Positions 1 to 64,000 of a stretch of 64,000 nucleotides of DNA are shown here, one piece after another (positions within the stretch are counted from its first letter, which is position 1; every line of letters begins with the position of its first letter). Where the stretch lies: contig CAYRCU010000001.1 of the NCBI GenBank assembly GCA_964422865.1, positions 5,159-69,158 on the forward strand. Reading direction: 5' to 3'. This stretch comes from an uncultured Gammaproteobacteria bacterium. GTDB lineage: Bacteria; Patescibacteriota; Microgenomatia; UBA8517. Both the position numbers and the translations under genes were made by a program. The notes under the pieces were generated by a model that saw only the letters and a program-made list of their open reading frames with translations, was not told the DNA's origin and ran no database searches.

Positions 1-499
1 TGTTAATCACAGTAACTGTGCCGAACTTCACCTGATGTTCTCGAAGATATTGGATACCACGCATGACTAGATTATGTGTTCCTCTTCCGAGTACGTCCAC
101 GCGTACAATGTCATGAATCGGTTGAGGACCATCAATGCTTACCCCTACTCCAAATCCACTTTCACGTAGGAATATCGCCCACTCGTCATCCAGCAGTGTC
201 GCATTGGTTTGAATACTGTGAGATATATGCTGATCTGGACGACGCAGTTCTTCGCAAATCTCAAGGACCTGGCGATAGTAATCGACACCAGGGATTGTTG
301 GCTCCCCACCGTGCCATATGAACTTAACGTTAGGGGCAACTGATAAACATTCATCAATTGCCAAGCGAAGGGTGGATTCATCCATGACATGTACTTCTAG
401 TTGGCTACCGAAATAAAAACAGTACCCACACCGAAGATTACAGCCGGCTGAAACCACCTTCATTACTGGACTAAACATTGGATATAGCCAGCTATTCAT
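1..499 (-). CDS. Radical SAM protein, SPASM/anSME-like N-terminal part (5' complete, truncated at window edge)
   Basis: Manual translation of the reverse strand from ATG at 499-497 gives MNSWLYPMFSPVMKVVSAGCNLRCGYCFYF...IWHGGEPT... with no stops to position 1. It has the CxxxCxxC radical-SAM cluster motif and the GGEP motif typical of SPASM/twitch maturases. The ORF track does not list it because it is edge-truncated. Confidence 0.7.
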   Translation of the reverse strand, partial: MNSWLYPMFSPVMKVVSAGCNLRCGYCFYFGSQLEVHVMDESTLRLAIDECLSVAPNVKFIWHGGEPTIPGVDYYRQVLEICEELRRPDQHISHSIQTNATLLDDEWAIFLRESGFGVGVSIDGPQPIHDIVRVDVLGRGTHNLVMRGIQYLREHQVKFGTVTVIN

Positions 500-618
500 T
501 TTCCTGCTCCTTATTTAATAGTTAAAAGTGCTATCTGAAGTCTTAATTGTAACTATGGTGGATAAAACAGTCAAATTATAGGTTTTGCTCGCACAGTGGA
601 GCGATTATAGAAAAGCTA

Positions 619-639
619 ATAGACAATAATGTTGTCTAT
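619..639. promoter_or_regulatory. 8-bp-arm inverted repeat ATAGACAA-taatg-TTGTCTAT upstream of the radical SAM gene
   Basis: Perfect 8+8 inverted repeat read directly from the sequence. It lies about 120 bp upstream of the radical SAM start and about 80 bp downstream of the PT-rich gene stop. It could be an operator or a terminator stem. Confidence 0.3.
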
Positions 640-709
640 AGCTCTCGATTGCCAAAATTTCCGTTTGCCATCTTTGAGGAGTGGCGAGTGTGAATGTGCT
701 ACTGAAAAA

Positions 710-1150
710 TTAATCTTTGGCAAAGTGTTTGAAGTGCTTGCTTGCTCGGATTATGAGTGGAGAGAGTGCGCCGGCAATACAAATTAGGCCTGCAAAAATA
801 AGGACGAGGGGGAATACTCGGGGACTTTGCGGCTCCGGGGGCGGAGTGTTTTGTTCGTCCTTGGCTGCGAGTATCTTATTTGAGCTGATGTTTTTTTCTT
901 CTTTGGGTTTTTGAGTGGGAGTTGGGGTAGGGATTTTGGTTGGCTTGGAAGACGGTTTTTTTGTTTTAATTACCGGGGTTTGTGTGGGGATTGGAGTAGC
1001 TGTGGGAGTGGAAGTTGGAGTAGGGGTTGGTGTGGGAGTTGAGGTTGGTGTAGGCGTAGGGGTTGGTGTGGGAGGTGGAATATTTTGCTCTCCCGGTGAA
1101 GGTTTTAGTTTCTCTACTGAAAACTCGCCCCCCGTCCGGAATCCTTCCAA
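710..1150 (-). CDS. PT-repeat linker plus C-terminal TM anchor segment, probably the 3' part of the LTD gene in a shifted frame
   Basis: Contains (PT)n tracts (PTPTPTPTSTPTPTPT...) and a C-terminal hydrophobic helix. It overlaps the 3' end of ORF 966..1541 in another frame, which implies a frameshift inside the low-complexity repeat. Confidence 0.4.
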   Translation of the reverse strand: MEGFRTGGEFSVEKLKPSPGEQNIPPPTPTPTPTPTSTPTPTPTPTSTPTATPIPTQTPVIKTKKPSSKPTKIPTPTPTQKPKEEKNISSNKILAAKDEQNTPPPEPQSPRVFPLVLIFAGLICIAGALSPLIIRASKHFKHFAKD

Positions 1151-1541
1151 AACTTAAATTTTCTTCTGCGTTTTGATATGAATGTTGATCTAGTAAAGTG
1201 TCTTGAGTATCTAAAAGTTTTATTGTTTCGCTTGAGTTATTTAAAGAAAAAGTTGGATGACCATTTCTTGAAACAAGAAGAAAAGAATTAGGGTTTATAA
1301 TGGTGGAACTTGTGTGATCTAGATTGATAATAAGTTTATGATCTTTGTCATCGATCATTTTAAAACCTAAAACATCAATGGACTCGGAACCATTGTTGTA
1401 GAGTTCAACCCATTCATTTTGTTTTTCATCATCTGCATTACCCGGAGGGTTGGGATAGATTTCGTTTATAACTACCTGTGCGAGGGCGGGTTTGGCTGAA
1501 AGAAGAAAAAGAAGAAATATTAAGCCAGCCTTATTGGGCAT
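966..1541 (-). CDS. Secreted lamin-tail-domain (LTD) protein
   Basis: Signal peptide MPNKAGLIFLLFLLSAKPALA followed by VVINEIYPNPPGNADDEKQNEWVELYNNGSESIDVLGF, which matches the LTD fold motif. Its stop is 2 bp from the envC-like gene, so they are in the same operon. Confidence 0.6.
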   Translation of the reverse strand: MPNKAGLIFLLFLLSAKPALAQVVINEIYPNPPGNADDEKQNEWVELYNNGSESIDVLGFKMIDDKDHKLIINLDHTSSTIINPNSFLLVSRNGHPTFSLNNSSETIKLLDTQDTLLDQHSYQNAEENLSFGRIPDGGRVFSRETKTFTGRAKYSTSHTNPYAYTNLNSHTNPYSNFHSHSYSNPHTNPGN

Positions 1542-1543
1542 CC

Positions 1544-2740
1544 TCAGTAATTTATATGCAGATAGTAAGTTTCCAAGCCTCCTTCATCGTGCTTCACCCG
1601 AACGTATCTAAGCTGACAACTATTGTAACCCGAATAACTCCCTCTATAGAGAGTTCCTGATTTTACCGCTTTTACTGCGGGGTCGCTTTCGTTATTTATA
1701 TCTATGCCGTTGTGAAATTTATAGATTTTCCCTACCCAAGTGTTTTGGACTGCCCATGTGGAGCCGTAGCCTTGTGAGAATTTAACGACCTCGTTTATCG
1801 GCCAATTCCAAGACCCTGTGGGGTTAAAGGGATCTGCCGCTTGGCACTCCCCCGGCCCTGAGCAGTTTTGGTGAGCAATTTCCTTCAAATAGGTGAATGG
1901 ATTTTGGGTATTGCCGTTTTGGACTACCATGAAGTGAACGTGTGAACCACTAGAATTACAGGAAGCGCCTTGAATGATACTTGCTATACGGTCTCCTTCG
2001 TTTACATTCCCCACTTCCGTCTCATCACCGGCCCCCGCGATAATGGCCTGGATTGCTTCATATTCCGCTTTGGCTTGCGCAAGAAGTTCCTGATAGCGTT
2101 TTTCATCATTTTTTGTTACCGAAAGAAGATTGGCTTTTGCTATTTTTTGCGTGTCGAGTTTTTCCTTTTGGGCACCCAGGACTTTTTGCAAACCTTCGAG
2201 ATCTCCTTTTTGGTCTTTGTATGTTGTTTGTGCTTTTTGAAGTCTTGAAAGAAGAGAGTGATCTGCTTCCTGGATTTTTTGAAGGTAATAATATCGGGAA
2301 ACTGCGTTTTTTATATCCGGAGAGGAAAACAAGACGAGTGTAGCTTTACTTAGCCTTGACATCTTGTATGTTTCGACAGCTCTTTGTTCAAAGGCTTTTG
2401 TGAGACTTCCGAGAGAGAGCTCCAGCTGATCTATGCGCCCCCCTAATAGAAGGATTTGTTCTTGGGTGCTTTCAATCTTTGTTTCCGTGAGGGAAATTTG
2501 GGCATTGAATTGAGCTATTTGATTTGAAAGTGTGTTTGCCTTGCCTTTTAGTTCTGCGATTTTTTGCTGATAGTACTCTTGCTGTTTTTCGAGACACTCC
2601 TTTTTATCTATTTCGTTTTTTATGCCGCTGCATTCTACTATTTCAGCGAAAGCGGCTGCTTTAAAAAGAATTGCAAGAAAGAAAACCAATATCAATGAAG
2701 TGAAAATCTTTTTTGTTGATGGCAACATGTTTGTAAACAC
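1544..2740 (-). CDS. EnvC-like coiled-coil M23 peptidase (murein hydrolase activator family)
   Basis: N-terminal signal/TM and long coiled coil. C-terminal M23 motifs (GSHVHFMVVQNGNTQNP). Sits immediately downstream of ftsE-ftsX. Confidence 0.75.
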   Translation of the reverse strand: MFTNMLPSTKKIFTSLILVFFLAILFKAAAFAEIVECSGIKNEIDKKECLEKQQEYYQQKIAELKGKANTLSNQIAQFNAQISLTETKIESTQEQILLLGGRIDQLELSLGSLTKAFEQRAVETYKMSRLSKATLVLFSSPDIKNAVSRYYYLQKIQEADHSLLSRLQKAQTTYKDQKGDLEGLQKVLGAQKEKLDTQKIAKANLLSVTKNDEKRYQELLAQAKAEYEAIQAIIAGAGDETEVGNVNEGDRIASIIQGASCNSSGSHVHFMVVQNGNTQNPFTYLKEIAHQNCSGPGECQAADPFNPTGSWNWPINEVVKFSQGYGSTWAVQNTWVGKIYKFHNGIDINNESDPAVKAVKSGTLYRGSYSGYNSCQLRYVRVKHDEGGLETYYLHINY

Positions 2741-2761
2741 TATCTTACAACAAAAGGGGAA

Positions 2762-3679
2762 TTACTTTGTTACTTTTATAGAGCGAGAGACTGCGGTAAG
2801 GCTCCCCAGGAGAGCTATTAAAATTCCCACAATCAACTCCACTGCTAAAATTGCCCCTAAAAGGAGGAAGAATTGGACAGTATCTTTTGGCAGAACCGGT
2901 ATTTCACCAAAATAGGTAAATATTGAGGGGGTGGCATACATTACAAGAACGGAAGCCATGAGCCAGCCGAAAAATACACCTATAACAACATAGTTAATTG
3001 CCTCAAAGATAATTGGTGCGCGGATGAACCAAGTGCCCGCGCCGATAAGAAACAGGTTTTCAATTTCCTTTTTCTTGGTTGCCACTCTCATGCCTATTAC
3101 AACCATGAGAACCAACAGTGATGTAAGAATAAGAACCGAGACTGCAATTGCTCCCCCATAGCGGATGTAATTTGTGACACTTTTTAATCTTTGAACTACT
3201 TCGTCCAGGGAAGACTCTCCTCCGATGTTTGCCGTGAAGCTTACGCTTTCTACTATTTCTTCGTCTTTGATTTCGTTGATTACTTCTTCAACAAGCTTTA
3301 GGTCGCTGACGGAAAACTCCAGGCTCTCCGGGAAAATGGACGGGCTTACAAGCTCTCGGAGCAAGGGATTGTCTGATGTGGCTTCTTTGTAAAGATCCAG
3401 TGCTTCTTCTTTTGAAACGTGGGTTACGGACTCAATTCTTGAGTCTTCTTCCAGCTTTTTTTTGAGGGCTTCTACTTCTTCCGTTTTTGTATCGGGAGCA
3501 ATGAATGCTATTACCTGAGGGCGTGTTTCAAAATAGACAAGAAGCTGGTGCGAGGAATAAACAACTATGGCAAGAAGGGTTGTTACAAAAAAGGAAATTA
3601 ATAAAACGGAGATTGCGGCCAGGGCCTGGAAAGGGGCTCTGCGCATTGACTCAAAACTGGTTTTTAGGTGAGTTTTCAT
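2762..3679 (-). CDS. ftsX: Cell division permease FtsX
   Basis: 305 aa with four TM segments and a large extracytoplasmic loop. Overlaps ftsE by 4 bp. Confidence 0.85.
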   Translation of the reverse strand: MKTHLKTSFESMRRAPFQALAAISVLLISFFVTTLLAIVVYSSHQLLVYFETRPQVIAFIAPDTKTEEVEALKKKLEEDSRIESVTHVSKEEALDLYKEATSDNPLLRELVSPSIFPESLEFSVSDLKLVEEVINEIKDEEIVESVSFTANIGGESSLDEVVQRLKSVTNYIRYGGAIAVSVLILTSLLVLMVVIGMRVATKKKEIENLFLIGAGTWFIRAPIIFEAINYVVIGVFFGWLMASVLVMYATPSIFTYFGEIPVLPKDTVQFFLLLGAILAVELIVGILIALLGSLTAVSRSIKVTK

Positions 3680-4347
3680 TTTTTCTTTTTTACCGTGATT
3701 TTTGTCAACTTTCCTTTATCCAATTCTATTACTTTGGTTGCATGCTTTTCTATAAGAGATTTATCATGGGTGGCTACAATTATCGTGCGCCCTTCTTCGT
3801 TTATTTTTTTTAGAAGATTCATTATGGAGGAAGTGGTTATTTCATCAAGGTTTCCTGTGGGTTCATCTGCAAAGACAAGCTTGGGGTTAACCACCAATGC
3901 GCGGGCGAGAGCTGCTCTTTGAAGTTCTCCTCCCGAAAGCTGTGAGGGGAAGAGATCCGTGCGCTCGGAAAGGCCAACCAGGGACAGGACATCGTTTACT
4001 CTTTCAAGCCATTCTTTTTTGTGGACTTTTTTAATAGCCAAGGCAAGCTCAACGTTCTCGCGAATTGTGCGTTCCGGAAGAAGTTTGTAGTCTTGGAATA
4101 CCGCGCCGATATTTCTTCTGTGTGAGGGGATGTTTTTCTTTTTGAGAGAGTGGATTTTTTGTTTATTAAAAACTATTTCTCCGGCGGAAGGAGGAAAGCG
4201 GTGAATAATTAGATTTAGGAGAGTGGTTTTGCCGCTTCCGGAAGGGCCGATTATAAAAACAAATTCACCATCTTCTATGTTAAACGATATATCTTCCAGA
4301 GCTTTTATGGAACCGAAGTTTTTGCTTACTTTTTTAAATTCCAGCAT
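3676..4347 (-). CDS. ftsE: Cell division ABC ATPase FtsE
   Basis: Walker A GPSGSGKTT, ABC signature LSGGELQR, Walker B LVFADEPTGNLD. Confidence 0.9.
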   Translation of the reverse strand: MLEFKKVSKNFGSIKALEDISFNIEDGEFVFIIGPSGSGKTTLLNLIIHRFPPSAGEIVFNKQKIHSLKKKNIPSHRRNIGAVFQDYKLLPERTIRENVELALAIKKVHKKEWLERVNDVLSLVGLSERTDLFPSQLSGGELQRAALARALVVNPKLVFADEPTGNLDEITTSSIMNLLKKINEEGRTIIVATHDKSLIEKHATKVIELDKGKLTKITVKKKK

Positions 4348-4361
4348 AGGCAGTAGGGGTA

Positions 4362-4904
4362 TTACTCAATTACTTTAACTCTTCCGACATCCATTAACCA
4401 ACCGGCGTTTTGGGCGGCTAAAGTTTCCCCCCAAACCTGCACTTTTTTTCCGACAAAACTTTGAAGGTCAATCACACTTGATGTGAGGTAGACATATTTT
4501 TGCTCACCTAAATCGCGGTCCAAGTGGTGAGTTCCTTCCCCCTTGATACCACCTTCTACCAGCAAACCTTTGGCTGTGTCGCTGAAAACAGCTTCGTCTG
4601 CAACCATCCCGCTGCTCCCCTTTGCCTCTTTTTCACTAACAATTGGTGTGGGTCCCCCTGAAAAAGCATTTGGAGAACCTTTTTTTGAGAGAAACCAGCC
4701 TGAAACGGAGCCCGCGATAACAACGATTAACCCAATAAATAAAAGAATCAGTGATTTTCGTCTGGGAGTCTTTGTGGGTGAAAAAGATTTAAGAACCGAT
4801 TTTTGAGGAGTTTGTGGTTGAGAAATCGGTTGAGCCGGTTGAGCCGGTTGAGTTGGTTGAGCCGGGGTTTGAATAACTTTCTCCATTACATGACAATATA
4901 CCAT
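4362..4904 (-). CDS. Membrane-anchored hypothetical protein with PAQ/PTQ repeat N-terminus
   Basis: QPAQPAQP repeats, one TM helix. The true start may be the internal MEKVIQ. Confidence 0.5.
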   Translation of the reverse strand: MVYCHVMEKVIQTPAQPTQPAQPAQPISQPQTPQKSVLKSFSPTKTPRRKSLILLFIGLIVVIAGSVSGWFLSKKGSPNAFSGGPTPIVSEKEAKGSSGMVADEAVFSDTAKGLLVEGGIKGEGTHHLDRDLGEQKYVYLTSSVIDLQSFVGKKVQVWGETLAAQNAGWLMDVGRVKVIE

Positions 4905-4928
4905 TAAAGGGTATTTTGTAACAAGCAG

Positions 4929-5996
4929 TTAGAGCTTTAATTCTGCCTCGATAAATTTATCGAGATTTCCATTTAAAACACCTTCTGTGTCTGATGTTTC
5001 GACCTGGGTTCTTAAGTCTTTAACCATTTTGTAGGGATGCAAAACATACGAACGGATTTGAGTCCCCCAGGTGGCGGGGTGATATTCCCCTTTTATTCCT
5101 TTTGTTTCTTTTTCCTGTTCTTGGAGAAATTTGATCCAAAGCTTGGCACGAAGAAGATCCAGGGCATTTTTTCTGTTTTGTTCCTGGCGACGTTCGGTTT
5201 GTGCTGTTACTGTTAGACCTGTTGGTTTGTGTGTGAGGCGTACGGCAGTACTTACTTTGTTTACATTTTGACCTCCGCTTCCACTGCTTCTGAAAAACTG
5301 CCAATCCAGGTCTTCATCTCTTATTTTTATGTCCGGTGCGTCTATTTCCTCAAGTTCCGGCATGACTTCTACAAGGCAGAAGCTTGTTTGGCGCAGTTTG
5401 TCGGCATTAAAAGGAGACTGTCTTACCAGCCTGTGCGTACCGGATTCATTTTTCAAGTTTCCGAAAGCGTAGCTACCTTGAACTTTGAAAACTACGCTTT
5501 TTGTTCCAGCTTCTTCACCGGGAGTTTCATCCAGAACATCCACTTTCCAGCCGCGACGTTCGCAGTAACGCATGTACATTCGAAAAAGCATACTTGTCCA
5601 GTCCATAGCTTCGGTTCCTCCCTGCCCTGCGTGCAGAGACATTATTGCGTTTTTTGGATCATAGGGATCTGAGAGAAATGCTTTAAGCTCGAGGGCTTTT
5701 ATTGCTTTGTTCAGGGATTTTATCTCTTTTGAAAAATCCTCCTTGGAATTTTTTGAAAGCTCAAGAAGTGTATTAATTTCATCTTGGAGATTTTTAATTT
5801 CGTCAATTTCGTTTTTAAGATCACTTAATTCCTGCATAACTTTTCGTGCTTTGTTTTGATCGTTCCAGAGACCGGGGTCTTGGGACTTTGTTTCTAACTC
5901 CTTGAGACGAACCTTTTTGGAGGGCAGATCGAGCGCTGTGATTATTTTTTCCAGAACACTTTTTAAGTCGGAAATTGTAGTACTACTTGAGTTCAT
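4929..5996 (-). CDS. prfB: Peptide chain release factor 2, contiguous ORF with no +1 frameshift
   Basis: GGQ motif (SGSGGQNVNK) and SPF tripeptide (RQSPFNADK), which is RF2-specific. 355 aa in one frame. Confidence 0.85.
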   Translation of the reverse strand: MNSSSTTISDLKSVLEKIITALDLPSKKVRLKELETKSQDPGLWNDQNKARKVMQELSDLKNEIDEIKNLQDEINTLLELSKNSKEDFSKEIKSLNKAIKALELKAFLSDPYDPKNAIMSLHAGQGGTEAMDWTSMLFRMYMRYCERRGWKVDVLDETPGEEAGTKSVVFKVQGSYAFGNLKNESGTHRLVRQSPFNADKLRQTSFCLVEVMPELEEIDAPDIKIRDEDLDWQFFRSSGSGGQNVNKVSTAVRLTHKPTGLTVTAQTERRQEQNRKNALDLLRAKLWIKFLQEQEKETKGIKGEYHPATWGTQIRSYVLHPYKMVKDLRTQVETSDTEGVLNGNLDKFIEAELKL

Positions 5997-6101
5997 TTCA
6001 GTACAAAGTATAACATCTAATTAATAATAAACTACGCACAGCCTAGAGGCCGTGGTATTTTGTCGACAAGTATAGATTTTTGCCAGAGATATTCAATAAA
6101 A

Positions 6102-6608
6102 TTATTCTTCACAAACTTTTGTGACCAGGTGAAGTCTTTCCTGAAGAGTGAGGTTGTTTATGCTTTTTAAGATTTCGTCCACTGATTTTTTCTTTTGAGC
6201 CTTAATATTTATGTCCCTGGTGGATACGCCCAAGGTTTTTTTAAGTTTGTTTTGGCCTGCGTCAAGAACATTGGATATTGGTTTTGGAGCGGATTTCCAG
6301 CCCATAATCTCGGTAAAAACGGTTTTTCCGCTTATAACCAGGAGTGCTTCTATGATTAGGGCCAGAATAAAGCCAAAAAGGATGCCCGGGAGAATTCCCG
6401 AAATGCGCCAGTTTGCGTACCGTCTTCTTAATTGGCCCAGGGTGAGAATTAAGAGGAAAATCAATATGACAACGGCGATTGCTTGGAAAAGGGTGGGTGC
6501 GAAAATGAATCCTCCCGGCAGGTTAATCTGCATATTTGTTTCTGTTCCGACGATTTTGCTTTGAATGTTGTTGGGAAGAGTGGGAATGGAAAAGTTTTTT
6601 GTGTTCAC
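6102..6608 (-). CDS. Hypothetical membrane protein
   Basis: Two to three TM helices. No recognisable domain. Confidence 0.45.
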   Translation of the reverse strand: MNTKNFSIPTLPNNIQSKIVGTETNMQINLPGGFIFAPTLFQAIAVVILIFLLILTLGQLRRRYANWRISGILPGILFGFILALIIEALLVISGKTVFTEIMGWKSAPKPISNVLDAGQNKLKKTLGVSTRDINIKAQKKKSVDEILKSINNLTLQERLHLVTKVCEE

Positions 6609-6648
6609 TGCTTAGATTTTATCTTTGAAGAGGGATTGTTACAAGCTG

Positions 6649-6936
6649 TTACAAGGAGATGGCGGATGTGTCAAGCTCTTTTAATTCCGTTTCCGGGTCT
6701 TCGATAACAATTTCTTCAAGCTCTTTGTCTATAACTTCCGCGTCCAGCGAGTCGGAAACTTCTCCCTCTGAGACAACCGGAGTGGGAACTTGCACTTTGA
6801 TCTCCTTTGGACCGGAGGATTTATTATTTAGTATAAGTGAAGCTGCTAAAACAAGGATGATTAAAAGCGCTAAAATTATGATTATGATTAGTGAGAGTGA
6901 TCCTTTGTTATTCTTCATCTTTGAAACTATTTGCAT
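6649..6936 (-). CDS. Small single-TM acidic hypothetical protein
   Basis: N-terminal TM (LSLIIIIILALLIILVLAASLIL) and acidic C-terminal tail. Confidence 0.4.
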   Translation of the reverse strand: MQIVSKMKNNKGSLSLIIIIILALLIILVLAASLILNNKSSGPKEIKVQVPTPVVSEGEVSDSLDAEVIDKELEEIVIEDPETELKELDTSAISL

Positions 6937-7498
6937 TCCTATATTCTTTTGCCGCTTCTACGACTGCTTTGCGGGCCATGGTTATCTGTTCGCGCGTTGA
7001 CTTTAGATCAGCTCTGAGTTCGCCGATTGCAGTTCTTGCGGCTTTTCCCAGATTATCTTCGCTGCTAAAATTGATTACGTAAATTTTCAGGGATTGTGCT
7101 TCTACTGCACTCTCAGCTGTGGCGATTGCTTCTTTTGCAAGAATTACTGCCTCAGTTTCTCCGGACCTGCTTTCAATTTTTGCAAGAATTTTTGCAAGAC
7201 GCGCCAGTATCTTTCTCCACCTTTCGGTCCAATTGCTGTTTATTTTTTGTATGCGCTCGTCAATGTGCTCAATAATCTTTTGTTTTCTTTCGTCTTTTAA
7301 TGTTTTTACTTTTTCGCGAAATTCTTCCCTTTCTTGAAGCAATTGTTGGCGGATTTCTGCGGCATTTTCTTTGCGTTCAAGCCTGTTTTGTGTGCGGACT
7401 TCGCGGATTTCTTCTGCTCTTTGCCTCACCGGGACTTCCACCGTATCGCCCGCCGGCATCATCGAAGTTACAAATAATAAAGCAATTATACCTATCAT
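6908..7498 (-). CDS. Secreted coiled-coil hypothetical protein
   Basis: Signal peptide. Arg/Glu-rich heptad-like sequence. Confidence 0.45.
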   Translation of the reverse strand: MIGIIALLFVTSMMPAGDTVEVPVRQRAEEIREVRTQNRLERKENAAEIRQQLLQEREEFREKVKTLKDERKQKIIEHIDERIQKINSNWTERWRKILARLAKILAKIESRSGETEAVILAKEAIATAESAVEAQSLKIYVINFSSEDNLGKAARTAIGELRADLKSTREQITMARKAVVEAAKEYRNANSFKDEE

Positions 7499-7533
7499 TT
7501 TTCTTCACTTGACATTATATACTATTTTTTTTG

Positions 7534-8208
7534 CTATGTGGAAGGGGAGGTTTCTGGGGACGGAGACGGAGTTGGGGTTGGCTTCGGAGTGCCTGAAGGT
7601 GTGGGGGAAGCAGTGGGCTTAGGTGTTGACATACCTTCTCTGGGTCCTGTCAATATTCGTATGTGAATTCCACCCGAGAGACTTGATTTTTTAACTTTTA
7701 CGCTTTTGTAGGTTTTTTCCAGAAGGGATGATACTTCGTCGACTACATCTTCGTCAACATCTCTGTCAAATGTGACTGTTGTTGCAACTTCTTTTTGGGA
7801 ATCTGCGTTTGCGGCTTCGACATCTTCGTACCCTAAGTTTTCAAGCTTAGTCTTAAGAAGGCTTGCTTCCCCTGCGACGCCTGTGCCGTTTAGAACTTCT
7901 ATTTTAATTTCAGCCTTTTTAATGGTTGGCTTGGGAGTTGGGGTTGATTCCGGCTCCAAGTCGAAGCCGCCTAAAACCTCTGACGGGGTTGGGGAGGGGG
8001 AGGTTTCATCGCTACCGCCGCTAAAGCCCCTGATTACAAGGAAGCCTCCTACTAAAATAATTGCTCCTGCACCAATGAGAGCAATTGCCCACTTTATGAA
8101 ACTACCTTTTTCTTTTTTGGAAGTTTGAGGGAAACCCACATCTTGGGGGTTTTGCGGAGCCGGAGCGGGTTGCGGTTGTGTTTGAGCTTGTGGGATTTGA
8201 TTTTCCAT
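7534..8208 (-). CDS. Membrane-anchored LytR_C-domain protein with PT/PS-rich tails
   Basis: IKIEVLNGTGVAGEASLLKTKLENLGYEDVEAANADSQKEVATTVTF matches the LytR C-terminal domain. One TM helix. Confidence 0.55.
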   Translation of the reverse strand: MENQIPQAQTQPQPAPAPQNPQDVGFPQTSKKEKGSFIKWAIALIGAGAIILVGGFLVIRGFSGGSDETSPSPTPSEVLGGFDLEPESTPTPKPTIKKAEIKIEVLNGTGVAGEASLLKTKLENLGYEDVEAANADSQKEVATTVTFDRDVDEDVVDEVSSLLEKTYKSVKVKKSSLSGGIHIRILTGPREGMSTPKPTASPTPSGTPKPTPTPSPSPETSPST

Positions 8209-8248
8209 CTGTGCCGTATGAAACCATATTATAGACTGAAAGTCAAGG

Positions 8249-10114
8249 CTAGCTTGCTTGTAGTTTTTCCTGCATCTCTGTAATATATTCTTCGGCCTTT
8301 ATTGCCCAGGGGTCTGATGGGTTGTTTAATATTTTGTTGTGATTTCTAAAAGCCCGAATAGCTTCTTTGTAATTTCCCAGTTCCTTGTATCCCAGTCCAA
8401 GGTTATAAAAAGCCGGATCGAATTCCGGATCAATAGAAATTGCTTGTTGATACGCTTCAATTGCTTTTTTGTATTTGCCAAGATCCTTAAAAATGTTTCC
8501 AAGTTCATTGTAAGAATAAATAAATTCCGGATCAGTAGAAATTACTTGACTGAAAGCTTCGACAGCTTCTTCGTATCTGCCAAGAGCATACAGGGTGATT
8601 CCAAGTCCGTAGTAAGAGTAGACATATTCCGGATTAATAGATATCGCTTGACTGAAAGCTTCGACAGCTTCTTCGTATCTGCCAAGAACGCTTAAGATAC
8701 TTCCGGTGTTTTGTAGGATGTGAGACTGTAATCCACCTTCCGGTTTGAATAAAGTTATGCGAACAGGCTCTTTAGATGAAGGGTATTTTATATCGAGATG
8801 TAAGCCGCCGTCTTCTGAATGATGCGCAAGGCCTATAATGTCCTTGACACATATACTATTTCCTGATATTTCTTTGTCTGTTACTTCATGATTGCTCAGA
8901 TAGCCTTCTGATGGAGTAAAATCCCGCCAAAATACTTTTCCGTTACTTGTAATTAAAAAAGTTAACGAGTGATTGGGCACATCTGCGTGGAGGTATTTTA
9001 TTCCCACTTCATCAAGCAGTCCTCCACCTAAAATTGATGCTCCGACACAATTTATGAACTGTGTCTCGACTATCTTTGATGGATAATTTGAGCTGCCGTC
9101 AACCTCATCCGAATGTTTATACGGAAAAGCGCAAACGGCTTTTTGAATTTTTCCTGCTATTTCTAATTCTTTTTTGGCAATAGCATGAACGTCTTCTGAT
9201 TTTCTCACTCTTTCCAATTCCCGTTTTAGTCTGGGGATTTTTAAGACATCGTAAAGCCTTTTTTGCTCCGCAGATATTTTTAAGCCGAGTTCGTGTATTA
9301 CCGTAACAGGTGCTTTAACTTCCATCACCAACTTTTCTATCCCTCTTCTAAAAATGGCTGTTTTCATTTCTCTTTCCGGAGTTTCAATCGTCTTTACTAT
9401 CTGTCTTTTTGATTTCTCTTGAAGGCGTTGGATTGGTCCTTTTTTTGTTTCCCATGGTTTTTCTCCGTCGGCCCTGTATCCTTTTCTGGAAAGTGCCCCA
9501 AAGTACACTTGAAGCGACTTGATTCTTCTTTTTTCAATTTCATCCGGAGAAGGGTTTTCTCCCAATCTTTTTACCCTTTTTTGGTAAGTCGCTTCTCCGA
9601 GAAACCATTCGTCAAGTTTCTGTTTGTCTTCTTCGGTTAATGCTGTTTTGCGACTGTTTTTTCTTGTTAAAAAAGAGCCATATGCGTGAAACTCACGGGC
9701 AATTTTTCTTGCCAGTTCACTGCCGTCTTCAATGTGTGGGAGATATTCTTCCAAATACAAGCCCGCTTTTTTGAAAGTTTCACCCAGTTTGAAAATTTCT
9801 TTTGCCCTTTTTTCGCGCAACTTGGGTTTTTTGGCATAGGTGCCACGGTCAACTGCTTTTATCACATCTACCATCTCCCATAACTGTAAATCACGGGGAA
9901 GAAATAATGTTTGCCCTCCTTGGTCATTTTTTTCAAGGATTTTTCTCCTACCCCTTTGCTTCCACCGCTCTCTTGAAATGAAGCGCGGCTCTATGGAATC
10001 ATTTATTTCGCACCACTTGGCAAAAAATTCCTGGGCGGGTGATTCGGAAAATGGAGTTTTTTCTACTGCTTTCCGTGTTTCCCAAATAAGCTCTGATTCA
10101 AAATTACCGGTCAT
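8249..10114 (-). CDS. Large protein with a transglutaminase-like Cys-His-Asp core and C-terminal TPR repeats
   Basis: Central NCVGASILGG...HADVPNHSLTFLI...WRDFTPSEG resembles the transglutaminase/papain-like catalytic triad spacing. At least three TPR repeats (GRYEEAVEAFSQAISINPEY...). Confidence 0.5.
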   Translation of the reverse strand: MTGNFESELIWETRKAVEKTPFSESPAQEFFAKWCEINDSIEPRFISRERWKQRGRRKILEKNDQGGQTLFLPRDLQLWEMVDVIKAVDRGTYAKKPKLREKRAKEIFKLGETFKKAGLYLEEYLPHIEDGSELARKIAREFHAYGSFLTRKNSRKTALTEEDKQKLDEWFLGEATYQKRVKRLGENPSPDEIEKRRIKSLQVYFGALSRKGYRADGEKPWETKKGPIQRLQEKSKRQIVKTIETPEREMKTAIFRRGIEKLVMEVKAPVTVIHELGLKISAEQKRLYDVLKIPRLKRELERVRKSEDVHAIAKKELEIAGKIQKAVCAFPYKHSDEVDGSSNYPSKIVETQFINCVGASILGGGLLDEVGIKYLHADVPNHSLTFLITSNGKVFWRDFTPSEGYLSNHEVTDKEISGNSICVKDIIGLAHHSEDGGLHLDIKYPSSKEPVRITLFKPEGGLQSHILQNTGSILSVLGRYEEAVEAFSQAISINPEYVYSYYGLGITLYALGRYEEAVEAFSQVISTDPEFIYSYNELGNIFKDLGKYKKAIEAYQQAISIDPEFDPAFYNLGLGYKELGNYKEAIRAFRNHNKILNNPSDPWAIKAEEYITEMQEKLQAS

Positions 10115-10138
10115 TTTGTGTTATATATTATTCCACAT

Positions 10139-10475
10139 TTTTGTCATTTTTGCTTCCTTTGTCATTTCTGCCCCTCATTGTCATTACCACCTCCCCCCAT
10201 TGTCATTCCCGCGAAAGCGGGAATCTAGCGGGAGTGACGGGAGAGTTGGGGATGCCCCTGGATTCCCGATCAGGTCGGGAATGACAGGGGGAAAAGTTGG
10301 GAATGACTGGGGAAAAGTTGGGAATGACGGGGGGGGAAAAGTTGGGAATGACAGAACACGCTCATTGTCATTCCCGCGGAAGCGGGAATCTAGAAGAAAT
10401 AGTGGGTTGGTCTGGAAGTGTTCCTGGATTCCCGATCAGGTCGGGAATGACAGGGGAGAAGTTGGGAATGACAGA
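10139..10475. repeat. Composite intergenic repeat array: TTGTCATT iterations, two copies of a GNRA-loop hairpin, two copies of a second hairpin, and tandem about 20-bp GGGGAAAAGTTGGGAATGAC units
   Basis: TTGTCATT starts at 10141, 10159, 10178 and 10200. Hairpin ATTCCCGC-GAAA-GCGGGAAT at about 10205-10224, and its copy with a GGAA loop at about 10368-10387. Hairpin ATTCCCGA-TCAGG-TCGGGAAT at about 10262-10282 and 10426-10446. The GGGAATGAC(A/G/T) motif recurs at least 6 times. Confidence 0.8.
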
Positions 10476-11083
10476 TTGGGAGTAGTAGTGAGATAATTCC
10501 AAAGCAGTGGGAGAGTTCCTGGTGGAATTGAGGCTGTTTTTGAGGTTGGTTTTGGTATATTTGAAAACCTTTCCCCAATTATTTGCATAACATCTGGGTC
10601 GTTTTTAATCTCGGACTTTCTTTCAAATCCCCTTCTGACTCTTTTGTTTAGTCTTAGCAGAGCTTCTTGTTTTTTTTCCGGAGTTTGGGCAACAACCATT
10701 TGAATTATGTCTGCTGCAGCTTGTTGAAGCCCCCTACCTCTTGTATATTCGTTTTCACCTATCCTACCTGCCCCATGCTTTTTGCCTGTTTCGTAGCAAA
10801 ATTTAAGAAAATCAGATAATTCTTCTTCTTCACCAAACACTGCAAGCATTGCATGAACCCTGTCTGAATCGTCCGGCCTGTCTGTTCTAAGATCGTCCGG
10901 CCTTGCGCGAAATTTGGTGGCGGCAAGGGATATCCGATCGTGTTCGGACAGATCGAGATTTAATCCTGCTTCTTTCAAAGCAGTCCTCATTGCCTCTATC
11001 TCTGCCTGTGTGAATTCGGTTATTTCCTGCGCGCTCCGCGGGTCTTTGGATCCCAGCAATGCAATTTTTTGTTCTGCCGACAA
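10436..11083 (-). CDS. Hypothetical protein whose C-terminal about 18 aa are encoded by the repeat array
   Basis: 215-aa ORF. The tail ...PNLSFPTSPLSFPT is translated from GGGAATGAC repeats, suggesting a repeat insertion into its 3' end. Confidence 0.45.
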   Translation of the reverse strand: MSAEQKIALLGSKDPRSAQEITEFTQAEIEAMRTALKEAGLNLDLSEHDRISLAATKFRARPDDLRTDRPDDSDRVHAMLAVFGEEEELSDFLKFCYETGKKHGAGRIGENEYTRGRGLQQAAADIIQMVVAQTPEKKQEALLRLNKRVRRGFERKSEIKNDPDVMQIIGERFSNIPKPTSKTASIPPGTLPLLWNYLTTTPNLSFPTSPLSFPT

Positions 11084-11123
11084 GAGAGCTCTTTATTTTG
11101 CCATACGGTAATTATATCAAATT

Positions 11124-11570
11124 TTACGACCTAGTTTTGTTTAGGGGTTTTGAGCTGGAAAAATCTTTTATGATAAATAGCTTTGCAAGGGCGATAGAAA
11201 ATTGAATTAAATAAAAGATCAACATGGTGGTAGCCACACTTGTGAATGGTTTTGTTGCCTCAAGGTGAGAACGGGCAAATATTCCTGCAAAAGCAAATAG
11301 TGAAAAAAACACTACAAATAACCAGCCTACTCTTTTGTTCTTGAAAATGGCATATCCAGTGAATAGCCATGTGAGGATATAAAAGGCTGAAGGAAAAATG
11401 TAATAGATTAGAGGATATTTAGAGAACGGTTCAGGTTTTGCAATGTAGCTAACATAAAAAGATATTAAAGATATTAATAATATTAGCCCATTTAATGTGT
11501 ACCAAAATGAAAGGATGAAGCGTACCAATAAATCATACTTTTTATTTAGTTTGTTGATGATTTTATTCAT
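11124..11570 (-). CDS. Hypothetical 4-TM membrane protein
   Basis: Four hydrophobic helices. No recognisable domain. Confidence 0.45.
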   Translation of the reverse strand: MNKIINKLNKKYDLLVRFILSFWYTLNGLILLISLISFYVSYIAKPEPFSKYPLIYYIFPSAFYILTWLFTGYAIFKNKRVGWLFVVFFSLFAFAGIFARSHLEATKPFTSVATTMLIFYLIQFSIALAKLFIIKDFSSSKPLNKTRS

Positions 11571-11684
11571 AAAAGTAATATTATAATTTTTATATTACCA
11601 TGTCGGAGTGATAAAGCAGATTTCTTGATCTATTGGTATTTTGTAAGTAAAATATAAACTATAAGACGGGAGGTGGAGATATAA

Positions 11685-11909
11685 ATGTCTAGATCTAAAG
11701 AAGCGTCGCCAGAGTATGAGATTGATTTTTCGGCTTCTAAGTTTGCCGGGATGGGGACGGAATTGAATCCGATTATCCTTCCGCGGGAAACGTATATTGG
11801 AACTGCGTCATGGCCGTCAAAGGGTGAGATGTCGAAACCTCGTCGTGCGCCGGGTGAGAAAGGGGAAGTAGTTGCGCGTGAGGAAAAAGACGTCAATAAA
11901 AATTCCTGA
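11685..11909 (+). CDS. Small hypothetical protein (74 aa) with a strong Shine-Dalgarno
   Basis: GGAGGTGGAG lies 6 nt upstream of the ATG. Locally GC-richer than flanks. An antisense ORF 11630..11947 also exists, so the assignment is uncertain. Confidence 0.35.
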   Translation: MSRSKEASPEYEIDFSASKFAGMGTELNPIILPRETYIGTASWPSKGEMSKPRRAPGEKGEVVAREEKDVNKNS

Positions 11910-11937
11910 TAGGGGAAGTGATGAAAAGGTTTTTTTG

Positions 11938-12489
11938 TTATTTCCACTTAATATTGCAGCCGCTGCTGGGGTATTGCTTTGCTTCCGGCTTTTTTCCGCC
12001 CAGCACTGCATCTATTGCCGCTCTTAAATCCTTGCCTGTCACCGGCTTATTATTACCGGGCCTGCTTTCATCTAACTGTCCCCGATAAACCAGTTCCTTG
12101 TTTTTGTTAAATAGAAAAAAGTCAGGGGTACAAGCCGCAGTAAAATCTTTAGCTACTTCTTGGCTCTCATCATATAAAATTGGAAACCTAAAATCATATT
12201 CCTCAACCATCTTTGCCAGGTTCTCCGGACTGTCATCAGGATAATTTTCCACATCATTTGCACTAATTCCCACGATAGCCACACGGCTTTCGTATTCTTG
12301 TGAAAGTTTGGCCAGCTCTTCGGCTACATGTGATACATAAGGGCAATGCCGGCACATAAAAATAATTAGAATCGGCTGATTTGTTTCGAAATCCTTTGAA
12401 GAAATTTTTTTGCCACTTACTACATCAGGTAACTCAAACTCGGGCATCTTTGTTCCCAACTTAAGCATAGTGCTTTGTGTTAGTGCCAT
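11938..12489 (-). CDS. Thioredoxin-fold thiol-disulfide oxidoreductase (redoxin/AhpC-TSA-like)
   Basis: CxxC motif CRHCPY in a thioredoxin-like context. Confidence 0.6.
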   Translation of the reverse strand: MALTQSTMLKLGTKMPEFELPDVVSGKKISSKDFETNQPILIIFMCRHCPYVSHVAEELAKLSQEYESRVAIVGISANDVENYPDDSPENLAKMVEEYDFRFPILYDESQEVAKDFTAACTPDFFLFNKNKELVYRGQLDESRPGNNKPVTGKDLRAAIDAVLGGKKPEAKQYPSSGCNIKWK

Positions 12490-12519
12490 CTTAATGAGTT
12501 ATTATATACGATTTATCAA

Positions 12520-15225
12520 TCATCCCTTCTGGGGATAGTGGCATTTTTTCCACTTCTTGCCGCTTCCGCACCAACAGGGGTCATTTCTTCCGATTTTTTT
12601 TCTTTTTATTGTTTGTGAGGTTTTGCCGGCTGCTGCCTGAAGCTTTTTAGTGGCTTCACTTGCGAGCCCTGTTTGATCTTCTGTATCTATATTTGTTTCA
12701 ACTTTGTCTAAGGGAATTTCCGGAGCTACTCGCATGCCTACCCTAAAGATTCTTCGTGAAAGCTCTTCGTCAATTCTATCCAGGAGACTTTCAAAGAGTC
12801 CGTAAGCTTCGTTTTTAAATTCCACCAAGGGATCCTTTTGGCCAAACGCTCTAAGGCCGACACTTTCTCTGAGGTTATCAATATGATCAATATGATCCAT
12901 CCAAAGGTGATCTATGGAGCCCAGGTACGCGAAGCGTTCTATCTGACGCATGACTTTTGGGGTGACTTGGGTTTCTCTGGACTTGTGAGCAGTTTTTATC
13001 AAATCGAAGAGAAAATCATGAAGTTTTTCTTTGTCTTTTAGGCTTTTAAGTTTGGTTTTTATCCCTTCTCTTGATTTTTCATCAAACGGAATAATTTCCA
13101 AGATGTTTACAAAGATACTTTCGTAATTTGGTTTTTCATTTTCCTCCGGCCAGGAAACAAGAATTATATAGTCCACTCTGTGCTTTAATTTTTCAAGAAT
13201 CTCTTTTTTGAGACTTTTGCTTTTTAGAACCCTTTTTCTCAGGCCATAGATAATTTCTCTCTGTTGATTTGCTACATCGTCGTATTCTACGAGGCGCTTT
13301 CTTGCGTCAAAGTTAAATCCTTCTACTTTTGCTTGAGCTTGTTCAATGGCGCGGCTAACCAGTCTATTTTCTATCGGTTGATCCTCCGGAAGCTTTAGGC
13401 GATCCATGATGGAGCTTATCTGCTCTCCACCAAAGATTCTCATTAGATCATCCTCTAAAGACAGATAAAAGCGGGAGGAGCCCGGGTCACCTTGACGGCC
13501 CGACCTGCCTCTTAGCTGATTGTCTATTCTCCTTGACTCATGCCGTTCGGTTCCTATTACATGGAGTCCACCGAGTTTTATTACTTTATCGTGCTCTCTT
13601 TTCCAATTTTTGTATTCTTTTGATTTTTGATATTCTTCGGTGGTTTGCCCTTTTTTGCGCTCGGGAATGGCGCCCCCAAGAACTATGTCAACCCCACGAC
13701 CGGCCATGTTTGTTGCGACTGTTACCGCACCGGGCTTTCCCGCGTCAGCAATAATTGCAGCCTCCCTTTCATGGTTTTTGGCGTTTAGGACATTGTGGGG
13801 AATCTTTTTTCTTTTAAGAAGTTGGCTTAAGATTAAGTTTCTTTCGATGGAGGTTGTGCCCACCAGAACGGGTTGCCCTTTTTTGTGTAGTTTTTCAATC
13901 TCTATAGCCACCGCGCCGTATTTTGCACGGGTGGTTTTGTAGACAAGATCCGGATGATCACGCCTTATCATGGGCTTGTGTGTCGGTATGGCAACTGTGT
14001 CGAGTCCGTATATTTTTTTGAATTCTTCGGCTTCCGTAACAGCTGTTGCCGTCATTCCGGAAAGCACCTCATACATTCTGAAATAGTTTTGAAATGAGAT
14101 TGTAGCCAGGGTTTTGCTTTCCTGCTGGATTGTGACTCCTTCTTTTGCTTCGACAGCTTGGTGGAGGCCGTCTCCCCACCTGCGCCCGGGCATTAGGCGG
14201 CCTGTGAATTCATCCACTATTACGACACCCTCTTCTTTGACCACATACTGCTGGTCTCTATGATAAAGTGCGTTTGCCCGGAGGGCGTTTTCAATATGGT
14301 GAATTGTGTCAAAATCCTTTTCGTAGAGATTTTTGACTCCCAGAATTTTTTCGACTTTTAAAATCCCATGCTCTGTTAAGTTTGCCGACCGGGATTTTTC
14401 GTCGATTATGTAATCTGTGTCCGGATTAAGTTTGCCTACAAGCTGGGCAAAGCGATAATATTTTTCGGTGGGTTCCGCGTCCGGTGCTGAAATAATAAGA
14501 GGAGTGCGTGCTTCATCTATTAATATTGAATCCACTTCATCAACTATTGCAAAATAGTGGCCGCGCTGGGACATGTGATCAAGGTTGCTGACCATATTAT
14601 CTCTGAGATAATCAAAACCAAATTCGTTGTTTGTCCCGTAAGTGATGTCGGCTTTATATGCTTCTTTTCTATCTGATGGTTTTAGGTGCTCCAAGCGTTC
14701 GTCGCCGTAGCTTTTATCACTAAAGCTTGTGTCATAAATAAAGCTTTTTTGTTCTTGAGTTATTACTCCGACGGATAGCCCTAAAAGGTCGTAAATAGGT
14801 GCGTTCCAACCGGCGCCTATTTTTGCCAAATAGTCATTTACGGTAACCAGATGAGCTCCCTTACCTGTAAGGGCGCGCAGATATAAGGGTGCTGCTGCTG
14901 ACAGAGTTTTTCCTTCTCCCGTTTTCTGCTCCGCAACTTTACCCTCAAAGAGGGAAATTCCTGCCATAAGCTGTACATCATAGGGCCTTAAGCCAATTGT
15001 ACGCCAAGCTGCTTCGCGGACCAGGGCAAAGCTTTCCGGAATGAGGCTTTCAAGAGCCTCTCCTTTTTTTAATCTTTCTTTTAATTCAAGCGTCTTTCCC
15101 ACAAAATCTTCGTTTTTGTATTTTTTTGCTTTTTTGTCCAAGATATTTATTTTTTCAACTTCTTTTTGAAGGCGAGAAAGCTCTCTTTTGTTTATATCAA
15201 GGACTTTTGAGAATATGTTTAGCAT
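12520..15225 (-). CDS. secA: Preprotein translocase ATPase SecA
   Basis: 901 aa. DEAD-like motor motifs. C-terminal zinc-binding CWCGSGKKWKKCH. Confidence 0.95.
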   Translation of the reverse strand: MLNIFSKVLDINKRELSRLQKEVEKINILDKKAKKYKNEDFVGKTLELKERLKKGEALESLIPESFALVREAAWRTIGLRPYDVQLMAGISLFEGKVAEQKTGEGKTLSAAAPLYLRALTGKGAHLVTVNDYLAKIGAGWNAPIYDLLGLSVGVITQEQKSFIYDTSFSDKSYGDERLEHLKPSDRKEAYKADITYGTNNEFGFDYLRDNMVSNLDHMSQRGHYFAIVDEVDSILIDEARTPLIISAPDAEPTEKYYRFAQLVGKLNPDTDYIIDEKSRSANLTEHGILKVEKILGVKNLYEKDFDTIHHIENALRANALYHRDQQYVVKEEGVVIVDEFTGRLMPGRRWGDGLHQAVEAKEGVTIQQESKTLATISFQNYFRMYEVLSGMTATAVTEAEEFKKIYGLDTVAIPTHKPMIRRDHPDLVYKTTRAKYGAVAIEIEKLHKKGQPVLVGTTSIERNLILSQLLKRKKIPHNVLNAKNHEREAAIIADAGKPGAVTVATNMAGRGVDIVLGGAIPERKKGQTTEEYQKSKEYKNWKREHDKVIKLGGLHVIGTERHESRRIDNQLRGRSGRQGDPGSSRFYLSLEDDLMRIFGGEQISSIMDRLKLPEDQPIENRLVSRAIEQAQAKVEGFNFDARKRLVEYDDVANQQREIIYGLRKRVLKSKSLKKEILEKLKHRVDYIILVSWPEENEKPNYESIFVNILEIIPFDEKSREGIKTKLKSLKDKEKLHDFLFDLIKTAHKSRETQVTPKVMRQIERFAYLGSIDHLWMDHIDHIDNLRESVGLRAFGQKDPLVEFKNEAYGLFESLLDRIDEELSRRIFRVGMRVAPEIPLDKVETNIDTEDQTGLASEATKKLQAAAGKTSQTIKRKKIGRNDPCWCGSGKKWKKCHYPQKG

Positions 15226-15301
15226 GGGTAAATTTACTTACTGATTTTAGCAGACGAAAGTTGATATTGATACTTTAAAATACTAATGTTACTGTTAGGA
15301 T

Positions 15302-16474
15302 ATGAGGAGGTTTTTGCCGGGTTTTATTGTTGTGATTGTTGTTGGCTTATTGATGGCGCCCATGGCACTTGCCAGTTCGAAGACGGAAATTAGCAAGGAT
15401 GTTGTGGTTTTGCCTAAAGAAAAAGTGTTAAATGAAGATTATTTTGCTGCAGGAGATATTGTGGAGATCTCGGGAACTGTAAATGGGGACGTGTACGTAG
15501 CCGGCGGACAGGTTTTTGTTGACGGCGTGATTAATGGAGACTTGATTGCGGCGGGGGGAGTTGTGTATCTTCTTGGAAAGGTTGAGCAAGATGCCCGAAT
15601 TGGAGGAGGGCAAGTTGTGGTAGGGGGAGAGGTTGGAGGAAATATAACGATTGTTGGAGGGAGCTTGGAAATTGCAAATAATGCAAAGGTTGGCGGGAGC
15701 ATGGTTGCGGCGGGGGGAAATATTGTGGTGAATGCTCCAATTGCCGGAGAGATGAATGTTGTGGGAGGAAGCTTGACTGTTAATAACACAATTGACGGAG
15801 ATTTAACAGCAAGGGTTGAATCAGCAAGACTAACTTCTAATGCCCAGGTAAATGGTGATTTTGAATATTGGAGCCAGGAAAATGTTTTGGTTGACAAAAA
15901 TGCTTATATTTCCGGAACTGTGAGCAGGCATGATGTTGCAGGTGACATTAAGGTTCCAAGTAAAAGAGATCTGACGAAAATTTGGGCTACTATCGGAGTG
16001 GCTTTGAAGTCGATAAGCTTTATGACAACTTTGATTGTTGGACTTCTTCTTATCAAGCTGTTTCCCAAGTGTATAAAGAATACATCGAGCAAGGTGAGTA
16101 AAAAGTTTTGGATCTCGTTTTTTGTGGGACTTTTGGGACTTATTGTTACACCAATATTGGTAGTGGTTTTACTCATTACGGTTATCGGCGCTCCTTTGGG
16201 GCTTATGATTGTCCCGCTGTTTATAACTTTTGTGTTTATTTCAAGAATTTTCGGAATAATAGCTTTGGGGAATTTGCTGACTGTGAAAGTTTTAAGGAAA
16301 AAAGAGAAAACAATATGGGGATTTGTAATTGGGATTTTGGTTTATTACCTTTTGACTCTTGTGCCTTTTGTTGGCGCAATTACAAAGGCTTTTATAGTTA
16401 CAGCCGGATTTGGCGCCGGACTTATGAGCAGTAAGAACACTTATATAAGTGCTCGAAAAGAAAATATTGTGTAG
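15302..16474 (+). CDS. Bactofilin-like beta-helix repeat protein fused to a polytopic membrane domain
   Basis: Signal peptide, then repeated G(D/N)hxhxGxVxG motifs (GDVYVAGGQVFVDGVINGDL...), then 4-5 TM helices. Confidence 0.5.
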   Translation: MRRFLPGFIVVIVVGLLMAPMALASSKTEISKDVVVLPKEKVLNEDYFAAGDIVEISGTVNGDVYVAGGQVFVDGVINGDLIAAGGVVYLLGKVEQDARIGGGQVVVGGEVGGNITIVGGSLEIANNAKVGGSMVAAGGNIVVNAPIAGEMNVVGGSLTVNNTIDGDLTARVESARLTSNAQVNGDFEYWSQENVLVDKNAYISGTVSRHDVAGDIKVPSKRDLTKIWATIGVALKSISFMTTLIVGLLLIKLFPKCIKNTSSKVSKKFWISFFVGLLGLIVTPILVVVLLITVIGAPLGLMIVPLFITFVFISRIFGIIALGNLLTVKVLRKKEKTIWGFVIGILVYYLLTLVPFVGAITKAFIVTAGFGAGLMSSKNTYISARKENIV

Positions 16475-16482
16475 AATATTTT

Positions 16483-16923
16483 ATGGCTGCAAGAAAAAAG
16501 GTTCAAACTCCGCCAAGATTGCTACGATCAGATAAGGACAGGATTATCGGTGGAGTAGCGGGGGGAATTGGAGAATATCTTGCTGTTGATCCGACACTTA
16601 TTCGAATTGCTTTTATTTTGATAACACTTCTTGGGGGCAGCGGGATTTTATTGTATTTTGTACTTTGGCTAATTATTCCGTCAAATAAGTCACGGGACTT
16701 GTTGACCGGAAAGGAAAGTGTCAGAAAGAACGCAGAAGAAATCAAAGAAAAGGCAGAGGAATTTGCAACGAGAAACAATTCAAGATACCTGACCGGGCTG
16801 GTCCTTCTTGTTTTGGGACTTATATTTCTTTTTGATAATTTCGGAATTCATTTTTTCGGCCTTTGGAAGCTTTGGCCGCTTGGGATAATTGCTTTATCCT
16901 TTGTTATCCTCAGTAAAAAGTGA
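16483..16923 (+). CDS. PspC-domain membrane protein
   Basis: LLRSDKDRIIGGVAGGIGEYLAVDPTLIRIAFILITLLGGSGILLYFVLWLIIP matches the PspC domain. Confidence 0.7.
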   Translation: MAARKKVQTPPRLLRSDKDRIIGGVAGGIGEYLAVDPTLIRIAFILITLLGGSGILLYFVLWLIIPSNKSRDLLTGKESVRKNAEEIKEKAEEFATRNNSRYLTGLVLLVLGLIFLFDNFGIHFFGLWKLWPLGIIALSFVILSKK

Positions 16924-17634
16924 GCGATTGGAACACAAAAACATTACATTCGCTTCCGGGAAAAAACGATCGACTCTAGAAAATACTTTTAGCAATTTTT
17001 TTTCGAATTCTATTGCTTTTTTTCTTCTGTCGCCTTGATAGAAACGATTAAAAACAGCGACTCCGCCAGGGCTTTTTAGGGACTTGTTGACGGAATTTAG
17101 AAACTTTTGCGATTCAAGGTGCTTTGGAAATTGATCTTTTACATATGTATCGATGCAAATTAGATCATATTTATTGTTTTTTTGGACAAATTTGGATGCG
17201 TCTTCTATGTTGATATCCACTTTTTTGGGATCAAGATCAAAATATTTTTCCCCAAGACTTACGATAACCGGGTCTATGTCAACGCCTGTAACGGTGGCTT
17301 CAGGCCAATACTTGTGTATCAGTTTTGCGATTGAGCCTCCGCCAAGACCCAATATCAGACAATTTTTTACTTTTGTTGTACGAATGGATTTTAGAGTGCT
17401 CTGCCAAATTTTTTTAGCTATTCCTCCGGATTGAGTCAGTCCCCCACCTTTTATTTGAATTCCCCAGACAACATCTTTAATTACAGTAAGTTTGCCGTTT
17501 ACCTTTGATTCTGCTTCTTCAAGAACTTTTGAATTTGAGAGAAAATCTGACACTTTGCTCATATTTTGTGCTTTGATTGTAGCAGACATTTCTGAGACAA
17601 TGGCTTGAACCGGGACCGTATATGAGTACTCCAT
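16894..17634 (-). CDS. Spermidine synthase-like (polyamine aminopropyltransferase family) protein
   Basis: LILGLGGGSIAKLI...VTGVDIDPVIV...DLICID class-I MTase/PABS-like motifs. Confidence 0.55.
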   Translation of the reverse strand: MEYSYTVPVQAIVSEMSATIKAQNMSKVSDFLSNSKVLEEAESKVNGKLTVIKDVVWGIQIKGGGLTQSGGIAKKIWQSTLKSIRTTKVKNCLILGLGGGSIAKLIHKYWPEATVTGVDIDPVIVSLGEKYFDLDPKKVDINIEDASKFVQKNNKYDLICIDTYVKDQFPKHLESQKFLNSVNKSLKSPGGVAVFNRFYQGDRRKKAIEFEKKLLKVFSRVDRFFPEANVMFLCSNRSLFTEDNKG

Positions 17635-18782
17635 TACCTGAAAGATTAAGGCCTAAAAGTCTTTATGATTTTGTGGGGCAGGGACATGTAGTCGGCAGGG
17701 GAAAAATTATAAATAAACTTTTAAGGAGTGCTGAAAAGACCGACTTTTTTCCTTCTGTTGTTTTTTGGGGGCCGCCGGGGTGTGGAAAAACCACTTTGGC
17801 TCGAATAATTTCCACTGAACTTAAACGGGATTTTTTTGAATTTTCGGCAGTGAGCACTTCTACAAAGGATATTCAAAAGGTCCTGGAGGGAGAGTTTTTA
17901 AAACCTCCCGTGGTTTTTATTGACGAAATACATAGGTTTAATAAGGCCCAGCAGGACAAGCTTCTTCCGCATGTTGAGCGAGGAGGGATGATACTGATTG
18001 GTGCAACAACTGAAAACCCCTCTTTTGAGATTATTAGACCCCTTTTGTCGCGAAGCCGAGTTATTGTTTTACATGAACTTACTGAAGAAGACTTAAAAAC
18101 AATAATTCAGAGAGGTTTGAAAGAGCTTGGGGTTGGACTGGAAAAGGATGCTGAAAAGTTTCTTGTGGAGGCCTCGGGAGGAGACGGCAGAGTGATTTTA
18201 AATGTTTTAGAAATCTCTACAAATCTTACCGGAAACAAAACTTTGAAAACTAAAAATATTGAGGAGGCGCTTCAGAGAAGACAGCTTTCGGGTGACAAAC
18301 AGGGAGAAGAGTACTACAACGTGATTTCGGCGTTTATTAAATCTATGCGTGCCTCCGACACGGATGCGGCTTTATACTACTTGGCTCGGATGCTGGAGGC
18401 CGGGCAGGATCCTTTATATATTGCCAGGAGAATGGTGATTTTTGCTTCTGAAGACGTGGGGGTAGCACAACCTACTGCAATGGTTGTGGCAAATGAAGTT
18501 TTTCGCGCTTGTGAGACGATTGGATATCCTGAATGTGCGATTAATCTTGCCCATGGGACGGTTTACCTTGCCAGGGCCAAAAAAAACAGAAGTGCGTATG
18601 ACGCTTATCAAAAAGCAAAGGCTGATGTCCACAAGTACGGCAATCTTCCTGTTCCTAAAAAATTAAGAAACCCGGTTACCAAATTAATGAAGGGCGAGGG
18701 GTATGGAAGGGATTATGAGATGTATGGCAAAAAGAGCTATTTGCCGGAAAAACTGAAGGGGAAGAAATATTTTAGAGAGTAA
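17622..18782 (+). CDS. rarA: Replication-associated recombination protein A (AAA+ ATPase RarA/MgsA)
   Basis: Walker A VVFWGPPGCGKTT, Walker B VFIDEIHRFNK, and a conserved C-terminal MgsA domain. Confidence 0.85.
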   Translation: MSTPLPERLRPKSLYDFVGQGHVVGRGKIINKLLRSAEKTDFFPSVVFWGPPGCGKTTLARIISTELKRDFFEFSAVSTSTKDIQKVLEGEFLKPPVVFIDEIHRFNKAQQDKLLPHVERGGMILIGATTENPSFEIIRPLLSRSRVIVLHELTEEDLKTIIQRGLKELGVGLEKDAEKFLVEASGGDGRVILNVLEISTNLTGNKTLKTKNIEEALQRRQLSGDKQGEEYYNVISAFIKSMRASDTDAALYYLARMLEAGQDPLYIARRMVIFASEDVGVAQPTAMVVANEVFRACETIGYPECAINLAHGTVYLARAKKNRSAYDAYQKAKADVHKYGNLPVPKKLRNPVTKLMKGEGYGRDYEMYGKKSYLPEKLKGKKYFRE

Positions 18783-20004
18783 TTTTTTCTTTATTTAAGT
18801 ATTTTTGAAGAGCCTCGGGAACATCTATTGTTCCGTCCTTATTTTGATAATTTTCGAGAATTGCAATTAAAGTTCGGCTTACCGCAATTGCTGTTCCGTT
18901 TAATAGATGAGGGTATTCGTTGTGATCTCCTTCGCGGTATTTTATGTTTAGGTTTCTCGCTTGGTAGTCGGTGGTGTTGCTGGCTGAGGTCACTTCACCA
19001 TATTCACCCCTACCCGGCATCCAGGCATCTATATCATATTTTTTGGCGGCAATTGCCCCTAAATCTCCTGTACACATCTCAACTACCCGGTAAGGAATGT
19101 TTAATTTTTGCATTATTTTTTCTTCGATTGTTAGTATTTCCCGATGAAGTGTTGAGGATTTGCCCGGTAATGAATAAATAAACATTTCCAATTTGCTGAA
19201 CTGATGTACTCGATAAAGCCCTTTGCTGTATTTTCCGTATGCCCCCGCTTCTTGTCTAAAGCAGTGGCTTACTGCCGCATAACGAAGAGGCAGGTCCGCC
19301 TTTTTTAAAACTTCATCAGCATGGTATCCGGCCATTGTCACCTCTGCAGTGGCAATTAACCCCAGATCTTGATCTTTAATCTCATAAATCTGCGCTTCAG
19401 CACCTTTTGGCTGATAGCCTGTACCTAAATAATATCTGCTTTTTGCCAGATCCGGTGTAAGAAATAATTTATAACCCTTCTTACTTAAAATCTCCATTCC
19501 AAACTGCATCAATGCAAATTCCAGGAGAACTGCGTCGTTTTTAAGAAAGTAAAATTGACTGCCGCTAACTTTTGCGCCCGCTTCAAAGTCTATAAGATCC
19601 AAGTTTTCGGCTAAGGCAAGATGATCTTTTGGTTTGAAATTAAATTTTTTGGGACTTCCCCACTTTTTTATAATTTTATTTTCGCTTTCATCTTTGCCCA
19701 GTGGAACATGGTCTGCGGGGAGGTTGGGAAGTTGAAGCAGTAATTTTTTGTATTTTGCTTCTGCGTTTTTTAATTCCGGCTCTATTTTTTTTAACCGAGC
19801 TTTGACTTTTCTGCCTTCTTTGATATTTTTTTCTTTTGCGAATTTATTTTTTTCTGCGCGAAGATTTTCATATTCCTGGATGAGATTGCTAAATTTGCCA
19901 TAGAGGTCGAGAACTTTGTCTACAAGAGCCGGATCAGACTGCTTTGCTTTTACTCCCTTTTTAACTAAGTCCGGATTTTCTTTTATGAATTTTATATCAA
20001 GCAT
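18772..20004 (-). CDS. serS: Seryl-tRNA synthetase
   Basis: N-terminal coiled-coil arm (MLDIKFIKENPDLV...). Class II catalytic core. Confidence 0.9.
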   Translation of the reverse strand: MLDIKFIKENPDLVKKGVKAKQSDPALVDKVLDLYGKFSNLIQEYENLRAEKNKFAKEKNIKEGRKVKARLKKIEPELKNAEAKYKKLLLQLPNLPADHVPLGKDESENKIIKKWGSPKKFNFKPKDHLALAENLDLIDFEAGAKVSGSQFYFLKNDAVLLEFALMQFGMEILSKKGYKLFLTPDLAKSRYYLGTGYQPKGAEAQIYEIKDQDLGLIATAEVTMAGYHADEVLKKADLPLRYAAVSHCFRQEAGAYGKYSKGLYRVHQFSKLEMFIYSLPGKSSTLHREILTIEEKIMQKLNIPYRVVEMCTGDLGAIAAKKYDIDAWMPGRGEYGEVTSASNTTDYQARNLNIKYREGDHNEYPHLLNGTAIAVSRTLIAILENYQNKDGTIDVPEALQKYLNKEKITL

Positions 20005-20022
20005 AGTTTATTATTTTTTACA

Positions 20023-20583
20023 TTATAACCCCAGTTCCTTGTGGATTTTTTGCATTGCTTCCAGGGCGATTTGAACAAATTTTTCCAGTTTTATCCCAAG
20101 CTCTTTGTCGCACAGTTCAATCTGGCTTCTGTTTGCCCCGGCGGCGAATGATTTTTGATTCCATTTTTTCATTATGGAATTAACCTTTACACTTGAGAGA
20201 TTTTTACCTTTGACCAAAGCCACGGCAACAATAAGGCCTGTGAGCTCGTCGCATGTATAAAGCGACCACTCCATTTTGTTTTTGGGTTTTGGACTGTCTT
20301 CAACATATTTCCAGCCATGAGCAAGGATTGCATCTTTAACTTCTTCGGGGACACTATATTTCTCTAGCCATTTTAAAGTCATTTTTGTGTGAAGTTTTGA
20401 GTTGTCTTTTGCTTCTTCGTAATCTGCATCGTGCAGGAGTCCTGCAAGACCCCAAGATTCTTCATTCTCATCAAAATGCCTTGCCAGAGCTCTCATAACG
20501 GCTTCAACCGCAAGCATATGGCGAACCAAGTTTTGATTGTTGGTATGACTTTTAACTAATGTTAGTGCTTCTTCTCTCGTCAT
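20023..20583 (-). CDS. HD-domain phosphohydrolase
   Basis: H...HD motif (VRHMLAVE...GLLHDADYE). Confidence 0.6.
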   Translation of the reverse strand: MTREEALTLVKSHTNNQNLVRHMLAVEAVMRALARHFDENEESWGLAGLLHDADYEEAKDNSKLHTKMTLKWLEKYSVPEEVKDAILAHGWKYVEDSPKPKNKMEWSLYTCDELTGLIVAVALVKGKNLSSVKVNSIMKKWNQKSFAAGANRSQIELCDKELGIKLEKFVQIALEAMQKIHKELGL

Positions 20584-22103
20584 TTTTTTGCTTTTTTCTT
20601 TTTTGTCTTCGGGCGGAGAGTTGGAAAGGCTATTATCTCTTTAATTGTCTTTGCGTTTGTCATTATCATGGCCAAGCGATCGATCCCGATACCCAGTCCA
20701 CAAGTAGGAGGAAAACCATGTTCGATGGCTTCCAAATAATCGATGTCTGTTTGGTGGGCTTCTTTGAAACCGGCTTCTTCCCTTTTTTCTTCTTCGATGA
20801 ACCTGTCATTAAGATCGACGGGGTCATTTAGCTCTGTGTAATTGTTCCCAATTTCCATTCCTGAGACAAAAACCTCAAATCTTTGTGTGAAGCGAGGATC
20901 TTTACATTTTTTGGCAAGAGGGGAGACCTCAATAGGATAATCATAAATGATTGTGGGCTGAATTAGTTTTTCTTCTACAATTTCTTCGAAAACAAAAGCC
21001 ATAATTTCTCCTATTTTTTGCATGCGCTCCAGCTCTTCATTTTTTTTGGCATCTTTTATTGTTTTGGACGCTTGTTTTTTGGCTTCTTCCAGTGTTTTCC
21101 AACTGAGAGGGTTGATGCCCGCAAATTTTTTAACTGCTTCGGTCAACTTAAATCTTTGCCAGGGACGTTTGAAATCAATTTCCCGATCCATAAATTGTAC
21201 TTTTGTGGATCCTGAAACGCTGACTGCTACCCGTTCGATAATCTTTTCAAAAAGATCCATACCATATGTATAGTCTTCGAAAGCTATTTGTGCTTCAAAC
21301 ATTGTAAACTCGGGATTGTGATCACGGTCTATACCTTCGTTTCTGAAAACTTTGGTTATTTCGTAAACTTTTTCGAAGCCTCCAACAATCAATCGCTTTA
21401 AATACATTTCGTCCGATATCCTTAGATAGAAGTCGGCATCCAGAGCGTTGTGGTGGGTAACAAACGGCCGAGCGAATCCTCCGCCGTATATAGGCTGCAG
21501 GGTTGGTGTTTCCACTTCCAGAAAGCCCTCTCCGTTTAAAAATTCTCTTATGGTGGAGATCACAAGACTTCTTTCAATCAACCTCTTTTTGACATCACTG
21601 TTGAGGATGATGTCTAAATATCTTTTTCTGTAACGCTCTTCTATGTCCTTTAAGCCATGCCAGGTGGAAGGCAGGGGACGGATGGATTTTACAAGAATTT
21701 TGATCTCTGAAGGCATTAGAGAAACTTCACCACTGGTTGTTTTCGTCACTTCACCCGTGGCTTGGACAAAGTCTCCCACATCAAGAAGTGTAAGATCACT
21801 AAAGCCAAGAGTTTGCTTTTTAGAGTTTGTATCTTTTAAAGCATCTTTTTTAATAAAAAGCTGAATTGATCCTGATTCATCTTGAATATTAGAGAAAACT
21901 ATTTTTCCGTGTTCTCTCCAGGACATTAAGCGGCCGGTAAGCGTAATCCTTTTTCCTTCAAACTTTTTGTAATTTTCTAATATTTGCTTATTTGAGTGGT
22001 CTTTTTTTGATTTTGAAGGGAAGGGGTCAATTCCAAGTTTGCGGAGTTTTTCTAATTTTTCCAGGCGGATCTTTCTTATCTCTTCGAGTCTTTTTTGAGC
22101 CAT
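20580..22103 (-). CDS. lysS: Lysyl-tRNA synthetase (class II)
   Basis: OB anticodon-binding domain plus class II motifs (FLEVETPTLQ, YLRISDEMYLKRL). Confidence 0.9.
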   Translation of the reverse strand: MAQKRLEEIRKIRLEKLEKLRKLGIDPFPSKSKKDHSNKQILENYKKFEGKRITLTGRLMSWREHGKIVFSNIQDESGSIQLFIKKDALKDTNSKKQTLGFSDLTLLDVGDFVQATGEVTKTTSGEVSLMPSEIKILVKSIRPLPSTWHGLKDIEERYRKRYLDIILNSDVKKRLIERSLVISTIREFLNGEGFLEVETPTLQPIYGGGFARPFVTHHNALDADFYLRISDEMYLKRLIVGGFEKVYEITKVFRNEGIDRDHNPEFTMFEAQIAFEDYTYGMDLFEKIIERVAVSVSGSTKVQFMDREIDFKRPWQRFKLTEAVKKFAGINPLSWKTLEEAKKQASKTIKDAKKNEELERMQKIGEIMAFVFEEIVEEKLIQPTIIYDYPIEVSPLAKKCKDPRFTQRFEVFVSGMEIGNNYTELNDPVDLNDRFIEEEKREEAGFKEAHQTDIDYLEAIEHGFPPTCGLGIGIDRLAMIMTNAKTIKEIIAFPTLRPKTKKKKAKK

Positions 22104-22131
22104 TTACCAGATAGTATAACGGACTTACGGT

Positions 22132-22635
22132 TTAGTTTACAGATTTAATCCTGTAAACAATCTTACCTGCCGGTGCTTCAACTTCCACTTCTTCTCCAAC
22201 CTTTTTACCTATCAGGGCTTTTCCTAAGGGAGATTCGTGAGAGATCTTCTTTTGCACCGGATCTGCTTCCCACTCACCTACTATTTCAAAGACATTAACA
22301 TCATTATTTATGACCACTGTAACTTTTGTTCCTATTTGCACTGTTCCATTGGAAGCACTGTCTGTACTGACAACTTCGGCATGATCGAGAACAGCTTTAA
22401 GCTCATCAATTCGACCGTCGAGAAATTCAAGTTCTTCTTTAGCGTTTATGTAATCGCTGTTTTCTTTCAGGTCTCCTTCGTTTCTTGCGTGCTCCAGGCG
22501 ATCAACGAGTTTTGGTCTTTTTGTATTAACCAGCTCATCATACTCCTTTTTAAGGATATCAAAGCCTTTTTTTGTTATTTGTATTTTTTTCATATTTGTC
22601 ATTTTCTCAAAATAAACCTCCATTTGCTTGCTCAC
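22132..22635 (-). CDS. greA: Transcription elongation factor GreA
   Basis: Coiled-coil N-domain and FKBP-like C-domain (GKISHESPLGKALIGKKVGEEVEV). The true start is probably the internal MKKIQIT. Confidence 0.85.
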   Translation of the reverse strand: MSKQMEVYFEKMTNMKKIQITKKGFDILKKEYDELVNTKRPKLVDRLEHARNEGDLKENSDYINAKEELEFLDGRIDELKAVLDHAEVVSTDSASNGTVQIGTKVTVVINNDVNVFEIVGEWEADPVQKKISHESPLGKALIGKKVGEEVEVEAPAGKIVYRIKSVN

Positions 22636-22878
22636 CGGAAGAAGATGTTTCCTCCGTGCGAGTTAGATCTTCTTGATGAAACAAGTCTTAGAAAGTGGGG
22701 AATTGGGAAATGCAGTTAACATAGAGGTAATTCTCAAGCGATAGCAGGAATTTTATACTCTCAAGAGTGCTTTGTCAAGATTTTGTGACATGATCTTTGA
22801 GCTTTCGGAGCAAAATGAGCTTAACTAAAAATATTGTGTTTGTTTAAGTCTGCCGGCAAAGAATTGAGTCTCAATGGT

Positions 22879-23262
22879 TCATTCGGCCATAAAATAACCA
22901 AAGAGGGGGAAGCGAAGTGTTGTCCATAAGTCTGATTCCTCTTCTTCTTTTATCTTTATGACCTTCTCAGCTAAAACCCAGGCTCTTTTTCCCAGACCTG
23001 CTCTCCTATAGCCAGTCAATGAAAGATGATCCATTGAGCCTGAAATTTCATAGTATAGAGTTATTTGAAACTCCTTTTCCAATCTGGTTAGCACTCGAGT
23101 TTGATCTCGACCCAAATCCTCCACCCCAAACAATCGCAATTTAGTCCACGCAAAAACAAGACGACGGGCACCGGCAGTGACAATTGATTGCTCTTCTTCA
23201 GATAAGGAGCTTCCACTGCCTTTATCAAAATACTCATTCAGTAGATTCTGGAGTGTTGCCAA
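22879..23262 (-). CDS. Hypothetical protein, possibly a GNAT-like fragment
   Basis: YRRAGLGKRAWVLAEKV resembles GNAT motif A, but the ORF (127 aa) is too short for a full fold. GC is higher than the flanks. Confidence 0.3.
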   Translation of the reverse strand: MATLQNLLNEYFDKGSGSSLSEEEQSIVTAGARRLVFAWTKLRLFGVEDLGRDQTRVLTRLEKEFQITLYYEISGSMDHLSLTGYRRAGLGKRAWVLAEKVIKIKEEEESDLWTTLRFPLFGYFMAE

Positions 23263-23645
23263 GTTTTCCTCTTGACCACTTATGCTATGATGACTTAGTT
23301 ATGGTTAGGTTCCTCGTAAAGTCCGACTTGGTTGCTACTCTGAAAGAAAAGGTGGCCACATCTAAGGACGATAGTCGAGTTGAAGGCCAATATGGGTTGA
23401 GAAGGCGCATCATCACCGTTGTTGTGTTTGCGATAGCAGTGATGATTTCATTTAGATTTGGACGAATTTACCAGGGATTGAAATTCAATACAAAAGCTTT
23501 CGAAAAGTTGGAAGGAGAATGTCTGCGCCAGTTATTTAGTCCCTAGGGCTAAGGAATATTCAACCGCAAGAGGTTTGTTTCGGTCTCTGGATTGTCAGTG
23601 CCATAGAATTCTGATTCTCTGTCTGGTCCGGGGCTGAGAAGAGGC

Positions 23646-24728
23646 GTGCAGTGCGTGGTATACATAACCTGGATGTACACATCTCCTCTGATGACAGACA
23701 CAATGAGCAAGAAAGGGCCGAGGGGTCGTCCTCCTGGTGGAAACCATCCACCCTTCTTTGTTTTATCTCTGATGAACAGGATTGACAAATTGTTTCTAAA
23801 ATATTACGAAAAATGCGATCGGGATTGTGTTGAAAATATAAGAAATGAAATCTTTGACAGACGAAATAATTTATCGAAGAGGAAAATACTTTACAGGAAG
23901 TATTCTTCTGTTATAGACAGGCTCCAAAAAATATTTCAGAAAATTGTTGTTGAAAGAAACAATATTGCTCAAGAAGAAGGTTTTCCTGACTATTTCTGTT
24001 ACATGAACAACTGGACCGGTTTATCTTCTAGAAATTTTATTGTTTTTGAAAAATCTTATCTGAAAATATCAAAGAAGATATCCAGTTTTTTTCTTGCCGC
24101 TCAACCGCCCGATTGGCACAAGACTATTTTTAACAATCTGGATCTTTCTGCCTTTTTTTACGACAAGAGTGTTGACATACCGAAAGATGTATTTTTGGCC
24201 TTTCGCGAATATGGTTTGAGCAAAAACCATACCAATCGAATACTATTGCTAAAGAGGGATTATCGGTATTACAAGACGGAATATGACAGAAAGTCAAAGT
24301 TGGTGCGAATTTATTATGACAAAGATGGAGGTATTGACTCTGCTGTTTTGTTTGCTCACGAACTTGGCCACGCAATAACTTATCTTAATCTGATTGATCG
24401 CAATAAAGACCCCGATGAGAAAAAATGGATTTGGCACGAATTAAGGGCCATAAAAGCAGAGTTAAACTATGAAAAATCCTTACCTGAATTGGCTCAAAAA
24501 GCGGTTCGCGATCGTGTTCTTTATCATTTTGTAAAAACTTTATTTGAAAAATCCATATACACAAATTCCGACCAAGATTTTTCTGAAATTTATGCCTGGG
24601 CACACAACCAAGTTTATCCGGGGAAGCAAGTGTCCAATCCGTTTTATGTTTTGGATACTTCTTACATCGAGGATCCTTGTTACTCTTCTCTTTATAGTGT
24701 GATTTATTCGAAGTTGTTGACGGCTTGA
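23646..24728 (+). CDS. HExxH zinc metallopeptidase-like protein (M3-like or ImmA/IrrE-like)
   Basis: HELGHAITY motif. The true start is probably the internal MSKKG or MNRIDKL. Lies in the higher-GC island. Confidence 0.45.
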   Translation: MQCVVYITWMYTSPLMTDTMSKKGPRGRPPGGNHPPFFVLSLMNRIDKLFLKYYEKCDRDCVENIRNEIFDRRNNLSKRKILYRKYSSVIDRLQKIFQKIVVERNNIAQEEGFPDYFCYMNNWTGLSSRNFIVFEKSYLKISKKISSFFLAAQPPDWHKTIFNNLDLSAFFYDKSVDIPKDVFLAFREYGLSKNHTNRILLLKRDYRYYKTEYDRKSKLVRIYYDKDGGIDSAVLFAHELGHAITYLNLIDRNKDPDEKKWIWHELRAIKAELNYEKSLPELAQKAVRDRVLYHFVKTLFEKSIYTNSDQDFSEIYAWAHNQVYPGKQVSNPFYVLDTSYIEDPCYSSLYSVIYSKLLTA

Positions 24729-25023
24729 AGTGCTGCTTTAATATCTACACTTTCGACACCCGGCCGAAGCTCTCTTGCATTTTCCAATACGATTTCTTTT
24801 ACTTTGTTTACCTTGCTGTTGCCATGATCTAAATTTTTTCCTTCGGCCATGATTACGGCCGCCCTGCGGATTTTGTTCCGCCTTAGCGGAGTAATCCCAC
24901 GAATTTGGAATTGGAATTAAATATTGTCTGGATTCGGACCCCAAGCTCAGATTTTGAGTTTAGTACTTGTTATAGCGCCTTTGTTGTCAAAGACCTATAT
25001 TTTTAGTAGAATGCAAGTTAATT

Positions 25024-25752
25024 ATGCCTGGGGTGGAATCTGAGCTGGGACCGTTGTGGGAGGGTGATCCTAAGTCAAGTGGGTTTCGTGTTTCAATTCC
25101 TGATCCTGTCGAAATGTTTTCTTGGGTAGAGCAAACGGCTTCTGAGTACGCTGGCTTCACTCGAAGGGATATTCGTAGGAGAGCCAATAAACAAGTTGAA
25201 AAATTCATTACGAGACAATCTCAACGATTTTTCCCCAATGCAAGAGAATGGAAAATTGGCATAGGTGATGAGCTTTTTTCGTCAATACGAGTGAAATTAA
25301 TGGCAGGATATAGTTCAGAGAGTGGTAAATGGGGAGATATGGTAATTTATGCGGAACCATCATCACAATCAGTTGCCTGGCAGATACCTGCCAGAGTGCC
25401 TCAAATTGCAGGAAATCTACACAGTCAAGGGATTGGTGCTTCGGTTAAGCTGAACGAGGATGGTTCGCACGCTATTATTATTCCTGAAAAGTCAGGGTCG
25501 GTCGTTATAGCCGACCTTGGGTTTGTTTCATTTGAAGAAGCGAAGCAAGCTGATTCTGATTATGACTCTAATTATATTGATAGTATTATCATCCGACTTG
25601 AAAATTTACCTATTTCGATGATCGATTTTCTGAAGAGTATTCAACATTTGCAAATTGTTACTTCCCATCTTGTTGATTCAATATATCGTGCGCTTAATAT
25701 GGAACCTCCAAATATGGTCTTTGAGCTTTCAGAACAAAGTGAGCTTCGTTGA
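25024..25752 (+). CDS. Hypothetical protein
   Basis: 242-aa ORF with normal composition and no recognisable motif. Higher GC than the core genome. Confidence 0.4.
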   Translation: MPGVESELGPLWEGDPKSSGFRVSIPDPVEMFSWVEQTASEYAGFTRRDIRRRANKQVEKFITRQSQRFFPNAREWKIGIGDELFSSIRVKLMAGYSSESGKWGDMVIYAEPSSQSVAWQIPARVPQIAGNLHSQGIGASVKLNEDGSHAIIIPEKSGSVVIADLGFVSFEEAKQADSDYDSNYIDSIIIRLENLPISMIDFLKSIQHLQIVTSHLVDSIYRALNMEPPNMVFELSEQSELR

Positions 25753-26271
25753 GATGAACTCCGAAACTAGTTGTTTTAACTGAGAAATGTTTTCGTAATT
25801 GTGTGTTTCTCCTGGAATCTCTTTTATCTGATAATTTTTTGCCTTCGATTTTTCTAATGGCTTTACCAGTTTTTGGTAGGACATAAATGGGTCTTTTGTT
25901 TGCTGGATAAAAAGGGTTGGAACTGAGTAGTTTCGTAGCCACTTGTCAGCTTGGATATTTATTGCATGATCCCAAGACATAGGGGTTCCCACAAAAATAC
26001 ACTTTAGAGGTGAGATTTTACCTTCAAAAATTCCTCTTAGAGCAAGAAGGGCTCCTGCGGATTTTGCAAATATTGTGTATTTACCAAAAGAATTTGCTTC
26101 TTTTGTGAGTATTTTAAGTTCTTCTTCTAGATTGATTAAATTTTTGTTTGTTTGCCAATGTTTATAGTATTGGATATATGTTGAGTCAAAAAGGTCTTCT
26201 AGATTTTTCTCGATTTTTTCAATCCGGTCTCTGTTGGTGATGTGATTGCCGGGGAGGAGTATCAGGTTCAT
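25729..26271 (-). CDS. Alpha/beta-hydrolase fold protein
   Basis: Nucleophile elbow AKSAG (G/AxSxG). Predicted downstream Asp and His (ETHNYENI). Confidence 0.5.
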   Translation of the reverse strand: MNLILLPGNHITNRDRIEKIEKNLEDLFDSTYIQYYKHWQTNKNLINLEEELKILTKEANSFGKYTIFAKSAGALLALRGIFEGKISPLKCIFVGTPMSWDHAINIQADKWLRNYSVPTLFIQQTKDPFMSYQKLVKPLEKSKAKNYQIKEIPGETHNYENISQLKQLVSEFISTKLTLF

Positions 26272-26601
26272 AGGAGGAATGCTTTACTCATTCACCACGC
26301 CTTGGCGGGGTGTGACCCACCGTTATTTTAATTCGAACGAAAGTGAGAATCAAGCTCCGTTTATTTCGAACGGGGAAATAATGCAATTTTTGGTTGCAAC
26401 TAAGCAATTGAATCAGATTTCTTCTCTCGAAATGAGTAATTTTGTTTCTGCTAACTAAGTACATACCTATAAAGAGAAAGAGCCTGAAGATTTTATAAGT
26501 AAAGATTGTGAGTAGCAGAGATGAGCGGGTGCTCAAATTGCAGGTGAATGCACTTCTTGGTCGACTCATGCAGTGAATAATTTTATTAAAAATCGAAAAA
26601 A

Positions 26602-26610
26602 TGTTAGAAT
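26602..26610 (+). promoter_or_regulatory. Extended -10 promoter element (TGtTAGAAT) for cysS
   Basis: TGTTAGAAT lies 20 nt upstream of the cysS ATG. Confidence 0.4.
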
Positions 26611-26629
26611 ACGTCACCGCTGTTCCTAA

Positions 26630-28036
26630 ATGCTATATTTATACAACACAGCAAGCAGAAAGAAGGAAAAACTTGTTCCTCTGATCAAAAACACAGTAAA
26701 GATTTATAGCTGCGGACCAACATTATATAACTACGCTCACATAGGAAATCTTTCAACATATCTTTTCGTAGATCTTCTTAAAAAATACTTGGAGTATTCA
26801 AGCTATGAAGTTTACGATGTGATGAATTTTACTGATGTTGATGATAAAACAATAAAATCTTCTAAAGGTAATAAAACTTTATTGAATGAAATCACCAAAA
26901 AATATGGCGATTCTGTATTGAGTGATTTTGACAAATTAAATATTCGTGAACCTAAAGTACTATGTAAAGCCACGGATCATATAAAGGAGATGATAAAAAT
27001 TGTTCAAATATTACTAGATATGGGTATTGCGTATGTTGCCGAAGATAAAAGTGTATATTTCAGAATTGCAAAATTTGATTCCTATGGAGAATTTGCAAAG
27101 ATAAAGAAAAAGGATTTACTCGCGGGAGCGAGTGGCAGAGTTGCTGCTGACGAATACGAAAAAGAGGACCTTTCCGACTTTGTTCTTTGGAAAGCTTGGA
27201 ATAAAGATGATGGAGAAATATACTGGGAATCTCCTTTTGGTCGTGGAAGGCCGGGGTGGCATATAGAATGTTCTGCCATGAGCATGAAATATCTAGGTCC
27301 AAGCTTTGATATTCACACCGGTGCAGTTGACCTGATTTTCCCACATCATCAGAATGAGATAGCTCAGAGCGAAGCAGCAACAGGGAAAAAATTCGTGAAG
27401 ATATGGTTACATAGGCAGTTTCTTCAGGTGAATAAAACGAAGATGTCAAAAAAACTGCATAATATATATACCCTCCAACAATTACTGAATAAAATTCCAA
27501 GCCCATTAGCATTCAGATATTTGGTACTGGCTAGTCATTACAGGAGTCCACTAAACTTCACTTTTAAATCACTTAGACAATCAAACAATGCAATTGACAA
27601 ATTAGGTAATTTTATTGAGAGGATATTTGAACAAGAGGATAAGCAAAAAGATACAAGACAGAATTTAAGTAGATTAAAAAAAGAGTGTACTTCTGCCAGA
27701 AAAAGTTTTGTCCGTTACATGGACGACGATTTAGACACACCACGAGCTTTGGCTAGTTTATATGTTTTTACAAAGAGGATAAATAGCTATATGGATGATG
27801 ATGTGGTTGGCCCCCAAGGTGCGAAGTTGGTTGTCCGTTTTCTAAAAGAAATTGATACGGTTTGGGGATTTATATTTCAAAACAATGATTCACTAGAGGA
27901 TAGTAAACTAAAAACCAAAGTTAAGAACTTGGTAAGTAAAAGAAACGAGTATCGCAGATTGGGAAAGTGGGAGAAAGCGGATGTAATAAGAAAAAAACTA
28001 TTAGCTATGGGAGTAACTGTTAAGGATACACAATAG
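26630..28036 (+). CDS. cysS: Cysteinyl-tRNA synthetase
   Basis: CGPTLYNYAHIGN (HIGH-type) and KMSKK (KMSKS) motifs. Zinc-binding Cys. Confidence 0.9.
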   Translation: MLYLYNTASRKKEKLVPLIKNTVKIYSCGPTLYNYAHIGNLSTYLFVDLLKKYLEYSSYEVYDVMNFTDVDDKTIKSSKGNKTLLNEITKKYGDSVLSDFDKLNIREPKVLCKATDHIKEMIKIVQILLDMGIAYVAEDKSVYFRIAKFDSYGEFAKIKKKDLLAGASGRVAADEYEKEDLSDFVLWKAWNKDDGEIYWESPFGRGRPGWHIECSAMSMKYLGPSFDIHTGAVDLIFPHHQNEIAQSEAATGKKFVKIWLHRQFLQVNKTKMSKKLHNIYTLQQLLNKIPSPLAFRYLVLASHYRSPLNFTFKSLRQSNNAIDKLGNFIERIFEQEDKQKDTRQNLSRLKKECTSARKSFVRYMDDDLDTPRALASLYVFTKRINSYMDDDVVGPQGAKLVVRFLKEIDTVWGFIFQNNDSLEDSKLKTKVKNLVSKRNEYRRLGKWEKADVIRKKLLAMGVTVKDTQ

Positions 28037-28111
28037 AACAACAAAGTTAGGATAAATTGGAACCTTCCCACAATAATAATGATTACAAGAAAATATCCAC
28101 GAATTATTTTG

Positions 28112-28184
28112 TGACCCCACCCGGATTTGAACCGGGGTTTCTGGGATGAGAACCCAGTGTCCTGAACCACTAGACGATGGGGCC
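28112..28184 (-). tRNA. tRNA-Glu (anticodon CUC)
   Basis: Hand-folded cloverleaf. Acceptor stem GGCCCCA/UGGGGUC. D-stem GUCU/GGAC. Anticodon stem CUGGG/CCCAG with loop UUCUCAU. T-stem CCCGG/CCGGG with loop UUCAAAU. 73 nt, no encoded CCA. Confidence 0.8.
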
Positions 28185-28241
28185 AAGTGAAACTTGGCAG
28201 AGCCTTACGTAAATGTATTTTAACCTAAAATTGAAGAAAGA

Positions 28242-30659
28242 TTAAGCTTGAGAGACAAATGGAAGAGAATTGAATACTCTTTTGCTGTTTGTTTTTTTGT
28301 TTAGAGGCCAGTTTGTGAGGGCAACTTTAAGAACATCTTTTATGTTTCCCGCAAAAACGAATTTTATATCTTTTTTGACGTTTTGAGGGATATCCTGAAG
28401 ATCTTTTTTATTGTCTTGCGGGAGAATTATGGTTTTGAGCCCTGCTGTGTGCCCGGCAACAACTTTTGCTTTTACTCCCCCAATTTCCAGTACTCTTCCT
28501 CTCAAAGTTATTTCACCTGTCATGCCAACATCTCTTTTTACTGATATGCCTGTAAGAGCTGAGACTAGTGCTGTGATCATGGCAACTCCCGCTGAAGGGC
28601 CGTCTTTTGGAGTGGCCCCTTCCGGAACATGGACGTGGACATCAATCTTTTGACCGAAGCCTTCCGGAAGCTTAAGCTCCTTCCAATGAGATTTTGTCCA
28701 AGTGAAAGCGGCTTTTACGGACTCTTTCATCACATCCCCTAATTGTCCTGTTAGAATAAGTTTGCCTTTTCCCGGCATGAGAGCTACTTCCACAAACATT
28801 ATTTCGCCTCCTGCGGATGTTACTCCAAGCCCTGTAGCCATACCTACCTCATTTTTCTTTTCAGCTATCAGGGAGCTAAACTTTTTTGGCCCCAGAAGCT
28901 TTCTGACTGTTGAGATTTTAATTTCCTTTGGATAATGCTTTTTTTCGGCAATTAGTCGCGCTGTTTTTCGACAAAGAGTTGCAAGAGTTCGTTCGAGCTC
29001 ACGCACTCCCGCCTCACGAGTATATTTATTGATAACTTCGTAGAGAGCTTCTTTTGTAATGGTAATTTTCTTGTCGTTGATACCGTTTGCCCTAAGCTGC
29101 TTGGGCCAGAGATATTTTTTGGCAATATTGTATTTTTCGTCTTCTATGTAGCCTGCGAAATTGATTATCTCCATACGATCTCTAAGCGGAGCAGGAATTG
29201 TGTCCATAACATTTGCCGTACAGATAAAGGTTACTTTTGAGAGGTCGAAGGGAACTTCTAAATAATGATCTGAATATTCTTTATTTTGCTCGGGATCAAG
29301 AATCTCAAGAAGGGCTGACGCGGGATCCCCTCTGTAGTCTGCTCCAAGCTTGTCAATTTCATCAAGCATAAACACAGGGTTATTGGTTCCTGCATTTTTG
29401 ATTCCCTGGATAATACGCCCCGGAAGAGCACCTACATAGGTTCTTCTGTGTCCTCTGATTTCTGCTTCGTCACGGATACCTCCCAGAGAGACTCGCGCAA
29501 ACTTCCTGCCGAGGGCTTTTGCGATAGATTTGCCGATTGAAGTTTTACCTACTCCTGGCGGGCCTACAAAACAAAGGATTGTTGGATGTGAATCTTCGTC
29601 AACCAGTTTTTTCTTTCCGTTTTGTTTTAGTTTTATTACCGACAAATATTCAAGGATTCGCTCCTTTGCCTTTTCCAGACCATAGTGATCATTGTTTAGT
29701 GTTTTTGCGGCTTTTTTGATTGTAAGATCCGTTTTGGAAGAAATTGACCAAGGCATTTCGACAAGCCAATCAAGATAGTTTCTTATAAAGCCCCCTTCCG
29801 GACTGTGAGAGGGGAGCTTTTCGAGCCTTTTTAATTCTTTTTTGGCTTTAAGGCGAACGGCTTTGGGCATTTTTGCCTTCTTTATTTTTTCGGCGTATTC
29901 AGCAAATTCACTCTCTGTCACTCCGCCTTCATCCTCGCCCAGTTCCTCCTCAATTGTACGTTTTTTCTCTCTGAGCATGGCTTTCCTCATTTGACTCTCG
30001 AAGCGCTGTTGAGTTTTTTGTGAAATGGTTTGCTCGAGATCTAAAACACTTACTTCACGATTTAAAAATTCAATAACCTTTTTGAGTCGTTTGTTAACTG
30101 ATGTTTCTTCCAAAAGGAGTTGCTTGTGAGAGGTTTTAATATCAAGGAGAGAGGAGATAGAATCTGCAAGAATTACAGGTTCCGACTGGCGGGAAAGCAC
30201 TTTCATGATAGTTGTAACGTCAACATTTTTACCGAGATTCACTGCTTTTCTGAAGAGTACGATAAGCTGCTTTGCGAGTATTAAGTTTTCAGGAGAGTCT
30301 ACATCGGTTTCCGGAATTTCAGTTACCTTGCCGACGAGAAACGGCTCGGTTGAGGTTAGTTCATCAAGCTTTACTCTTACCTGACCTTTGACCAGTGCGT
30401 GAATTTCGTTCTCGCTGGACATCATTTGGCTAACCGTTGCTATAATCCCAACCTTGTGAAGATCTCCTTTTTTAGGATTTTTGATTCGAGCATTTTTCTG
30501 TGAAAATACGGCAATTACGCGGTCACCCTGAAAAGCAAAATTGACGGCTTTAAGTGACTTTTGCCGACCAAATGTCAAAAAGGAGTCAACATGAGGAAAT
30601 ATGACTGAGCCGCGGATTGCGACGACGGGAATTGTTCTTTGTTGGCCACTTGTTTTCAT
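28242..30659 (-). CDS. lon: ATP-dependent Lon protease
   Basis: LON N-domain, AAA+ module (GPPGVGKTS), and S16 protease domain with DGPSAGVAM serine. Confidence 0.95.
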   Translation of the reverse strand: MKTSGQQRTIPVVAIRGSVIFPHVDSFLTFGRQKSLKAVNFAFQGDRVIAVFSQKNARIKNPKKGDLHKVGIIATVSQMMSSENEIHALVKGQVRVKLDELTSTEPFLVGKVTEIPETDVDSPENLILAKQLIVLFRKAVNLGKNVDVTTIMKVLSRQSEPVILADSISSLLDIKTSHKQLLLEETSVNKRLKKVIEFLNREVSVLDLEQTISQKTQQRFESQMRKAMLREKKRTIEEELGEDEGGVTESEFAEYAEKIKKAKMPKAVRLKAKKELKRLEKLPSHSPEGGFIRNYLDWLVEMPWSISSKTDLTIKKAAKTLNNDHYGLEKAKERILEYLSVIKLKQNGKKKLVDEDSHPTILCFVGPPGVGKTSIGKSIAKALGRKFARVSLGGIRDEAEIRGHRRTYVGALPGRIIQGIKNAGTNNPVFMLDEIDKLGADYRGDPASALLEILDPEQNKEYSDHYLEVPFDLSKVTFICTANVMDTIPAPLRDRMEIINFAGYIEDEKYNIAKKYLWPKQLRANGINDKKITITKEALYEVINKYTREAGVRELERTLATLCRKTARLIAEKKHYPKEIKISTVRKLLGPKKFSSLIAEKKNEVGMATGLGVTSAGGEIMFVEVALMPGKGKLILTGQLGDVMKESVKAAFTWTKSHWKELKLPEGFGQKIDVHVHVPEGATPKDGPSAGVAMITALVSALTGISVKRDVGMTGEITLRGRVLEIGGVKAKVVAGHTAGLKTIILPQDNKKDLQDIPQNVKKDIKFVFAGNIKDVLKVALTNWPLNKKTNSKRVFNSLPFVSQA

Positions 30660-30700
30660 GCGATTTTAGCAGTCTAATATATTGAGTGCTATATGTCAAG

Positions 30701-31363
30701 TTATTTATGGATTACTATTCTTGTACCTGGATTTTTGGGACTTGAGAAGACGGAATATTCCCCCCCTGAGAGTGTGGGAGTGGTCCAGTAGTACAATTTT
30801 TCTGCTACAGAAGTGGGCAAATTCACACAACCATGGCTGTGAACACGACCAAAATCATTGTGCCAATAAGTTCCGTGGAGTCCGAAACCACGCCAGTTGG
30901 GGACCTTGTCGTTCCCAAAAAACATAATAAACGGTACGTTGGGAAGATTGTAATAGTATGCTCCCTCTCCCCCTTCCATTTTGGCCGCTCTAAGTTTTAC
31001 CCAAATCCTAAATTCGCCCGTTGGTGTTGGCCATTGAGGAAGGCCTGTTGAAACAAGTGTTTCCAGATAAAGAACACTTCCGTCCCAAGCACGGAGTTTT
31101 TGTTCCGACAAATCTACCTCTATCCACTTCTCATTTGAATTGCTTACTCCCAAAACCGGCTTTGTGTCTCCAAGTATGATTTCAGGGGCGTAAACCACCT
31201 TGCTGTGATAACTTCCTTTGGTCTCACCTTTAGTTGGTATACCTGAGAAGTTTTCGACTCTGCTTGCAATATTTACCTTTTTTTGAATAATGGATGAGTA
31301 TAAAATACTGAGACCTAAAACAAATAAAAACGGTGAAAGTGTGAAGAAAAGCTTTTTGGACAT
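30701..31363 (-). CDS. L,D-transpeptidase (YkuD family)
   Basis: Catalytic HSHGCVNL motif. N-terminal TM or signal. Confidence 0.75.
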   Translation of the reverse strand: MSKKLFFTLSPFLFVLGLSILYSSIIQKKVNIASRVENFSGIPTKGETKGSYHSKVVYAPEIILGDTKPVLGVSNSNEKWIEVDLSEQKLRAWDGSVLYLETLVSTGLPQWPTPTGEFRIWVKLRAAKMEGGEGAYYYNLPNVPFIMFFGNDKVPNWRGFGLHGTYWHNDFGRVHSHGCVNLPTSVAEKLYYWTTPTLSGGEYSVFSSPKNPGTRIVIHK

Positions 31364-31376
31364 GTAATAACTAGAG

Positions 31377-32123
31377 CTAGGTTAATCCTAGCACAATAGC
31401 TACGGTTCCCACAATTGCACAATAGACAGAAAAATACTTAAATTGTCTACTTACCAGAAAACTTGTGACAAGTTTCAGGGCAATAAGAGCTACCGCCAGA
31501 GCACTTAAAAATCCAAAAAGATACTGGGTAAGGCTTATTGTGTTGTTGGCTCTGCTTGTAAAAAGCTCTAAAAGACTGGCTCCGAGGATGGCGGGCACTG
31601 ATAATAAAAATGAGAATTCTGCTGTTTTTTCCCTGTCTACCCCTAAGGAGGTACCGGCAAAAATGGTTGAGCCGGAGCGTGAGATACCCGGGATAATTGC
31701 CAGAGCTTGAGCAAGACCTATGAAAATTGCATCAAGGCGCGAAATGAATTCTCTTTTTGCCCAAAAACGATCCGTAAAAAAATTAAGAACTGCTGTAAGA
31801 AGAAGTGCGAAACCTACAATTGTCAGGCTTGAAAAAAAACTTTCGAGAATCCCCTTAAAAAGAAATCCGACTGCTGCCGCCGGCAGAGTGGCGATTGCAA
31901 TGAGTGAGATGTAATTGAAACTGAGCTTTAAAATATTGCTGCGAAAATGGAACACTATTGCCGCGGCGGTTGCTGCATGAAGAACTACATCAAAAAGAAC
32001 TCCGGGTTGCTTGAAATTTGGGATCAAACTTTGAGCTATGACCAGGTGCCCGGAGGAACTTACGGGAAGAAATTCAGTGAAACCCTGAATAACCCCAAGG
32101 AGTATTGCCGAGATGAGATTCAT
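31377..32123 (-). CDS. uppP: Undecaprenyl-diphosphatase
   Basis: LPVSSSGHL motif and multiple TM helices, typical of BacA/UppP. Confidence 0.85.
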   Translation of the reverse strand: MNLISAILLGVIQGFTEFLPVSSSGHLVIAQSLIPNFKQPGVLFDVVLHAATAAAIVFHFRSNILKLSFNYISLIAIATLPAAAVGFLFKGILESFFSSLTIVGFALLLTAVLNFFTDRFWAKREFISRLDAIFIGLAQALAIIPGISRSGSTIFAGTSLGVDREKTAEFSFLLSVPAILGASLLELFTSRANNTISLTQYLFGFLSALAVALIALKLVTSFLVSRQFKYFSVYCAIVGTVAIVLGLT

Positions 32124-32128
32124 TTGAC

Positions 32129-32863
32129 CTATTCTAAATCAACGACGAGCTCTTGCCAATTGTTGGGGCTGACGCTTTCCAGATTAACGGCATTTTTGAT
32201 TGAATATTTATCTATCTTTGTTCGCTTGAGATTTTTAAGGTAGGCAAAAGTCTTTAGAGATTTGCCAATATCTCTGGCAAGGGCGCGAATGTATGTGCCG
32301 GAGGAGACTTTGCATTCAATTGAAAGGGTTGGATATTTATAGGCAAGAAGTTTAATTGAATAAACAATAACTTTTCTGGGTTTAAGTTTTACTTTTTTGC
32401 CTTTTCTGGCAAGATTATAAGATTTTTTGCCATCTACTTTTATGGCTGAGTATATGGGTGGCTTTTGGATAAGTTCCCCGGTAAATTTTTTGAGTACTTT
32501 TATCACTTCCTTTTTTGAAGGCTTTATGTTTGTGTTTCTGTTTACTGCTTTTCCCTCAACGTCATCCGTTGTTCTTTCTTCACCCAGCAGTATTTCGGCT
32601 TCGTATGTTTTTGTGGTGTTTTTTGAAATTGCACCAAGTTTCTTTGTGCTTTGGCGCTTAATACCAATTATAAGAAGACCTGTGGCATTTGGGTCGAGAG
32701 TTCCTGCGTGACCTACTTTTTTTATGCCAGTAAACTTTCTTACTTTGTTAACAACATCATGAGAGGTGATACCCTTGGGCTTATTTATTAGAAGGAACAT
32801 ACACTGTTTGTTGATATAATTTCTCAACTTTTTCCCAGTCAACAATATTCCACCAAGCTTCAA
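32129..32863 (-). CDS. truB: tRNA pseudouridine(55) synthase TruB
   Basis: GHAGTLDPNATGLL catalytic Asp motif. The true start is probably the internal MFLLINKP. Confidence 0.85.
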   Translation of the reverse strand: MKLGGILLTGKKLRNYINKQCMFLLINKPKGITSHDVVNKVRKFTGIKKVGHAGTLDPNATGLLIIGIKRQSTKKLGAISKNTTKTYEAEILLGEERTTDDVEGKAVNRNTNIKPSKKEVIKVLKKFTGELIQKPPIYSAIKVDGKKSYNLARKGKKVKLKPRKVIVYSIKLLAYKYPTLSIECKVSSGTYIRALARDIGKSLKTFAYLKNLKRTKIDKYSIKNAVNLESVSPNNWQELVVDLE

Positions 32864-33236
32864 TATACTTTGCTTTCTGATTTTGATACTTTAGGTAATA
32901 GGCATGCTCCCCAAAGGTTTTGTTTATTGCATTTTTTAGATCACCTTCCGGCTCTCTTTTACCGTCGGGGCTCATTATTTGCCAGAATAATGTGTGGTTG
33001 GCATGACCTCCACCATTATTGATCACTGATTGCCGGATGCTCTCCGGAACATCATTAATACTTTTGAGAAGATCTTCGATGGAGAGTTTTTGCAACTTAG
33101 GGTGTTTTGCAAGGATGTCGTTTAGTTTCTTTACATAACCTGCATGGTGTTTTTGATGATGCAGGTGCATTGTTTGCTCGTCTATGTATGGCTCAAGGCT
33201 TGAATAGTTATAGGGTAAGTCAGGTAAATTGTGCAT
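32781..33236 (-). CDS. Fe/Mn superoxide dismutase homolog with an in-frame deletion of the central beta region
   Basis: N-domain HHxKHH and GGHANHTLFW are intact. The sequence then jumps directly to EHAYYLKYQN...WNIVDWEKV, so about 70 aa including the Asp ligand region are missing. 151 aa versus about 200 expected. Confidence 0.65.
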   Translation of the reverse strand: MHNLPDLPYNYSSLEPYIDEQTMHLHHQKHHAGYVKKLNDILAKHPKLQKLSIEDLLKSINDVPESIRQSVINNGGGHANHTLFWQIMSPDGKREPEGDLKNAINKTFGEHAYYLKYQNQKAKYIEAWWNIVDWEKVEKLYQQTVYVPSNK

Positions 33237-33259
33237 ACCTTATTATATAATGTAGGGCG

Positions 33260-34417
33260 GTGAAAAAAAGTTTCAGTTTTGTGGTGGTTTTTTTAATTGT
33301 CTTACTTGCCAATAATAGCGCTTTTGCCTCCGACGATTCACATGGCAAAAGTAGTGCAAATAATAAATATGGAATCCATATTTTAAATGAGAGTGATTTG
33401 GATGATGCTGCTAAACTTGTGAACGGCGGAGGTGGAGAATGGGGATATGTGACAATAGTTATTCGAAAAGATGAAAGGGACAGTGCTTACTGGAATAAAA
33501 TGTTTAAGAGATTTTCAGAACTTAAGTTGATACCGATTGTTAGAATTGCCACCATAAGCCAAGGAGGTATTTGGGAAAAACCCAATGAAAAGGATGCGGG
33601 AGCTTGGGCCGAATTTTTAGATTCTCTTCCCTGGCCTGTTAAAAACAGATATGTTGTCCTATTTAATGAGCCAAATCATGCTAAAGAATGGGGCGGAGAG
33701 ATAAATCCGAAAGAATACTCAAAAATAGTTAGAGTTTACTGGGAGGAGCTGAAGAAAGCTTCTTTTAACTTTTTTGTGCTTTCTGCCGGGTTTGATGCTG
33801 CCGCTTTAAACACAAGGGAGACAATGGACAGTGCTGTCTTTTTTGAAGAAATGTACAAGCAAGATGAATTAGTGTTTACGCTTTTTGATGGCTGGGCATC
33901 TCATTCTTATCCAAATCCCGGGTTTATGGGAAGTCCGCAGGAAGACGGAAAGATGAGTATTAGAGGATATGATTGGGAAACTAATTTTCTTTATAAATTT
34001 GGACTGAGACGTAATATACCGGTATTTATCACGGAAACCGGATGGAGTAATTTGCTGGGTGAAAGCAAAATTTCAGAAAACTATAGATATGCTTTTGAAA
34101 GAGTCTGGAATGATGAAAGAATAGTAGCTATTACCCCCTTTGTTCTTAATTATACGTCTTACCCATTTAGCATGTTTTCTTGGATAAATCCTTCTACCGG
34201 TGAATACTATTCTTACTACAAAGTTGTAATGGAAATTCCTAAAGTCAAAGGAAAGCCTGAGATGGAGAAAAGAGAAAAGAAAGTGAAGGGTAGAAAAACA
34301 GTCGCTTTTGAGAAATATCCATTTTTGGTGGATTATATTCGCGGTGAAAGCAAAATTAAAAAAACATTCTTGCAAAACCTGCAGATTAATCTAATAGGGA
34401 CAACTTTCTTATTATAG
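33260..34417 (+). CDS. Secreted clan GH-A (GH5-like) glycoside hydrolase-like protein
   Basis: Signal peptide. NEPN (acid/base Glu) and ITETGW (nucleophile Glu) signatures of (beta/alpha)8 GH-A enzymes. Confidence 0.5.
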   Translation: MKKSFSFVVVFLIVLLANNSAFASDDSHGKSSANNKYGIHILNESDLDDAAKLVNGGGGEWGYVTIVIRKDERDSAYWNKMFKRFSELKLIPIVRIATISQGGIWEKPNEKDAGAWAEFLDSLPWPVKNRYVVLFNEPNHAKEWGGEINPKEYSKIVRVYWEELKKASFNFFVLSAGFDAAALNTRETMDSAVFFEEMYKQDELVFTLFDGWASHSYPNPGFMGSPQEDGKMSIRGYDWETNFLYKFGLRRNIPVFITETGWSNLLGESKISENYRYAFERVWNDERIVAITPFVLNYTSYPFSMFSWINPSTGEYYSYYKVVMEIPKVKGKPEMEKREKKVKGRKTVAFEKYPFLVDYIRGESKIKKTFLQNLQINLIGTTFLL

Positions 34418-34440
34418 TTTTATACTATATCTTGTAATAA

Positions 34441-35673
34441 ATGACTGCGGAAAGTATTGGGGGGAAATACAGATCCATAATACCCGAGAGAGGTGGCTCT
34501 ACTTCTGAAATTCCCGATGATGTCCCGGCTCCAAGGATCAGTATTTCTCAAATTGAAATTGCCTTAAGTGTTATTGAGAACGACACAACTCTGAAAGAAG
34601 CAGAGACAAAAGAGTATCCTTTTGATTCACTTGAAGTTGTTATTGCATCAATGCGGGGAACTTCTCTGCATGTATTAAGCACGCTTGCTTCTGTAATTGC
34701 TCGAGAAGAACAAAGAGGTGCCTCAGAAGAAATAGATCCCAGGGTTTTGCAAGAATATTTTCCAACTTTTCCTGCTCGCGGGCTTAGAATTATTGCAAGG
34801 CTAATTGATGATTCCCGTAATTTAACTCCAAGGAAATTGGAAAAGTATTTTGGAGAAGAATACGGGGCAGACAGACAATTGTTGTGTGAAGCTTTAAGAG
34901 ATGGTGTCAGCAATTGGGAAGAGTCTTTGTTGGGCAAGCAAATTTATATGGCTTGGCAGATTTATCGATATATACAGTTAAGACATTTTTGTGATTGGGA
35001 TAAAAATTCACCCGGTTATAGTGCAAATGATCTTAAGAATGCTTGGCTTGACGAAAGCATTGAAGAAAGAGGAATAAAACTAATTGAGTGGTGGCTTAGT
35101 GAAGAAAACTGCAATCTTTTGGAACAATTAACCGATCCTAACACAAAAGTACATTTTGAAATGACTGTTATTAATAACATTTCTTTGTTGGGTGCTCGGG
35201 CGCAAGTTCCGGTTCGAAACGATGTAATTATTCGTCCCGGTGACGATCAACTGGTGATAGTCGACTTTAAATTTGGAAACGAAGAGTTTGGCTATAACTC
35301 TGCGGGGGAGATGGAAATATTAATGATGTGTATGTGTGGAGAGGTGTTGAGAAAATATCTTCGTGGGAGAAGCTATGGTGTCTATCATGGCGAGCCAATA
35401 ATTATGAAGAGAAGAAAAGAGATTGTTATCCCTTTTTCAGGAACTTTTTTTTATTATTTAATTGGCGAGAGTGATGGAAGAATACGAGAGGTGGAGCTGA
35501 CACCTGATGAAGAAATGCAGAGGAAGGGAGCAGATAATTTACGTGGGCTAATAATGGAAGTTCACAGAAGAAAGCCTGTGTTTAGAGAAGTTGTTAACAG
35601 ACACAAGAATACAAGAGGGTGGAAATCTCCCAAGGCCGAGTGGGAGATGAAAGAGGGAACAGTGCACTTGTAG
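34441..35673 (+). CDS. Hypothetical protein with a C-terminal PD-(D/E)xK nuclease core (RecB/Cas4-like DYK-type motif)
   Basis: ...HFEMTV...IIRPGDD-QLVIVDFKFG... gives E, (P)D and D-x-K in canonical order and spacing. The VDFKFG resembles the RecB-family vvDYKtG motif. The N-terminal 250 aa are unassigned. Confidence 0.45.
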   Translation: MTAESIGGKYRSIIPERGGSTSEIPDDVPAPRISISQIEIALSVIENDTTLKEAETKEYPFDSLEVVIASMRGTSLHVLSTLASVIAREEQRGASEEIDPRVLQEYFPTFPARGLRIIARLIDDSRNLTPRKLEKYFGEEYGADRQLLCEALRDGVSNWEESLLGKQIYMAWQIYRYIQLRHFCDWDKNSPGYSANDLKNAWLDESIEERGIKLIEWWLSEENCNLLEQLTDPNTKVHFEMTVINNISLLGARAQVPVRNDVIIRPGDDQLVIVDFKFGNEEFGYNSAGEMEILMMCMCGEVLRKYLRGRSYGVYHGEPIIMKRRKEIVIPFSGTFFYYLIGESDGRIREVELTPDEEMQRKGADNLRGLIMEVHRRKPVFREVVNRHKNTRGWKSPKAEWEMKEGTVHL

Positions 35674-35698
35674 TTTAACTTCAACTTATATAGAATGT

Positions 35699-36313
35699 TT
35701 GTTTAATATGTTTGAGGTTATTTTTGATGTTGAAACTCAGAAGTTTTTTGATGAGATTGACGATAATGATCCCGGCAAACTTGGGGTAAGCATTGTATCT
35801 GTTTATTCAAGAAAGCTTGATGATAATTTCAATGAAATCGAAGGAAAAATGGAAAGCTTTTGGGAGAAAGAGCTTGCTGAAATGTGGCCTATTTTCCAAA
35901 GGGCAGACCGGATTATTGGATTTAACAGTGTAAAGTTTGATGTGCTAACTTTAGAGCCCTATGCAGACTTTCCTTTTGGCAAACTCCCCCACTTTGATAT
36001 TTTAGAGGAGGTTAAAAGATCGTTTGGCAGAAGAGTGAAACTTGATGCAATTGCAAAAGATACACTGGGAAATGTCAAAAATGACCACGGAGCAAATGCT
36101 GTAAGATATTACAAAAGCGGAGACAGAAAAAGTTTGGAAAAGCTAAAAAAATACTGTGAAATGGATGTCGTGATTACACGAGACATATATGATTACGGAC
36201 TTAAAAACGGAAGGCTTAAGTTTACTGATCACTGGAACACTCCAAGAGAAATAGAAGTTGATTTTAGCTATCCGGAGACGGAGTCTTTGGATGCACAGAT
36301 TGGACTTTTTTAA
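35699..36313 (+). CDS. Stand-alone DEDDy-type 3'-5' exonuclease (RNase H-like fold)
   Basis: Exo I FDVETQ, Exo II GFNSVKFD, Exo III YCEMDVVITRDIY (YxxxD). Lies 25 bp downstream of the PD-(D/E)xK gene. Confidence 0.6.
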   Translation: MFNMFEVIFDVETQKFFDEIDDNDPGKLGVSIVSVYSRKLDDNFNEIEGKMESFWEKELAEMWPIFQRADRIIGFNSVKFDVLTLEPYADFPFGKLPHFDILEEVKRSFGRRVKLDAIAKDTLGNVKNDHGANAVRYYKSGDRKSLEKLKKYCEMDVVITRDIYDYGLKNGRLKFTDHWNTPREIEVDFSYPETESLDAQIGLF

Positions 36314-36321
36314 TACTTTTT

Positions 36322-37362
36322 TTATCTCTGGCTTGAAAAACTTTTAAGTATTCCAAGAGACATATCGGTTTTTTTAATTGACTTTTGGGGATTTCTTTCT
36401 ACCTCGGATAAAGCTCTGATTGCATCAACGTTTTCGGGAATCACAATTGCTTCATTGTGAACTTGGTAATAAAAGGTAACATCACGCCCTTGCACATATA
36501 AAGAATCTTCCCAAAAAGCAACCTCCCACATATCTGCCCTCGGTCGTTTAAGATCTCGCATAAGCTCGACTAACTGATTTTCTGCAACCAATCCGTCTTC
36601 GTGCTTTACCGAAACAACCCGTGGTAAGGACTTTAACAAATTAACAATTTCATCTTTTGAAATTTCTTTATTTAATCTTATAAACGCTATATGAAGATGT
36701 CCCAGGGTCGTGGGAACCGCCATGGCCGCAGTAACGATATTTAAGCCGTGAATAACTTTTTGCGCGTCAATCCCTTGATGAGAAGGAATACTTTCTTCCA
36801 ACCTTATGGTCCCCAGTGGCCCTTGCTCGTGAGAATCAACCGGGTCTGATCCACGTCTAGCCAAAGCAATGTGGGCGACATCTAAAATCTGATCTCTTAC
36901 GAACGGATAAACGATTCTGCATATAGCTGTTGTATTGCAGGAAACCACTCTTAGACTCTTTTTACCTAAAGCATCACTGTAATTGACTTCTGCCACAAAG
37001 GAAAAACCGGTTAGATCGTGTTTCTCTCCGCCTTGAAATACAGATTTAACTCCAAACTGATCATACTTTTCTTTATTCTTCGCCCCAATTCCCTTTGGAG
37101 TTGCATCAACAATTATATCAACATATTTAAGTAGATTATCCAGATCACCCTTGCATTTATATCTGCTTGCCATTAGCTTTTGACATGCATCGGCATCAAC
37201 TCCATAAAGAGAAATGTTTGATTTTTTTATAGGGAAAAGCCGAAAGTCCGGTGTTCTGGCGGTTACTCCTACAAGTTCCATGTCGTCTTGTAAAAGTACA
37301 GCATCAGCAATTCTCTTACCGATAACTCCATAGCCATTTATTCCAACCTTAATCTTTTTCAT
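36322..37362 (-). CDS. Archaeal-type (type II) glyceraldehyde-3-phosphate dehydrogenase
   Basis: VGINGYGVIGKR Rossmann start and catalytic SCNTT motif, characteristic of type II GAPDH. Confidence 0.75.
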   Translation of the reverse strand: MKKIKVGINGYGVIGKRIADAVLLQDDMELVGVTARTPDFRLFPIKKSNISLYGVDADACQKLMASRYKCKGDLDNLLKYVDIIVDATPKGIGAKNKEKYDQFGVKSVFQGGEKHDLTGFSFVAEVNYSDALGKKSLRVVSCNTTAICRIVYPFVRDQILDVAHIALARRGSDPVDSHEQGPLGTIRLEESIPSHQGIDAQKVIHGLNIVTAAMAVPTTLGHLHIAFIRLNKEISKDEIVNLLKSLPRVVSVKHEDGLVAENQLVELMRDLKRPRADMWEVAFWEDSLYVQGRDVTFYYQVHNEAIVIPENVDAIRALSEVERNPQKSIKKTDMSLGILKSFSSQR

Positions 37363-37512
37363 TTAACAACAACCAGCAGCATTTTTTTTCTTATCTTTCT
37401 CTTTTAATTTCTTTCCACGATTATACAAAAATTTTCCGATGAAAGATTTCGGTTTTTCTTCAACTTTCTTGCTTTGTTTAGCGGTGCTGCTGCTTCCACA
37501 ACAATCTGACAT
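37363..37512 (-). CDS. 49-aa Lys-rich peptide with vicinal Cys pairs at both termini (MSDCC...AAGCC)
   Basis: Manual translation gives MSDCCGSSSTAKQSKKVEEKPKSFIGKFLYNRGKKLKEKDKKKNAAGCC. SD AAGGAAA lies 8 nt upstream. Its stop TAA abuts the GAPDH ATG, and it sits 14 nt after the Cu-ATPase stop. The ORF track shows only a longer artefactual 110-aa ORF here. Confidence 0.5.
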   Translation of the reverse strand: MSDCCGSSSTAKQSKKVEEKPKSFIGKFLYNRGKKLKEKDKKKNAAGCC

Positions 37513-37526
37513 GTTAATTGTTTCCT

Positions 37527-39677
37527 TTATATTGCATCTAAATTGACCTTTCTTAGTGTCATGGCGTTGACTACCACTATTACAGAAGACATGCTCATGA
37601 GTAAGGCGCCAACTTCGGGAGACAACCTGACTCCCCAGGGCACAAACAGCCCTGCTGCCGCAGGAATGGCTATGACGTTGTAGCCCAATGCCCAAACCAG
37701 GTTTTCAACCATTTTCCTGTATACTTTTTTAGCCAAAACTATCAGACTGACAATATCCTGAGGATTGCTTCGGGTCAAAACAACATCTCCTGCTTCAACA
37801 GCCACATCGGTGCCTGCTCCAACAGCTACTCCAACGTTTGATTGGGTTAAGGCGGGTGCGTCATTAACACCGTCACCCACCATCATAACTTTATTGCCCT
37901 CTTTCTGGAGTTTTTTAACATGCTCATATTTATTCTCCGGCAGTACTTGAGCAAAAACAGTATCGATGTTAAGTTCCTTTGCCACCCCGCCAGCCACTTC
38001 TTGACTGTCTCCTGTAAGCATTGCCACCTTAACATCAAGACTGTGAAGCTTGTCGATCGCCTTTTTAGATTCCGGTTTAATCTTGTCACTAAGGGCAATC
38101 AGGCCAATGATTCGTTTGGTGTTGGCTACAAAGGCGACTGTTTTTCCTTTCTCTGAAAGCTTCTGATAAAGCTGGTTTATCTTGTCGTCCAATAATCCCT
38201 TCTCTTTCATCAGCGTTCTGTTGCCAATTAAGTATTCCGTTCCTCCAACGCTGCCTTTTAGACCCTTGCCTGCCAAGTTTTTTATATTTTTAGCTTTTCT
38301 TGGCACGATTGCGTTTTCTTTTGCAAACTTAACAATAGAAACACCCAAAACATGTGAGGAGTGCTGTTCGATTGCAGAGATTAGTGAAAGAAGTTCTTTT
38401 TGTTTTGACGACAATTTGCTTTTGCTTACCTTTCCTTCCTCAATATCAATAACATCAGTTACACCAAACTCCCCAATTGTCAGAGTTCCGGTTTTGTCAA
38501 AAACAACATAGTCAACATCTTTTACAACTTCCAGCTTTGCCATATCTTTAATGAACACTCCGTTTTTTACCGCAAGCCTGGTAGCGATGGTCGAAACAGT
38601 GGGAATTGCCAGGCCCAAAGCATGAGGGCAAGCAATAACCAGGACAGTAATTGCCAATGTCATTGCAAACACAAAAGTCTGCCCCACCACCAAGGACCAA
38701 ATAATCAGAGTGAGAATGGCTACTGCCAGTGCACTAAAGGTAAGCCACCGGGAAGCTTTGTCTGCAATGCGCTGAGCGGTGGGCTTTGTCTGTTGTGCGG
38801 CAGATATTAGTTTTTGAATCTGCCCGATGGTGGAGCTTTCCCCGACTCGATCAAGAGTAATTTCAACTGATCCATCCAAACAAATTGCCCCGGCAATCGT
38901 CCTGTCACCTTTTGCCTTTTCAACGGGTTTGCTTTCTCCGCTGATGTGAGCTTCATTAAAATTAGCGCTACCTCTCAAAATAACACCATCGGCCGGGACC
39001 TTTTCACCCGGCAAAACCCGAACCACGTCTCCTTTTTTTAATTCATTAATATCAACGTCTCTTGTGCCTCCGTCAATAATGAGGTGGGCTTTCTTGGGCA
39101 AAAGCTTAGCTACCTCTTGCAGGGCATTGCCCGCAGCGCTAGATGATTTTGCCTCCAAGAAGTGGCCAAACAAGAGTACCCAAATAAGAGTTGAAATCTC
39201 CAGATAGAATTCGGCTTCGATTGAGGGCACAAAAGTTGAAACAGCAGAAAATAAGTAGCCTGCACCAACCGCTAAAGAGACCAGGGTCATCATCCCGTAC
39301 TGGCGGGCGCGAATCTCATGACTGGCATGTTCAAAAAACACCAATCCAAAGTAGAAAATGATTGTTGCCAGGCCAAATTCAAGGTAGGAGCGGAAAAAAA
39401 AGTCAGAGTAATTAAGAAAGTTAATGCCGAGTTTGCTGAAAATTGCCAGGGGAACCAGTAAAACAGTAACTATATAGAACCTACGAAGGAAGTTCTGAGC
39501 CGCCTCTGGCCCGGCCATCATGTTAGCGTGATCGTGTCCTTCATGGTTGTGGCTATGTTTCCCGACTTGATCCTCTTTGCCTTTTTCAACCAGGTCCATC
39601 CCACCACATTTAGGACACTTCCCGGGCTTATCGGAAATTACTTCCGGATGCATTGGACAAGTGTACATTTTACTCAT
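37527..39677 (-). CDS. copA: Copper-translocating P1B-type ATPase
   Basis: N-terminal YTCPMHPEV...CPKCGGM metal-binding motif. TM CPH (IACPHALG), DKTGT, HP, and the GDGVNDAP hinge. Confidence 0.9.
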   Translation of the reverse strand: MSKMYTCPMHPEVISDKPGKCPKCGGMDLVEKGKEDQVGKHSHNHEGHDHANMMAGPEAAQNFLRRFYIVTVLLVPLAIFSKLGINFLNYSDFFFRSYLEFGLATIIFYFGLVFFEHASHEIRARQYGMMTLVSLAVGAGYLFSAVSTFVPSIEAEFYLEISTLIWVLLFGHFLEAKSSSAAGNALQEVAKLLPKKAHLIIDGGTRDVDINELKKGDVVRVLPGEKVPADGVILRGSANFNEAHISGESKPVEKAKGDRTIAGAICLDGSVEITLDRVGESSTIGQIQKLISAAQQTKPTAQRIADKASRWLTFSALAVAILTLIIWSLVVGQTFVFAMTLAITVLVIACPHALGLAIPTVSTIATRLAVKNGVFIKDMAKLEVVKDVDYVVFDKTGTLTIGEFGVTDVIDIEEGKVSKSKLSSKQKELLSLISAIEQHSSHVLGVSIVKFAKENAIVPRKAKNIKNLAGKGLKGSVGGTEYLIGNRTLMKEKGLLDDKINQLYQKLSEKGKTVAFVANTKRIIGLIALSDKIKPESKKAIDKLHSLDVKVAMLTGDSQEVAGGVAKELNIDTVFAQVLPENKYEHVKKLQKEGNKVMMVGDGVNDAPALTQSNVGVAVGAGTDVAVEAGDVVLTRSNPQDIVSLIVLAKKVYRKMVENLVWALGYNVIAIPAAAGLFVPWGVRLSPEVGALLMSMSSVIVVVNAMTLRKVNLDAI

Positions 39678-39678
39678 T

Positions 39679-39945
39679 TTATTGTCTGCGCCTGAATACT
39701 TTCAATAGTTCCTTTATAGCTTTCTCTTTTTGGTTTTTAAACTGATCAGCCACATGAGTTTTAAGATGTCTTTCAAGAATCAAGGCGTCAAGACTCTTTA
39801 GAGAGTTTTGAATTGCAAGGGATTGGTCAAGCACGTTTGTGCAGTATTCCTCCTCTTCAATCATTTTATAAAGGCCATCTAATTGGCCTTTGATAATATT
39901 TATCCGCCTTTTTGCTTGCTTTTTAACGTCGTCAGATTTAAGCAT
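39679..39945 (-). CDS. CsoR/RcnR-family metal-sensing transcriptional repressor
   Basis: 88 aa with a DUF156 pattern and conserved Cys (YCTNV) and His (HLKTHV). Immediately upstream of copA. Confidence 0.7.
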   Translation of the reverse strand: MLKSDDVKKQAKRRINIIKGQLDGLYKMIEEEEYCTNVLDQSLAIQNSLKSLDALILERHLKTHVADQFKNQKEKAIKELLKVFRRRQ

Positions 39946-39992
39946 AATGCTTATACCCTACACCCCTCTGGGGTATATGTCAAGTATCTATT

Positions 39993-40880
39993 TTAATTTT
40001 TTACAACGTTAGCTGTAATCGTACTTGTAAGCTTGGGGAAGTTTGGATTGTCGGTATTAACATATATGGTGCGCGTTAACTCCCCTAGGTCGGTGTCATC
40101 TTTGTGTACTGCTGGATTGAAAGACACATTTACGGTCGTGCTCTCATATGTGTTCAATTCTTTTTTACTTACTTTAGCCGATGTACAGCCACAGGAAGTT
40201 GAAACGCGGGTGATTTTTAAAGGTAGTGGCGTGAAGTTGGTTAGGGTAAATGTCGTAGTTGGAACATCTCCGTAGATAACAGTGCCCAAATTATGATTGT
40301 CGGGTGTTATAACAACTTCGTTATTATGTTCTTTATACGCGTTAACTCCCCCGTCAAGATCATATACATTTGTGTATCCAAGACGTGCAATTTCTTGTGA
40401 GGCGTTTTTACTCATGCTTCCTGAGCGGCAATAAACTAGAATTGGTGTTGATTTGTCTTGGGGAAGCTTATCCAAGTTTTTTGATATTTCGTCAAAGGGA
40501 ATAAAAGCGTCGGTACCGGGTATATGGGTTTGCTCGGGTATGTGGACGTCAACCAGAAACCCGTCACCTTTTTTAACAAGTTCGGAAAATTGTGTTGGGC
40601 TGACCAGTTGTACTCCTTTTGAAGCAAAACTTTTTTGACCGGAGTTACTTTTATCGGATCCTGTGTTGCTGTATGCAAAAAATGTAACAACTACAACAAT
40701 TAATCCAAAAAAGGCTAACAAGCTGAAGGTTGCAGTTTTCCTAAAGCGGGCAGATTGAAGAAGTCTTCCTATTATCATTTTGTTAAACTCCACATCCGCC
40801 CCCGCCTTGTTGTGGTTGTGGAAGACTTTTAATTTTTTGTCGGGTTTCTTGATACCCTTGACCGCTGGAATATTGTGCAC
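39993..40880 (-). CDS. Rhodanese-domain plus DUF1573-domain membrane-anchored protein
   Basis: Rhodanese active-site loop YCRSGSMS. C-terminal DUF1573-like beta domain with SCGCTSAKV. TM near the N-terminus. Confidence 0.6.
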   Translation of the reverse strand: MHNIPAVKGIKKPDKKLKVFHNHNKAGADVEFNKMIIGRLLQSARFRKTATFSLLAFFGLIVVVVTFFAYSNTGSDKSNSGQKSFASKGVQLVSPTQFSELVKKGDGFLVDVHIPEQTHIPGTDAFIPFDEISKNLDKLPQDKSTPILVYCRSGSMSKNASQEIARLGYTNVYDLDGGVNAYKEHNNEVVITPDNHNLGTVIYGDVPTTTFTLTNFTPLPLKITRVSTSCGCTSAKVSKKELNTYESTTVNVSFNPAVHKDDTDLGELTRTIYVNTDNPNFPKLTSTITANVVKN

Positions 40881-41757
40881 TTAGAACCAGCTTTGAATCT
40901 ACTTCATTCCAATCTTGTCCTTGTTCCTCAAAGTATGTAGCAAGCTCGATATAGGTTTGAGGAAACCAATATGAATTAACTTTCAGTGCCGTATCATACA
41001 TTTTTCGTTCGCTTGCTCCATTTGCTACCATGAGCTCCAAAAGGCCAAGCATGGCCATTCCGTGATTGCAATCAGGGAAATGAGTTGAGTTTCCACAACA
41101 GGGTCTAAAAATTCCCCTTGACACACGATCAACCAGTTCCTGCTGTTCTTTTGTGAGTATGACATAGGGATGTGCACTGAAATGGTTCATCACATTGCCA
41201 CGACTAAGTGACCAGCCTCCGGTCGATGCAAACTTACTTGCATCTCCCCCATATTTTTGATCTGTCATTTCACCGTTTGTTAATATTTCATTTTTATTTG
41301 CCAAGCCAAATGCCCAAAGCATGTCAAGTAAAAACCTGCTATTTTGCGAGGTCATTACAATTTTTTTGTTCCACACCCCCGAAAGAATTTTTTCTTCGCT
41401 GTCTTGCAGGCCATTTTTAAAAAGCTCTTTGAACTTGGCTTCATCTATGACTCCATCTGCAACCATTCTTTTTCCCAGATCACCCCATGTTATTGGCAAC
41501 TCAACCCCTTCTTTTGAAATAACTGTGTCTTGTAATTTTGATGAGTCTATTTTTGACTCAGTCACCTTACCAGCCTTTTGGACTCCCTTATTTTTAGAAA
41601 TCAGGGTTGAAAAGCTAAACCTTGGTTTTATGTTAAAGCTAAAGACTTGAGTGAAGATAACGACTCCTAATAAAGTAAATGCTGCCGCTCTCCAAAACTT
41701 AATTGAATTATCTCTCTTTACGTTCTTGTTTATATTTTTTCTTACTAATCTGGGCAT
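40783..41757 (-). CDS. Secreted or membrane-anchored Cys/His-rich protein of unknown function
   Basis: N-terminal TM. Cys/His cluster FRPCCGNSTHFPDCNHGMAM. C-terminal QPQQGGGGCGV. No known domain recognised. Confidence 0.4.
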   Translation of the reverse strand: MPRLVRKNINKNVKRDNSIKFWRAAAFTLLGVVIFTQVFSFNIKPRFSFSTLISKNKGVQKAGKVTESKIDSSKLQDTVISKEGVELPITWGDLGKRMVADGVIDEAKFKELFKNGLQDSEEKILSGVWNKKIVMTSQNSRFLLDMLWAFGLANKNEILTNGEMTDQKYGGDASKFASTGGWSLSRGNVMNHFSAHPYVILTKEQQELVDRVSRGIFRPCCGNSTHFPDCNHGMAMLGLLELMVANGASERKMYDTALKVNSYWFPQTYIELATYFEEQGQDWNEVDSKLVLSAQYSSGQGYQETRQKIKSLPQPQQGGGGCGV

Positions 41758-41758
41758 A

Positions 41759-42265
41759 TCAAATGTAATAATTTAATAAAATGTAAATCCCCATGCTTAA
41801 AAGCAACATTGAGCCGAGACTTAAAATAATTGATTGAAAGGGGAACAAAACTTTTCCGTTTTTCTTTTTAATCAGAGTGTTTACCGTGTCAACTAAATAA
41901 AACAATATTCCTCCTGCAAGTATGCCGAATGTTAATTTAGGGAGATTAAATACAAGACCATTATGCTCATTTATAAGTCCAAATCTGTAGAAGGATACTA
42001 TTGTTGTAACAAAAATTAATAGATAGAAAACTTGCTTTTGGAATGGAATGTAAGTTTTATTAACTGAATTTGTGATCCAGAAACTCATAGCACCCAAGAA
42101 CGCACCCATCCAAACTCCGGTGATGGAATCGTCGATGCCCAGCACTCTTGAGAGTGACAACCCTGCGCCCGCACCCGCTACACAGAGTGGACAGTGCGCG
42201 TGAGCCGGTTTTGCAAATAATAAGCCCGTTATTGATAAGGGGATGCTGTATTTTAAGTTTTTCAT
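41759..42265 (-). CDS. Polytopic membrane protein with an N-terminal HCPLC motif
   Basis: Signal-like start. AHAHCPLCVAG. Four TM helices. Confidence 0.4.
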   Translation of the reverse strand: MKNLKYSIPLSITGLLFAKPAHAHCPLCVAGAGAGLSLSRVLGIDDSITGVWMGAFLGAMSFWITNSVNKTYIPFQKQVFYLLIFVTTIVSFYRFGLINEHNGLVFNLPKLTFGILAGGILFYLVDTVNTLIKKKNGKVLFPFQSIILSLGSMLLLSMGIYILLNYYI

Positions 42266-42897
42266 CTGATTACGGTTCCATCAAAGGTTAACTCTTTGAT
42301 TCCCGACGGTTTGCTAAAGGTTAGTCGCACGGCTCTATTGAAAGGCCCTACTCCCTGCGGACCATGAGCAGCAGGATTAAACTCCACAATTATTTTTGCT
42401 GTTTCTCCGGGAGGGATTTCAAAATTTATTGGAGGATTCTTATCTCCCGGGTGCTCCATGCCAAAAAATCTTGATTCTTTGCCGTTTAGTGACACCTTTG
42501 CCTTAGTACACATGCAGGAAGTTACAATTTTTTGCAATTTTGCGGTTTGAGTGGTCTCGTTTTTTACTTCATATTCTCTTGAGATTAAACCACCATTAAT
42601 CGGAACGTCACCGAGTTTGTAAGTTTCAGGACTAATTTGAATATCGGTAATCTGGACCTGAGATTGATTATTTTCGTCTGCAGTGCTTTCTTCTGTACCT
42701 TGCGAAAATGCAAAACCTATAACCAGAACGGCTGTAAGCGCAATAATTCCAAAAAATATTTTTATATCGCCAGATCCAAACTTGTTTATATCGCCAGATC
42801 CAAACTTGTTTATATCACTAGATCCAAACTTGTTTATATCACTAGATCTAAACTTGTTTATATCGCCAGATCCAAACTTGTTTATATCGTTTCCCAT
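42262..42897 (-). CDS. DUF1573-domain membrane protein with five N-terminal DINKFGSG repeats
   Basis: Tandem octapeptide repeats, one TM, and DUF1573-like TSCMCTKAKV. Confidence 0.55.
   Translation of the reverse strand: MGNDINKFGSGDINKFRSSDINKFGSSDINKFGSGDINKFGSGDIKIFFGIIALTAVLVIGFAFSQGTEESTADENNQSQVQITDIQISPETYKLGDVPINGGLISREYEVKNETTQTAKLQKIVTSCMCTKAKVSLNGKESRFFGMEHPGDKNPPINFEIPPGETAKIIVEFNPAAHGPQGVGPFNRAVRLTFSKPSGIKELTFDGTVIR
42760..42897. repeat. Five and a half copies of a 24-bp tandem repeat (GATCCAAACTTGTTTATATCGCCA) encoding DINKFGSG
   Basis: Direct inspection. Copies are near-identical, with a few substitutions. Confidence 0.8.
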
Positions 42898-43170
42898 TTA
42901 TTTTTCATTTCTCCCAAAAAGATCAACGATTTCTTCAATGAGTTTCTCTCTTTTGGATTTGGTTCCATGGATTTCATTAAAAACACATGAATGAAGATGT
43001 CCGTGAAGTATTAGTTCATCTACTTTTTTAAGTGCAGCTTGCACTGCTTTAGACTGATGAATCACATCAGGGCAATATGCATCTTCTTCAACCATACTGC
43101 GCACTTTTTTAAGATGCCCTTCTGCTCTTGCTAATCTATCTATTGCCTGCTTCTTGACAGTTTTATCCAT
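42898..43170 (-). CDS. csoR: CsoR-family copper-sensing repressor (canonical Cys-His-Cys form)
   Basis: 90 aa with C in YCPDV, HGHLHSC, and helix pattern matching CsoR. Confidence 0.75.
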   Translation of the reverse strand: MDKTVKKQAIDRLARAEGHLKKVRSMVEEDAYCPDVIHQSKAVQAALKKVDELILHGHLHSCVFNEIHGTKSKREKLIEEIVDLFGRNEK

Positions 43171-43233
43171 AATACCTATTCTATCCTTATCCCCCCGTTA
43201 GGGATATTATTTATAATAATGGATTGATTATTC

Positions 43234-43836
43234 TTGTCAATGGGGGAAAATAACAAAAATAAAATGAAAAAGAAAACCGATCAAAAAGAAATCGAGAAAT
43301 TATTAAAAAAAGTGGCAGATGTTACAAAAGAAAACAAGATTGATTTGTCCTCCGGTGAAGACCTTTCCGTGGGAATAATGAACCTTATTGCCATAGAAGA
43401 GCATCTTTTTTACACTTCACAAAAAACCGGAAAGAAAAAATATTTGGGTCTTCTTAATGAGATCCGAGCAATGCGAACAGAGCTTATGCAGGAGATAATC
43501 AAAGATTATGAAGGGGAGGTTTGGTGTATTAGTAAGCATTTGCTGGCTGCTTCGATGAGGGTGATGGAAGTTGGAACAAAGGAGCTTAAGAAAGGCAACA
43601 AAGACAAAGCTTGGAATTTATTTAGAAAGAGTTACAATCTTTACTCTTTATTTTGGGGCATAAACCTTGGCGTTGTTAAAACCGATAAAATAAAGCGTGG
43701 TGACAAAGGAGTGAATTTAACAAACAAGAGTTTGCAAGCTTCATTTATAGATGATGATAATAAAAGTGGGTCTGCTTCACTATTTAGCAAGCTTGGGCAG
43801 ATTGTTCAAAAGGCAATAGATTGTTGCAAAGAGTGA
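43234..43836 (+). CDS. Hypothetical Lys-rich protein ending in a C-terminal vicinal Cys pair (…AIDCCKE)
   Basis: 200 aa, divergent from csoR. C-terminal CC motif like merA and the 49-aa peptide. Confidence 0.4.
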   Translation: MSMGENNKNKMKKKTDQKEIEKLLKKVADVTKENKIDLSSGEDLSVGIMNLIAIEEHLFYTSQKTGKKKYLGLLNEIRAMRTELMQEIIKDYEGEVWCISKHLLAASMRVMEVGTKELKKGNKDKAWNLFRKSYNLYSLFWGINLGVVKTDKIKRGDKGVNLTNKSLQASFIDDDNKSGSASLFSKLGQIVQKAIDCCKE

Positions 43837-43897
43837 CTATTGGATGATCAGACTGGACTTATTGGAGGCATGAATAAGACAGCTTTGGAGAGAAACT

Positions 43898-45307
43898 CTA
43901 GATACAGCAACTTAATTTTGAGATGTCTTTCTTAAAAGAAAGCGCTGCAAGTTTTATTCCCTCGCTTAGTGTGGGGAACATTGGCAGCGAATTAATTACA
44001 TCATCAATAGTGTTTTTGTTTTTTACTAGCATCATGGCTTCAGCTATTAACTCTCCGGCTTGGGGAGCAAGAATATGAACTCCAAGAATTTCGGCTGTTT
44101 CTGGGTGAATACTCATACTAATCAGGCCTTCTGTTCTTCGCAGTATAGCGGCTTTGGGAACATGCTTGAAAGAGACTGTGCGACATGCGCAAGTATTCAT
44201 TCTTTTCATTTGTTCTTCCTCGGTTAACCCTACACCTGCTAGCTGGGGATCAGTAAAAATAGTATAGGGAACAGCATTGTAATCAATGTTATTCTTTGTA
44301 ATTTTGAGAGCGTTTTCGGCAGCTAAAGTTCCTTCACGACCGGCAGTCGTCTCAAGCCTGAGTGGTAAATCAACAACATCTCCAACCGCAAAAATGTTTG
44401 GATTATTGGTTTGAAAATTCTCATTAACCACTATAGACTTTCTATCATTTACTTTTACATTGGTAAGTTGCAGTCCCAAACCATTAGTATTTGCGGTCTT
44501 GCCTGTTGCCAAAAGGATTTCATCACAGATTATTTCATCTTGTTTGCCATCTACCTCATAAACAACAATTTTCTTTTCACCTTCTTTTCTTACGCTTTTT
44601 ATTGGAGCATTTGTTTTAACTGTAATACCTTCTTTTTTAAATATTTCTAATAATCGTGCCACCAGTGCTTTGTCTCCTGTTCTAAAGACTGCATCGCCTC
44701 TAACAAGCATTGTTACTTTTGTTCCAAATCGAGCAAACATTTGAGAAAATTCCAAGGCTATTGCCCCTCCACCAACAACCACCAGCTCTTTTGGTTGAGT
44801 TTCCAGTTTTAACGCTTCAATGTGAGTTATATATCCAGCTTTCTTTATTCCATCAATAGGAGGAATATTGGCTGTAGAGCCAGTTGCAATAATAAATTTA
44901 TCTGCTTGCAGCCTCTCTCCATTTACTTCAACTTCTGTTTCAGAAATAAACTTTGCTCGCCCTTCAATTAAAGTAACATTTTCAAGATTTGCCAGTACTC
45001 CCTCATACTTCTCATTGCGCATTTTCTCAACCAAGGAAAGCTCATCTGCTATAACTCTTTGAAAGTCAAAGTTTTTAACTTCAAGCTCTATGCCGGGGAC
45101 ATTGTGATTTTTTGCCAAGTGTAGTAATTCTCCTGCATAAAGCAGAGTTTTAGATGGAACACAACCAACATTTACACAAGTTCCTCCTAGAGGAAGCCCG
45201 TCATTTATTATTGCAGTTTTGGCTCCCAACTCATCGGCTTTAATGGCAGCCGCAAAAGCACCAGCTCCACCACCTATAATAACTAAATCAAACTGCTGTT
45301 CTGTCAT
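43898..45307 (-). CDS. merA: Mercuric reductase (core MerA, no NmerA domain)
   Basis: FAD motif GGGAGAFAAA. Redox disulfide GGTCVNVGCVPSK. C-terminal ...KLSCCI vicinal Cys pair characteristic of MerA. Confidence 0.75.
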   Translation of the reverse strand: MTEQQFDLVIIGGGAGAFAAAIKADELGAKTAIINDGLPLGGTCVNVGCVPSKTLLYAGELLHLAKNHNVPGIELEVKNFDFQRVIADELSLVEKMRNEKYEGVLANLENVTLIEGRAKFISETEVEVNGERLQADKFIIATGSTANIPPIDGIKKAGYITHIEALKLETQPKELVVVGGGAIALEFSQMFARFGTKVTMLVRGDAVFRTGDKALVARLLEIFKKEGITVKTNAPIKSVRKEGEKKIVVYEVDGKQDEIICDEILLATGKTANTNGLGLQLTNVKVNDRKSIVVNENFQTNNPNIFAVGDVVDLPLRLETTAGREGTLAAENALKITKNNIDYNAVPYTIFTDPQLAGVGLTEEEQMKRMNTCACRTVSFKHVPKAAILRRTEGLISMSIHPETAEILGVHILAPQAGELIAEAMMLVKNKNTIDDVINSLPMFPTLSEGIKLAALSFKKDISKLSCCI

Positions 45308-45675
45308 TTGTTTTCAGTATAAATCGTATCAGAGTAGATTGTCGCCTTATATGGTTCTATCGCTTTAATAATTTGTTCGTCGCTTACTTTTCTTTTCTCG
45401 TAAATTACCCACCCCTCACCGTCAAGATTATCCGTAAAACCCACATAAGCATCGATTACACCGCCAACTGCCTTCAGATTGTATTCTGCGCCAACTGCGC
45501 ATGAAGTACACCACATTCCTTCGATTGATAATTCTGCCTTGTATAACTGTCGTCCATTAAGCGAACCCAGTACTGCCGAAACTCCATTATTTGAACCAGA
45601 AATCCTATTTTTTGTCATAATCCCTCCTAAAATAGCTGTGCTTAGTACCACAATTAGGAAAATAATTTTTCTCAT
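45304..45675 (-). CDS. merP: Secreted HMA-domain mercury/metal-binding protein (MerP-like)
   Basis: Signal peptide plus GMWCTSCA (MxCxxC) HMA motif. Confidence 0.6.
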   Translation of the reverse strand: MRKIIFLIVVLSTAILGGIMTKNRISGSNNGVSAVLGSLNGRQLYKAELSIEGMWCTSCAVGAEYNLKAVGGVIDAYVGFTDNLDGEGWVIYEKRKVSDEQIIKAIEPYKATIYSDTIYTENK

Positions 45676-46046
45676 AAATTAGTGTCGAATCTTAGTTGAT
45701 AAACCCAGGGTGCAATCAAAGGTGTGACAATAAAAGTCAAAAAATAATAAAGCAAGATTGCTACTAAGAATGAACCGCCAAACATCAATAACTGTTGTTC
45801 TTTGGCTAAATGTTTACTTCGGCAGTTTTTTCTATATAACTTATAAAACCCAAACCCTAAAACCATTATCCCAAAGCCAAGAAAATACGGCTTACGGTAG
45901 CCAATAGATAAAGCAGTTGATGCACTGCCTACTCCCAGTAGAATTAGTGCGAGAGGGCCAATGCAACACAGGGAGGCGACAAGGGCTGATAACACACCCC
46001 ATTTCAGAGATGAATCAGTGGTTCTTTCCTGTTCGTTTTTTTTCAC
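45672..46046 (-). CDS. merT: Mercuric transport protein MerT-like
   Basis: First TM with a vicinal Cys pair ASLCCIGPLALILLG, as in Tn501 MerT. Three TM helices. Confidence 0.65.
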   Translation of the reverse strand: MKKNEQERTTDSSLKWGVLSALVASLCCIGPLALILLGVGSASTALSIGYRKPYFLGFGIMVLGFGFYKLYRKNCRSKHLAKEQQLLMFGGSFLVAILLYYFLTFIVTPLIAPWVYQLRFDTNL

Positions 46047-46435
46047 AATAATTCTTTTATTTTTTCATTTTTTAAAGAGTAATAAATAGTTTGCCCTTCT
46101 CGACGAGTTGCCACTATCCCGGCTTTGCGCAGCAGTTTTAATTGATGGGATACTGCTGATACAGTGGTGCCCAGAATTTCTGCCATGTCACAAACACAAA
46201 GTTCGTTTAATTCACCAATCAGTTTAATAAGCTTATAGCGTGTTTCTCCTGAAAGCAGTTGGTGAAGCTTAATCTTTTTGGCCAAGCTCGTATCTTTTTT
46301 TAGAGCGCTGTAAACCTTATTGATCTCTTTCTTTGACAAAGTCGGGCCAACACAAATGTGACCCAAGTGTTTTACTTTCATGATGTTTGAATAAGTGTTC
46401 AAATAAAGAATATTAGGTGAATCCTGTTCTGTCAA
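46043..46435 (-). CDS. ArsR/SmtB-family metal-responsive transcriptional regulator
   Basis: ELCVCDMAEILGTTVSAVSHQLKLLRKAGIV gives a metal-binding CVC plus a wHTH recognition helix. It is the first gene of the mer-like operon. Confidence 0.7.
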   Translation of the reverse strand: MTEQDSPNILYLNTYSNIMKVKHLGHICVGPTLSKKEINKVYSALKKDTSLAKKIKLHQLLSGETRYKLIKLIGELNELCVCDMAEILGTTVSAVSHQLKLLRKAGIVATRREGQTIYYSLKNEKIKELL

Positions 46436-46469
46436 TAGCCAGCCGGGTGAGCTTGACCCGTTTTGCGGC

Positions 46470-47111
46470 TTAGTGGGCTAATTTTTCCGGTGATTGATTT
46501 ATATAAGTGTCTATGTATTTTTGAATTAGGGCTTTGTCAACTTCGACAAGCTTCATCATTCTCCCCCAAGAAGCAACTACAACCGAATCCTCGTTTTCGT
46601 CTCGTTTGGTTATAACAACGCTGTTGTTGTTATTTTTAGCTATACTTTTAAGCTTGTTGATACTTCCTTTGTCTAAATCTTTGTATGTGATCCAGATTCC
46701 GCCGTGTTCTAAATTGTGCACTAATTGCTCATCGGGAAGCTCTTTGTCATAAAACCTCCAATCGGCAGGTGTGGACCAGTGCGGTCCTGATGTAGGAGGG
46801 TTTGTTTTATATAAAACTGTTTCTTTTGAGCTTATGTGGTTGACTCCCTCAATTTTAAATTCTTCAACTTTACCCTCTAAGGACACCTCATCTACTTTTT
46901 GCTCAAACGCAATTTCCTCCGGGGATTTTTTGCTAACCAGATAATAGCCTGCGACTACAATGACCAAGACAGCAATCAAAACCGCAATATTTCGCAACTT
47001 TTTAATAGTTGCTTGTTGTTTGGTTTTTTTTCTTTTGAGTTCTTTAATCTTTTTCTTGCGATCTCTTTTGGTCAGATCATCCCATTCTTTAGGATAGTCC
47101 ATAAATTTCAC
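46470..47111 (-). CDS. DUF3105-like membrane-anchored protein
   Basis: NPPTSGPHW...LVHNLEHGGIWI motifs. N-terminal TM. Confidence 0.5.
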   Translation of the reverse strand: MKFMDYPKEWDDLTKRDRKKKIKELKRKKTKQQATIKKLRNIAVLIAVLVIVVAGYYLVSKKSPEEIAFEQKVDEVSLEGKVEEFKIEGVNHISSKETVLYKTNPPTSGPHWSTPADWRFYDKELPDEQLVHNLEHGGIWITYKDLDKGSINKLKSIAKNNNNSVVITKRDENEDSVVVASWGRMMKLVEVDKALIQKYIDTYINQSPEKLAH

Positions 47112-47116
47112 CTCCT

Positions 47117-47857
47117 TTACTGCTTAAGCTCCAGCATAAACGCCGATGTTCCTAACTTCTGTAAAAAATAAGAGGAAACCAGTGAAAACTTTCCGGTAAA
47201 AATTAGTATCCCAAAAATTACCAACAATATTCCTGAGATTTTGTTTATCACCGGAGCATAGGTGTTAAATTTCTTGATTGAAGGAAACACTTTATCAAAA
47301 AAAAGTCCCAGTAATACGAATGGTGTTCCAAGACCAAGAGAAAAAAACAGCAAGAGAGGAAGAGCCTCGATGAATGTGGATTGAGATCCTGCCCAGAAAA
47401 GAATGGCTGCAAGTACCGGCCCGACACACGGTGTCCAGGCAAATCCAAAAGTTGTTCCCAATAAGAAGGCACCAGATGCGGCGCCGCGGTTTCCTTTAAA
47501 TTTTGTTTGATAAGTTTTGTTTAGAAATGGGATGGATACCAGTTTGGCAAACTGCAGACCAATAACTATTAATAGTAATCCTCCAACTTTATTAATAAGC
47601 GGCCGATAGAGCGTTAAACTTCTGGCAAAAGTATTAACTGTTAGACCAAGTAGAAGAAAAATGAATAAAAAACCTGAAGTAAACACCAGCGCATTTTTCG
47701 TAAATACGGCTTTGTGTTTGGCACTCAATCCTTCCGGAGCACTGCCCGCAAGATATCCCACATACGCGGGAGCAATTGGAGCTAAGCATCCTGCAAAAAA
47801 GGTTAAAATGCCTGCCGTGTAGGCAATGGCAAAATTAAATATTGACAGAGGAACCAT
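47117..47857 (-). CDS. ccdA: Cytochrome c-type biogenesis/thiol-disulfide transporter CcdA (DsbD TM domain)
   Basis: Six TM helices with Cys in TM1 (FFAGCLAP) and TM4 (FAWTPCVGP). Confidence 0.7.
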   Translation of the reverse strand: MVPLSIFNFAIAYTAGILTFFAGCLAPIAPAYVGYLAGSAPEGLSAKHKAVFTKNALVFTSGFLFIFLLLGLTVNTFARSLTLYRPLINKVGGLLLIVIGLQFAKLVSIPFLNKTYQTKFKGNRGAASGAFLLGTTFGFAWTPCVGPVLAAILFWAGSQSTFIEALPLLLFFSLGLGTPFVLLGLFFDKVFPSIKKFNTYAPVINKISGILLVIFGILIFTGKFSLVSSYFLQKLGTSAFMLELKQ

Positions 47858-47872
47858 TATTAAAAGTGTTTG

Positions 47873-48637
47873 TCATGACTTAGACAACATATCATCAATT
47901 GCTTGTTTTAATTGCGGATAAGGAACTGCCCCAGGAATCAACCTGGTGTTACCTGTTTTTGTATCAAGCAGGATGTTGCCCGGTGTTCCCGTTACACCTG
48001 CTTTTATCCCACTTTGATAGTCATCTTCTACATGTTGAGTGTATTTTCCACTATCAAGGCATGACTTGAAGGCTGATTCATCTATTCCTATCTCGGAAGC
48101 CAGTTTTGGTAAATCACTTATGTTAAGACCGTTATTGCTTGGAGTTGTTTCAAAGATTTTATCTATTAGTGCCCAGAAGCCTTTTTCACCTGCCAGCTCG
48201 TTTGCGCACTCTGCTGCCTCGGCTTCTTTGTCTGCTTTTGAGTGAATTTGGTCAAGGGGGAAATGTCTATAAATCCACATTACTTGTCCATCATATTCCT
48301 CGATCGCCCGTTGTGCTGTTGAATGAAAACTTTTACAGAAAGGACATTCCAAATCTGAATATTCTATTAAGGCGATTCTTGCGTTTTTGTTGCCTCTAAT
48401 GTGATCGTTTTTTCTTACAGGTTCGACATCGCCCGCTGTGGGCTGGGTGGGTTGCTTTGCTCCAGAGCCTGTTCCGGCCGAGCCGTTAATTTCTGCCAGA
48501 CCAGCAGAGGACGTCTTGTTTTCAAGATTCTGCACTTTTTGCCAGAGTATGCCTACGGCGAAAGCGAAGCCCACTAAAATAATAACTAAAATCGGCGCCG
48601 ACTTTTCAAGAAGATTTTCTTTTACCTTAGAAGACAT
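47873..48637 (-). CDS. DsbA-family thiol:disulfide oxidoreductase (membrane-anchored)
   Basis: Thioredoxin fold with CPFC active site (ECPFCKSFH). N-terminal TM. Confidence 0.7.
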   Translation of the reverse strand: MSSKVKENLLEKSAPILVIILVGFAFAVGILWQKVQNLENKTSSAGLAEINGSAGTGSGAKQPTQPTAGDVEPVRKNDHIRGNKNARIALIEYSDLECPFCKSFHSTAQRAIEEYDGQVMWIYRHFPLDQIHSKADKEAEAAECANELAGEKGFWALIDKIFETTPSNNGLNISDLPKLASEIGIDESAFKSCLDSGKYTQHVEDDYQSGIKAGVTGTPGNILLDTKTGNTRLIPGAVPYPQLKQAIDDMLSKS

Positions 48638-48670
48638 ACTACAGAGTGTAGTAGGAGTTTTGATCCTTTG

Positions 48671-49546
48671 TCAACAGTTAAAATGTGTGGAACATTGATA
48701 TTTACTGCAGTTTGTTTGGTTTGAGTTATCTGTAATTTGAACCGTGTGGCTCTGTGCGGGAAAGAGAAAGAGCAAAGCGCCAATTATCAGTGTCACCCCT
48801 GAAATAGCAAAATTCATTTTTAGAGGCTTGTAGTCGGATCTTTCAGAAAAATTAGGGAACAGATCGAATTTTTGCTGTGCTTTTATCTTTACAAGGGCTA
48901 GTTTGAGATGTTTTGCACTTTGCTGCTTGCCCGTGGCAAAATTATCCGCTTCTTTTTCCAGTGTAATTCTCATCTTGCGTGTGTAGTCTTTAAAGATCGG
49001 GATAAAAAATAAGGATGAAGATAAAATTTCACTTATAACAACTATTAATGGATGCCTTCCTTGCAAGTGATAATACTCATGAAGAATAACTGATTCTAAT
49101 TCTTTTTTGTTTAGCTTGCCCATGAGTCCTGTTGAAATTATTATTTTTGGCTTTAGCCAGTCAGCGGTCAGGGCAATGTCGCTTTTTGAATTAATAAGTA
49201 TTACTTTGTCATTTTTAATTTTATTTTTTTTAAGAATTTTTAGGAGTTTTAAGTTGTTCTTTGGAGCTTTTTTTTGCAACAAATCTGACAATTTTCTTTT
49301 TGTTTTTATGTAGGAAAATATTACTTTTACAAAAAAAACAATTGCTATAAAAATTGTTAATATAATCAACAAGAACCCGATGTGATGCACTATGGAAAAA
49401 AGCAAGTTTGAAGAGACTTGTCTGCATGCTTTAGCGAAGTGAATAAAAGTCAACAAGGCATACTTATTTAAAAGCAAGATTAAAAGGTAGATGGAAATTG
49501 TAAAAATTGACAAGGTGCCAAGAAAAAATTGCGTTTCCTTTCTCAT
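48671..49546 (-). CDS. BlaR1/MecR1-like M56 peptidase signal transducer (CopY-partner type)
   Basis: Polytopic membrane protein with HEYYHLQGRH zinc-peptidase motif. Confidence 0.65.
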   Translation of the reverse strand: MRKETQFFLGTLSIFTISIYLLILLLNKYALLTFIHFAKACRQVSSNLLFSIVHHIGFLLIILTIFIAIVFFVKVIFSYIKTKRKLSDLLQKKAPKNNLKLLKILKKNKIKNDKVILINSKSDIALTADWLKPKIIISTGLMGKLNKKELESVILHEYYHLQGRHPLIVVISEILSSSLFFIPIFKDYTRKMRITLEKEADNFATGKQQSAKHLKLALVKIKAQQKFDLFPNFSERSDYKPLKMNFAISGVTLIIGALLFLFPAQSHTVQITDNSNQTNCSKYQCSTHFNC

Positions 49547-49893
49547 GTTTTTTGTTCGTGTTCTTTTAGTTCGTCGGTAAAAGCAGCTACCGCTTCTTCC
49601 CCATATTGGTCAATTAATGAGTTTACAATTTTATTGATTACAGTTTTGACGGTTTTTTTTCTTGTTTTTTTGGGAGAGTATAAATATGCCTTCCCGATTT
49701 TTCTTCTGGTCAGCAGTCCTTTTTGGGTGAGCCTTGTCATAATGGTCATAACAGTTGTATAGGCAATTTTTCTTTTTTTCAGTAAGCACTTGTGAACATC
49801 ATGGACTTTGCAATCAGTAGTTTCCCAAAGACAATTCATAATTTCTTGCTCAAGCGGACCCAAACTGTACTTAGTCATTTGTCTTAATAGCAT
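49543..49893 (-). CDS. BlaI/MecI/CopY-family transcriptional repressor
   Basis: 116-aa wHTH (YTTVMTIMTRLTQKGLL). 4-bp overlap with the M56 gene. Confidence 0.7.
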   Translation of the reverse strand: MLLRQMTKYSLGPLEQEIMNCLWETTDCKVHDVHKCLLKKRKIAYTTVMTIMTRLTQKGLLTRRKIGKAYLYSPKKTRKKTVKTVINKIVNSLIDQYGEEAVAAFTDELKEHEQKT

Positions 49894-49940
49894 TTTATCA
49901 CTCTTGACATATAAGTGCCAGGGATGGAAAATACTGTCAT

Positions 49941-52103
49941 ATGGACGATCAAAATCAGCCGAGGATTATACTGGAAACCCCCAAAGAGGAGGGGCCTTTT
50001 TTGCCGAAATATACGATAAATTTAACAAAGCAGGCAAAAGAGGGAAATCTTGACCCGGTTATTGGAAGAAATACGGAAATCAGACGCATAATGCAAATTC
50101 TTTCAAGGCGGACAAAGAATAATCCCGTGCTTATCGGAGACCCCGGTGTCGGGAAAACCGCTCTTGCCGAAGGGCTTGCTCAAAGAATTGCTGACGGAGA
50201 TGTCCCTGTTTCTTTGAAAGACAAAGATCTTTTGATTCTTGATATGTCCTTGCTTTTGGCGGGCTCTAAGTTCAGGGGAGAATTTGAAGAAAGATTGAAG
50301 GGTGTTATTAAAGAAATAGAACAGGGTGAGGGGAAATATATTATGTTTATTGATGAGTTACACACGATTGTGGGTGCAGGATCCAGCGAGGGAGCTGTTG
50401 ATGCCTCCAACATGCTTAAGCCTGCCCTCGCCAAAGGAACCTTAAGAGTCATTGGAGCTACAACGATAGATGAATACAGAAAATATATTGAAAAAGATGC
50501 TGCTTTAGAGAGAAGATTCCAGCCTGTTTTTATATATGAGCCTTCGATGGAAGACGCTATAGCGATTCTTCGAGGGATTCGAGAGAAATATGAGCTACAT
50601 CACGGTGTCAAAATAACCGATGATGCTTTAATTACTGCGGTAAAGCTTTCAGACAGATATATTACAGACAGATTCCTGCCGGACAAGGCAATTGACCTTA
50701 TAGATGAGGCCATGTCATCACTGAGGATTGAAACCGAATCTTCACCTGCGAAGCTTGATCTTAAAAAAAGAAAGGTAACCCAGCTTGAAATCGAGCTTGC
50801 GGGATTAAAAAGAGAAAAAGGGAAAGTCGTGGAGGAGAGAAAAAATGAGATTAAAACAAAAATTGATAATCTTAAAAAGGAAGTGGCCGGTCTTGAAAAG
50901 GAATGGGGAAAACAAAAAGAAATTCTTAAAAAACTTAATGAAAACAGAAAAAAAATAGATGAAGCAAAAATTGAACTGGAAAAGGCTGAACGTGATTTTG
51001 ATCTTGAAAAGGCAGCTGAAATAAAATACGGTAAACTTCCCGAGCTTAATAAAAAAATTGATAAATTAAAAAAGGAATGGAGCAAGATCCCGGATGAGAA
51101 ACGGCTTTTGAGGGACGGCGTGACTGATGAAGATGTTGCGGAAGTCGTATCAAAGTGGACAAATATTCCTGTAAGTAAAATTCTTTCTTCAGAAAAAGAA
51201 AAGCTAATCAACCTTGAAAAGGAACTTGAAAAAAGAATTGTTGGCCAGGACAGGGCTCTCAGGGAAATATCTAAAGCTATAAGAAGAAACAGGACCGGTC
51301 TTTCTGAAGGCAGAGGTCCTATTGGAACGTTTCTTTTTTTGGGCCCAACGGGTGTTGGAAAGACCGAAACCGCAAAGGCTTTAGCGGCAACTCTTATGGG
51401 CAAGGAAGATGCAATTATTAGACTTGATATGAGTGAATATCAGGAGGAACATGCTGTGGCAAGATTGATTGGTGCTCCGCCGGGATACGTGGGTTATGAG
51501 GAGGGTGGATATCTTACGGAAGCTGTTAGGAGAGGATCATACAGCGTGGTTTTACTGGATGAAATTGAAAAAGCGCATCCCAATATCTTTAACGTACTTT
51601 TGCAGGTGTTTGATGACGGGAGATTGACGGACGGAAAAGGAAGGATTGTTAACTTTAAAAATACAATAATTATTATGACTTCTAACCTGGGTAGCGAGAT
51701 TATCCGCAGGAAGGCCGGGGTGATAGATGAAGAGCTTGATCAAAACATCGAAAGACTTCTTCACCAGACATTTAAGCCGGAGTTTTTAAACAGGATTGAT
51801 GCCACAGTTGTCTACAAACCCTTAACACCAAGTGTTTTAAAGAAAATTGTAGATATCCAAATTGAAGAATTGAGAAAAAGACTTTCAGAACAAGAGATTG
51901 CCATATCTTTTGATGAAAAAGCAAAAGAGTATCTTGTAAAAAACGGGTATGATCCTGTTTTTGGTGCAAGGCCTTTAAAAAGACTGATTAACGATCAAAT
52001 ATTAGATGAAATCTCTCTCCGGATCCTTGAAGAGAAAATCGAAAAGGGTGACAGTATACTTGTGAAAGTGGACGAAAAAGGAAAACTTTCTATAAGAACG
52101 TAA
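49941..52103 (+). CDS. clpB: ClpB-type AAA+ disaggregase lacking the N-terminal domain
   Basis: Two AAA modules (GDPGVGKTA; GPTGVGKTE) separated by a long coiled-coil M-domain. 720 aa and starts directly before NBD1. Confidence 0.85.
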
Positions 52104-52104
52104 T

Positions 52105-52446
52105 TTGTGCTTAATTAATAATATGCAAAACAGTATTTTTGTTCTTCTGCTGGCAGGTGCTGCGGGTGGATTGGTTAGGGGTGTTGTGGGCTTTTTAAAG
52201 CACCAGTTTGCTTACAAAAATGTGGGGTTTAAGTTTTGGTACATTACGACTATTATGGTGCTTTCCGCTTTGGTTGGACTTACTGTTACTTGGGCTGTTG
52301 TTTCTTCTGGTCTTGAAATTGTTGCCCTCACGCAAATCAATCCGGCGATTGCATTTATTGTGGGATATGCCGGAGGAGATTTAATTGAAAATATTTATAA
52401 AATTCTTGTCGGCAAAACCACTCTTTACTCTCTCCCCAAGAAGTAG
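52105..52446 (+). CDS. Small membrane protein (hypothetical)
   Basis: Three TM helices. Start overlaps the clpB stop. Confidence 0.45.
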   Translation: MCLINNMQNSIFVLLLAGAAGGLVRGVVGFLKHQFAYKNVGFKFWYITTIMVLSALVGLTVTWAVVSSGLEIVALTQINPAIAFIVGYAGGDLIENIYKILVGKTTLYSLPKK

Positions 52447-52462
52447 ATGATTTGCGTGCGCT

Positions 52463-53410
52463 TTATTTAGAAAGGTCTTGAATAACTTTTTTAGCTACAT
52501 CCCATTGGTTGGGAAAATTGAAGTGATCTTTTAGCTTCCCTTGCTTTACCCATTTAACCTTTCTGATTTCCTTGGTATCTGGTTTTAAATCATTCCTTTC
52601 ACCCGTAAATTTAACTAAGAAAAAGCTTTCCCGTTGTCCTTTGTATGTTTTATTATTGTCTTTTAGCCTTTTTGCGACAACAAAATCCGGCCAATTATAT
52701 TTCGAAGTGTATTTGCTTCTTTTGACTATTTTAAATTTTCTTGTACCCAGTTCTTCGCTCAACTCTCTTAATAGAGCATTCTCTGCGGTTTCATTCTTCT
52801 CAATACCTCCGCCCGGAAAATTCCAATCGTTTTCACCATAACTTTCGAGCTGAACTATCAAAAAATTGCTATTCTTATCCGTAATAATTCCTGTAGATTT
52901 TCGCCTATATCCAAGACTGCCATTTTTTATTAAATAGTTAGTATAAGCATTTTGAACTGCCTGGGTAAAAGGTGTTTCTCTTGAAATCAAATTCTCATCA
53001 ATCTTGTGTTTTTTGGCATAAAGACGAATTGCGTCCCCAAACCAGCTGCCATTTTTTATTTCATCTGAAACACTTTTAGGAAGATGGATTTCAATTCCCT
53101 TTCCCATGTACTCGTTATCACTTCGATCAACTAAACAGGCAAAAGCAATAAGATGATATCCTTTCCCGTAATCATGAAGCCCACCTTCCAATCCAAACCA
53201 GAAATCGGCATTAGACTCTACTTTTTTGGCATTTTTTGCACGATTCTTGGCACCTTTTAAAATAATATTTTTATTTAAGGGTTGAGTTGTAATTTCTGAA
53301 TCAACCTTTACACCAGTTACTTCTGGCTCTAAATGTAATTCCTTTAGAGCATTTTTGAGAATACTAATCTTGTCAGTACTTCTAGAACCAAGTACGACTT
53401 TCATAAGCAC
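52463..53410 (-). CDS. Fusion of YjjX-like inosine/xanthosine triphosphatase (DUF84) and NUDIX hydrolase
   Basis: N-terminal half shows ADFWFGLEGGL, compared with E. coli YjjX ADFWVAIEAGI. C-terminal half shows the Nudix box GGGIEKNETAENALLRELSEELG. Confidence 0.65.
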   Translation of the reverse strand: MLMKVVLGSRSTDKISILKNALKELHLEPEVTGVKVDSEITTQPLNKNIILKGAKNRAKNAKKVESNADFWFGLEGGLHDYGKGYHLIAFACLVDRSDNEYMGKGIEIHLPKSVSDEIKNGSWFGDAIRLYAKKHKIDENLISRETPFTQAVQNAYTNYLIKNGSLGYRRKSTGIITDKNSNFLIVQLESYGENDWNFPGGGIEKNETAENALLRELSEELGTRKFKIVKRSKYTSKYNWPDFVVAKRLKDNNKTYKGQRESFFLVKFTGERNDLKPDTKEIRKVKWVKQGKLKDHFNFPNQWDVAKKVIQDLSK

Positions 53411-53437
53411 ATGTTAACACGAAATTAGTGGCAAATA

Positions 53438-53446
53438 TGGTATAAT
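53438..53446 (+). promoter_or_regulatory. Extended -10 promoter TGGTATAAT
   Basis: Matches TGnTATAAT exactly. Lies 7 nt upstream of a leader ORF. Confidence 0.55.
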
Positions 53447-53452
53447 TTAGCC

Positions 53453-53521
53453 ATGAAGAAATCGAGATTGGGTACAAGCTATTGCTACAACAAACCTCTC
53501 AGGGAGGCTTTGTTGTTGTGA
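53453..53521 (+). CDS. Putative 22-aa leader peptide (MKKSRLGTSYCYNKPLREALLL)
   Basis: Short ORF between the promoter and the terminator. Overlaps alternative pairing segments (GGGAGG / CCTCCC). Confidence 0.35.
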   Translation: MKKSRLGTSYCYNKPLREALLL

Positions 53522-53545
53522 GTTAACGGCCAAGAAGCAATAGCA

Positions 53546-53569
53546 AACCTCCCATTGGGAGGTTTTTTT
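53546..53569 (+). terminator. Intrinsic terminator / attenuator hairpin (AACCTCC-cattg-GGAGGTT followed by T7)
   Basis: 7-bp GC-rich stem, 5-nt loop, then a run of 7 T. Ends 14 nt before the racemase ATG. Confidence 0.6.
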
Positions 53570-53583
53570 GATGGGAGAAACTT

Positions 53584-54276
53584 ATGAAAAAAGTAGGAAT
53601 AATAGGTGGATTAGGACCGGAAACAACCACCAAATTTTATATGGAGGTAGTGTTTGCGTGCTCAAAAATAGCTGGAAAGCGCCCAAATATCATCATCTCG
53701 AGTGTTGGGCTGCCGCTTGACGTTGAAGAAGAAATCATTGTGAATGCGAAAAATAAAGAAAAACTGCTGCCTTTTCTTGTCGACTCTGCTCAACAACTAG
53801 AGAAGGCAGAAGTTGATTTTATAGTCATTCCCTGCAACACCGTTCATGTTTTTATCGATGAGATAAGAAAGGTAATTAGTATTCCTGTTTTAAGCATTAT
53901 TGAGGAGACTTCTGATTTTTTGAAATCAAAAGATGTAAAAAGAACAGGACTTTTGGGAACTCAGATGACCATTAAAGAGAAGTTGTTTGATAAAAAATTA
54001 AGCGAGAACAAAATTGAAATAGTTACTCCGAGCAAATCTGGCCAGTTAGAAATGGGGCTAATAATAAATCGTCTGGTTAAAACCTCATGCAACAAAATGG
54101 ATAAAAAAGAATTGCTAAAAATAATCAATGGGCTTGTCGCTAAAAACATCGACTGTGTTCTTCTGGCGTGTACCGATCTACAGCTTCTCGTTAGAAATCA
54201 TAACAAAGTAAGGATTTTTGATACACTTGATATTCTCACAAAAGCAACCGTACGAGAAATAATTGATACCGCTTAA
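53584..54276 (+). CDS. Asp/Glu/hydantoin racemase family protein (aspartate racemase-like)
   Basis: MKKVGIIGGLGPETT..., PCNTVH and LACTDL motifs with two catalytic Cys. Confidence 0.75.
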   Translation: MKKVGIIGGLGPETTTKFYMEVVFACSKIAGKRPNIIISSVGLPLDVEEEIIVNAKNKEKLLPFLVDSAQQLEKAEVDFIVIPCNTVHVFIDEIRKVISIPVLSIIEETSDFLKSKDVKRTGLLGTQMTIKEKLFDKKLSENKIEIVTPSKSGQLEMGLIINRLVKTSCNKMDKKELLKIINGLVAKNIDCVLLACTDLQLLVRNHNKVRIFDTLDILTKATVREIIDTA

Positions 54277-54884
54277 GAAACGTCTGTAATTTTCTTAGCT
54301 AAAACTACTTGATGTCTTTCTCCACCACTTATATCAATTTCCTTTTCAAGAATTTTAAATCCGGTGTTTCTGATAATCTCCAGATTTTTATCTGCTCCCC
54401 AATGGCTCCAAAACATTTCGGCTCCGTAAAAATTATCTTCTGTTCCTTCCCATTCTTTTGCTCCCATTGTTGCTAAAATCAAACCACCTTTCGGTAAAAA
54501 TGAATTGAAAGTATTAAATAATTTTCTATGAAGCTTGCGGTTGACGTGAAAGATTGCATAAAAAGACACAATAGCGTCAACTTGATATTCTTCGTCTTTC
54601 AATTCAGACATATTCTTTACTTCAAATTTTTGATTGGGAAAGTTTCTTTTGGCAAGTCTTATTTGTTTTTCTGAAATATCAAGACCAATTATTTTATGTC
54701 CCCTGTTAATAAAATACTCATCTATTGGTTTTCCGGCACCACAACCAATGTCTAGAATCGTGGATTTTTTTTTAAGTAAATCATTCAGTTTACTTAAATA
54801 TTTCTGGTTTTTGAATTGGTCACGACTACTCAAGTAAACATCTGCAATATTGTCATATCCTTTGCGTACTAATTTGTTAGCCAT
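54273..54884 (-). CDS. Class I SAM-dependent methyltransferase
   Basis: Motif I ILDIGCGAGKP. Confidence 0.6.
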   Translation of the reverse strand: MANKLVRKGYDNIADVYLSSRDQFKNQKYLSKLNDLLKKKSTILDIGCGAGKPIDEYFINRGHKIIGLDISEKQIRLAKRNFPNQKFEVKNMSELKDEEYQVDAIVSFYAIFHVNRKLHRKLFNTFNSFLPKGGLILATMGAKEWEGTEDNFYGAEMFWSHWGADKNLEIIRNTGFKILEKEIDISGGERHQVVLAKKITDVS

Positions 54885-54953
54885 TGGGATATTATATCAG
54901 TATAATTTGTAGTGTATTCACAAAAGACGGAGAAGATTTATTGAGAAAAGAAG

Positions 54954-55529
54954 ATGAAACAAATAATTTTCGCTACTGGCAACAAATATAAATTTGAAGT
55001 GGCTCAAAAAGTGTTGGAAAGAACCAATATTGAACTAGTTCAACATAAAATTGAAACTCCTGAGATTCAGAGTGCTGATGTGGAGGAGATATCTTCTTTC
55101 TCAGCCAAATGGGCGGCTGCAGAACTGGGAAAACCAGTTGCTCTAACTGATGCTGGTTATTATATCGATGCCTTAAACGGCTTCCCCGGGCCTTTTATAA
55201 AATATATTAATCAATGGTTATCTTCAGAAGATTTACTTATGCTTATGAAAGGCAAGAAAAACAGAAGGGTGATAGTAAAGGCGTGTCTTGCATACTGCGA
55301 ACCAGAAAAAGAGCCCGTTACATTTCCAAGTGAGGTAGTTGGGACCATTGCTCGAAAGGCGACAAAGACACAAAAGAAAGGCTCGACTTCTATAAACGAA
55401 ATATTTATTCCTCGAGGGTATAGTAAAGTTGAAACCGAAATTCCAAGAGAAGAAATGATCAAGTTTTGGGCAGGTGTTGAAACCTATTGGGAAAAGTTAG
55501 CAGATTACCTTGAAAAAACTGAGGTATAA
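54954..55529 (+). CDS. Ham1/RdgB-family non-canonical purine NTP pyrophosphatase
   Basis: IIFATGNKYKFEV N-terminus and DAGYYIDALNGFPGPF motifs. Confidence 0.75.
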   Translation: MKQIIFATGNKYKFEVAQKVLERTNIELVQHKIETPEIQSADVEEISSFSAKWAAAELGKPVALTDAGYYIDALNGFPGPFIKYINQWLSSEDLLMLMKGKKNRRVIVKACLAYCEPEKEPVTFPSEVVGTIARKATKTQKKGSTSINEIFIPRGYSKVETEIPREEMIKFWAGVETYWEKLADYLEKTEV

Positions 55530-55535
55530 TTACAC

Positions 55536-55748
55536 ATGACATATAAATATCAAATCCGAGTTCGGCTGATAGTCCCCCACAATAATAAACTACTTTTGGA
55601 ACATGTTGTGGATGAAGATTTTTATTTTTATCCAGGCGGGCGGGTGGGAGGGGAAAACCTTTATCCGGTGACACTAACAGAAAAGTTGGCTTCTGACTTT
55701 CATGAAGGATTCCCAAATCAGGGCGAGTATTTGGGAGCAATCAAGTAA
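55536..55748 (+). CDS. Short ORF resembling an N-terminal NUDIX fragment (possible remnant)
   Basis: 70 aa. YPGGRVGGENL resembles the start of a Nudix box but lacks REUxEE. Confidence 0.25.
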   Translation: MTYKYQIRVRLIVPHNNKLLLEHVVDEDFYFYPGGRVGGENLYPVTLTEKLASDFHEGFPNQGEYLGAIK

Positions 55749-55835
55749 CGGAGTGAGCTAATCCCCAGTGCCCCATAAGCTTTAGTAAATACATCTACTG
55801 ATCCGCGAACATTAAATTTCCATTTAATTGATGTA

Positions 55836-56699
55836 GTGTACCATAATATGTGTATGGATGTTCAGAGGGAATTTGAAAAACTAAATATAGCACCTGATCC
55901 GTTGAAAGATCAGTTTTTCTTGATGGATGAGGAGATTATTAAGAAGGTTGCCGGTTTTGCGGATTTAGATAAAAACGATGTTGTTTTGGAGATTGGTGCG
56001 GGGATTGGGAATTTAACACGGGAGATTGCAAGAGAAGCCGGCAGAGTAATTGCTTTCGAGATTGATGAGCAATTTAAGCCGTTTCTTTTGAAACTTCCTA
56101 AAAATGTTGAGGTTCACTATAAAAGTGCCTGGGATTACGTACAGCTTCGTGGAAAGTTTAAAAAGAAAAAAGAATATAATAAAGTTGTTTCGAACTTGCC
56201 CTATTCTTTTGTAGAACCTTTCTTACATAATTTAACCTTTCTTGAATACGATAAAGTTATTCTTCTTGTGCCGACAAAGTTTTTAAAAAAGATTGATGGA
56301 CATGATGTTTTTGGCTCATTTTTTAAAACAAAGGTTTTGCTTAAAGTTCCAAAGGAAAAATTCTATCCAGTTCCAAAAACCAATTCTGTGGTTATTGATT
56401 TAATCAAACTTCCCGATCCCATTGAAACAAGAAATCCGGGCTTATTCCTGCGCCAATATATGTACCAACATGAACAACAATTGGTTAAAAACTCACTTAT
56501 GGAGGGAATAATTAAATATGCAAGATTGGTCAGTTCAAAGAAAATGACTAAGAATGAAGCGAGAGAGAAAGTCGAGAAAAGTGGAATTAACAAGAATTTA
56601 CTTGAAAAACATCCCAATAATCCGGAAATTTATGCGTTGGTAGAAATGAAATTTCATGGTCTAGATTCAGAGTTCTGCAAGAAAAGTGATAAAATCTAG
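55836..56699 (+). CDS. KsgA/Dim1/Erm-family rRNA adenine N6-dimethyltransferase
   Basis: VLEIGAGIGNLT (motif I) and NLPYSF (motif IV). Confidence 0.7.
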   Translation: MYHNMCMDVQREFEKLNIAPDPLKDQFFLMDEEIIKKVAGFADLDKNDVVLEIGAGIGNLTREIAREAGRVIAFEIDEQFKPFLLKLPKNVEVHYKSAWDYVQLRGKFKKKKEYNKVVSNLPYSFVEPFLHNLTFLEYDKVILLVPTKFLKKIDGHDVFGSFFKTKVLLKVPKEKFYPVPKTNSVVIDLIKLPDPIETRNPGLFLRQYMYQHEQQLVKNSLMEGIIKYARLVSSKKMTKNEAREKVEKSGINKNLLEKHPNNPEIYALVEMKFHGLDSEFCKKSDKI

Positions 56700-56759
56700 C
56701 TAATTATACTAAAGTTTACTGAACTAAATAGATTTGTATGAAATCCAAAAAGAAAAATA

Positions 56760-57986
56760 ATGAAGCTATTAGAACTTGAACGAAGAGTGGATGAACTGCT
56801 CACCAGAGGAGTGGTTGATGTTATTGATAGAGAGCACTTGCGCGACAGAATGCTTTCTGGAGATACTTTAAGAGTCAAATTTGGCATTGATCCAACAGGT
56901 CCAGATATTCATATTGGGAGAGGTTCCACAATTAAAAAACTCAGGGAATTTCAAGAATTAGGACATCAAATAGTTTTAATAATCGGTGATGCTACTGCTC
57001 AAATTGGTGACTCCTCAGATAAGGATAGTGCCAGAACGATGTTAACTTCGGAAGAAATCTCTGCAAATGAAACTAAGTATTTAGAACAGATTGGAGAAAT
57101 TATTGACATACAAAATACAGAGATTCATCACAATAGCGAGTGGATTGATCGTCTTACTCCCAAAGACTGGGTTCAGCTAGCAAGCCTTTTTACTCTTCAA
57201 CAAATCGTCCAAAGAGATAATTTCGCTCGCAGGATAAAAAAAGAAATTCCCGTAGGTTTTCATGAGGGATTATATTGTCTGCTCCAGGGATGGGATTCCG
57301 TTAATATCCGAGCAGATGTTGAAATCGGCGGGACTGATCAGTTATTTAATCTTTTAGCAGGAAGAAAGATCCAAGGTCATTTCGATCAAGAACCGCAAGA
57401 TATTATGATACTACAACTTCTTGCTGGAACAGATGGCAGGAAGATGAGCACCAGCTGGGGCAATGTTATCTTAGTTAATGAGTCACCTGAGGAGAAATAT
57501 GGGAAAGTAATGAGAATAGCTGATCATCTTATACCAGTCTATCTTGAAAGTGCGACTCTTGTGTCTTTACAAAGGGTTCAAGAGATAAAAACCTCACTTG
57601 AAGAAGGTGAGGGAAATCCAATGGATTACAAAAAGGAGTTAGCTTATGAAATAGTCAAATTTTATGATGGAGAAGAATCCGCCCGATATGCTCAGGCACA
57701 TTTTGAAAGAGTTGTTCAGCGTCAAGAATCCCCTGGAGAGATAATGACCATAGATGTTTCTCCAAATATCAGCGTATCGGAACTTTTTGACATTTTGAAA
57801 AGAACTAATTTTGTAAGAAGTAAAGCAGACGCTAAACGACTTATGGAACAAGGGGCAATTAAAATTGAGGATAAAGAATTCAGAGTTGACGATTTGAAGT
57901 CCAAGATTGAAATACCAACTACATCAAATGGCATAATTGTGAAGGTCGGAAAGAGAAGATTCCTGTGCTTAACAAGAAAAAAGTAA
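56760..57986 (+). CDS. tyrS: Tyrosyl-tRNA synthetase
   Basis: GIDPTGPDIHIGRG (HIGH-type), KMSTS, and a C-terminal S4-like domain. Confidence 0.8.
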   Translation: MKLLELERRVDELLTRGVVDVIDREHLRDRMLSGDTLRVKFGIDPTGPDIHIGRGSTIKKLREFQELGHQIVLIIGDATAQIGDSSDKDSARTMLTSEEISANETKYLEQIGEIIDIQNTEIHHNSEWIDRLTPKDWVQLASLFTLQQIVQRDNFARRIKKEIPVGFHEGLYCLLQGWDSVNIRADVEIGGTDQLFNLLAGRKIQGHFDQEPQDIMILQLLAGTDGRKMSTSWGNVILVNESPEEKYGKVMRIADHLIPVYLESATLVSLQRVQEIKTSLEEGEGNPMDYKKELAYEIVKFYDGEESARYAQAHFERVVQRQESPGEIMTIDVSPNISVSELFDILKRTNFVRSKADAKRLMEQGAIKIEDKEFRVDDLKSKIEIPTTSNGIIVKVGKRRFLCLTRKK

Positions 57987-58063
57987 TATTAACAGTGATT
58001 TATGCTCAGCGTTGCCAAACTATCTTTTAATGACTGAGTTTTGAAAAAATAGTTTTATTTAGA

Positions 58064-59230
58064 TTAACCTACAAATGTTAAGGCAATTCCTTTTTTGTTA
58101 GCTCTACCTGTTCTGCCTATTCTGTGAATATAGGCTTCATAGCTTTCTGGAAGATCGTAGTTAATAACATGGGTAATGTCTTCAATATCTATTCCTCTTG
58201 AGGCTACATCTGTTGCAATTAAAATATTTACCCTGCCTCGGCGAAATTGGTCCAGGGATCTTTGTCTCTGGTTTTGAGTCTTGTTCCCGTGTAAAACGGT
58301 TACTTGAAACCTGATTCTTGAAAGGTTTCTGTACAGCGTGTCTGCACCTCTTTTTGTTCGCGTAAAAATAAGGGTTTTTGACACTTCCTTTTTGTCTAAA
58401 AGTTCGCATAAAATATCAGACTTGTTTCTGCCTTTAAGTTCAATAATATCTTGATGCACATTTGTGCTTGTGTCTGCAGTTTTTACTGAAATCATCACGG
58501 GGTTTACAATAAACTTGCTCATTACACCTTTCACTTTTTCGTCGAGAGTCGCTGCGAAAAAAAGTGATTGCCTGTTTTGAGGGAGTTTTGAGATGATTTT
58601 ATTTACATCGTGGATAAATCCCATATCAAGCATGCGATCTACTTCATCCAAAACAATTGAATCAAATTTGCTAAAATCAATTCTCCTTTGGTTTTCCAGA
58701 TCAAGCAGTCTCCCCGGGGTTCCTACCACAAAATGAGGACTCCTTTGAAGCTTGTTAATTTGACCACGAATTGAAACTCCGCCAATACAGATTGCAGAAT
58801 ATATGTTCAATCCCCTAGAAAAACTTTGAAGCTCTTTGTCAATTTGTACAGCCAGTTCACGCGTAGGGGCAATTATTAAAACACGAGAATTTCTATTAAG
58901 GCAGATCTTGTTGATTAATGGAATCAAAAAGGCTGCTGTCTTTCCGGTGCCTGTGTTTGCAACACCCACTACATCACGACCGGATATAATTTGCGGTATA
59001 GCCTGGTCTTGGATTGGGGTAGGAGTGCTATATCCGTGGGCTGCAATGTTTTTATAAAGCTGCGCATTGAGGGTAAAGTCTGAGAATTTGTTTTTAATTT
59101 CATAGACATCAGAAACCGGACTTGTTACTTTTCCAATAACAGTCCTTGGGTCGAAGCTGCGAATTCTAGCTCTTTGTGGATTATAATTCCTTCTACGCGA
59201 AAAGCGCGAGTATTTTTTTTGCCTGTACAT
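58064..59230 (-). CDS. DEAD-box ATP-dependent RNA helicase
   Basis: Q motif (TPIQDQAIP), Walker A ANTGTGKTAAF, DEVD, SAT, HRIGRTGR. Confidence 0.9.
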   Translation of the reverse strand: MYRQKKYSRFSRRRNYNPQRARIRSFDPRTVIGKVTSPVSDVYEIKNKFSDFTLNAQLYKNIAAHGYSTPTPIQDQAIPQIISGRDVVGVANTGTGKTAAFLIPLINKICLNRNSRVLIIAPTRELAVQIDKELQSFSRGLNIYSAICIGGVSIRGQINKLQRSPHFVVGTPGRLLDLENQRRIDFSKFDSIVLDEVDRMLDMGFIHDVNKIISKLPQNRQSLFFAATLDEKVKGVMSKFIVNPVMISVKTADTSTNVHQDIIELKGRNKSDILCELLDKKEVSKTLIFTRTKRGADTLYRNLSRIRFQVTVLHGNKTQNQRQRSLDQFRRGRVNILIATDVASRGIDIEDITHVINYDLPESYEAYIHRIGRTGRANKKGIALTFVG

Positions 59231-59618
59231 ATTAGTTTCAAATGAAACTGTTTATATTAAAGGGAATGCAAGTGTTTGAAGGAAAGATACGTTATTAAAT
59301 GTAGTTTCTGGAGTACCCTTACTTACGGACTTAAATCAAATTAAAAAAACAGTCTTTGGCTCCGAATTAACGGAACAGATGTCAGTGTAACAGGTTATAT
59401 GCATTTGTCAAGAAACTATGAGGTGTTTTAAGTATCACACAGGTTACACGCACTGAAGTTGCGCTAAGAACCGCTTTTGTCTCTAAAATTGTTTATTAAT
59501 GCTCAGTGTAAATGAAATTGTCCTTTGCGTTTGCAACGTAGATTTGTCAACTAAGGTGTAATCTATTAACTTTTGCTTGATATTTGCAGGTAGGTTAACA
59601 AACAGTTAGGTAAATTTT

Positions 59619-59762
59619 ATGCCTATCTCGCCCCTGGCATGCCATAACTGCTGCAAAGAGAAGCTAAAACCTGCTTGGTTTCTGGGTCAATATCGTGCAA
59701 CTCAAGCTGAAGATGATCGCCGATGCAGAGTAAATTCAACAATTTATCCCAGTAAAAAATAA
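59619..59762 (+). CDS. Sub-threshold 47-aa Cys-containing sORF (MPISPLACHNCCKEKLKPAWF...)
   Basis: Manual translation. AGGT lies 8 nt upstream of the ATG. Sits in an otherwise ORF-free 660-bp region. Shares the MP...CC...K character with the next ORF. Weak evidence. Confidence 0.25.
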   Translation: MPISPLACHNCCKEKLKPAWFLGQYRATQAEDDRRCRVNSTIYPSKK

Positions 59763-59889
59763 ACCGATTGCAGCTATTCTTTTCCAATCTCCTTCTATTT
59801 TCCTTGACATCTTAGTTTGCTGCTAAATTCTTCCTTGCTGCCCTCACGTGCCTATATTGTAAAATTAAGTAAACCAAAGTACAAACACC

Positions 59890-60120
59890 ATGCCTGAGCG
59901 CAAAACTAGACTTAAAAAATGCTGTATACTTTGCCCGTTTAAAGGCGACCCTGAAGTAAGGGTTGACCACGAGCTTCAATGCACAGATAAGGAATACGAA
60001 GCCTGTAATCACCGATATGGCAGTGCAGAAAACATGTTCAATCCGTTCATCAAGTCCGACCGCTGGGAAGTGGGACGCCTCCTACCAGGAGGAGATGAAA
60101 TAATCATCAGAACAAAATAG
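59890..60120 (+). CDS. Small Cys-rich protein (76 aa; CC-x2-C ... C-x7-C-x-H), possible zinc-ribbon
   Basis: MPERKTRLKKCCILCPFKGD...QCTDKEYEACNHRY. Higher local GC. Confidence 0.4.
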   Translation: MPERKTRLKKCCILCPFKGDPEVRVDHELQCTDKEYEACNHRYGSAENMFNPFIKSDRWEVGRLLPGGDEIIIRTK

Positions 60121-60242
60121 TGAATAATTTTAGTTGGAAAAATTATCGGAAGGGAAAGAGGAGGAAATAATAAGAAATTCTTTGAAGGCACTTAGGCACA
60201 CTTTACCTTCGGGAACTTATTACAACGGTGTTCTTGAAACTC

Positions 60243-61157
60243 TCAAGCCGATTGTAAAATCTTTCTAACATTATCAACTATTTGTTGGTGAACGCTAACG
60301 AGCATAGCTGGAGTAGCTATCTTTGAATCGGAAACTAAACTCTTAATGGAAGCTGCAGGGATTTCGGTTACAATGGGGCCATTCCAGCCTGCATCTCTAA
60401 TTAGTTCCAACAAAGGAACTATATCTGTTTCTCTTTCTCCACTGTATATATCTTTCAATTCCTGCATTGAATCAAAAGGCCCATGAAAATCGCTTCTACC
60501 CACTCCCAGATGAATTGCTCTTGTGCTTGGAAGTAAAGCCGGTACGACCTCTTGCCATGGCCCAAACTGTGTTTGAAAGCCTTGAGAGACTTGCCTGCGA
60601 ATATGAAATAAATCAAGACAAAATTCATAATCTCTTCTCCTGGCTTCGTTTACAAACTCGTCAACGGTTTCAGCTCCCCAAGCTCCCATAAGCTCCGGTG
60701 CTGGTTGAATAAGTTTATTTCCCAGTCTATCAAAAGCCTCCGGTTTTGTTTCGCCCATCCATTCGTTTGGAGGATAAACAACTACAGGTAGATCCTTGCC
60801 CAGTGCTTCTTGCAATTTTTCTAAATCTTTTAAGGAAGCAAACTTTTCAGGTAAGGTAATAAATGCTTGAGCCGCCAACTTAGGATTGGGATGTCTCCTT
60901 ACTTCTCGTAGATTTCTCTCTGTTCTAAAGCTTTGATGGGCTGACCTGACTGAATTAAGAGCATCTTTAGTTAAGAGACCTATTCTCACCTGGGTATGTG
61001 GAATTCTAAAGGGGAAATATTCTATCCCTGAGTAGCCAGCTTTTTTGGCAACAGCTGAGTAAAACTCCATGGGAGCTAATAATGCCCACAAGGTTGAGGT
61101 GTCAACCATGTTTTGCATTGAAAAGTTAACTTCAATCTCTGGCTTTCTTTCAGCCAT
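60243..61157 (-). CDS. Xylose-isomerase-like TIM-barrel protein (sugar phosphate isomerase/epimerase family)
   Basis: GYSGIEYFP, LDLFH and metal-binding-like Glu/His/Asp pattern. Low specificity. Confidence 0.4.
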   Translation of the reverse strand: MAERKPEIEVNFSMQNMVDTSTLWALLAPMEFYSAVAKKAGYSGIEYFPFRIPHTQVRIGLLTKDALNSVRSAHQSFRTERNLREVRRHPNPKLAAQAFITLPEKFASLKDLEKLQEALGKDLPVVVYPPNEWMGETKPEAFDRLGNKLIQPAPELMGAWGAETVDEFVNEARRRDYEFCLDLFHIRRQVSQGFQTQFGPWQEVVPALLPSTRAIHLGVGRSDFHGPFDSMQELKDIYSGERETDIVPLLELIRDAGWNGPIVTEIPAASIKSLVSDSKIATPAMLVSVHQQIVDNVRKILQSA

Positions 61158-61271
61158 TTAGGGTATTATACACTCTGCTCCTGCAAGGAGGGAAGGTTGT
61201 GGTATACAATGTTTTGAACTTATTTTACTACAGTAAAACAACCTGTTTTTATCCCCGCTTTTGCTTAATAA

Positions 61272-61898
61272 TTAATCCTTTTTTCTAAGAAATAAGGATT
61301 GAAAATGAAAGTTTGGTTTATCACTTCCAATATCTATTGATTGAAAATCAATTATCTCGAAGTTGTCTTTTACCACCCTTTTTAATGACTCATCTGACAA
61401 AAAAGAGAAAAATCTTGGCAAGCCCATTTTGCTTTTATCGGTAAATGTTTCCTCTTTATCGTAACCACCATACACTCCATAAAAGAAAATGCCCTCTTTA
61501 TTAAGTGTGCCTGTGATGTTATTTAAAATTTCTTCTAGATCTTTACTTGGAACGTGAAGTAACACGTTCATTGAGAATACACCATCATATTTCTTCTTCA
61601 ATGAGGACAAGTCATACAAGTCTACTACTTTTGCATCTAGACCCCTTTTTCTGCACATTTTTATCATCTCGGATGACAAATCTGTAGCTAACACACCAAA
61701 GCCTTTGTCTTGAAAGAACTTTGCGTCCAATCCTGCACCCGAACCTAGTTCTAATATTGTTTTCTTGCCTTCATTCTTTAGGAGTTTTGCAAACTTTTCT
61801 TTTATATCAAGTTTCCACTGGTCTCGTTTTTCTTCAGCACTATCTCTTCTTTTTGCATCTTTGTTGTAGGCCTTAATAAGTTGCCCTTTGAAATCCAT
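61272..61898 (-). CDS. Class I SAM-dependent methyltransferase
   Basis: ILELGSGAGLD motif I. Confidence 0.6.
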   Translation of the reverse strand: MDFKGQLIKAYNKDAKRRDSAEEKRDQWKLDIKEKFAKLLKNEGKKTILELGSGAGLDAKFFQDKGFGVLATDLSSEMIKMCRKRGLDAKVVDLYDLSSLKKKYDGVFSMNVLLHVPSKDLEEILNNITGTLNKEGIFFYGVYGGYDKEETFTDKSKMGLPRFFSFLSDESLKRVVKDNFEIIDFQSIDIGSDKPNFHFQSLFLRKKD

Positions 61899-61987
61899 AA
61901 TTACATTATACTAGTTCGGTAGTTCGAATTCTTACAGGATTTGAGCAGTTTGAATACCTATCTATTCCAAGTGTGCTGCCGCTAAAC

Positions 61988-62005
61988 CTGCCTGCCGGCA
62001 GGCAG
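61988..62005. promoter_or_regulatory. Perfect 18-bp palindrome CTGCCTGCCGGCAGGCAG in the methyltransferase upstream region
   Basis: 9+9 perfect, loopless dyad. Adjacent direct repeat ATGAGACA at two positions. Confidence 0.35.
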
Positions 62006-62129
62006 ATGAGACAAATGAGACAGTATAAAAGGCGTGTCTCGGAGTTCTTTGATGACATCTTTTGATACAGTTGGAGGTTTGGTGAGAATTATCCGCCAAT
62101 ATTGATTATTTTATGTAGAGTAGAGTAGA

Positions 62130-63125
62130 TTAATAAAATATTGTATAAGTTCTGTGGTATGGCTTTTCAACCTTTGTTTGGTCCTGACTTAGCAGCCACA
62201 ATGCATTATCAATTTGACTTGCGGTGTATTTCTTAAGTTTCCTTTTAATCAAATCGATTCCTTGGATTGTGGCAGATCTGATTTCAAGCTCTTCTGAACT
62301 GAATGCTGGGATTATCTTGTAATCGTTAACTTTTTTGGAAAGGTCATGAGAATATTTAATAACACCAAAATGCCTCAACATTTGGGGGATTTTGTAATCT
62401 GCAAAGGCTGTCAATGTATCAAGATTTTTTATCTTAAGCCTTTTATTGTTTCTAGTTATGTATGACAGGTCATTCGTGAGAATTTGTGCTTTTTTCAGGA
62501 AATAAATTTTTTCTCCTTTGTATTCTGCTTCATCTCTGAACGATGGAAAATTATCATAAATTAATTTGACGATATAAACAGCGTCGAATTTAGCTTGCTC
62601 GATTAAATTAATAAATTTGCCATCAAATTTTTTTGATAATACGCCACCTGCTTCAATTAAATTATTTAATCTGTTTTGAATAAGAGGTATTTCTGTTTCA
62701 TTAGCGCTTCTGAAAAAAGATTTTATCTCTCTCAAAGTAAGATTTGACAAGAATTTGGCATCTAAAATGGGAACATTTTCAGCTTGTGCTCTTTTAAAAA
62801 CTGCAAGTAGACTATACCATCCACCGGAAATAATATTTCCTTCCGGCCATTCAACACTCCATTTTTCAGTGTTCTTTTCTGACCAAAAACAGAAATTTAC
62901 CACATCTTGAATAAAAACTAATTGCACGTCCTCTTCGTATTTACCAGTTAATCCAAGACCATAGCTTGATTCGTCTAAACCTTTCTTTAGCTTTTTTTGA
63001 ATAAGATTTGAAATAATACCTATTTGAGATAAATCCAACTTTACGTGATTAGCTTTTCGAACAACTCCTTGAGTGGAAGATAATACTCCAAACGGATCAT
63101 TGCTATTTGACTTAACTTGCAACAT
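62130..63125 (-). CDS. Hypothetical protein, possibly DUF2419/queuosine-salvage-like
   Basis: 331 aa. NFCFWSE segment is reminiscent of the DUF2419 family. Low confidence. Confidence 0.3.
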   Translation of the reverse strand: MLQVKSNSNDPFGVLSSTQGVVRKANHVKLDLSQIGIISNLIQKKLKKGLDESSYGLGLTGKYEEDVQLVFIQDVVNFCFWSEKNTEKWSVEWPEGNIISGGWYSLLAVFKRAQAENVPILDAKFLSNLTLREIKSFFRSANETEIPLIQNRLNNLIEAGGVLSKKFDGKFINLIEQAKFDAVYIVKLIYDNFPSFRDEAEYKGEKIYFLKKAQILTNDLSYITRNNKRLKIKNLDTLTAFADYKIPQMLRHFGVIKYSHDLSKKVNDYKIIPAFSSEELEIRSATIQGIDLIKRKLKKYTASQIDNALWLLSQDQTKVEKPYHRTYTIFY

Positions 63126-63221
63126 GAACGTATTTTAACAGATATGTGATTGTTGGTAATCTTGACAGTCAAGCACCCCTTTCGTTGCACACTCTTTCTA
63201 AACGGCTAGGAATTGGTGCTA

Positions 63222-63528
63222 TTATTGTTTCTTGTTTTTTATTAACCTATGCCATATATCTGATATCTTTTTTGGAAACACACCTCTTCTTCTTTCCTCT
63301 TTGACTCTGGCTGTTTCTTTTTCAGTTATTTCTTTTGGAACTTTATACTTACTCAAGTTTTTCCAGATAATATTGCCTCTTGGCTTTTTACCTTTTGGCA
63401 AATCCTTATGATCCTTATTGGTCCATTCCCTCAACACACCAGCTTCAATTAATTCTTGTCTTAGCTTATAAGCTCTTATATAACCTATTTTAAAGGATTT
63501 TTTTATTCTCTCGCTCCATTTTTTTCAT
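63222..63528 (-). pseudogene. Small winged-helix (FtsK-gamma-like) DNA-binding protein gene interrupted by a frameshift in an A7 run
   Basis: ATG at 63528 gives MKKMERENKKIL then a stop. The +1 frame continues KIGYIRAYKLRQELIEAGVLREW..., which resembles FtsK-gamma IGYNRAARLIEQLEAEGIV. The shift maps to a 7-A homopolymer at about 63498-63504. Confidence 0.4.
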
Positions 63529-63753
63529 TGATGGCTCTCATTCTCGCTATCGCATGATAAAAAGTTTTGTGTGTTTGCTCATATATTTATTAAAGTAATT
63601 TCAACATTTTGGTTTTTAGTTCGCTAGAAAATTCTTCCAGATTAGAATACTTTTTTTAAAATAAATTTATTCACTCCCATTTTCTGGGCGTCTTCGAGTA
63701 TAGAATCTTTATATTATTCATAATCTACTATTCACAAGCAAAGCTTGGCAATC

Positions 63754-64000
63754 ATCTAAAGCTAATTGTAAAACCAATCCCATCCGGGGCTTTCTACTTC
63801 TTTAATTTTGCTTCTGAGCATTTTGTAAACTCCGTCTTCAAGTACCGTTTGCCAAGTGCCTTCGTAATAGTGATAATCTACTTCGTCATCGTTCCAGTTT
63901 TTAGTTGAGAATTTAACAAAAACTGTATCGTTCGTATTTTCGTATGGTTCGGATATGAAGACCTGTACATCCAGAATATCAGTAAATCTATTTGTCCATT
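63754..64000 (-). CDS. C-terminal fragment of a hypothetical protein (5' end outside the window)
   Basis: Open frame from the window edge to TAG at 63754-63756 (...GVYKMLRSKIKEVESPGWDWFYN*). Confidence 0.4.

Follow-up and report, generated by a model that had tools for sequence, protein, structure and literature searches.

The stretch of DNA analysed here (the window, 64 kb) carries on its minus strand a 49-aa small protein gene wedged between the genes for a P1B-type ATPase and a GAPDH. The relevant features are as follows.

36322..37362, minus strand: type II (archaeal-type) GAPDH, 346 aa (NF003251, 428 bits, cut-off 185)
37363..37512, minus strand: gene for the 49-aa small protein, MSDCCGSSSTAKQSKKVEEKPKSFIGKFLYNRGKKLKEKDKKKNAAGCC, then TAA
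37363..37695, minus strand: longer mechanical ORF with a TTG start, 110 aa, which contains the peptide and overlaps the 3' end of the ATPase gene
37513..37526, minus strand: ATPase-peptide spacer, 14 nt, AGGAAACAATTAAC, with an SD-like AGGA ~10 nt 5' of the ATG
37527..39677, minus strand: P1B-type heavy-metal ATPase, 716 aa (PF19335, PF00122, PF00702), a CopB / P1B-3-like copper pump
39679..39945, minus strand: CsoR/RcnR-family repressor, 88 aa (PF02583, 3.7e-22)
39959..39983, minus strand: promoter/operator, consisting of TTGACA (39983-39978), a 17-nt spacer with the GC-tract inverted repeat ATATACCCCAGAGGGGTGTA, and TAGGGT
39993..40880, minus strand: membrane-anchored rhodanese-DUF1573 protein, of a family also found directly 5' of the peptide gene in related loci L021-L024

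The small gene and its operon

The ORF is as claimed in the original prediction in sequence and coordinates, to which its strand (minus) can now be added. Its ATG (37512-37510) follows the ATPase TAA (37527-37529) after 14 nt and its own TAA (37365-37363) abuts the GAPDH ATG, so that both of the tight junctions noticed earlier are borne out by the sequence. The SD upstream is present as well, but at a distance of ~10 nt (AGGA core) rather than the 8 first given, which is still within the functional range. The 110-aa ORF had rightly been taken for an artefact, since every homolog begins at the methionine of MS-x-CC. Among the 363 ATG-started ORFs of 30-120 aa in the window, the peptide is the only one with CC both in its first six and in its last three residues, and the chance expectation for such ORFs is 0.02 per window if independence is assumed. 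The Rfam and tRNA scans of the window returned no RNA element at this locus, so that it cannot be read as a riboswitch or sRNA.

The peptide consists of an MSDCC N-terminus, a disordered arm, a conserved helix core (PKSFIGKFLYNRGK) and a C-terminal GCC. With 13 Lys and four Cys (8%) in 49 residues and a pI of 9.7 it is indeed Lys-rich, but the amphipathic character attributed to it is weakly borne out, the hydrophobic moment being 0.2-0.47 and FIGKFLY the sole hydrophobic patch. An amphipathic helix or membrane-surface binding as the main mechanism was set aside because this moment is modest. No transmembrane segment was found, the Eisenberg mean being negative (-0.19 to -0.76) in every 18-residue window of the peptide, and a signal peptide or other export signal is absent. 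The AF2 model, of moderate confidence (pLDDT 68) and built on a shallow alignment of 34 sequences, shows one helix (residues 24-45) with coil elsewhere and flexible Cys-bearing ends; the conserved helix face carries Gly at i and i+7 (G-x6-G). Together, the lack of a hydrophobic segment and the single soluble helix argue for a cytosolic location, and this helix and the lack of any Pfam match agree with the earlier statement that the peptide has no HMA/CopZ fold.

The csoR, ATPase and peptide genes form a same-strand unit with gaps of 1 and 14 nt, and promoter/terminator prediction on the coding strand found neither between the ATPase, peptide and GAPDH genes. GAPDH is the last gene of this minus-strand unit, as the next gene (35699..36313, plus strand) is convergent. 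The ATPase displays an N-terminal HMBD (residues 5-32), a His-rich HSHNHEGHDH stretch, CPH in TM4 and the motifs NX5GYNX4P / MSMSS, and it matches TIGR01511 (copper-translocating ATPase) with 552.6 bits (cut-off 397). The repressor has the x-C-H-H ligand pattern (EEEYC…ERHLKTHV) with one Cys only, a type of CsoR that has been discussed as a probable Cu(I) sensor although its specificity for this ion is not unequivocally established (PMC11672702). The inverted repeat ATATACCCCAGAGGGGTGTA is placed between the -35 and -10 elements and is of the CsoR operator type; ACCCC-N-GGGGT occurs a single time in the 64 kb, where 0.12 occurrences are expected. TTGAC with a GC-palindrome is likewise found upstream of csoR in L007, L008 and L025. 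Across the loci, the strict operator pattern A[CT]CCC-N-GGG[GA]T matched L004 only, and the csoR upstream regions, read directly, contain GC palindromes that are related and non-identical. Judged from sequence, the peptide gene belongs to a copper efflux operon of the CsoR-regulated type, which it shares with the genes of the repressor and the copper P1B-ATPase and whose promoter holds the GC-tract palindrome. At ~6 kb from the peptide, the window also has a mer-like operon with genes for ArsR, a MerT/C-like protein, an HMA protein and a MerA ending in …KLSCCI. As this unit is separate and under its own ArsR-type regulator, the context favours Cu over Hg in the association with Cu(I)/Hg(II) that was originally proposed.

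A family of Patescibacteria in copper/thiol islands

Profile searches yielded ~70-80 distinct homologs of 47-65 aa, the homologous clusters growing from 4 to 35 to 48 in successive searches, with another 30 representatives (E<=1e-3) from 1.84 billion proteins. All retrieved homologs have their start and end in common, and the family consensus reads MS[DHN]CC-x2-H … PKSFIGK[F/Y]LYxxGK … GCC-end. The N-terminal CC is present in 63 of 71 distinct sequences and the C-terminal CC in 52 of them, while CC-x2-H is found in 44/71 and a terminal CH, with His in the place of the last Cys, in 7/71. Since 19/71 members are without the C-terminal CC, and a few without any C-terminal Cys or His, a two-ended clamp is not obligatory. 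Mean Cys content in the family is 6.7%. The most conserved columns include P21, K22, S23, G26, G33 and K34, and the helix core PKSFIGK[FY]LYxxGK is as conserved as the N-terminal Cys pair and more so than the C-terminal one. This is atypical for a mere thiol sink, and the conserved core appears to point to a specific protein partner.

Conservation in genomes related to the source, whose absence had been named beforehand as speaking against the peptide, was looked for and found. Values of dN/dS for the peptide gene are 0.10-0.25 (with synonymous sites near saturation), an SD-like purine tract is present 5' of the corresponding ATG in ~16 of 20 homologous loci, and there are in-frame indels among the homologs, which occur in differing neighbourhoods. 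On these comparative grounds, the 49-aa ORF is a genuine conserved protein-coding gene under purifying selection. It is very short, of low complexity, Lys-rich and hidden within a longer mechanical ORF, as might be expected of a chance ORF in the ATPase-GAPDH spacer, but the conserved ends and core of dozens of homologs, their in-frame indels and varied surroundings, the low dN/dS, the retained SD-like sequence and the small expectation for CC…CC leave a non-gene practically no chance, and that reading is already refuted by the comparative data.

The family is restricted to Patescibacteria (CPR). Its named members belong to Woesebacteria/Microgenomates, where their sole annotation is 'hypothetical protein' (e.g. 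KKQ43412.1, UniRef100_A0A0G0L0I9). One of the five matches in a GTDB genome scan, from an Altiarchaeota genome (L009), was a false positive of the degenerate pattern: it is internal to an ORF of 356 aa whose surroundings are free of metal genes. Pfam and NCBIfam searches with the peptide and 55 family members revealed no family for the peptide part, and returned HMBD in three fusions and one sub-threshold match to VcpD; a PDB profile search gave only a chance match to ribosomal protein eL38 (E = 0.56). No description of the family was found in literature searches on DUF5676, on vicinal-Cys small proteins with P-type ATPases, or on CPR with copper and CsoR. The novelty originally claimed thus holds for the family, which is undescribed, but not for the sequences, as members had already been deposited.

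In 16 of 16 distinct contexts, the peptide gene is found in a copper/thiol island, each with CsoR, HMBD-P1B ATPase, YHS (a proposed copper module; PMC4626032) or DUF5676. Further island genes encode rhodanese-DUF1573 (window, L006, L025/L026 and L028), recurrent DsbD_TM, DsbA and thioredoxin and, once, a multicopper oxidase, which in L027 is accompanied by a stand-alone HMBD. MerA is near the peptide in two of the 16 contexts (in L016 it follows GAPDH), and there are no ars genes in any peptide locus. A subset of the associated ATPases has an unusual TM4 'CPD' motif. There is no universal neighbour: the gene upstream of the peptide encodes an ATPase, YHS, a Met/His-rich membrane protein, a PGAM-like protein, rhodanese-DUF1573 or DUF305, and GAPDH is found 3' of it in 6/16 distinct architectures. 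The copA-GAPDH junction, previously regarded as the setting in which conservation should be sought, is therefore not itself conserved. A role as GAPDH leader or coupling device was rejected because the peptide persists in the 10 architectures without GAPDH. In the divergent members of L021-L024 the peptide gene comes after rhodanese-DUF1573, among Dsb/thioredoxin genes, with no P1B ATPase within 7 kb, and L028 has two peptide paralogs, each with different neighbours.

The ATPases in the related loci carry HMBD instead of HMA domains, and no HMA/CopZ homolog was found in any of these loci. Four natural HMBD::peptide fusions exist (P0034, L006 ORF 5833-6147, P0042 and P0051), and the HMBD of the L006 fusion is 89% identical to that of the window ATPase itself. 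The HMBD motif YxCPMHPxxxxxxPGxCPxCGMxL is absent in the 49-aa peptide and is found only in the added N-terminal domain of the fusions. The link with thiophilic metals suspected at the outset is thus upheld by the CsoR/P1B-ATPase/YHS/DUF5676 island at every related locus, by the four fusions and by the seven replacements of the last Cys by His.

Likeness to known metal-handling proteins

The binding of soft metals by vicinal Cys pairs has precedents in Cox17 and the C-terminal tail of MerA. The mitochondrial copper chaperone Cox17 is small and Lys-rich, with Cu(I) bound on adjacent cysteines (CC) beside a helical region, but it is a twin-Cx9C CHCH hairpin with disulfides in the intermembrane space, while the peptide has neither Cx9C nor hairpin. 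In the C-terminal Cys tail of MerA and the CC pair of MerT, a flexible terminal CC catches the soft metal and passes it to a buried site; these pairs are parts of large, Hg(II)-specific enzymes or transporters, whereas the peptide is free-standing in a copper unit. The closest precedent for CC at both ends together with an efflux ATPase is the chaperone ArsD, in which vicinal Cys near the N-terminus (Cys12-Cys13, plus Cys18) and the C-terminus (Cys112-113, Cys119-120) bind a soft metalloid in the service of the ArsA efflux ATPase (PMC4562236). This recalls the vicinal pairs at the two ends in most of the peptide family and the efflux ATPase next to the window gene. Unlike the peptide, however, ArsD has a thioredoxin fold and ~120 aa, and it serves another class of ATPase and As(III). 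The 'ArsD-related vicinal cysteine protein' model VcpD (NF047871) was matched by one member (P0043) with 18.8 bits against a cut-off of 90, over a duplicated CCS, and by none of the 54 others; homology was rejected and this sub-threshold match is kept as an analogy only.

CopZ and Atx1-type HMA chaperones (PF00403) are likewise small soluble cytosolic proteins whose gene shares a CsoR-regulated operon with that of a copper P1B-ATPase, and in the peptide, too, Cys thiolates are the presumed Cu(I) ligands and the pump the presumed recipient. Moreover, the kinship of CopZ with the HMA domains of CopA has a parallel in those members of the peptide family that hold a copy of the pump's N-terminal HMBD. 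Yet there is no kinship in sequence or fold, since a 49-aa peptide with one helix, disordered ends and terminal vicinal CC pairs differs from a βαββαβ domain of ~70 aa with one MxCxxC loop, and the partner ATPases are without HMA. The PF00403 profile matched neither the peptide nor any of 55 family members, and the peptide sequence has no CxxC, let alone an MxCxxC loop. MymT and Csp are other small cytosolic Cys proteins, MymT under the CsoR-family RicR, that are Cu(I) sequestration factors (PMC11672702). Metallothioneins differ from the peptide in their Cys-dense CxC/CxxC clusters and multinuclear Cu-thiolate cores, as opposed to four Cys and a conserved non-Cys helix; low Cys density, largely non-Cys conservation and the lack of a profile match set it apart from bacterial metallothioneins (SmtA/BmtA, MymT). 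The hydrophobic helix required in small transmembrane regulators of P-type ATPases (KdpF, sarcolipin/phospholamban, MgtR/MgtS, CcoS) is missing. Genes typical of RiPPs or chalkophores such as methanobactin MbnA (MbnB/C-type, radical SAM, YcaO, ABC exporter) were found in none of the 16 contexts, and unlike in a RiPP leader-core plan the conserved core is central, not at a cleavable end.

Possible roles in copper handling

The peptide is probably an undescribed copper-handling helper with putative metal binding. We see it as about an even prospect that, under CsoR control, it binds Cu(I) in the cytosol as an accessory of HMBD-type ATPases, for which it would act as a Cu(I) shuttle or buffer; if so, a shuttle or regulator with a specific partner is somewhat favoured, and a passive buffer rather less so. 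In this scenario, the peptide gene would be transcribed with the copper P1B-ATPase from a CsoR-repressed promoter, so that rising Cu(I) would cause CsoR to leave the operator and pump and peptide to be co-produced. The thiolate pairs of the peptide may then capture cytosolic Cu(I), and the conserved helix may dock it on a partner, the likeliest candidates being the N-terminal HMBD metal-binding domain and the cytosolic side of the HMBD-type ATPase. Cu(I) would be passed from peptide to pump (the direction of transfer being putative) and then exported, which would give the peptide the role that HMA-type CopZ has for HMA-bearing CopA pumps and make it a functional analogue of CopZ or ArsD while a homolog of neither. 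Observations that stand against a Cu(I)-binding accessory are the small number of Cys (four in 49 residues), the lack of a universal neighbour and the absence of an ATPase within 7 kb in L021-L024, as well as the TM4 'CPD' in part of the ATPases and the equivocal Cu(I) specificity of the x-C-H-H type of CsoR (PMC11672702).

Rival readings differ mainly in what the Cys pairs and the helix would do. The peptide might be a passive Cu(I) buffer or sink, glutathione- or metallothionein-like, which is induced with the pump and protects thiol enzymes such as GAPDH with no specific delivery partner. Small Cys proteins under CsoR control have precedents among cytosolic Cu(I) sequestration factors (MymT, CopZ and Csp; PMC11672702), the peptide stop abuts the GAPDH start and GAPDH comes next in six of the architectures, GAPDH of S. 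aureus is a documented copper target (PMC6350627), and excess intracellular copper is reported to be buffered by glutathione in S. pyogenes (PMC7733945). We nevertheless deem a sink unlikely because four Cys, or 6.7% in the family, offer low capacity, the strongest conservation is in a non-Cys helix motif with invariant Gly for which a sink has no use, a specific pathway is suggested by the recurring HMBD fusions and GAPDH adjacency is lacking in 10 of 16 architectures. The conserved docking-type G-x6-G helix, the tight coupling to the ATPase in the window (14-nt gap) and the fusions with an ATPase-type HMBD would also suit a regulatory subunit that senses copper for the pump or for some other protein of the island, and whose helix is constitutively bound while the metal occupancy of its Cys pairs switches the partner. 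Small proteins do control other P-type ATPases (sarcolipin, MgtR/MgtS, KdpF), but these known regulators are transmembrane peptides and the present one has no hydrophobic segment, no ATPase is near it in L021-L024 and the L028 paralogs adjoin different genes, which makes such a subunit improbable.

As regards the metal, it is quite improbable that the ligand is another soft metal or metalloid (Hg(II), Ag(I), Cd(II), Zn(II) or As(III)), or that the peptide binds thiophilic metals broadly and is not copper-specific. Vicinal Cys pairs are classic ligands of Hg(II) and As(III), as in ArsD, the window has a mer-like operon at a distance of ~6 kb and L016 a MerA after GAPDH, some associated ATPases have the non-canonical CPD motif and one member is weakly similar to the VcpD model. 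However, the peptide gene is within the CsoR/ATPase unit and the mer unit is regulated separately, MerA is nearby in only two contexts and ars genes in none, the VcpD match falls far below its cut-off, and the recurring markers (TIGR01511 match, CPH with a His-rich N-terminus, multicopper oxidase) are those of copper. A relay of thiol-redox equivalents or sulfane sulfur, in which the Cys pairs cycle between dithiol, vicinal disulfide and persulfide with the rhodanese, DsbD, DsbA or thioredoxin of the islands, would fit the recurrence of these genes and the rhodanese-DUF1573 located directly 5' in L021-L024. It is very improbable, since these partners, with membrane anchors or signal peptides at their N-termini, are active outside the cytoplasm while the peptide is without export signal, the fused HMBD is the pump's cytosolic N-terminus, the replacement of the C-terminal Cys by His in seven members keeps a metal ligand and not a redox centre, and the His of CC-x2-H, common in the family, is a metal ligand.

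Returning to the Cu(I)-binding accessory, a more specific and distinctly tentative proposal, which we hold possible but rather doubtful, is that the family is a hitherto unrecognised metallochaperone class, minimal, largely disordered and specific to Patescibacteria. Its terminal vicinal-Cys clamps would take Cu(I) and its G-x6-G helix would dock on the P1B HMBD, in replacement of HMA-type CopZ, and a further effect may be protection of the co-transcribed, copper-sensitive GAPDH in hosts that depend on fermentation.

In the usual view, P1B copper pumps are supplied with Cu(I) by chaperones of the HMA fold, for example CopZ. As the CPR pumps carry HMBD and not HMA, and related loci hold no CopZ homolog, the missing cytosolic partner for copper handling has a concrete candidate in the peptide, which is conserved, operon-linked, Cys-capped and in some members joined to HMBD. 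The peptide is also an example of a real sub-50-aa gene masked by a longer artefactual ORF, and its family, currently without a Pfam/NCBIfam model and either 'hypothetical' or uncalled, could join annotation resources with this peptide as a member. It is small enough for chemical synthesis, which makes the hypotheses on binding, transfer and docking directly testable even though the hosts are uncultivated. If the metallochaperone reading were true, the synthetic 49-residue peptide would be a tractable model of Cu(I) hand-off, and HMBD-type pumps would have a dedicated chaperone system of their own.

The peptide gene and its family

The peptide, a 49-aa small protein with a CC pair at both ends, is encoded on the minus strand, a detail missing from the original prediction, which otherwise placed it correctly: 14 nt (AGGAAACAATTAAC) separate the ATPase stop codon from the peptide ATG, and the peptide TAA directly abuts the ATG of GAPDH.

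37363..37512, minus strand: peptide gene, encoding MSDCCGSSSTAKQSKKVEEKPKSFIGKFLYNRGKKLKEKDKKKNAAGCC, then TAA
37527..39677, minus strand: P1B ATPase gene, upstream of the peptide gene, stop codon TAA
36322..37362, minus strand: type II (archaeal-type) GAPDH, 346 aa (NF003251, 428 bits)

An SD-like AGGA is present as proposed, but at ~10 nt from the ATG rather than 8. Of the window's 363 ORFs that start with ATG and span 30-120 aa, the peptide alone has CC in both its first six and last three residues (0.02 expected). A mechanical ORF list absorbs it into a 110-aa TTG-started ORF overlapping the ATPase, which is an artefact, as had been suspected, since all homologs begin at the MS-x-CC methionine.

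A single-sequence search retrieved four relatives, a profile of these 35 clusters and a 55-sequence profile 48 clusters, while HMMER, run exhaustively over 1.84 billion representatives, yielded 30 at E<=1e-3; the family is rare (~50-80 clusters among 5.8 billion). Members are 47-65 aa long, except for a few fusions and extended calls, and share an M-S-[D/H/N]-C-C N-terminus (often CC-x2-H), a charged, variable linker with in-frame indels, a P-K-S-F-I-G-K-[F/Y]-L-Y-x-x-G-K core followed by a charged stretch, and G-C-C at the very end. The N-terminal CC is found in 63 of 71 distinct sequences, CC-x2-H in 44 and the C-terminal CC in 52; seven of those without the latter end in C-H, thus swapping one metal-ligand residue for another. 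Codon-level comparison of genes from the contigs gave dN/dS values of 0.10 for loci L008 and L016 (dS 1.06), 0.10-0.13 for L002/L003 and L017, and 0.22 for L021 and L023; synonymous sites are saturated in most other pairs, with protein identity still at 55-65%. In ~16 of 20 loci, the equivalent ATG has an SD-like purine-rich tract (GGAGG, AAGGAGG, GGTGA) before it, despite differing upstream genes. Homologs sharing one plan, low dN/dS and recurring SD-like sequences rule out a chance ORF and provide the conservation in related genomes on which the prediction had been staked.

The family is restricted to CPR bacteria; one Altiarchaeota match (L009) falls within a large ORF and is a false positive. 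Named members come from Candidatus Woesebacteria/Microgenomates MAGs (KKQ43412.1, KKQ52379.1, UniRef100_A0A0G0L0I9, A0A0G0QSB8), and a locus from GTDB carries the label Patescibacteria group bacterium. Pfam, NCBIfam and PDB hold no relative, and no published description was found in the literature. The novelty originally claimed therefore applies to the sequence family, although members were already deposited as 'hypothetical protein'.

A conserved island with a variable junction

The peptide had been described at a copA-GAPDH junction. Among 28 loci compared (L001-L028), which collapse to ~16 distinct architectures, the upstream neighbour varies and type II GAPDH lies 3' of the peptide gene in 6 of 16, so the conserved feature is membership of a copper/thiol gene island rather than this junction. 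Wherever the flanks are usable, the peptide gene shares its strand with a recurring metal and thiol gene set. The set has a repressor of the CsoR family and a P1B ATPase whose N-terminus carries an HMBD (PF19335). It further includes YHS-domain mini-proteins, a small membrane protein, DUF5676 and a DUF5643-like protein, a membrane-anchored Met/His-rich protein without Pfam match, rhodanese-DUF1573, DsbD/DsbA/DUF3105 and DUF305 or DUF302; L027 adds a multicopper oxidase of three domains and a stand-alone HMBD of 41 aa.

Upstream neighbours of the peptide gene
P1B ATPase: window, L004
YHS: L001, L008, L012, L016, L028 (first copy)
Met/His-rich membrane protein: L002, L003, L007, L014, L017, L020, L028 (second copy)
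PGAM-like His_Phos_1: L005, L027
Rhodanese-DUF1573: L021-L024
DUF305: L025, L026

The L028 island (GCA_004196255.1) holds two paralogs (3106-3270 and 7001-7165), one after a YHS gene and the other after the Met/His-rich gene downstream of csoR-ATPase.

Several companions of the peptide deserve mention. The Met/His-rich family (~170-190 aa; signal peptide, HPGEAHERMDEMMGG…MHVQMG, C-terminal TM anchor), directly 5' of the peptide gene in ~six architectures, is probably an extracytoplasmic metal-binding protein. A conserved trio accompanies the islands, in an order that changes with respect to the peptide gene. It consists of a small membrane protein of polytopic type (140-176 aa) that lacks a Pfam match, a DUF5643-like protein (~150 aa, below Pfam threshold) and DUF5676 (~86-94 aa). 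The membrane-anchored, Ig-like DUF1573 proteins, one of them fused to a rhodanese domain, conserve an S-C-G/M-C-T motif. A conserved 324-aa protein without Pfam/NCBIfam match (motif RPCCGNSTHFPDCNHG, C-terminus GGGGCGV), probably a further uncharacterised island member, has a 39%-identical homolog 5' of csoR in L008/L018/L019; its tblastn matches in L023-L025 are weaker. Three window genes (DUF3105-like, DsbD_TM/CcdA-like and DsbA/thioredoxin-like) flank the metal island, and their families are also found close to the peptide in L021, L023 and L025-L027. The contigs of L021-L024, which bear the most divergent peptides, also carry T4SS pilin genes.

Companion genes
L002 65-634; L007 5178-5693; L014 1517-2140; L020 2276-2893; L028 6425-6988: Met/His-rich family
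L005 3374-5229; L006 3718-4983; L008 4606-5798; L021 7317-8581; L023 7178-8435: trio
Window 39993-40880 and 42262-42897, minus strand; L021 6235-7008: DUF1573 proteins
Window 40783-41757, minus strand; L008 100-972 (homolog): 324-aa protein
Window 46470-47111, minus strand: DUF3105-like
Window 47117-47857, minus strand: DsbD_TM/CcdA-like
Window 47873-48637, minus strand: DsbA/thioredoxin-like

Pump, repressor and operator

The window ATPase scores 552.6 bits against the copper-translocating model TIGR01511 (cut-off 397), and its His-rich N-terminus, CPH in TM4, NX5GYNX4P and MSMSS form a CopB/P1B-3-like signature. Directly upstream lies the repressor (PF02583, 3.7e-22), which has one Cys and, after a Tyr, the ligand pattern x-C-H-H; in T. 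thermophilus CsoR, x-C-H-H is consistent with Cu(I) sensing, which has not been unequivocally proven (PMC11672702). In the 47-nt gap 5' of csoR, TTGACA is followed by a 17-nt spacer with a GC-tract inverted repeat (ATATACCCCAGAGGGGTGTA) and then by TAGGGT. Its ACCCC-N3-GGGGT core occurs once in 64 kb (0.12 expected), and the layout of TTGAC and GC-palindrome recurs 5' of csoR in L007, L008 and L025. This layout agrees with the established type of CsoR operator. Neither promoter-like nor terminator-like sites were predicted on the coding strand between ATPase, peptide and GAPDH, and the gene beyond GAPDH is convergent, so that the predicted transcription unit is csoR-ATPase-peptide-GAPDH. The peptide gene qualifies as a member of a CsoR-type copper efflux operon, and the YHS domains of the islands are proposed copper modules (PMC4626032). 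Type II GAPDH lies within CsoR-type copper clusters in L001, L005, L008, L016, L027 and the window, several of which also have a His_Phos_1/phosphoglycerate-mutase-like gene.

Two observations are caveats to a copper reading. Some HMBD-bearing P1B ATPases, ~39% identical to the window pump and with Met-rich N-termini, have a non-canonical CPD instead of CPC/CPH in TM4 (…VVIACPDALGLATP…), and a mer-like operon under a separate ArsR-type regulator is found 6 kb from the peptide. In L016, a MerA homolog (54% identical) is directly 3' of GAPDH. The window also encodes a second CsoR paralog with canonical x-C-H-C (YCPDV…HGHLHSC), which shares with a 200-aa gene a divergent promoter containing the palindrome TATCCCCCCGTTAGGGATA (43188-43206).

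L005 1130-3367; L008 2366-4600; L016 9612-11732: CPD-type ATPases
Window 43898-46435, minus strand: mer-like operon
Window 46043-46435, minus strand: ArsR-family regulator
Window 45672-46046, minus strand: small MerT/MerC-like membrane protein, LCCIGP motif
Window 45304-45675, minus strand: membrane-anchored MerP-like HMA protein
Window 43898-45307, minus strand: MerA-like pyridine-nucleotide disulfide oxidoreductase without NmerA, C-terminus …KLSCCI
Window 42898-43206: second CsoR paralog
Window 43234-43836, plus strand: 200-aa gene, C-terminus …IDCCKE

A candidate accessory of HMBD-type pumps

AlphaFold2 (34-sequence alignment, pLDDT 68) predicts a single helix at residues 24-45 (pLDDT 80-86) between a non-regular, lower-confidence N-terminal part (1-23) and C-terminal end, which bear the Cys pairs. 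Since the sequence has no hydrophobic segment or signal peptide, the protein is predicted to be cytosolic. P21, K22, S23, G26, G33 and K34 are among the most conserved columns; in the 34-sequence set, conservation reaches 90% or more at F24, L29 and Y30. The N-terminal Cys pair is conserved to a comparable degree. The hydrophobic moment (0.2-0.47) lends weak support to the amphipathic segment originally described. A helical wheel places I25, L29, G33, G26 and Y30 on a single stripe whose Gly residues are at i and i+7; this stripe looks like a close-packing docking face.

The peptide shares neither profile, motif nor fold with HMA/CopZ, as had been anticipated. It differs from metallothioneins in Cys density and conservation pattern, from ArsD/VcpD in its profile (a single member scores at all, with 18.8 bits against a cut-off of 90), from transmembrane ATPase regulators in lacking a TM helix, and from RiPP precursors in that modification genes are absent from its loci. 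Cox17 and the C-terminal tail of MerA are precedents for vicinal-Cys ligation of soft metals. A further one is ArsD, which serves the ArsA ATPase and likewise has vicinal Cys pairs near both termini (PMC4562236). Four natural HMBD::peptide fusions were found, organized as HMBD-HGCGCHG-core-GCC (P0034 and the L006 ORF 5833-6147) or HMBD-…CC-x2-H-core-GCC (P0051 and P0042). The HMBD of the L006 fusion is 89% identical to that of the window ATPase, and this fusion occupies the operon slot held by a free peptide in L005. The HMA domain is absent from all ATPases of the loci and no related locus has an HMA/CopZ homolog, the sole HMA protein being the MerP-like one of the window.

The best reading, by analogy, is a function like that of CopZ. 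Upon CsoR derepression, the peptide would be made as a cytosolic accessory, its terminal thiolate pairs would take up Cu(I), and its helix would dock either to the pump, at the HMBD or the cytosolic face, or to a different protein of the island, and deliver the ion. That the peptide is a Cu(I)-binding accessory of the island has, in our estimate, an even chance of being correct. Within this reading, a partner-specific shuttle or regulator is somewhat favoured over a passive Cu(I) buffer, for which the conserved helix face seems unneeded. The buffer draws some appeal from the abutting GAPDH, a documented copper target in S. aureus (PMC6350627); in S. pyogenes, surplus copper inside the cell is buffered by glutathione (PMC7733945). 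Three rivals each have a slim chance at best: that the peptide handles a different soft metal, that it works with the rhodanese/Dsb genes as a thiol-redox or persulfide relay, and that its role is purely regulatory.

The original interpretation, a metal-binding or hand-off peptide, thus appears to hold to the limit of comparative genomics once strand, conserved feature, amphipathicity and prior deposition are corrected. Since GAPDH is a copper target in S. aureus, inducing this glycolytic enzyme together with the pump could be of adaptive value to fermentative CPR bacteria. The peptide is best classed as a putative operon-encoded small metal-handling accessory protein of undescribed sequence family and architecture, and it yields a cheap, directly testable hypothesis on how HMBD-type copper pumps are served.

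Follow-up and report, generated by a model that had tools for sequence, protein, structure and literature searches.

A CsoR-associated operon of putative extracytoplasmic thiol proteins beside a CopB-like ATPase gene, and the widespread protein family at its core

The 64,000-nucleotide stretch of DNA analysed here (hereafter the window), from an uncultured Gammaproteobacteria bacterium, carries five clustered genes that we interpret, with a probability of about 0.5, as a copper-derepressed operon whose four outward-facing, membrane-anchored Cys-motif proteins form a thiol relay beside a CopB-type Cu(I) exporter. As read from the sequence, its most likely function would be that of a copper-induced extracytoplasmic relay, catching the Cu(I) that leaves the cell through the adjacent pump and/or repairing thiols oxidised by copper.

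Organization of the operon

The five genes lie on the minus strand with gaps of 0-4 nt, an operon-like packing. csoR1 (42898..43170; PF02583, 84 bits) is followed by genes encoding: (i) a membrane-anchored, Ig-like DUF1573 protein with an SCMCT (CxC) motif (42262..42897; PF07610), (ii) a 168-aa polytopic membrane protein, TM4, with the motif AHAHCPLC (41759..42265; sequence and AlphaFold2), (iii) a 324-aa core protein of what we call the CCGN family (40783..41757; motifs and AlphaFold2) and (iv) a membrane-anchored rhodanese-DUF1573 fusion (39993..40778; PF00581 and PF07610). A preliminary description, made from the sequence alone, had reported these genes, their motifs and repeats, and all were recovered as minus-strand ORFs at the same coordinates. 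Thousands of homologues with 59-99% identity show that they are genuine genes, as opposed to chance ORFs. The fusion indeed carries CRSGSMS and SCGCTS, but its gene most likely begins at ATG 40778 and not at GTG 40880; the ATG start yields 261 aa and is the one retained by an independent gene call. TM4 and the 324-aa protein have no sequence match in Pfam, NCBIfam or PDB, and the statement that none of the products matches known copper proteins therefore stands. The location, given as periplasmic, is better described as extracytoplasmic and membrane-anchored.

Probable regulation by CsoR

CsoR1 scores 84.1 bits against PF02583 (gathering cut-off 22.8). It has the x-C-H-C set of Cu(I) ligands (C33/H58/C62, spacing C-x24-H-x3-C) and keeps the second shell, which consists of Y32, just before the first cysteine, and the C-terminal E80. 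Across 37 CsoR family members (CsoR1 of the window and 36 from related loci), C33, H58, Y32 and E80 are invariant, and the third ligand position is occupied by a histidine in the majority (27/37). The paralogue csoR2 (39679..39945, minus strand; PF02583, 79 bits (78.9)) has this x-C-H-H variant (C35/H60/H64), which differs from the canonical copper fingerprint.

The best promoter match in a scan of 37-44 kb is TTGACA-16-TATTAT (43213..43240, minus strand; 11/12 match), a promoter-like site for the csoR1 operon. Only 6 nt past this near-consensus site, between csoR1 and a divergent gene for a 200-aa protein, lies the GC-tract palindrome ATATCCCTAACGGGGGGATA (43188..43207), which matches the strict pattern of CsoR-type operators. 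The whole 64 kb contains just one other strict-pattern box, ATACCCCAGAGGGGTGTA (39959..39976), located in the 47-nt gap ahead of csoR2 and immediately past a TTGACA. This second box fits the ATACCCC-N-GGGGTAT consensus of 18 related loci. ATACCCC-N2-4-GGGGTAT is found upstream of the CsoR gene in 18/36 related loci; the box ahead of csoR1 is of the TATCCCC...GGGGATA variant, which is also found upstream of csoR in L009, the closest syntenic locus. The Cu(I) ligands, the operator and the near-consensus promoter thus support the earlier view of a canonical csoR and of an operon under CsoR control, which would act through Cu(I)-responsive release of CsoR1 from its predicted operator.

A CsoR-family repressor also lies upstream of a rhodanese-containing operon in Staphylococcus aureus, where the persulfide sensor CstR controls the cst operon and its rhodanese CstA. 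A CstR identity, marked by loss of the histidine ligand (x-C-x-C), was rejected for CsoR1 because H58 is present and invariant in 37/37 sequences. Unlike CstR, CsoR1 retains the C-H-C ligands and, as Cu(I) sensors do, a Tyr/Glu second shell. Furthermore, in contrast to the cst operon, the rhodanese is extracytoplasmic here, persulfide dioxygenase and SQR are absent and the conserved neighbours are copper pumps.

Linkage with copper export genes

Downstream of csoR2, the window encodes a CopB-like P1B-type ATPase with a CPH motif (37527..39677, minus strand; TIGR01511, 553 bits; PF19335), an N-terminal HMBD (YTCPMHPE) and a His-rich stretch. At 14 nt past its stop, a Lys-rich 49-aa ORF (MSDCC...AAGCC; 37363..37512, minus strand) could tentatively be viewed as a small thiolate peptide; it has no homologue in related loci. 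The 200-aa protein encoded divergently from csoR1 (43234..43836, plus strand) is cytoplasmic and belongs to an unknown family, with no Pfam or PDB match, and its gene shares the operator region. Homologues occur in 25/80 loci, directly upstream of the 324-aa family gene in nearly all of them, with invariant EEH, WCxxKH and C-terminal DCC(D/K)E columns. A mer operon adjoins the csoR1 operon, and Hg(II) is a possible additional substrate.

Conservation of the neighbourhood with csoR or copA in other genomes had been proposed as a check, and the outcome is strongly positive. In raw counts over species-level loci of the 324-aa family, kinship being ignored, a P1B ATPase gene is present in 56/80, CsoR in 36/80 and HMA in 27/80, and at least one of the three lies within 10 kb of the 324-aa gene in 69/80. 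Spacing is often tight, the ATPase gene following that of the 324-aa family member after 0-150 nt in many loci. CPH is the commonest motif of the linked ATPases (27 CPH, 18 CPC and 6 CPD). The four genes downstream of csoR1 had been viewed as a possible single module: the 324-aa family is indeed near-universal in these loci, whereas the rhodanese (9/80) and TM4 (13/80) are variable accessories. Given that the 324-aa family is almost always encoded next to copper-export pumps, it probably represents a novel component of copper defence.

A CcmH-like core in the 324-aa protein

The 324-aa protein contains FRPCCGNSTHFPDCNHGMAM and a C-terminal GGGGCGV. Its size and motifs are as previously described, but not its free secretion: the AlphaFold2 model (pLDDT 89.6) has an N-terminal TM anchor (residues 18-42) followed by a helical ectodomain. 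Residues R218, C220, C221, N223, D229, C230, N231, H232 and C322 are invariant in 63 diverse family members and the ...GGGGCG[VAI] tail is conserved; since this tail is modelled with low confidence, the C322 arm is probably flexible. The family comprises more than 7,000 clusters at 90% identity and occurs in at least 586 species genomes, almost all of which carry a Patescibacteria (candidate-phyla) label. It is without a Pfam or NCBIfam model, so that "uncharacterised" is correct in this respect; it is not correct as to the fold, since the ectodomain is predicted to contain a CcmH-like three-helix core, a bundle of the kind found in CcmH/NrfF.

This resemblance is consistent with several comparisons. 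Foldseek matched the model locally to both solved CcmH structures (2hl7 and 2kw0). The hhalign comparison of the family with a 12-sequence CcmH profile gave P 6.7e-4 and a modest probability of 27% over residues 202-255, in a register where C221 corresponds to the second Cys of CxxC, N223 to an Asn and D229-x-N231 to the D-S-N motif of CcmH. A Bacillota CcmH (L100) has a C-x8-C spacing equal to that of C221-x8-C230, and C230 aligns with its second Cys. Moreover, a bridging CPCCG...PCCG-DUF1573 family, encoded next to the 324-aa gene in L001/L007/L009/L012, is related both to CcmH (P 8.8e-6, probability 83%) and to the 324-aa family (P 1.7e-4, probability 49.5%), in the same register. The Pfam CcmH model matched none of the 63 members at E<=10. 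The LRCxxC motif is absent from the 324-aa protein, where FRPCCGNSTHFPDC forms CC-x8-C and only the position of the second CxxC Cys is retained. Neither CcmF/CcmE homologues nor ORFs with at least two CXXCH were found in 88 loci.

Like CcmH/NrfF/CycL (PF03918), the 324-aa protein would thus have a membrane anchor, an outward three-helix bundle and reactive Cys residues in the loop that joins helix 1 to helix 2. Unlike CcmH, it has an extra helical subdomain of about 130 residues (70-200) without structural match, invariant C220 and H232 and a C-terminal Cys arm, and its family is linked to copper pumps instead of being associated with haem lyase. The CcmH alignment leads us to infer that C220, C221, C230 and H232 cluster in space. 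With such a CcmH-like core, thiol-redox chemistry and direct metal binding are equally likely. Domain fusions in other members comprise HMA-CCGN in P0130, DsbC_N-CCGN in one member, rhodanese-CCGN in four 50%-identity clusters (P0135, P0140, P0192 and P0268) and, in many members, a polytopic GCPxCG membrane domain fused to CCGN.

An oxidoreductase fold with extra Cys, Cys and His ligands, anchored and facing outward, recalls Sco1/SenC (thioredoxin fold, CxxxC and His). This is an analogy only, as the folds are unrelated and copper binding by the 324-aa protein is putative. A Sco/PCuAC-like chaperone that would load multicopper oxidases or other extracytoplasmic enzymes with copper could have such an anchor and Cys/His site, and multicopper oxidase genes occur near the family in L007 and L008. 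These are, however, only two of the eight Pfam-annotated loci (with one looked-up protein), the island of the window contains no cuproenzyme gene, and control by a CsoR repressor implies expression at copper excess and not at copper need, whereas Sco serves oxidase assembly. Cuproenzyme maturation is therefore highly unlikely.

Membrane partners and thiol chemistry

TM4 is modelled by AlphaFold2 as a signal-peptide helix and five further helices (pLDDT 83.8). Its motif (A/V)-x-A|H-C-P-L-C is invariant; if cleaved at this site, the mature protein would begin with His-Cys-Pro-Leu-Cys, exposed on the outer side of the membrane. No relative of known function was detectable. Membership of the DsbD/CcdA superfamily was rejected: there is no Pfam match, hhalign probabilities against canonical CcdA and either of the CcdA-like types did not exceed 1.5%, and TM4 carries a single Cys pair where DsbD/CcdA needs two half-repeats with a Cys in each. 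CcdA-superfamily proteins with CC or CxFPC motifs (hhalign to CcdA: 98.9% and 95.7% probability) adjoin the 324-aa gene in 60/88 loci. They and TM4 are mutually exclusive (0/13 versus 60/75; Fisher p 3e-8, kinship ignored). The metal island of the window also encodes, at 47117..48637 (minus strand), a canonical CcdA (DsbD_TM, PF02683) and a DsbA-like thioredoxin-fold protein (PF13462/PF01323), a pair that may supply reductant to the operon.

These data bear on a purely redox role without copper carriage: copper would induce a pathway for reduction or isomerisation, comparable with DsbD-DsbC, ScsB-ScsC or CcdA-CcmG-CcmH, that mends copper-catalysed non-native disulfides or persulfides of surface proteins. 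In this pathway, the 324-aa protein would serve as a thiol:disulfide oxidoreductase of the CcmH type, with the rhodanese removing or transferring sulfane sulfur. The dsbD/dsbC genes of E. coli and the scs genes of Salmonella are required for copper tolerance, and this role agrees with the CcmH-like fold and Cys register, the CcdA-superfamily neighbours, the CcdA and DsbA-like pair of the island and the DsbC_N fusion. However, a dithiol oxidoreductase needs two Cys, whereas the 324-aa family has four invariant Cys and a His. The partner membrane proteins have vicinal CC in both halves, or CPxC, motifs nearer to MerT/P1B metal sites than to CcdA (a single Cys per half), and TM4, with one Cys pair on one face, could not shuttle electrons across the membrane alone. 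The HMA fusion and the translational coupling with the ATPase in many loci also argue against it. We consider redox repair alone possible but rather unlikely.

Scs (ScsABCD) and DsbD-DsbC of Proteobacteria are likewise copper-associated extracytoplasmic Cys proteins, and there too a DsbD/CcdA-superfamily membrane protein is the partner, as it usually is for the 324-aa family. They differ from the operon of the window by their soluble partner (thioredoxin fold in Scs/DsbC, CcmH fold here), their regulator (CpxR or CueR, CsoR here) and their membrane partner, which is here the unrelated HCPLC protein; the operon further includes rhodanese and DUF1573 domains.

The neighbouring ArsR-MerT-HMA-MerA genes lie only about 700 nt beyond csoR1 (MerA: TIGR02053, 537 bits). 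The operon could be their accessory, CsoR1 sensing thiophilic metals generally and the Cys proteins capturing and importing Hg(II) for MerA in a MerP/MerT-like way. Proteins that handle Hg(II) typically have CC, CxC and CPxC motifs and a Cys arm at the C-terminus, devices also used by MerA and MerT. As in the Mer relay (MerP CxxC to MerT CC to the C-terminal CC arm of MerA), a Cys pair stands where a membrane helix begins, and there is a C-terminal Cys arm that is probably flexible. Nevertheless, TM4 was rejected as a MerT (no PF02411 match), and neither it nor the 324-aa protein resembles MerT or MerP in sequence or fold. The ligand set of the regulator is that of a Cu(I) CsoR, its operator is of the CsoR type, and the genomic partner of the family is a copper exporter (56 loci) and not MerA (4/80). 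A mercury or general soft-metal system is thus very improbable.

DUF1573 and rhodanese proteins

The two DUF1573 domains of the operon score 44.4 and 55.6 bits against PF07610, and S-C-x-C-T is found in 71/73 DUF1573 ORFs from related loci. Selenocysteine (UGC) forms of the CxC motif exist (PMC9312934), which would also suit redox repair. The N-terminal tail of the DUF1573 protein carries the five DINKFGSG-type units noted earlier, encoded by a 24-bp x 5.4 tandem repeat (42761..42889; TRF, 94% matches). The repeat is found in 0/73 homologous DUF1573 ORFs and the nearest homologues begin with MGKDVKIF; to judge from these sequences, it is a recent, lineage-specific 24-bp tandem expansion and no functional motif.

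The rhodanese domain (PF00581, 51.6 bits) has its catalytic Cys in a six-residue loop, CRSG[SG]MS, identical in 16/16 homologues. The persulfide of single-domain rhodaneses is known to react with thioredoxin-like dithiol partners to give H2S and a disulfide. Such established chemistry, the strict conservation of the loop and the fusions of rhodanese to the 324-aa domain and, here, to DUF1573 fit a scheme in which the surface rhodanese would load sulfane sulfur, for instance from thiosulfate, and the 324-aa dithiol would reduce it. Cu(I), along with Hg(II) of the mer substrate pool, would then be caught by sulfide or protein persulfides as insoluble sulfides at the cell surface. The rhodanese is nonetheless present in only 16/88 loci (9/80 at the species level), whereas the 324-aa protein is near-universal. 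With so few loci carrying it, the core function would not depend on the rhodanese. The loci showed neither thiosulfate genes nor sulfur-uptake genes and the literature searched gave no precedent, making such sequestration improbable.

Proposed mechanism

Some features favour redox chemistry (CcdA-type neighbours, a DsbC_N fusion, Sec forms of DUF1573) and others favour metal binding (an HMA fusion, CC/CxC motifs, close coupling with ATPase genes). The proposed copper-induced thiol relay combines the two. A rise in cytoplasmic Cu(I) would release CsoR1 from its palindromic operator and allow transcription of the genes for the two CxC-bearing DUF1573 proteins (one of them the rhodanese fusion), the HCPLC membrane protein and the 324-aa protein; the divergent gene for the 200-aa protein would probably be derepressed too. 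In the 324-aa protein, the CcmH fold would keep the redox-pair positions C221/C230, with C220, H232 and the glycine-tethered C322 added, an oxidoreductase fold recast as a Cu(I)-binding, thiol-exchange site in parallel with Sco versus thioredoxin. The C322 arm might take Cu(I) released by the pump, or attack a copper-oxidised disulfide or persulfide, and pass its cargo to the C220/C221/C230/H232 cluster. The CxC Ig-domains and the rhodanese Cys could act as further acceptors or as sulfur donors, and the polytopic HCPLC protein as membrane partner, in the slot held elsewhere mostly by CcdA-superfamily Cys-pair proteins. That Cu(I) is bound, that redox cycling takes place, which way transfer runs and which partners are involved are our inferences. 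Of the module for copper and sulfur handling first proposed, the copper link is supported by CsoR1, its operator and the 69/80 loci, while the three unknowns are revised in that one, the 324-aa protein, gains a CcmH-like core.

A broader and doubtful extension is that the family represents an unrecognised class of extracytoplasmic copper proteins, with a CcmH-fold Cys3-His site and a swinging C-terminal Cys, that would serve throughout Patescibacteria as Cu(I) acceptors from P1B ATPases in place of CusF/CopC/CopL-type proteins. Their Cys-pair partners (HCPLC, double-CC CcdA-like or fused GCPxCG) would be interchangeable, and the rhodanese, where present, would add sulfane sulfur and lock copper as a sulfide or persulfide complex.

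Organization and regulation of the csoR1 operon

The csoR1 operon consists of five genes, all on the minus strand: csoR1 (43170-42898; 90 aa, PF02583, 84 bits in Pfam), a gene for a 211-aa protein with the Pfam DUF1573 domain (42897-42262), the TM4 gene, an ORF for a 168-aa membrane protein (42265-41759), the ORF of the 324-aa protein (41757-40783), and a gene for a protein with Pfam Rhodanese and DUF1573 domains (40880 or 40778 to 39993). These genes, and every motif quoted for them in the preliminary description, were all found in the sequence. Junctions are 0-4 nt, given a rhodanese start at the ATG at 40778, the start also chosen (261 aa) by an independent gene caller for a near-identical contig. 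It had further been claimed that these proteins match no known copper protein, and this holds for the 168-aa and 324-aa proteins, both without a match in Pfam, NCBIfam and PDB sequences. Whether used as a single sequence or as a profile, the 324-aa protein gave nothing significant against PDB sequences, and neither its family nor those of the 168-aa protein and of a 200-aa protein encoded divergently from csoR1 are covered by a Pfam or NCBIfam model. No description of the module was found in the literature on DUF1573 and copper, on copper resistance in Patescibacteria or CPR, or on CcmH or extracytoplasmic rhodanese with CsoR.

CsoR1 has C33, H58 and C62 at C-x24-H-x3-C spacing, plus Y32 and E80. 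Such a C-H-C set with Tyr and Glu provides the ligands and second shell of Cu(I)-sensing CsoR. C33, H58, Y32 and E80 are invariant across 37 CsoR sequences, i.e. CsoR1 of the window plus 36 from related loci. Since the His ligand is kept, a CstR-type persulfide sensor is ruled out for csoR1. Metal trapping as sulfide or persulfide, driven by the rhodanese of the operon, is one of the less likely roles for the module.

A putative csoR1 promoter (TTGACA-16-TATTAT, 11/12 match; 43240-43213, minus strand) is followed after 6 nt by a CsoR-type box, ATATCCCTAACGGGGGGATA (43207-43188, read on the minus strand). Another such box, ATACCCCAGAGGGGTGTA (39976-39959, read on the minus strand), lies in the 47-nt gap before csoR2, and the strict box pattern matches only these two sites. 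The half-sites of the two paralogues differ (TATCCC...GGGATA versus ATACCCC...GGGGTAT), which suggests that their regulation may be insulated. ATACCCC-N2-4-GGGGTAT also precedes 18 of the 36 CsoR genes of related loci. CsoR2 (39945-39679, minus strand) carries C35/H60/H64, a C-H-H ligand set that is the majority form (27/37 CsoR sequences). Its gene heads that of a P1B ATPase (39677-37527, minus strand), predicted to be CopB-like from its CPH motif, N-terminal HMBD and His-rich stretch; ligand type (C-H-C or C-H-H) and ATPase type (CPC/HMA or CPH/HMBD) were compared on small numbers only. No terminator-like site was found between the csoR1 and csoR2 units. Since csoR1 and csoR2 each have their own box and csoR2 heads the ATPase gene, the region can be read as two adjacent units under predicted CsoR control.

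Several other genes flank these units. The 200-aa cytoplasmic protein (43234-43836, plus strand) belongs to an uncharacterised family found in 25/80 related loci, nearly always directly upstream of the 324-aa gene. Neither Pfam nor PDB gave a match for it. Its invariants are EEH (E53-H55), WCxxKH (W95-H100) and, at the C-terminus, DCC(D/K)E, and it might act in the cytoplasm as a chaperone or sensor of copper. A 49-aa Lys-rich ORF, MSDCCGSS...AAGCC (37363-37512, minus strand), starts 14 nt past the ATPase stop, and the search for homologues of it gave none; related loci L057, L065 and L078 encode small membrane peptides, MMWMM..CC...CCH, that are unrelated to it. Directly downstream of the copper unit, a 346-aa protein (36322-37362, minus strand) with only weak GAPDH N-/C-domain matches looks like a divergent, possibly archaeal-type, glyceraldehyde-3-phosphate dehydrogenase.

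The DINKFGSG units of the DUF1573 protein stem from a tandem repeat of 24 bp x 5.4 (94% matches, 42761-42889) within the coding region. This repeat is in none of 73 homologous DUF1573 ORFs, the closest of which begin MGKDVKIF. Given this absence, the 94% identity of the DNA repeat and the lack of Cys, His or Met, DINKFGSG is rejected as a metal-binding or functional motif; it is a recent expansion in a cytoplasmic tail. The 24-bp repeat is specific to the lineage of the window and may be a useful strain marker. In related loci, S-C-x-C-T is found in 71/73 DUF1573 domains, and DUF1573 selenoprotein forms with UGC are known (PMC9312934).

Linkage of the 324-aa family to copper genes

The family of the 324-aa protein (hereafter CCGN) has no named member. 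It numbers more than 7,222 relatives when clustered at 90% and falls into 548 clusters at 50% identity; a scan with one genome per species places it in at least 586 genomes. Of the best 80 loci, nearly all bear a Patescibacteria/CPR label, and four MAGs with Gammaproteobacteria-type labels share the same gene order. W148, R218, C220, C221, N223, D229, C230, N231, H232, G233 and C322 are invariant in 63 diverse members, and the C-terminus is nearly always ...GGGGCG[V/A/I]. In ten long members, Pfam detected no domain in the N-terminal extensions; one of the ten has a C-terminal BNR domain.

HMMs made from the proteins of the window were run on all ORFs of 88 fetched loci. Of the 80 species-level loci, 56 have a P1B ATPase near the family, 43 DUF1573, 36 CsoR and 27 an HMA protein or domain, these counts being lower bounds as many contigs end early. 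At least one of ATPase, CsoR and HMA occurs in 69/80; absence of the proposed linkage to csoR or copA elsewhere is therefore clearly refuted. In many Parcubacteria loci, the ATPase gene begins 0-150 nt past the CCGN gene. Pfam-annotated loci also have other metal regulators (ArsR-YHS, two-component systems) and multicopper oxidases near the family; a function in cuproenzyme maturation is nevertheless considered less likely.

A mer-like operon (43898-46435, minus strand) in the window encodes an ArsR-family regulator, MerT (PF02411), a membrane-anchored HMA/MerP-like protein and a 469-aa MerA (TIGR02053, 537 bits) without N-terminal HMA domain. Since MerA is nearby in only 4/80 species-level loci, this operon is a metal-island neighbour of the csoR1 operon and not the usual partner; a mercury role likewise ranks among the less likely ones. 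Next in the metal island (46470-49546, minus strand) come genes for DUF3105, CcdA in its canonical form (DsbD_TM), a thioredoxin-fold protein resembling DsbA, and an M56 peptidase of BlaR1 type. In related locus L001, this M56 and DsbA-like set comes after the copper ATPase.

A CcmH-like core

In the AlphaFold2 model built on the 63-sequence alignment (pLDDT 89.6), residues 18-42 form a TM anchor and residues 70-310 a helical ectodomain, while the C-terminal tail is modelled at low confidence. In Foldseek, both solved CcmH structures were the sole low-rmsd matches, with non-significant E-values, and the N-terminal half of the ectodomain had no structural match. By profile comparison, residues 202-255 fall on the CcmH core, C221 corresponding to the second Cys of CxxC, N223 to the conserved Asn and D229-C230-N231 to the D-S-N motif. 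With E. coli CcmH alone the P value was 0.077; with a 12-sequence CcmH profile gathered from E. coli chromosome and plasmid records it was 6.7e-4. This register is strengthened by two findings. Firstly, CxxC is missing from a Bacillota CcmH (Cytobacillus, L100), which has PPGC-x8-C in its place, identical in spacing and position to C221-x8-C230. Secondly, some related loci encode, right beside the CCGN member, a CPCCG-x7-PCCG domain N-terminal to DUF1573 (L001 9139-9528, L007 9014-9790, L009 2716-3498, L012 10958-11752). This domain is not in the window; in hhalign it matches CcmH (83% probability, P 8.8e-6) and, in the same register, the 324-aa family (P 1.7e-4); it is a clearer CcmH relative and bridges the two. 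We conclude that the 324-aa core is probably a divergent CcmH-superfamily domain within a larger ectodomain.

None of the 88 loci has CcmF, CcmE or multi-CXXCH genes. A role in cytochrome c maturation is thereby rejected, and the 324-aa protein is therefore not CcmH in function. Relative to CcmH, it has acquired a vicinal Cys and a His as well as a terminal Cys on a glycine tether. Soft-metal sites typically show such features, as does transfer by a 'swinging arm', of which MerA is an example.

Membrane partners and proposed function

Domain fusions elsewhere tie the components of the operon together: rhodanese-CCGN is found in four 50%-identity clusters, and HMA-CCGN and DsbC_N-CCGN in one each. 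Moreover, many CCGN members of 450-550 aa begin with a polytopic domain that bears a GCPxCG motif. A CcdA-superfamily membrane protein (~260-300 aa) is encoded beside the CCGN gene in 60/88 loci. Its two families were found by iterated search from the canonical CcdA of the window; hhalign relates type A to canonical CcdA with 98.9% and type B with 95.7% probability. Type A (L001 13335-14195, L007 11115-11960, L020 6731-7594, L029 10999-11880 and ~35 other loci) has no Pfam match on record and usually adjoins the CCGN gene. It has a vicinal CC pair in each half-repeat (FAPCC and CCAPVL), and these four thiols, placed at the membrane centre, resemble a soft-metal site more than they do an electron relay. 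Type B (~260 aa; NPC and CxFPC motifs) occurs in Parcubacteria-type loci, just upstream of the 200-aa and CCGN genes (L023 8346-9125, L035 3281-4063, L041 8374-9153 and ~18 other loci).

TM4 is found in 13 loci, never alongside type A or B (Fisher p 3e-8, uncorrected for phylogeny). Therefore, it appears to fill their membrane-partner slot by non-orthologous displacement. In hhalign, the TM4 family had no relationship to canonical CcdA, type A or type B and gave a weak hint of one to the fused GCPxCG membrane domain (P 0.0037). Its invariant (A/V)-x-A|HCPLC comes right after a signal-peptide-like helix, and model confidence dips exactly there. Hence, predicted cleavage would leave His1-Cys2-Pro-Leu-Cys5 at the outer face, plausibly as a metal or thiol-exchange site.

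The four products downstream of csoR1 would all be outward-facing and membrane-anchored, each with a conserved Cys motif, and their operon, beside a Cu(I) exporter, would be switched on by a Cu(I) sensor. The most economical reading is a surface thiol relay that copper induces, centred on the CcmH-fold 324-aa protein. The main rival is redox repair of copper-damaged thiols with no carriage of metal, to which the CcdA-type neighbours of the family and the canonical CcdA and DsbA-like genes of the window (47117-48637, 5 kb from the operon) point; we regard it as rather unlikely. Direct Cu(I) capture by the predicted CcmH-fold protein, with redox cycling as a linked activity, is favoured because of the gained vicinal Cys, His and glycine-tethered terminal Cys, at a probability of about 0.5. 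The proposed relation of this protein to CcmH resembles that of Sco to thioredoxin.

Significance

Thiol systems linked to copper (Scs, DsbD/DsbC) have been described before, and so has the CcmH fold. What is new is the recruitment of a CcmH-fold family to copper loci across a whole superphylum, together with a distinctive predicted Cys3-His-plus-arm site and seemingly interchangeable Cys-motif membrane partners. A large part of bacterial diversity belongs to Patescibacteria, which have tiny genomes and are almost uncultured. The small size and the solubility of the ectodomain of the 324-aa protein suit it to direct biochemistry, which makes the proposal testable without culturing the organism. 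Three more uncharacterised partner families come with it: the HCPLC membrane protein, the double-CC CcdA-like proteins and the cytoplasmic EEH/WCxxKH/CC protein. An unnamed family, found in at least 586 species-level genomes, is now tied to copper pumps and copper sensors. This linkage and the recognisable CcmH-like core turn a 'hypothetical protein' into a testable candidate, either for accepting Cu(I) or for acting as a thiol oxidoreductase under copper stress, and a cytochrome-c-maturation fold is seen to be reused where the organisms make no c-type cytochromes.

Follow-up and report, generated by a model that had tools for sequence, protein, structure and literature searches.

Why should a gene for an amino acid racemase be preceded, within a gap of only 173 nt, by a promoter, a small ORF and a transcription terminator? 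The question is raised by one intergenic region of the window, i.e. the whole 64,000-nucleotide stretch of DNA analysed here, from a small-genome member of the Patescibacteria, in which the sequence and the ORFs place a divergent gene pair on either side of the gap (Table 1). An earlier note made from the DNA letters had read this layout as ribosome-mediated attenuation, an architecture supported by family conservation, by the match between codons and downstream genes, and by folding energies. We consider it likely that the element is a leader-peptide, ribosome-mediated transcription attenuator carried by a predicted leaderless transcript. The parts of the element, their conservation, the alternative pairings, the codon–gene match and the tyrosine T-box of sister lineages were all computed.

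Table 1. Features of the leader region and its flanking genes, in window coordinates.
Feature	Position	Strand	Remarks
NTPase_I-T/NUDIX fusion protein gene	52463–53410	minus	other side of the leader gap
Extended −10 promoter TGGTATAAT (TGn + TATAAT)	53438–53446	+	
Leader ORF, 22 codons, MKKSRLGTSYCYNKPLREALLL	53453–53521	+	stop TGA 53519–53521
P1 5′ arm GCUAUUGCU	53478–53486	+	from MFE folds; overlaps the control codons
Putative control codons Tyr10 (UAU), Cys11 (UGC), Tyr12 (UAC)	53480–53488	+	from the codon table and relatives
Region 1 ACAACAAACCUCU, anti-antiterminator arm	53487–53499	+	core CCUCU at 53495–53499
Region 2 GGGAGG-C-UUUGUUGUUGU	53502–53519	+	partner is region 1 or region 3
Region 3 AGCAAUAGCAAACCUCCC	53536–53553	+	from folds
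Region 4 (GGGAGG) and U7 tract	53557–53569	+	intrinsic terminator with 53545–53553
GAUGG, window version of the RUGG motif	53570–53574	+	
Shine-Dalgarno-like GGGAG for the racemase	53573–53577	+	6 nt upstream of the ATG, past the terminator
Racemase gene, PLP-independent two-cysteine, Asp/Glu family, 230 aa	53584–54276	+	candidate regulated gene

The extended −10 element and the 22-codon upstream ORF described in the earlier note are both present. Upstream of the extended −10 element, no convincing −35 box was found. The −10 hexamer lies 6 bases from the ATG of the leader ORF, and no Shine-Dalgarno sequence precedes this ATG. Given this spacing and the missing Shine-Dalgarno sequence, transcription is predicted to start at the A of the ATG, yielding a leaderless mRNA. 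The ORF is probably translated in that form, a point absent from the earlier reading. Recoding of its UGA stop codon (genetic code 25) is unlikely, because table 11 leaves long genes intact, e.g. the 720-aa ORF at 49941–52103, and because the leaders of the family described below end with UGA, UAA or UAG.

At the control-codon site, relatives carry Tyr-Trp-Tyr or Trp-Tyr-Tyr, the closest ones reading DYWY or NYWY. The window leader has just two Tyr codons, with Cys where the relatives have Trp. The leader of the window organism was found unchanged in three other metagenome samples, and the unusual Tyr-Cys-Tyr is thus no read error. The distance from the start of the last Tyr codon to region 1 is 9 nt, so that region 1 would lie under a ribosome stalled on this codon.

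After the leader start, the RNA segments follow in the order CCUCU, GGGAGG, CCUCCC and GGGAGG-U7. The GGGAGG inside the ORF had been noticed before and is indeed there, but at 53502–53507 rather than at 53500–53505, a difference of 2 nt. Its proposed upstream sequestering segment, also inside the ORF, was recovered as AACCTCTC (53493–53500); the corresponding 1:2 hairpin pairs 53487–53499 with 53503–53516. A further 9-bp helix, P1, joins the Tyr-Cys-Tyr codons (GCTATTGCT, 53478–53486) with AGCAATAGC (53536–53544), and its pairing is kept with altered bases in close relatives, e.g. CUAUUGGUA/UACAAUAG in locus L136. Region 3 is composite: it contains the 3′ arm of P1 (53536–53544), the 3′ arm of the antiterminator (53537–53553) and the 5′ arm of the terminator (53545–53553). 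A terminator scan reports the last element as AAACCTCCC-ATT-GGGAGGTTT (53545–53565), with the remainder of the T7 run extending to 53569; its stem has 9 bp, five of them G-C pairs, with a 3-nt loop and a U7 tract. Both the intrinsic terminator with T7 and its position only 14 nt upstream of the racemase ATG (53570–53583) had been claimed correctly. Directly 3′ of the U-tract, most family members carry an RUGG motif.

The leader has a minimum free energy of −46.3 kcal/mol (z = −4.0 relative to dinucleotide shuffles), and the free window RNA folds into three helices, P1, 1:2 and the terminator. The computed energies, −16.3 kcal/mol for 1:2, −23.0 for 2:3 and −13.1 for 3:4, support mutually exclusive structures. 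When region 1 was masked and region 4 left untranscribed, 53502–53519 paired with 53537–53553 over 17 bp with one bulge (−23.0 kcal/mol), which bears out the antiterminator that the earlier note had drawn between GGGAGG and the left arm of the terminator. In this antiterminator, the 3′ arm comprises both the P1 partner of the Tyr-Cys-Tyr codons and the left arm of the terminator; a ribosome sitting on these codons would thus free exactly the bases that are needed. With a ribosome placed at the stop codon, the terminator is the sole structure able to form in the window fold. With region 1 masked in the full-length window RNA, the equilibrium fold still shows the terminator (−23.2 versus −23.0 kcal/mol). 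At equilibrium the terminator is thus ahead by 0.2 kcal/mol, and read-through has to be decided kinetically.

The same layout, i.e. a −10 box, 6–9 nt, ATG, a small ORF, CCTC-loop-GGGAGG, a spacer and CCTCCC-loop-GGGAGG-T6–8, is found ahead of racemase orthologs in >30 distinct loci, and it is kept before orthologs of 48–83% protein identity. Genomes provided seven clear cases (L001, L002, L010, L014–L016 and L034), as well as a divergent leader in L037, where the racemase is 39% identical; this leader is a weak covariance-model match (26 bits). Contigs reached through racemase proteins of 57–83% identity also have the leader (L081–L087, L136 and L137); such protein look-ups added eight distinct leaders, and metagenome loci about 27. 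The earlier note had tied its reading to the upstream regions of orthologous racemases, and the upstream ORF and hairpins are present at many of them. The leader is absent in 12 of the 19 genome orthologs of at least 45% identity, about two thirds of the close orthologs. Among the leader-less orthologs that we checked, 9 of 14 have a −10 box 6–9 nt before the ATG of the racemase itself, versus 4.8% of all ATGs. Leaderless expression thus seems to be the usual mode in this clade.

Leaders of the racemase class have 18, 21, 24, 27 or 30 nt between the ATG and TGGTA, a multiple of 3 in all 32 distinct leaders. These leaders encode W-Y-Y or Y-W-Y, or Y-C-Y in the window, three to five codons before the codon that bears CCUC. 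The TGG-TAT-TAC run is nearly invariant in nucleotides (TAT 25 versus TAC 2 at one position). Its bases also pair in RNA helices, and therefore constraints on codons and constraints on RNA are inseparable within the racemase class alone.

We scanned metagenomes with the pattern CCTC N3-4 GGGAGG N20-50 CCTCCC NNNN GGRRGKTTT, which imposes exact cores and nothing upstream of region 1. The scan yielded 48 metagenome loci; pooled with the known loci and deduplicated, the set comprises 48 distinct sequences. A small ORF of 15–25 codons is present in 45 of them, and the other three are GC-rich and look like chance matches. In 44 of the 45 leaders, a −10 box lies 6–9 nt before the in-frame ATG (perfect TATAAT in 30, TGn in 36), and equally in 44 the stop codon falls 8–16 nt past the GGGAGG of region 2. 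The last control codon, as counted from the sequences, starts 4–10 nt before CCUC in all classes.

The leaders are found in front of several types of genes. About 27 of the 48 loci directly precede a racemase gene. In L114, L115, L119 and L130 a gene for a 330-aa protein follows the leader, with the racemase next wherever the contig extends far enough. Elsewhere, FFGFFF is found before genes for prephenate dehydratase and DAHP synthase, FFYFYF before DAHP synthase, MMQMM and MIEMM before SAM hydroxide adenosyltransferase, SIMKIIA before RidA (L-PSP), (W)HH before a HAD hydrolase, and IIITII and IIISII before small proteins with no assigned function. A covariance model built from the scan leaders retrieved further, more divergent members, with YYYYAY before a GCS2-type ligase gene, NYYYYY before a GCS2-type ligase gene followed by the racemase (L023), and branched-chain runs. 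Regions 2, 3 and 4 have changed jointly in some of these divergent members, reading GGCGG/CCGCC/GGCGG in L003 and L143, and GGUGAGG/CCCACC/GGUGGG in L023.

The CCTC core occurs in all three phases relative to the leader frame (26, 16 and 3 of the 45 leaders), so that one and the same RNA encodes PLREALLS, TSSGGLLSVM or NLLGEAFLS. The phase is thus fixed upstream and free downstream, which indicates that the N-terminal half is shaped by its codons and the C-terminal half by the RNA. The strongest support for attenuation is that, on one RNA scaffold, the codon runs fit the genes downstream, a classical signature of this mechanism. Only a translated sensor accounts for this match; an untranslated RNA gives no explanation for it.

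The alternative pairings are general in the family. A simulated stall gave the 2:3 pairing in 45 of 45 leaders and a simulated ribosome at the stop codon gave the 3:4 terminator in 45 of 45; 2:3 (mean −22.5 kcal/mol) is more stable than 3:4 (mean −13.5 kcal/mol) in every one. At equilibrium, 26 of the 45 free RNAs adopt a nested 1:4 + 2:3 structure in place of 1:2 + 3:4, and this structure likewise ends at the U-tract. As the cores were imposed by the search pattern, we tested the flanks instead, comparing the 12 nt after region 2 with the 12 nt before region 3 in duplex-energy permutations. The flank duplex reaches −6.5 kcal/mol within loci versus −3.6 across loci, and 0 of 5000 permutations attained the real value; the complementarity between the flanks of regions 1 and 2 is likewise locus-specific. 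The antiterminator is under selection, and the covariation that the earlier note had suggested looking for is thus seen in the flanks. A MAFFT alignment analysed with RNAalifold predicted just seven invariant pairs; this alignment is not structure-aware, and it was therefore replaced by the anchored duplex-energy permutations and the masked folding.

Which amino acid would such a leader sense in front of the racemase? Tyrosine, through a shortage of charged tRNA-Tyr, is the signal that we favour with some reserve. Relative to the racemase leaders, those of the HAD class have TAT-TAC changed to CAT-CAC, i.e. two transitions, with the preceding N-W kept. Essentially only the two Tyr codons are altered, which points to these positions as the specific sensor. 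More generally in the family, the control codons fit the regulated gene: Phe codons are found ahead of pheA/aroG-type genes, and Met codons ahead of the SAM hydroxide adenosyltransferase gene. In addition, three racemase operons devoid of the leader peptide (L003, L143 and L144) are preceded by a T-box, with scores of 98.8, 100.7 and 78.2 bits for a gathering threshold of 93. The specifier position is UAC (Tyr) in all three, with a variable neighbouring base (GAA-U-UAC-C, GAA-G-UAC-C). The base after the specifier codon of a T-box is usually a purine (PMC2879506); here it is C, so that the Tyr assignment rests on the position in the Rfam alignment, and by sequence a specifier ACC (Thr) in a shifted register may be read. 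The Tyr(/Trp) codons of the racemase leaders agree with the Tyr T-box of the sister lineages and with a partner protein of the TyrRS/TrpRS fold, tying the racemase operon to tyrosine and perhaps to aromatic amino acids generally.

We infer the start site, the leaderless translation, the stalling and the physiological signal of the attenuator as follows. Transcription would begin with the A of the ATG (53453), and the 22-codon leader would at once be translated by a ribosome. When charged tRNA-Tyr is plentiful, the ribosome would reach the UGA at 53519 and cover region 2; regions 3 and 4 would then pair, and the hairpin and U7 would halt transcription 14 nt short of the racemase gene. When charged tRNA-Tyr is scarce, the ribosome would stall on UAU-UGC-UAC (53480–53488), opening P1 and covering region 1; in the relatives, Trp may add to the starvation signal. 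Region 2, left uncovered, would then pair with region 3 into the 17-bp antiterminator before region 4 has been transcribed. The polymerase would read through, and the racemase would be translated from its own Shine-Dalgarno sequence.

This RNA logic would serve equally well if the sensor were the nascent peptide, with an N-Y-W-Y sequence arresting the ribosome in the presence of a small molecule, e.g. a D-amino acid or a free aromatic one. The model for such a device is TnaC, an arrest peptide that responds to free tryptophan. The motif is kept beyond single codons, as L-N-Y-W-Y-Y and N-W-Y-Y, and sensing of the substrate would make sense for a racemase. However, the homopolymer-like runs that match biosynthetic genes (FFGFFF before pheA, MMQMM, IIITII) are the signature of charging-dependent stalling, and the Asn or Ser ahead of the run is found in all classes rather than being specific to the racemase leaders. 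Moreover, the same operon is under a tRNA-sensing T-box in sister lineages, and the S-Y-C-Y of the window breaks the motif yet keeps the Tyr codons. We therefore regard peptide arrest as rather improbable. An RNA-only switch, riboswitch-like or with a protein-bound antiterminator, in which the ORF would be incidental and untranslated, is in our view very improbable. Such a switch would be in line with the high conservation of the four cores as RNA, with the good folding of the leader (z = −4.0) and with an ATG that has no Shine-Dalgarno sequence, but it leaves aside everything that follows the reading frame: the ATG, which keeps a distance of 6–9 nt to the −10 box (44 of 45 leaders), the indels ahead of the aromatic codons, all of which are multiples of 3, the stop codon 8–16 nt past region 2 (44 of 45 leaders) and the codon content that shifts with the function of the downstream gene. 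Furthermore, no Rfam family matches.

As the promoter, ORF and terminator together make a complete unit within ~115 nt, the element might also be an independent gene for a small protein or small RNA with its own terminator, and expression of the racemase might depend on unregulated read-through or on a promoter elsewhere. In other bacteria, trans functions can be exerted by terminated attenuator RNAs and by leader peptides, e.g. rnTrpL and peTrpL (PMC6614838, PMC7298713). Nevertheless, there is no conservation at the protein level in the C-terminal half of the peptide, with three frames running over the same RNA, and L010 and L095 have their stop codon near region 2. A same-strand gene always follows the unit directly, with a function that tracks the codon run, and within 53520–53583 neither inspection by eye nor a promoter scan brought out a −10-like hexamer or other promoter site. 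An independent gene is thus hardly to be expected here, but a trans role may exist on top of attenuation.

Other identities of the element were considered and rejected. A repeat or mobile element does not fit, as the hairpin is found once in the 64 kb of the window and a single copy is likewise reported by covariance model R1 (67.8 bits), with the next match on the + strand at 13.7 bits. Known RNA families, including the Phe, Trp, His, Thr and Leu leaders, are not near threshold: a permissive Rfam search of 53200–53800 gave as its best match Phe_leader (RF01859) at 23.0 bits for a gathering threshold of 55, and this match came from the terminator. The T-box model (RF00230) scores 12.5 bits on the window element for a gathering threshold of 93, and the search of the whole window at gathering thresholds returned only a tRNA-Glu.

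The trpL, pheL, hisL, thrL, leuL and ilv attenuators of Proteobacteria are composed of a short leader ORF that contains codons of the amino acid to be sensed, the 1:2, 2:3 and 3:4 pairings and a terminator. The window element resembles them in its putative sensed-residue codons, its four RNA segments, a terminator just before the first gene and a stop codon placed so that an unstalled ribosome would cover segment 2. Unlike them, with which it has no homology in sequence or structure, it has a leader ORF devoid of a Shine-Dalgarno sequence at the predicted 5′ end, and a near-invariant core resembling Shine-Dalgarno and anti-Shine-Dalgarno sequences (CCUC, GGGAGG, CCUCCC, GGGAGG) that serves several amino acids. 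Its family also has non-biosynthetic targets (racemase, SAM hydroxide adenosyltransferase and RidA) and Patescibacteria as the host phylum.

Leaderless sensory ORFs have precedents. In Deinococcus deserti, 14 predicted leaderless leader peptides, rich in one residue, precede tRNA synthetase and amino-acid biosynthesis genes, and their authors propose transcription attenuation (PMC4007540). A transcription start at the leader AUG is shared with the window, where it is predicted, but the phylum is another one, the sequences are unrelated, the window target is a racemase and the D. deserti report names no shared scaffold. The mycobacterial polycysteine leaderless short ORFs of the ‘Cys ribulon’ were shown experimentally to exert translational control (bioRxiv 10.1101/834739). 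Like the window element as predicted, they are leaderless sensory ORFs in which a ribosome held up on a codon run changes the structure of the RNA that follows, and several operons share the logic; in contrast, the output in the window is an intrinsic terminator with a U7 tract. The Tyr T-box of the sister lineages senses tRNA charging, as the window leader would, and shares with it the choice between terminator and antiterminator, the orthologous operon and a UAC that matches the leader Tyr codons, but a T-box binds tRNA directly, without translation. In open-access papers and preprints we found neither attenuation in Patescibacteria nor attenuator-controlled racemases, and Rfam 15 has no match to an attenuation family of this kind. 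The family of leader switches is thus apparently undescribed, although the mechanism itself is known from the trp, phe and his attenuators. What is new is the lineage, the scaffold resembling Shine-Dalgarno and anti-Shine-Dalgarno sequences that is used for at least five amino acids, the salvage-type targets, and the swap between leader peptide and T-box at one operon.

The putative output of the switch belongs to the Asp/Glu racemase family, with matches to Pfam PF01177 (4.6e-34), to NCBIfam TIGR00035 ‘amino acid racemase’ (164.9 bits) and to the aspartate racemase 1jfl (2.8e-35); both catalytic Cys motifs of the window racemase are aligned with those of P. horikoshii AspR. The nearest solved structure is that of an archaeal aspartate racemase, and the nearest relatives of the protein are in genomes of Woesebacteria and other Patescibacteria. 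The position that we take to be Arg48 of AspR is aligned with a Glu in the window racemase, to which we gave no weight regarding Asp specificity. The 330-aa partner protein has a TyrRS/TrpRS fold; the idea that it is a GCS2 relative was rejected, as there is no BLAST similarity. A link to D-aminoacyl-tRNA deacylase is unsupported, since Dtd is found near the racemase in one lineage only (L083–L085) and not in the window.

A tentative and rather speculative reading is that amino-acid-auxotrophic Patescibacteria have a tyrosine-starvation circuit whose output is the racemase and which would thereby induce salvage or detoxification of D-aromatic amino acids, the attenuator being a reusable, phylum-specific plug-in scaffold. 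In many lineages the racemase might then act with the TyrRS/TrpRS-fold protein or a GCS2-type ligase. Low levels of charged tRNA-Tyr might result from missing L-Tyr or from competing D-Tyr, and the sensor would be either a leaderless Y/W leader peptide or a Tyr T-box. A few codon swaps would re-target the scaffold to another amino acid. As a precedent, a broad-specificity racemase of Pyrococcus horikoshii is reported to be switched on when a D-form replaces the L-amino acid (PMC13628549). This is a PLP-dependent enzyme under a protein transcription factor in an archaeon, and the analogy is one of physiology only.

The Patescibacteria (CPR) are generally regarded as bacteria with minimal regulation and hardly any amino-acid biosynthesis. 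As judged from sequence, the family described here would represent conserved, modular, translation-coupled terminator switches in these bacteria. The codon run can be used as a label that names the amino acid served by each uncharacterized downstream gene, and these labels provide testable hypotheses for the racemase, the TyrRS/TrpRS-fold protein, the GCS2-type ligases and several small proteins. The presence of a leader peptide in some lineages and of a T-box in others represents a clean natural case of regulatory replacement. Lastly, the family provides indirect evidence for leaderless translation and for the coupling of transcription with translation in these uncultured organisms.

Coordinates of the features described here are listed in the table. 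In all three T-box riboswitches upstream of racemase operons, UAC (Tyr) occupies the specifier position, with a C directly 3' of it instead of the usual purine. The Tyr-run leaders NYYYYY and YYYYAY are predicted to control GCS2-family carboxylate-amine ligases; the ligase gene is followed by the racemase gene in L023, and in L100 its neighbours are genes for an amidoligase-like protein and an M20 peptidase.

A TyrRS-type synthetase gene is found 2.5 kb 3' of the window racemase with its Tyr leader, a proximity that may be coincidental. In three relatives (L082, L086, L087), the racemase gene is adjoined by Peptidase_S51 genes (dipeptidase E/cyanophycinase family), a possible hint at peptide or amino-acid salvage. 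The divergent NTPase_I-T/NUDIX gene of the window is probably leaderless as well, judging from its start region, and two leaderless promoters would thus stand back to back, approximately 20 nt apart.

The leaders of the variant attenuators are rich in His and Tyr (YWYH, HYH). At both loci this variant precedes a conserved 17-22-codon ORF, MK[IV]EP[KR]TLKGFRDFLP, whose predicted product resembles by eye the N-terminus of HisRS, and an NYN-domain gene follows.

Two further elements of the leader scaffold are conserved. In most of the 45 distinct ORF-bearing leaders, RUGG is located 7-8 nt downstream of the SD-like region 4. In L089, L112 and L128 this motif serves as the start codon for the regulated gene, and the terminator there would therefore additionally mask the SD. 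Family-wide, CGUGAUGUAA (UGUGAGUUAA in the window) supplies stop codons in two reading frames, so that leaders of different frames terminate at almost one site.

Lastly, single contigs harbour several family attenuators, with the codon runs FFGFFF, YYYYAY and FIVASVVI in L100, and IIITII and IILNIVVLLL in L093. These contigs show a regulon-like deployment of the attenuator family inside one genome.

Features in the window and in relatives or family members (L-numbers)
Feature	Position	Strand	Details
NYYYYY leader, GCS2-family ligase gene	L023:1441-3705		
YYYYAY leader, GCS2-family ligase gene	L100:49-1566	-	
TyrRS-type synthetase gene	window 56760-57986	+	PF00579, SYY C-terminal domain
NTPase_I-T/NUDIX gene start region	window 53402-53419	-	TGTTAACAT, 6 nt, ATG (53404-53402)
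T-box, racemase operon	L003:1727-2012		lineage without leader peptide
T-box, racemase operon	L143:1657-1949		lineage without leader peptide
T-box, racemase operon	L144:964-1243		lineage without leader peptide
Attenuator variant	L003:4093-4260		GGCGG/CCGCC cores
Attenuator variant	L143:3735-3900		GGCGG/CCGCC cores
RUGG (GUGG/AUGG)	window 53570-53574		directly 3' of U-tract; equivalent site in most of 45 leaders
Conserved CGUGAUGUAA, here as UGUGAGUUAA	window 53517-53526		8-16 nt 3' of region 2
Three family attenuators	L100:5901-5997, 1468-1566, 6974-7054	-	
Two family attenuators	L093:2722-2817, 2020-2126	-
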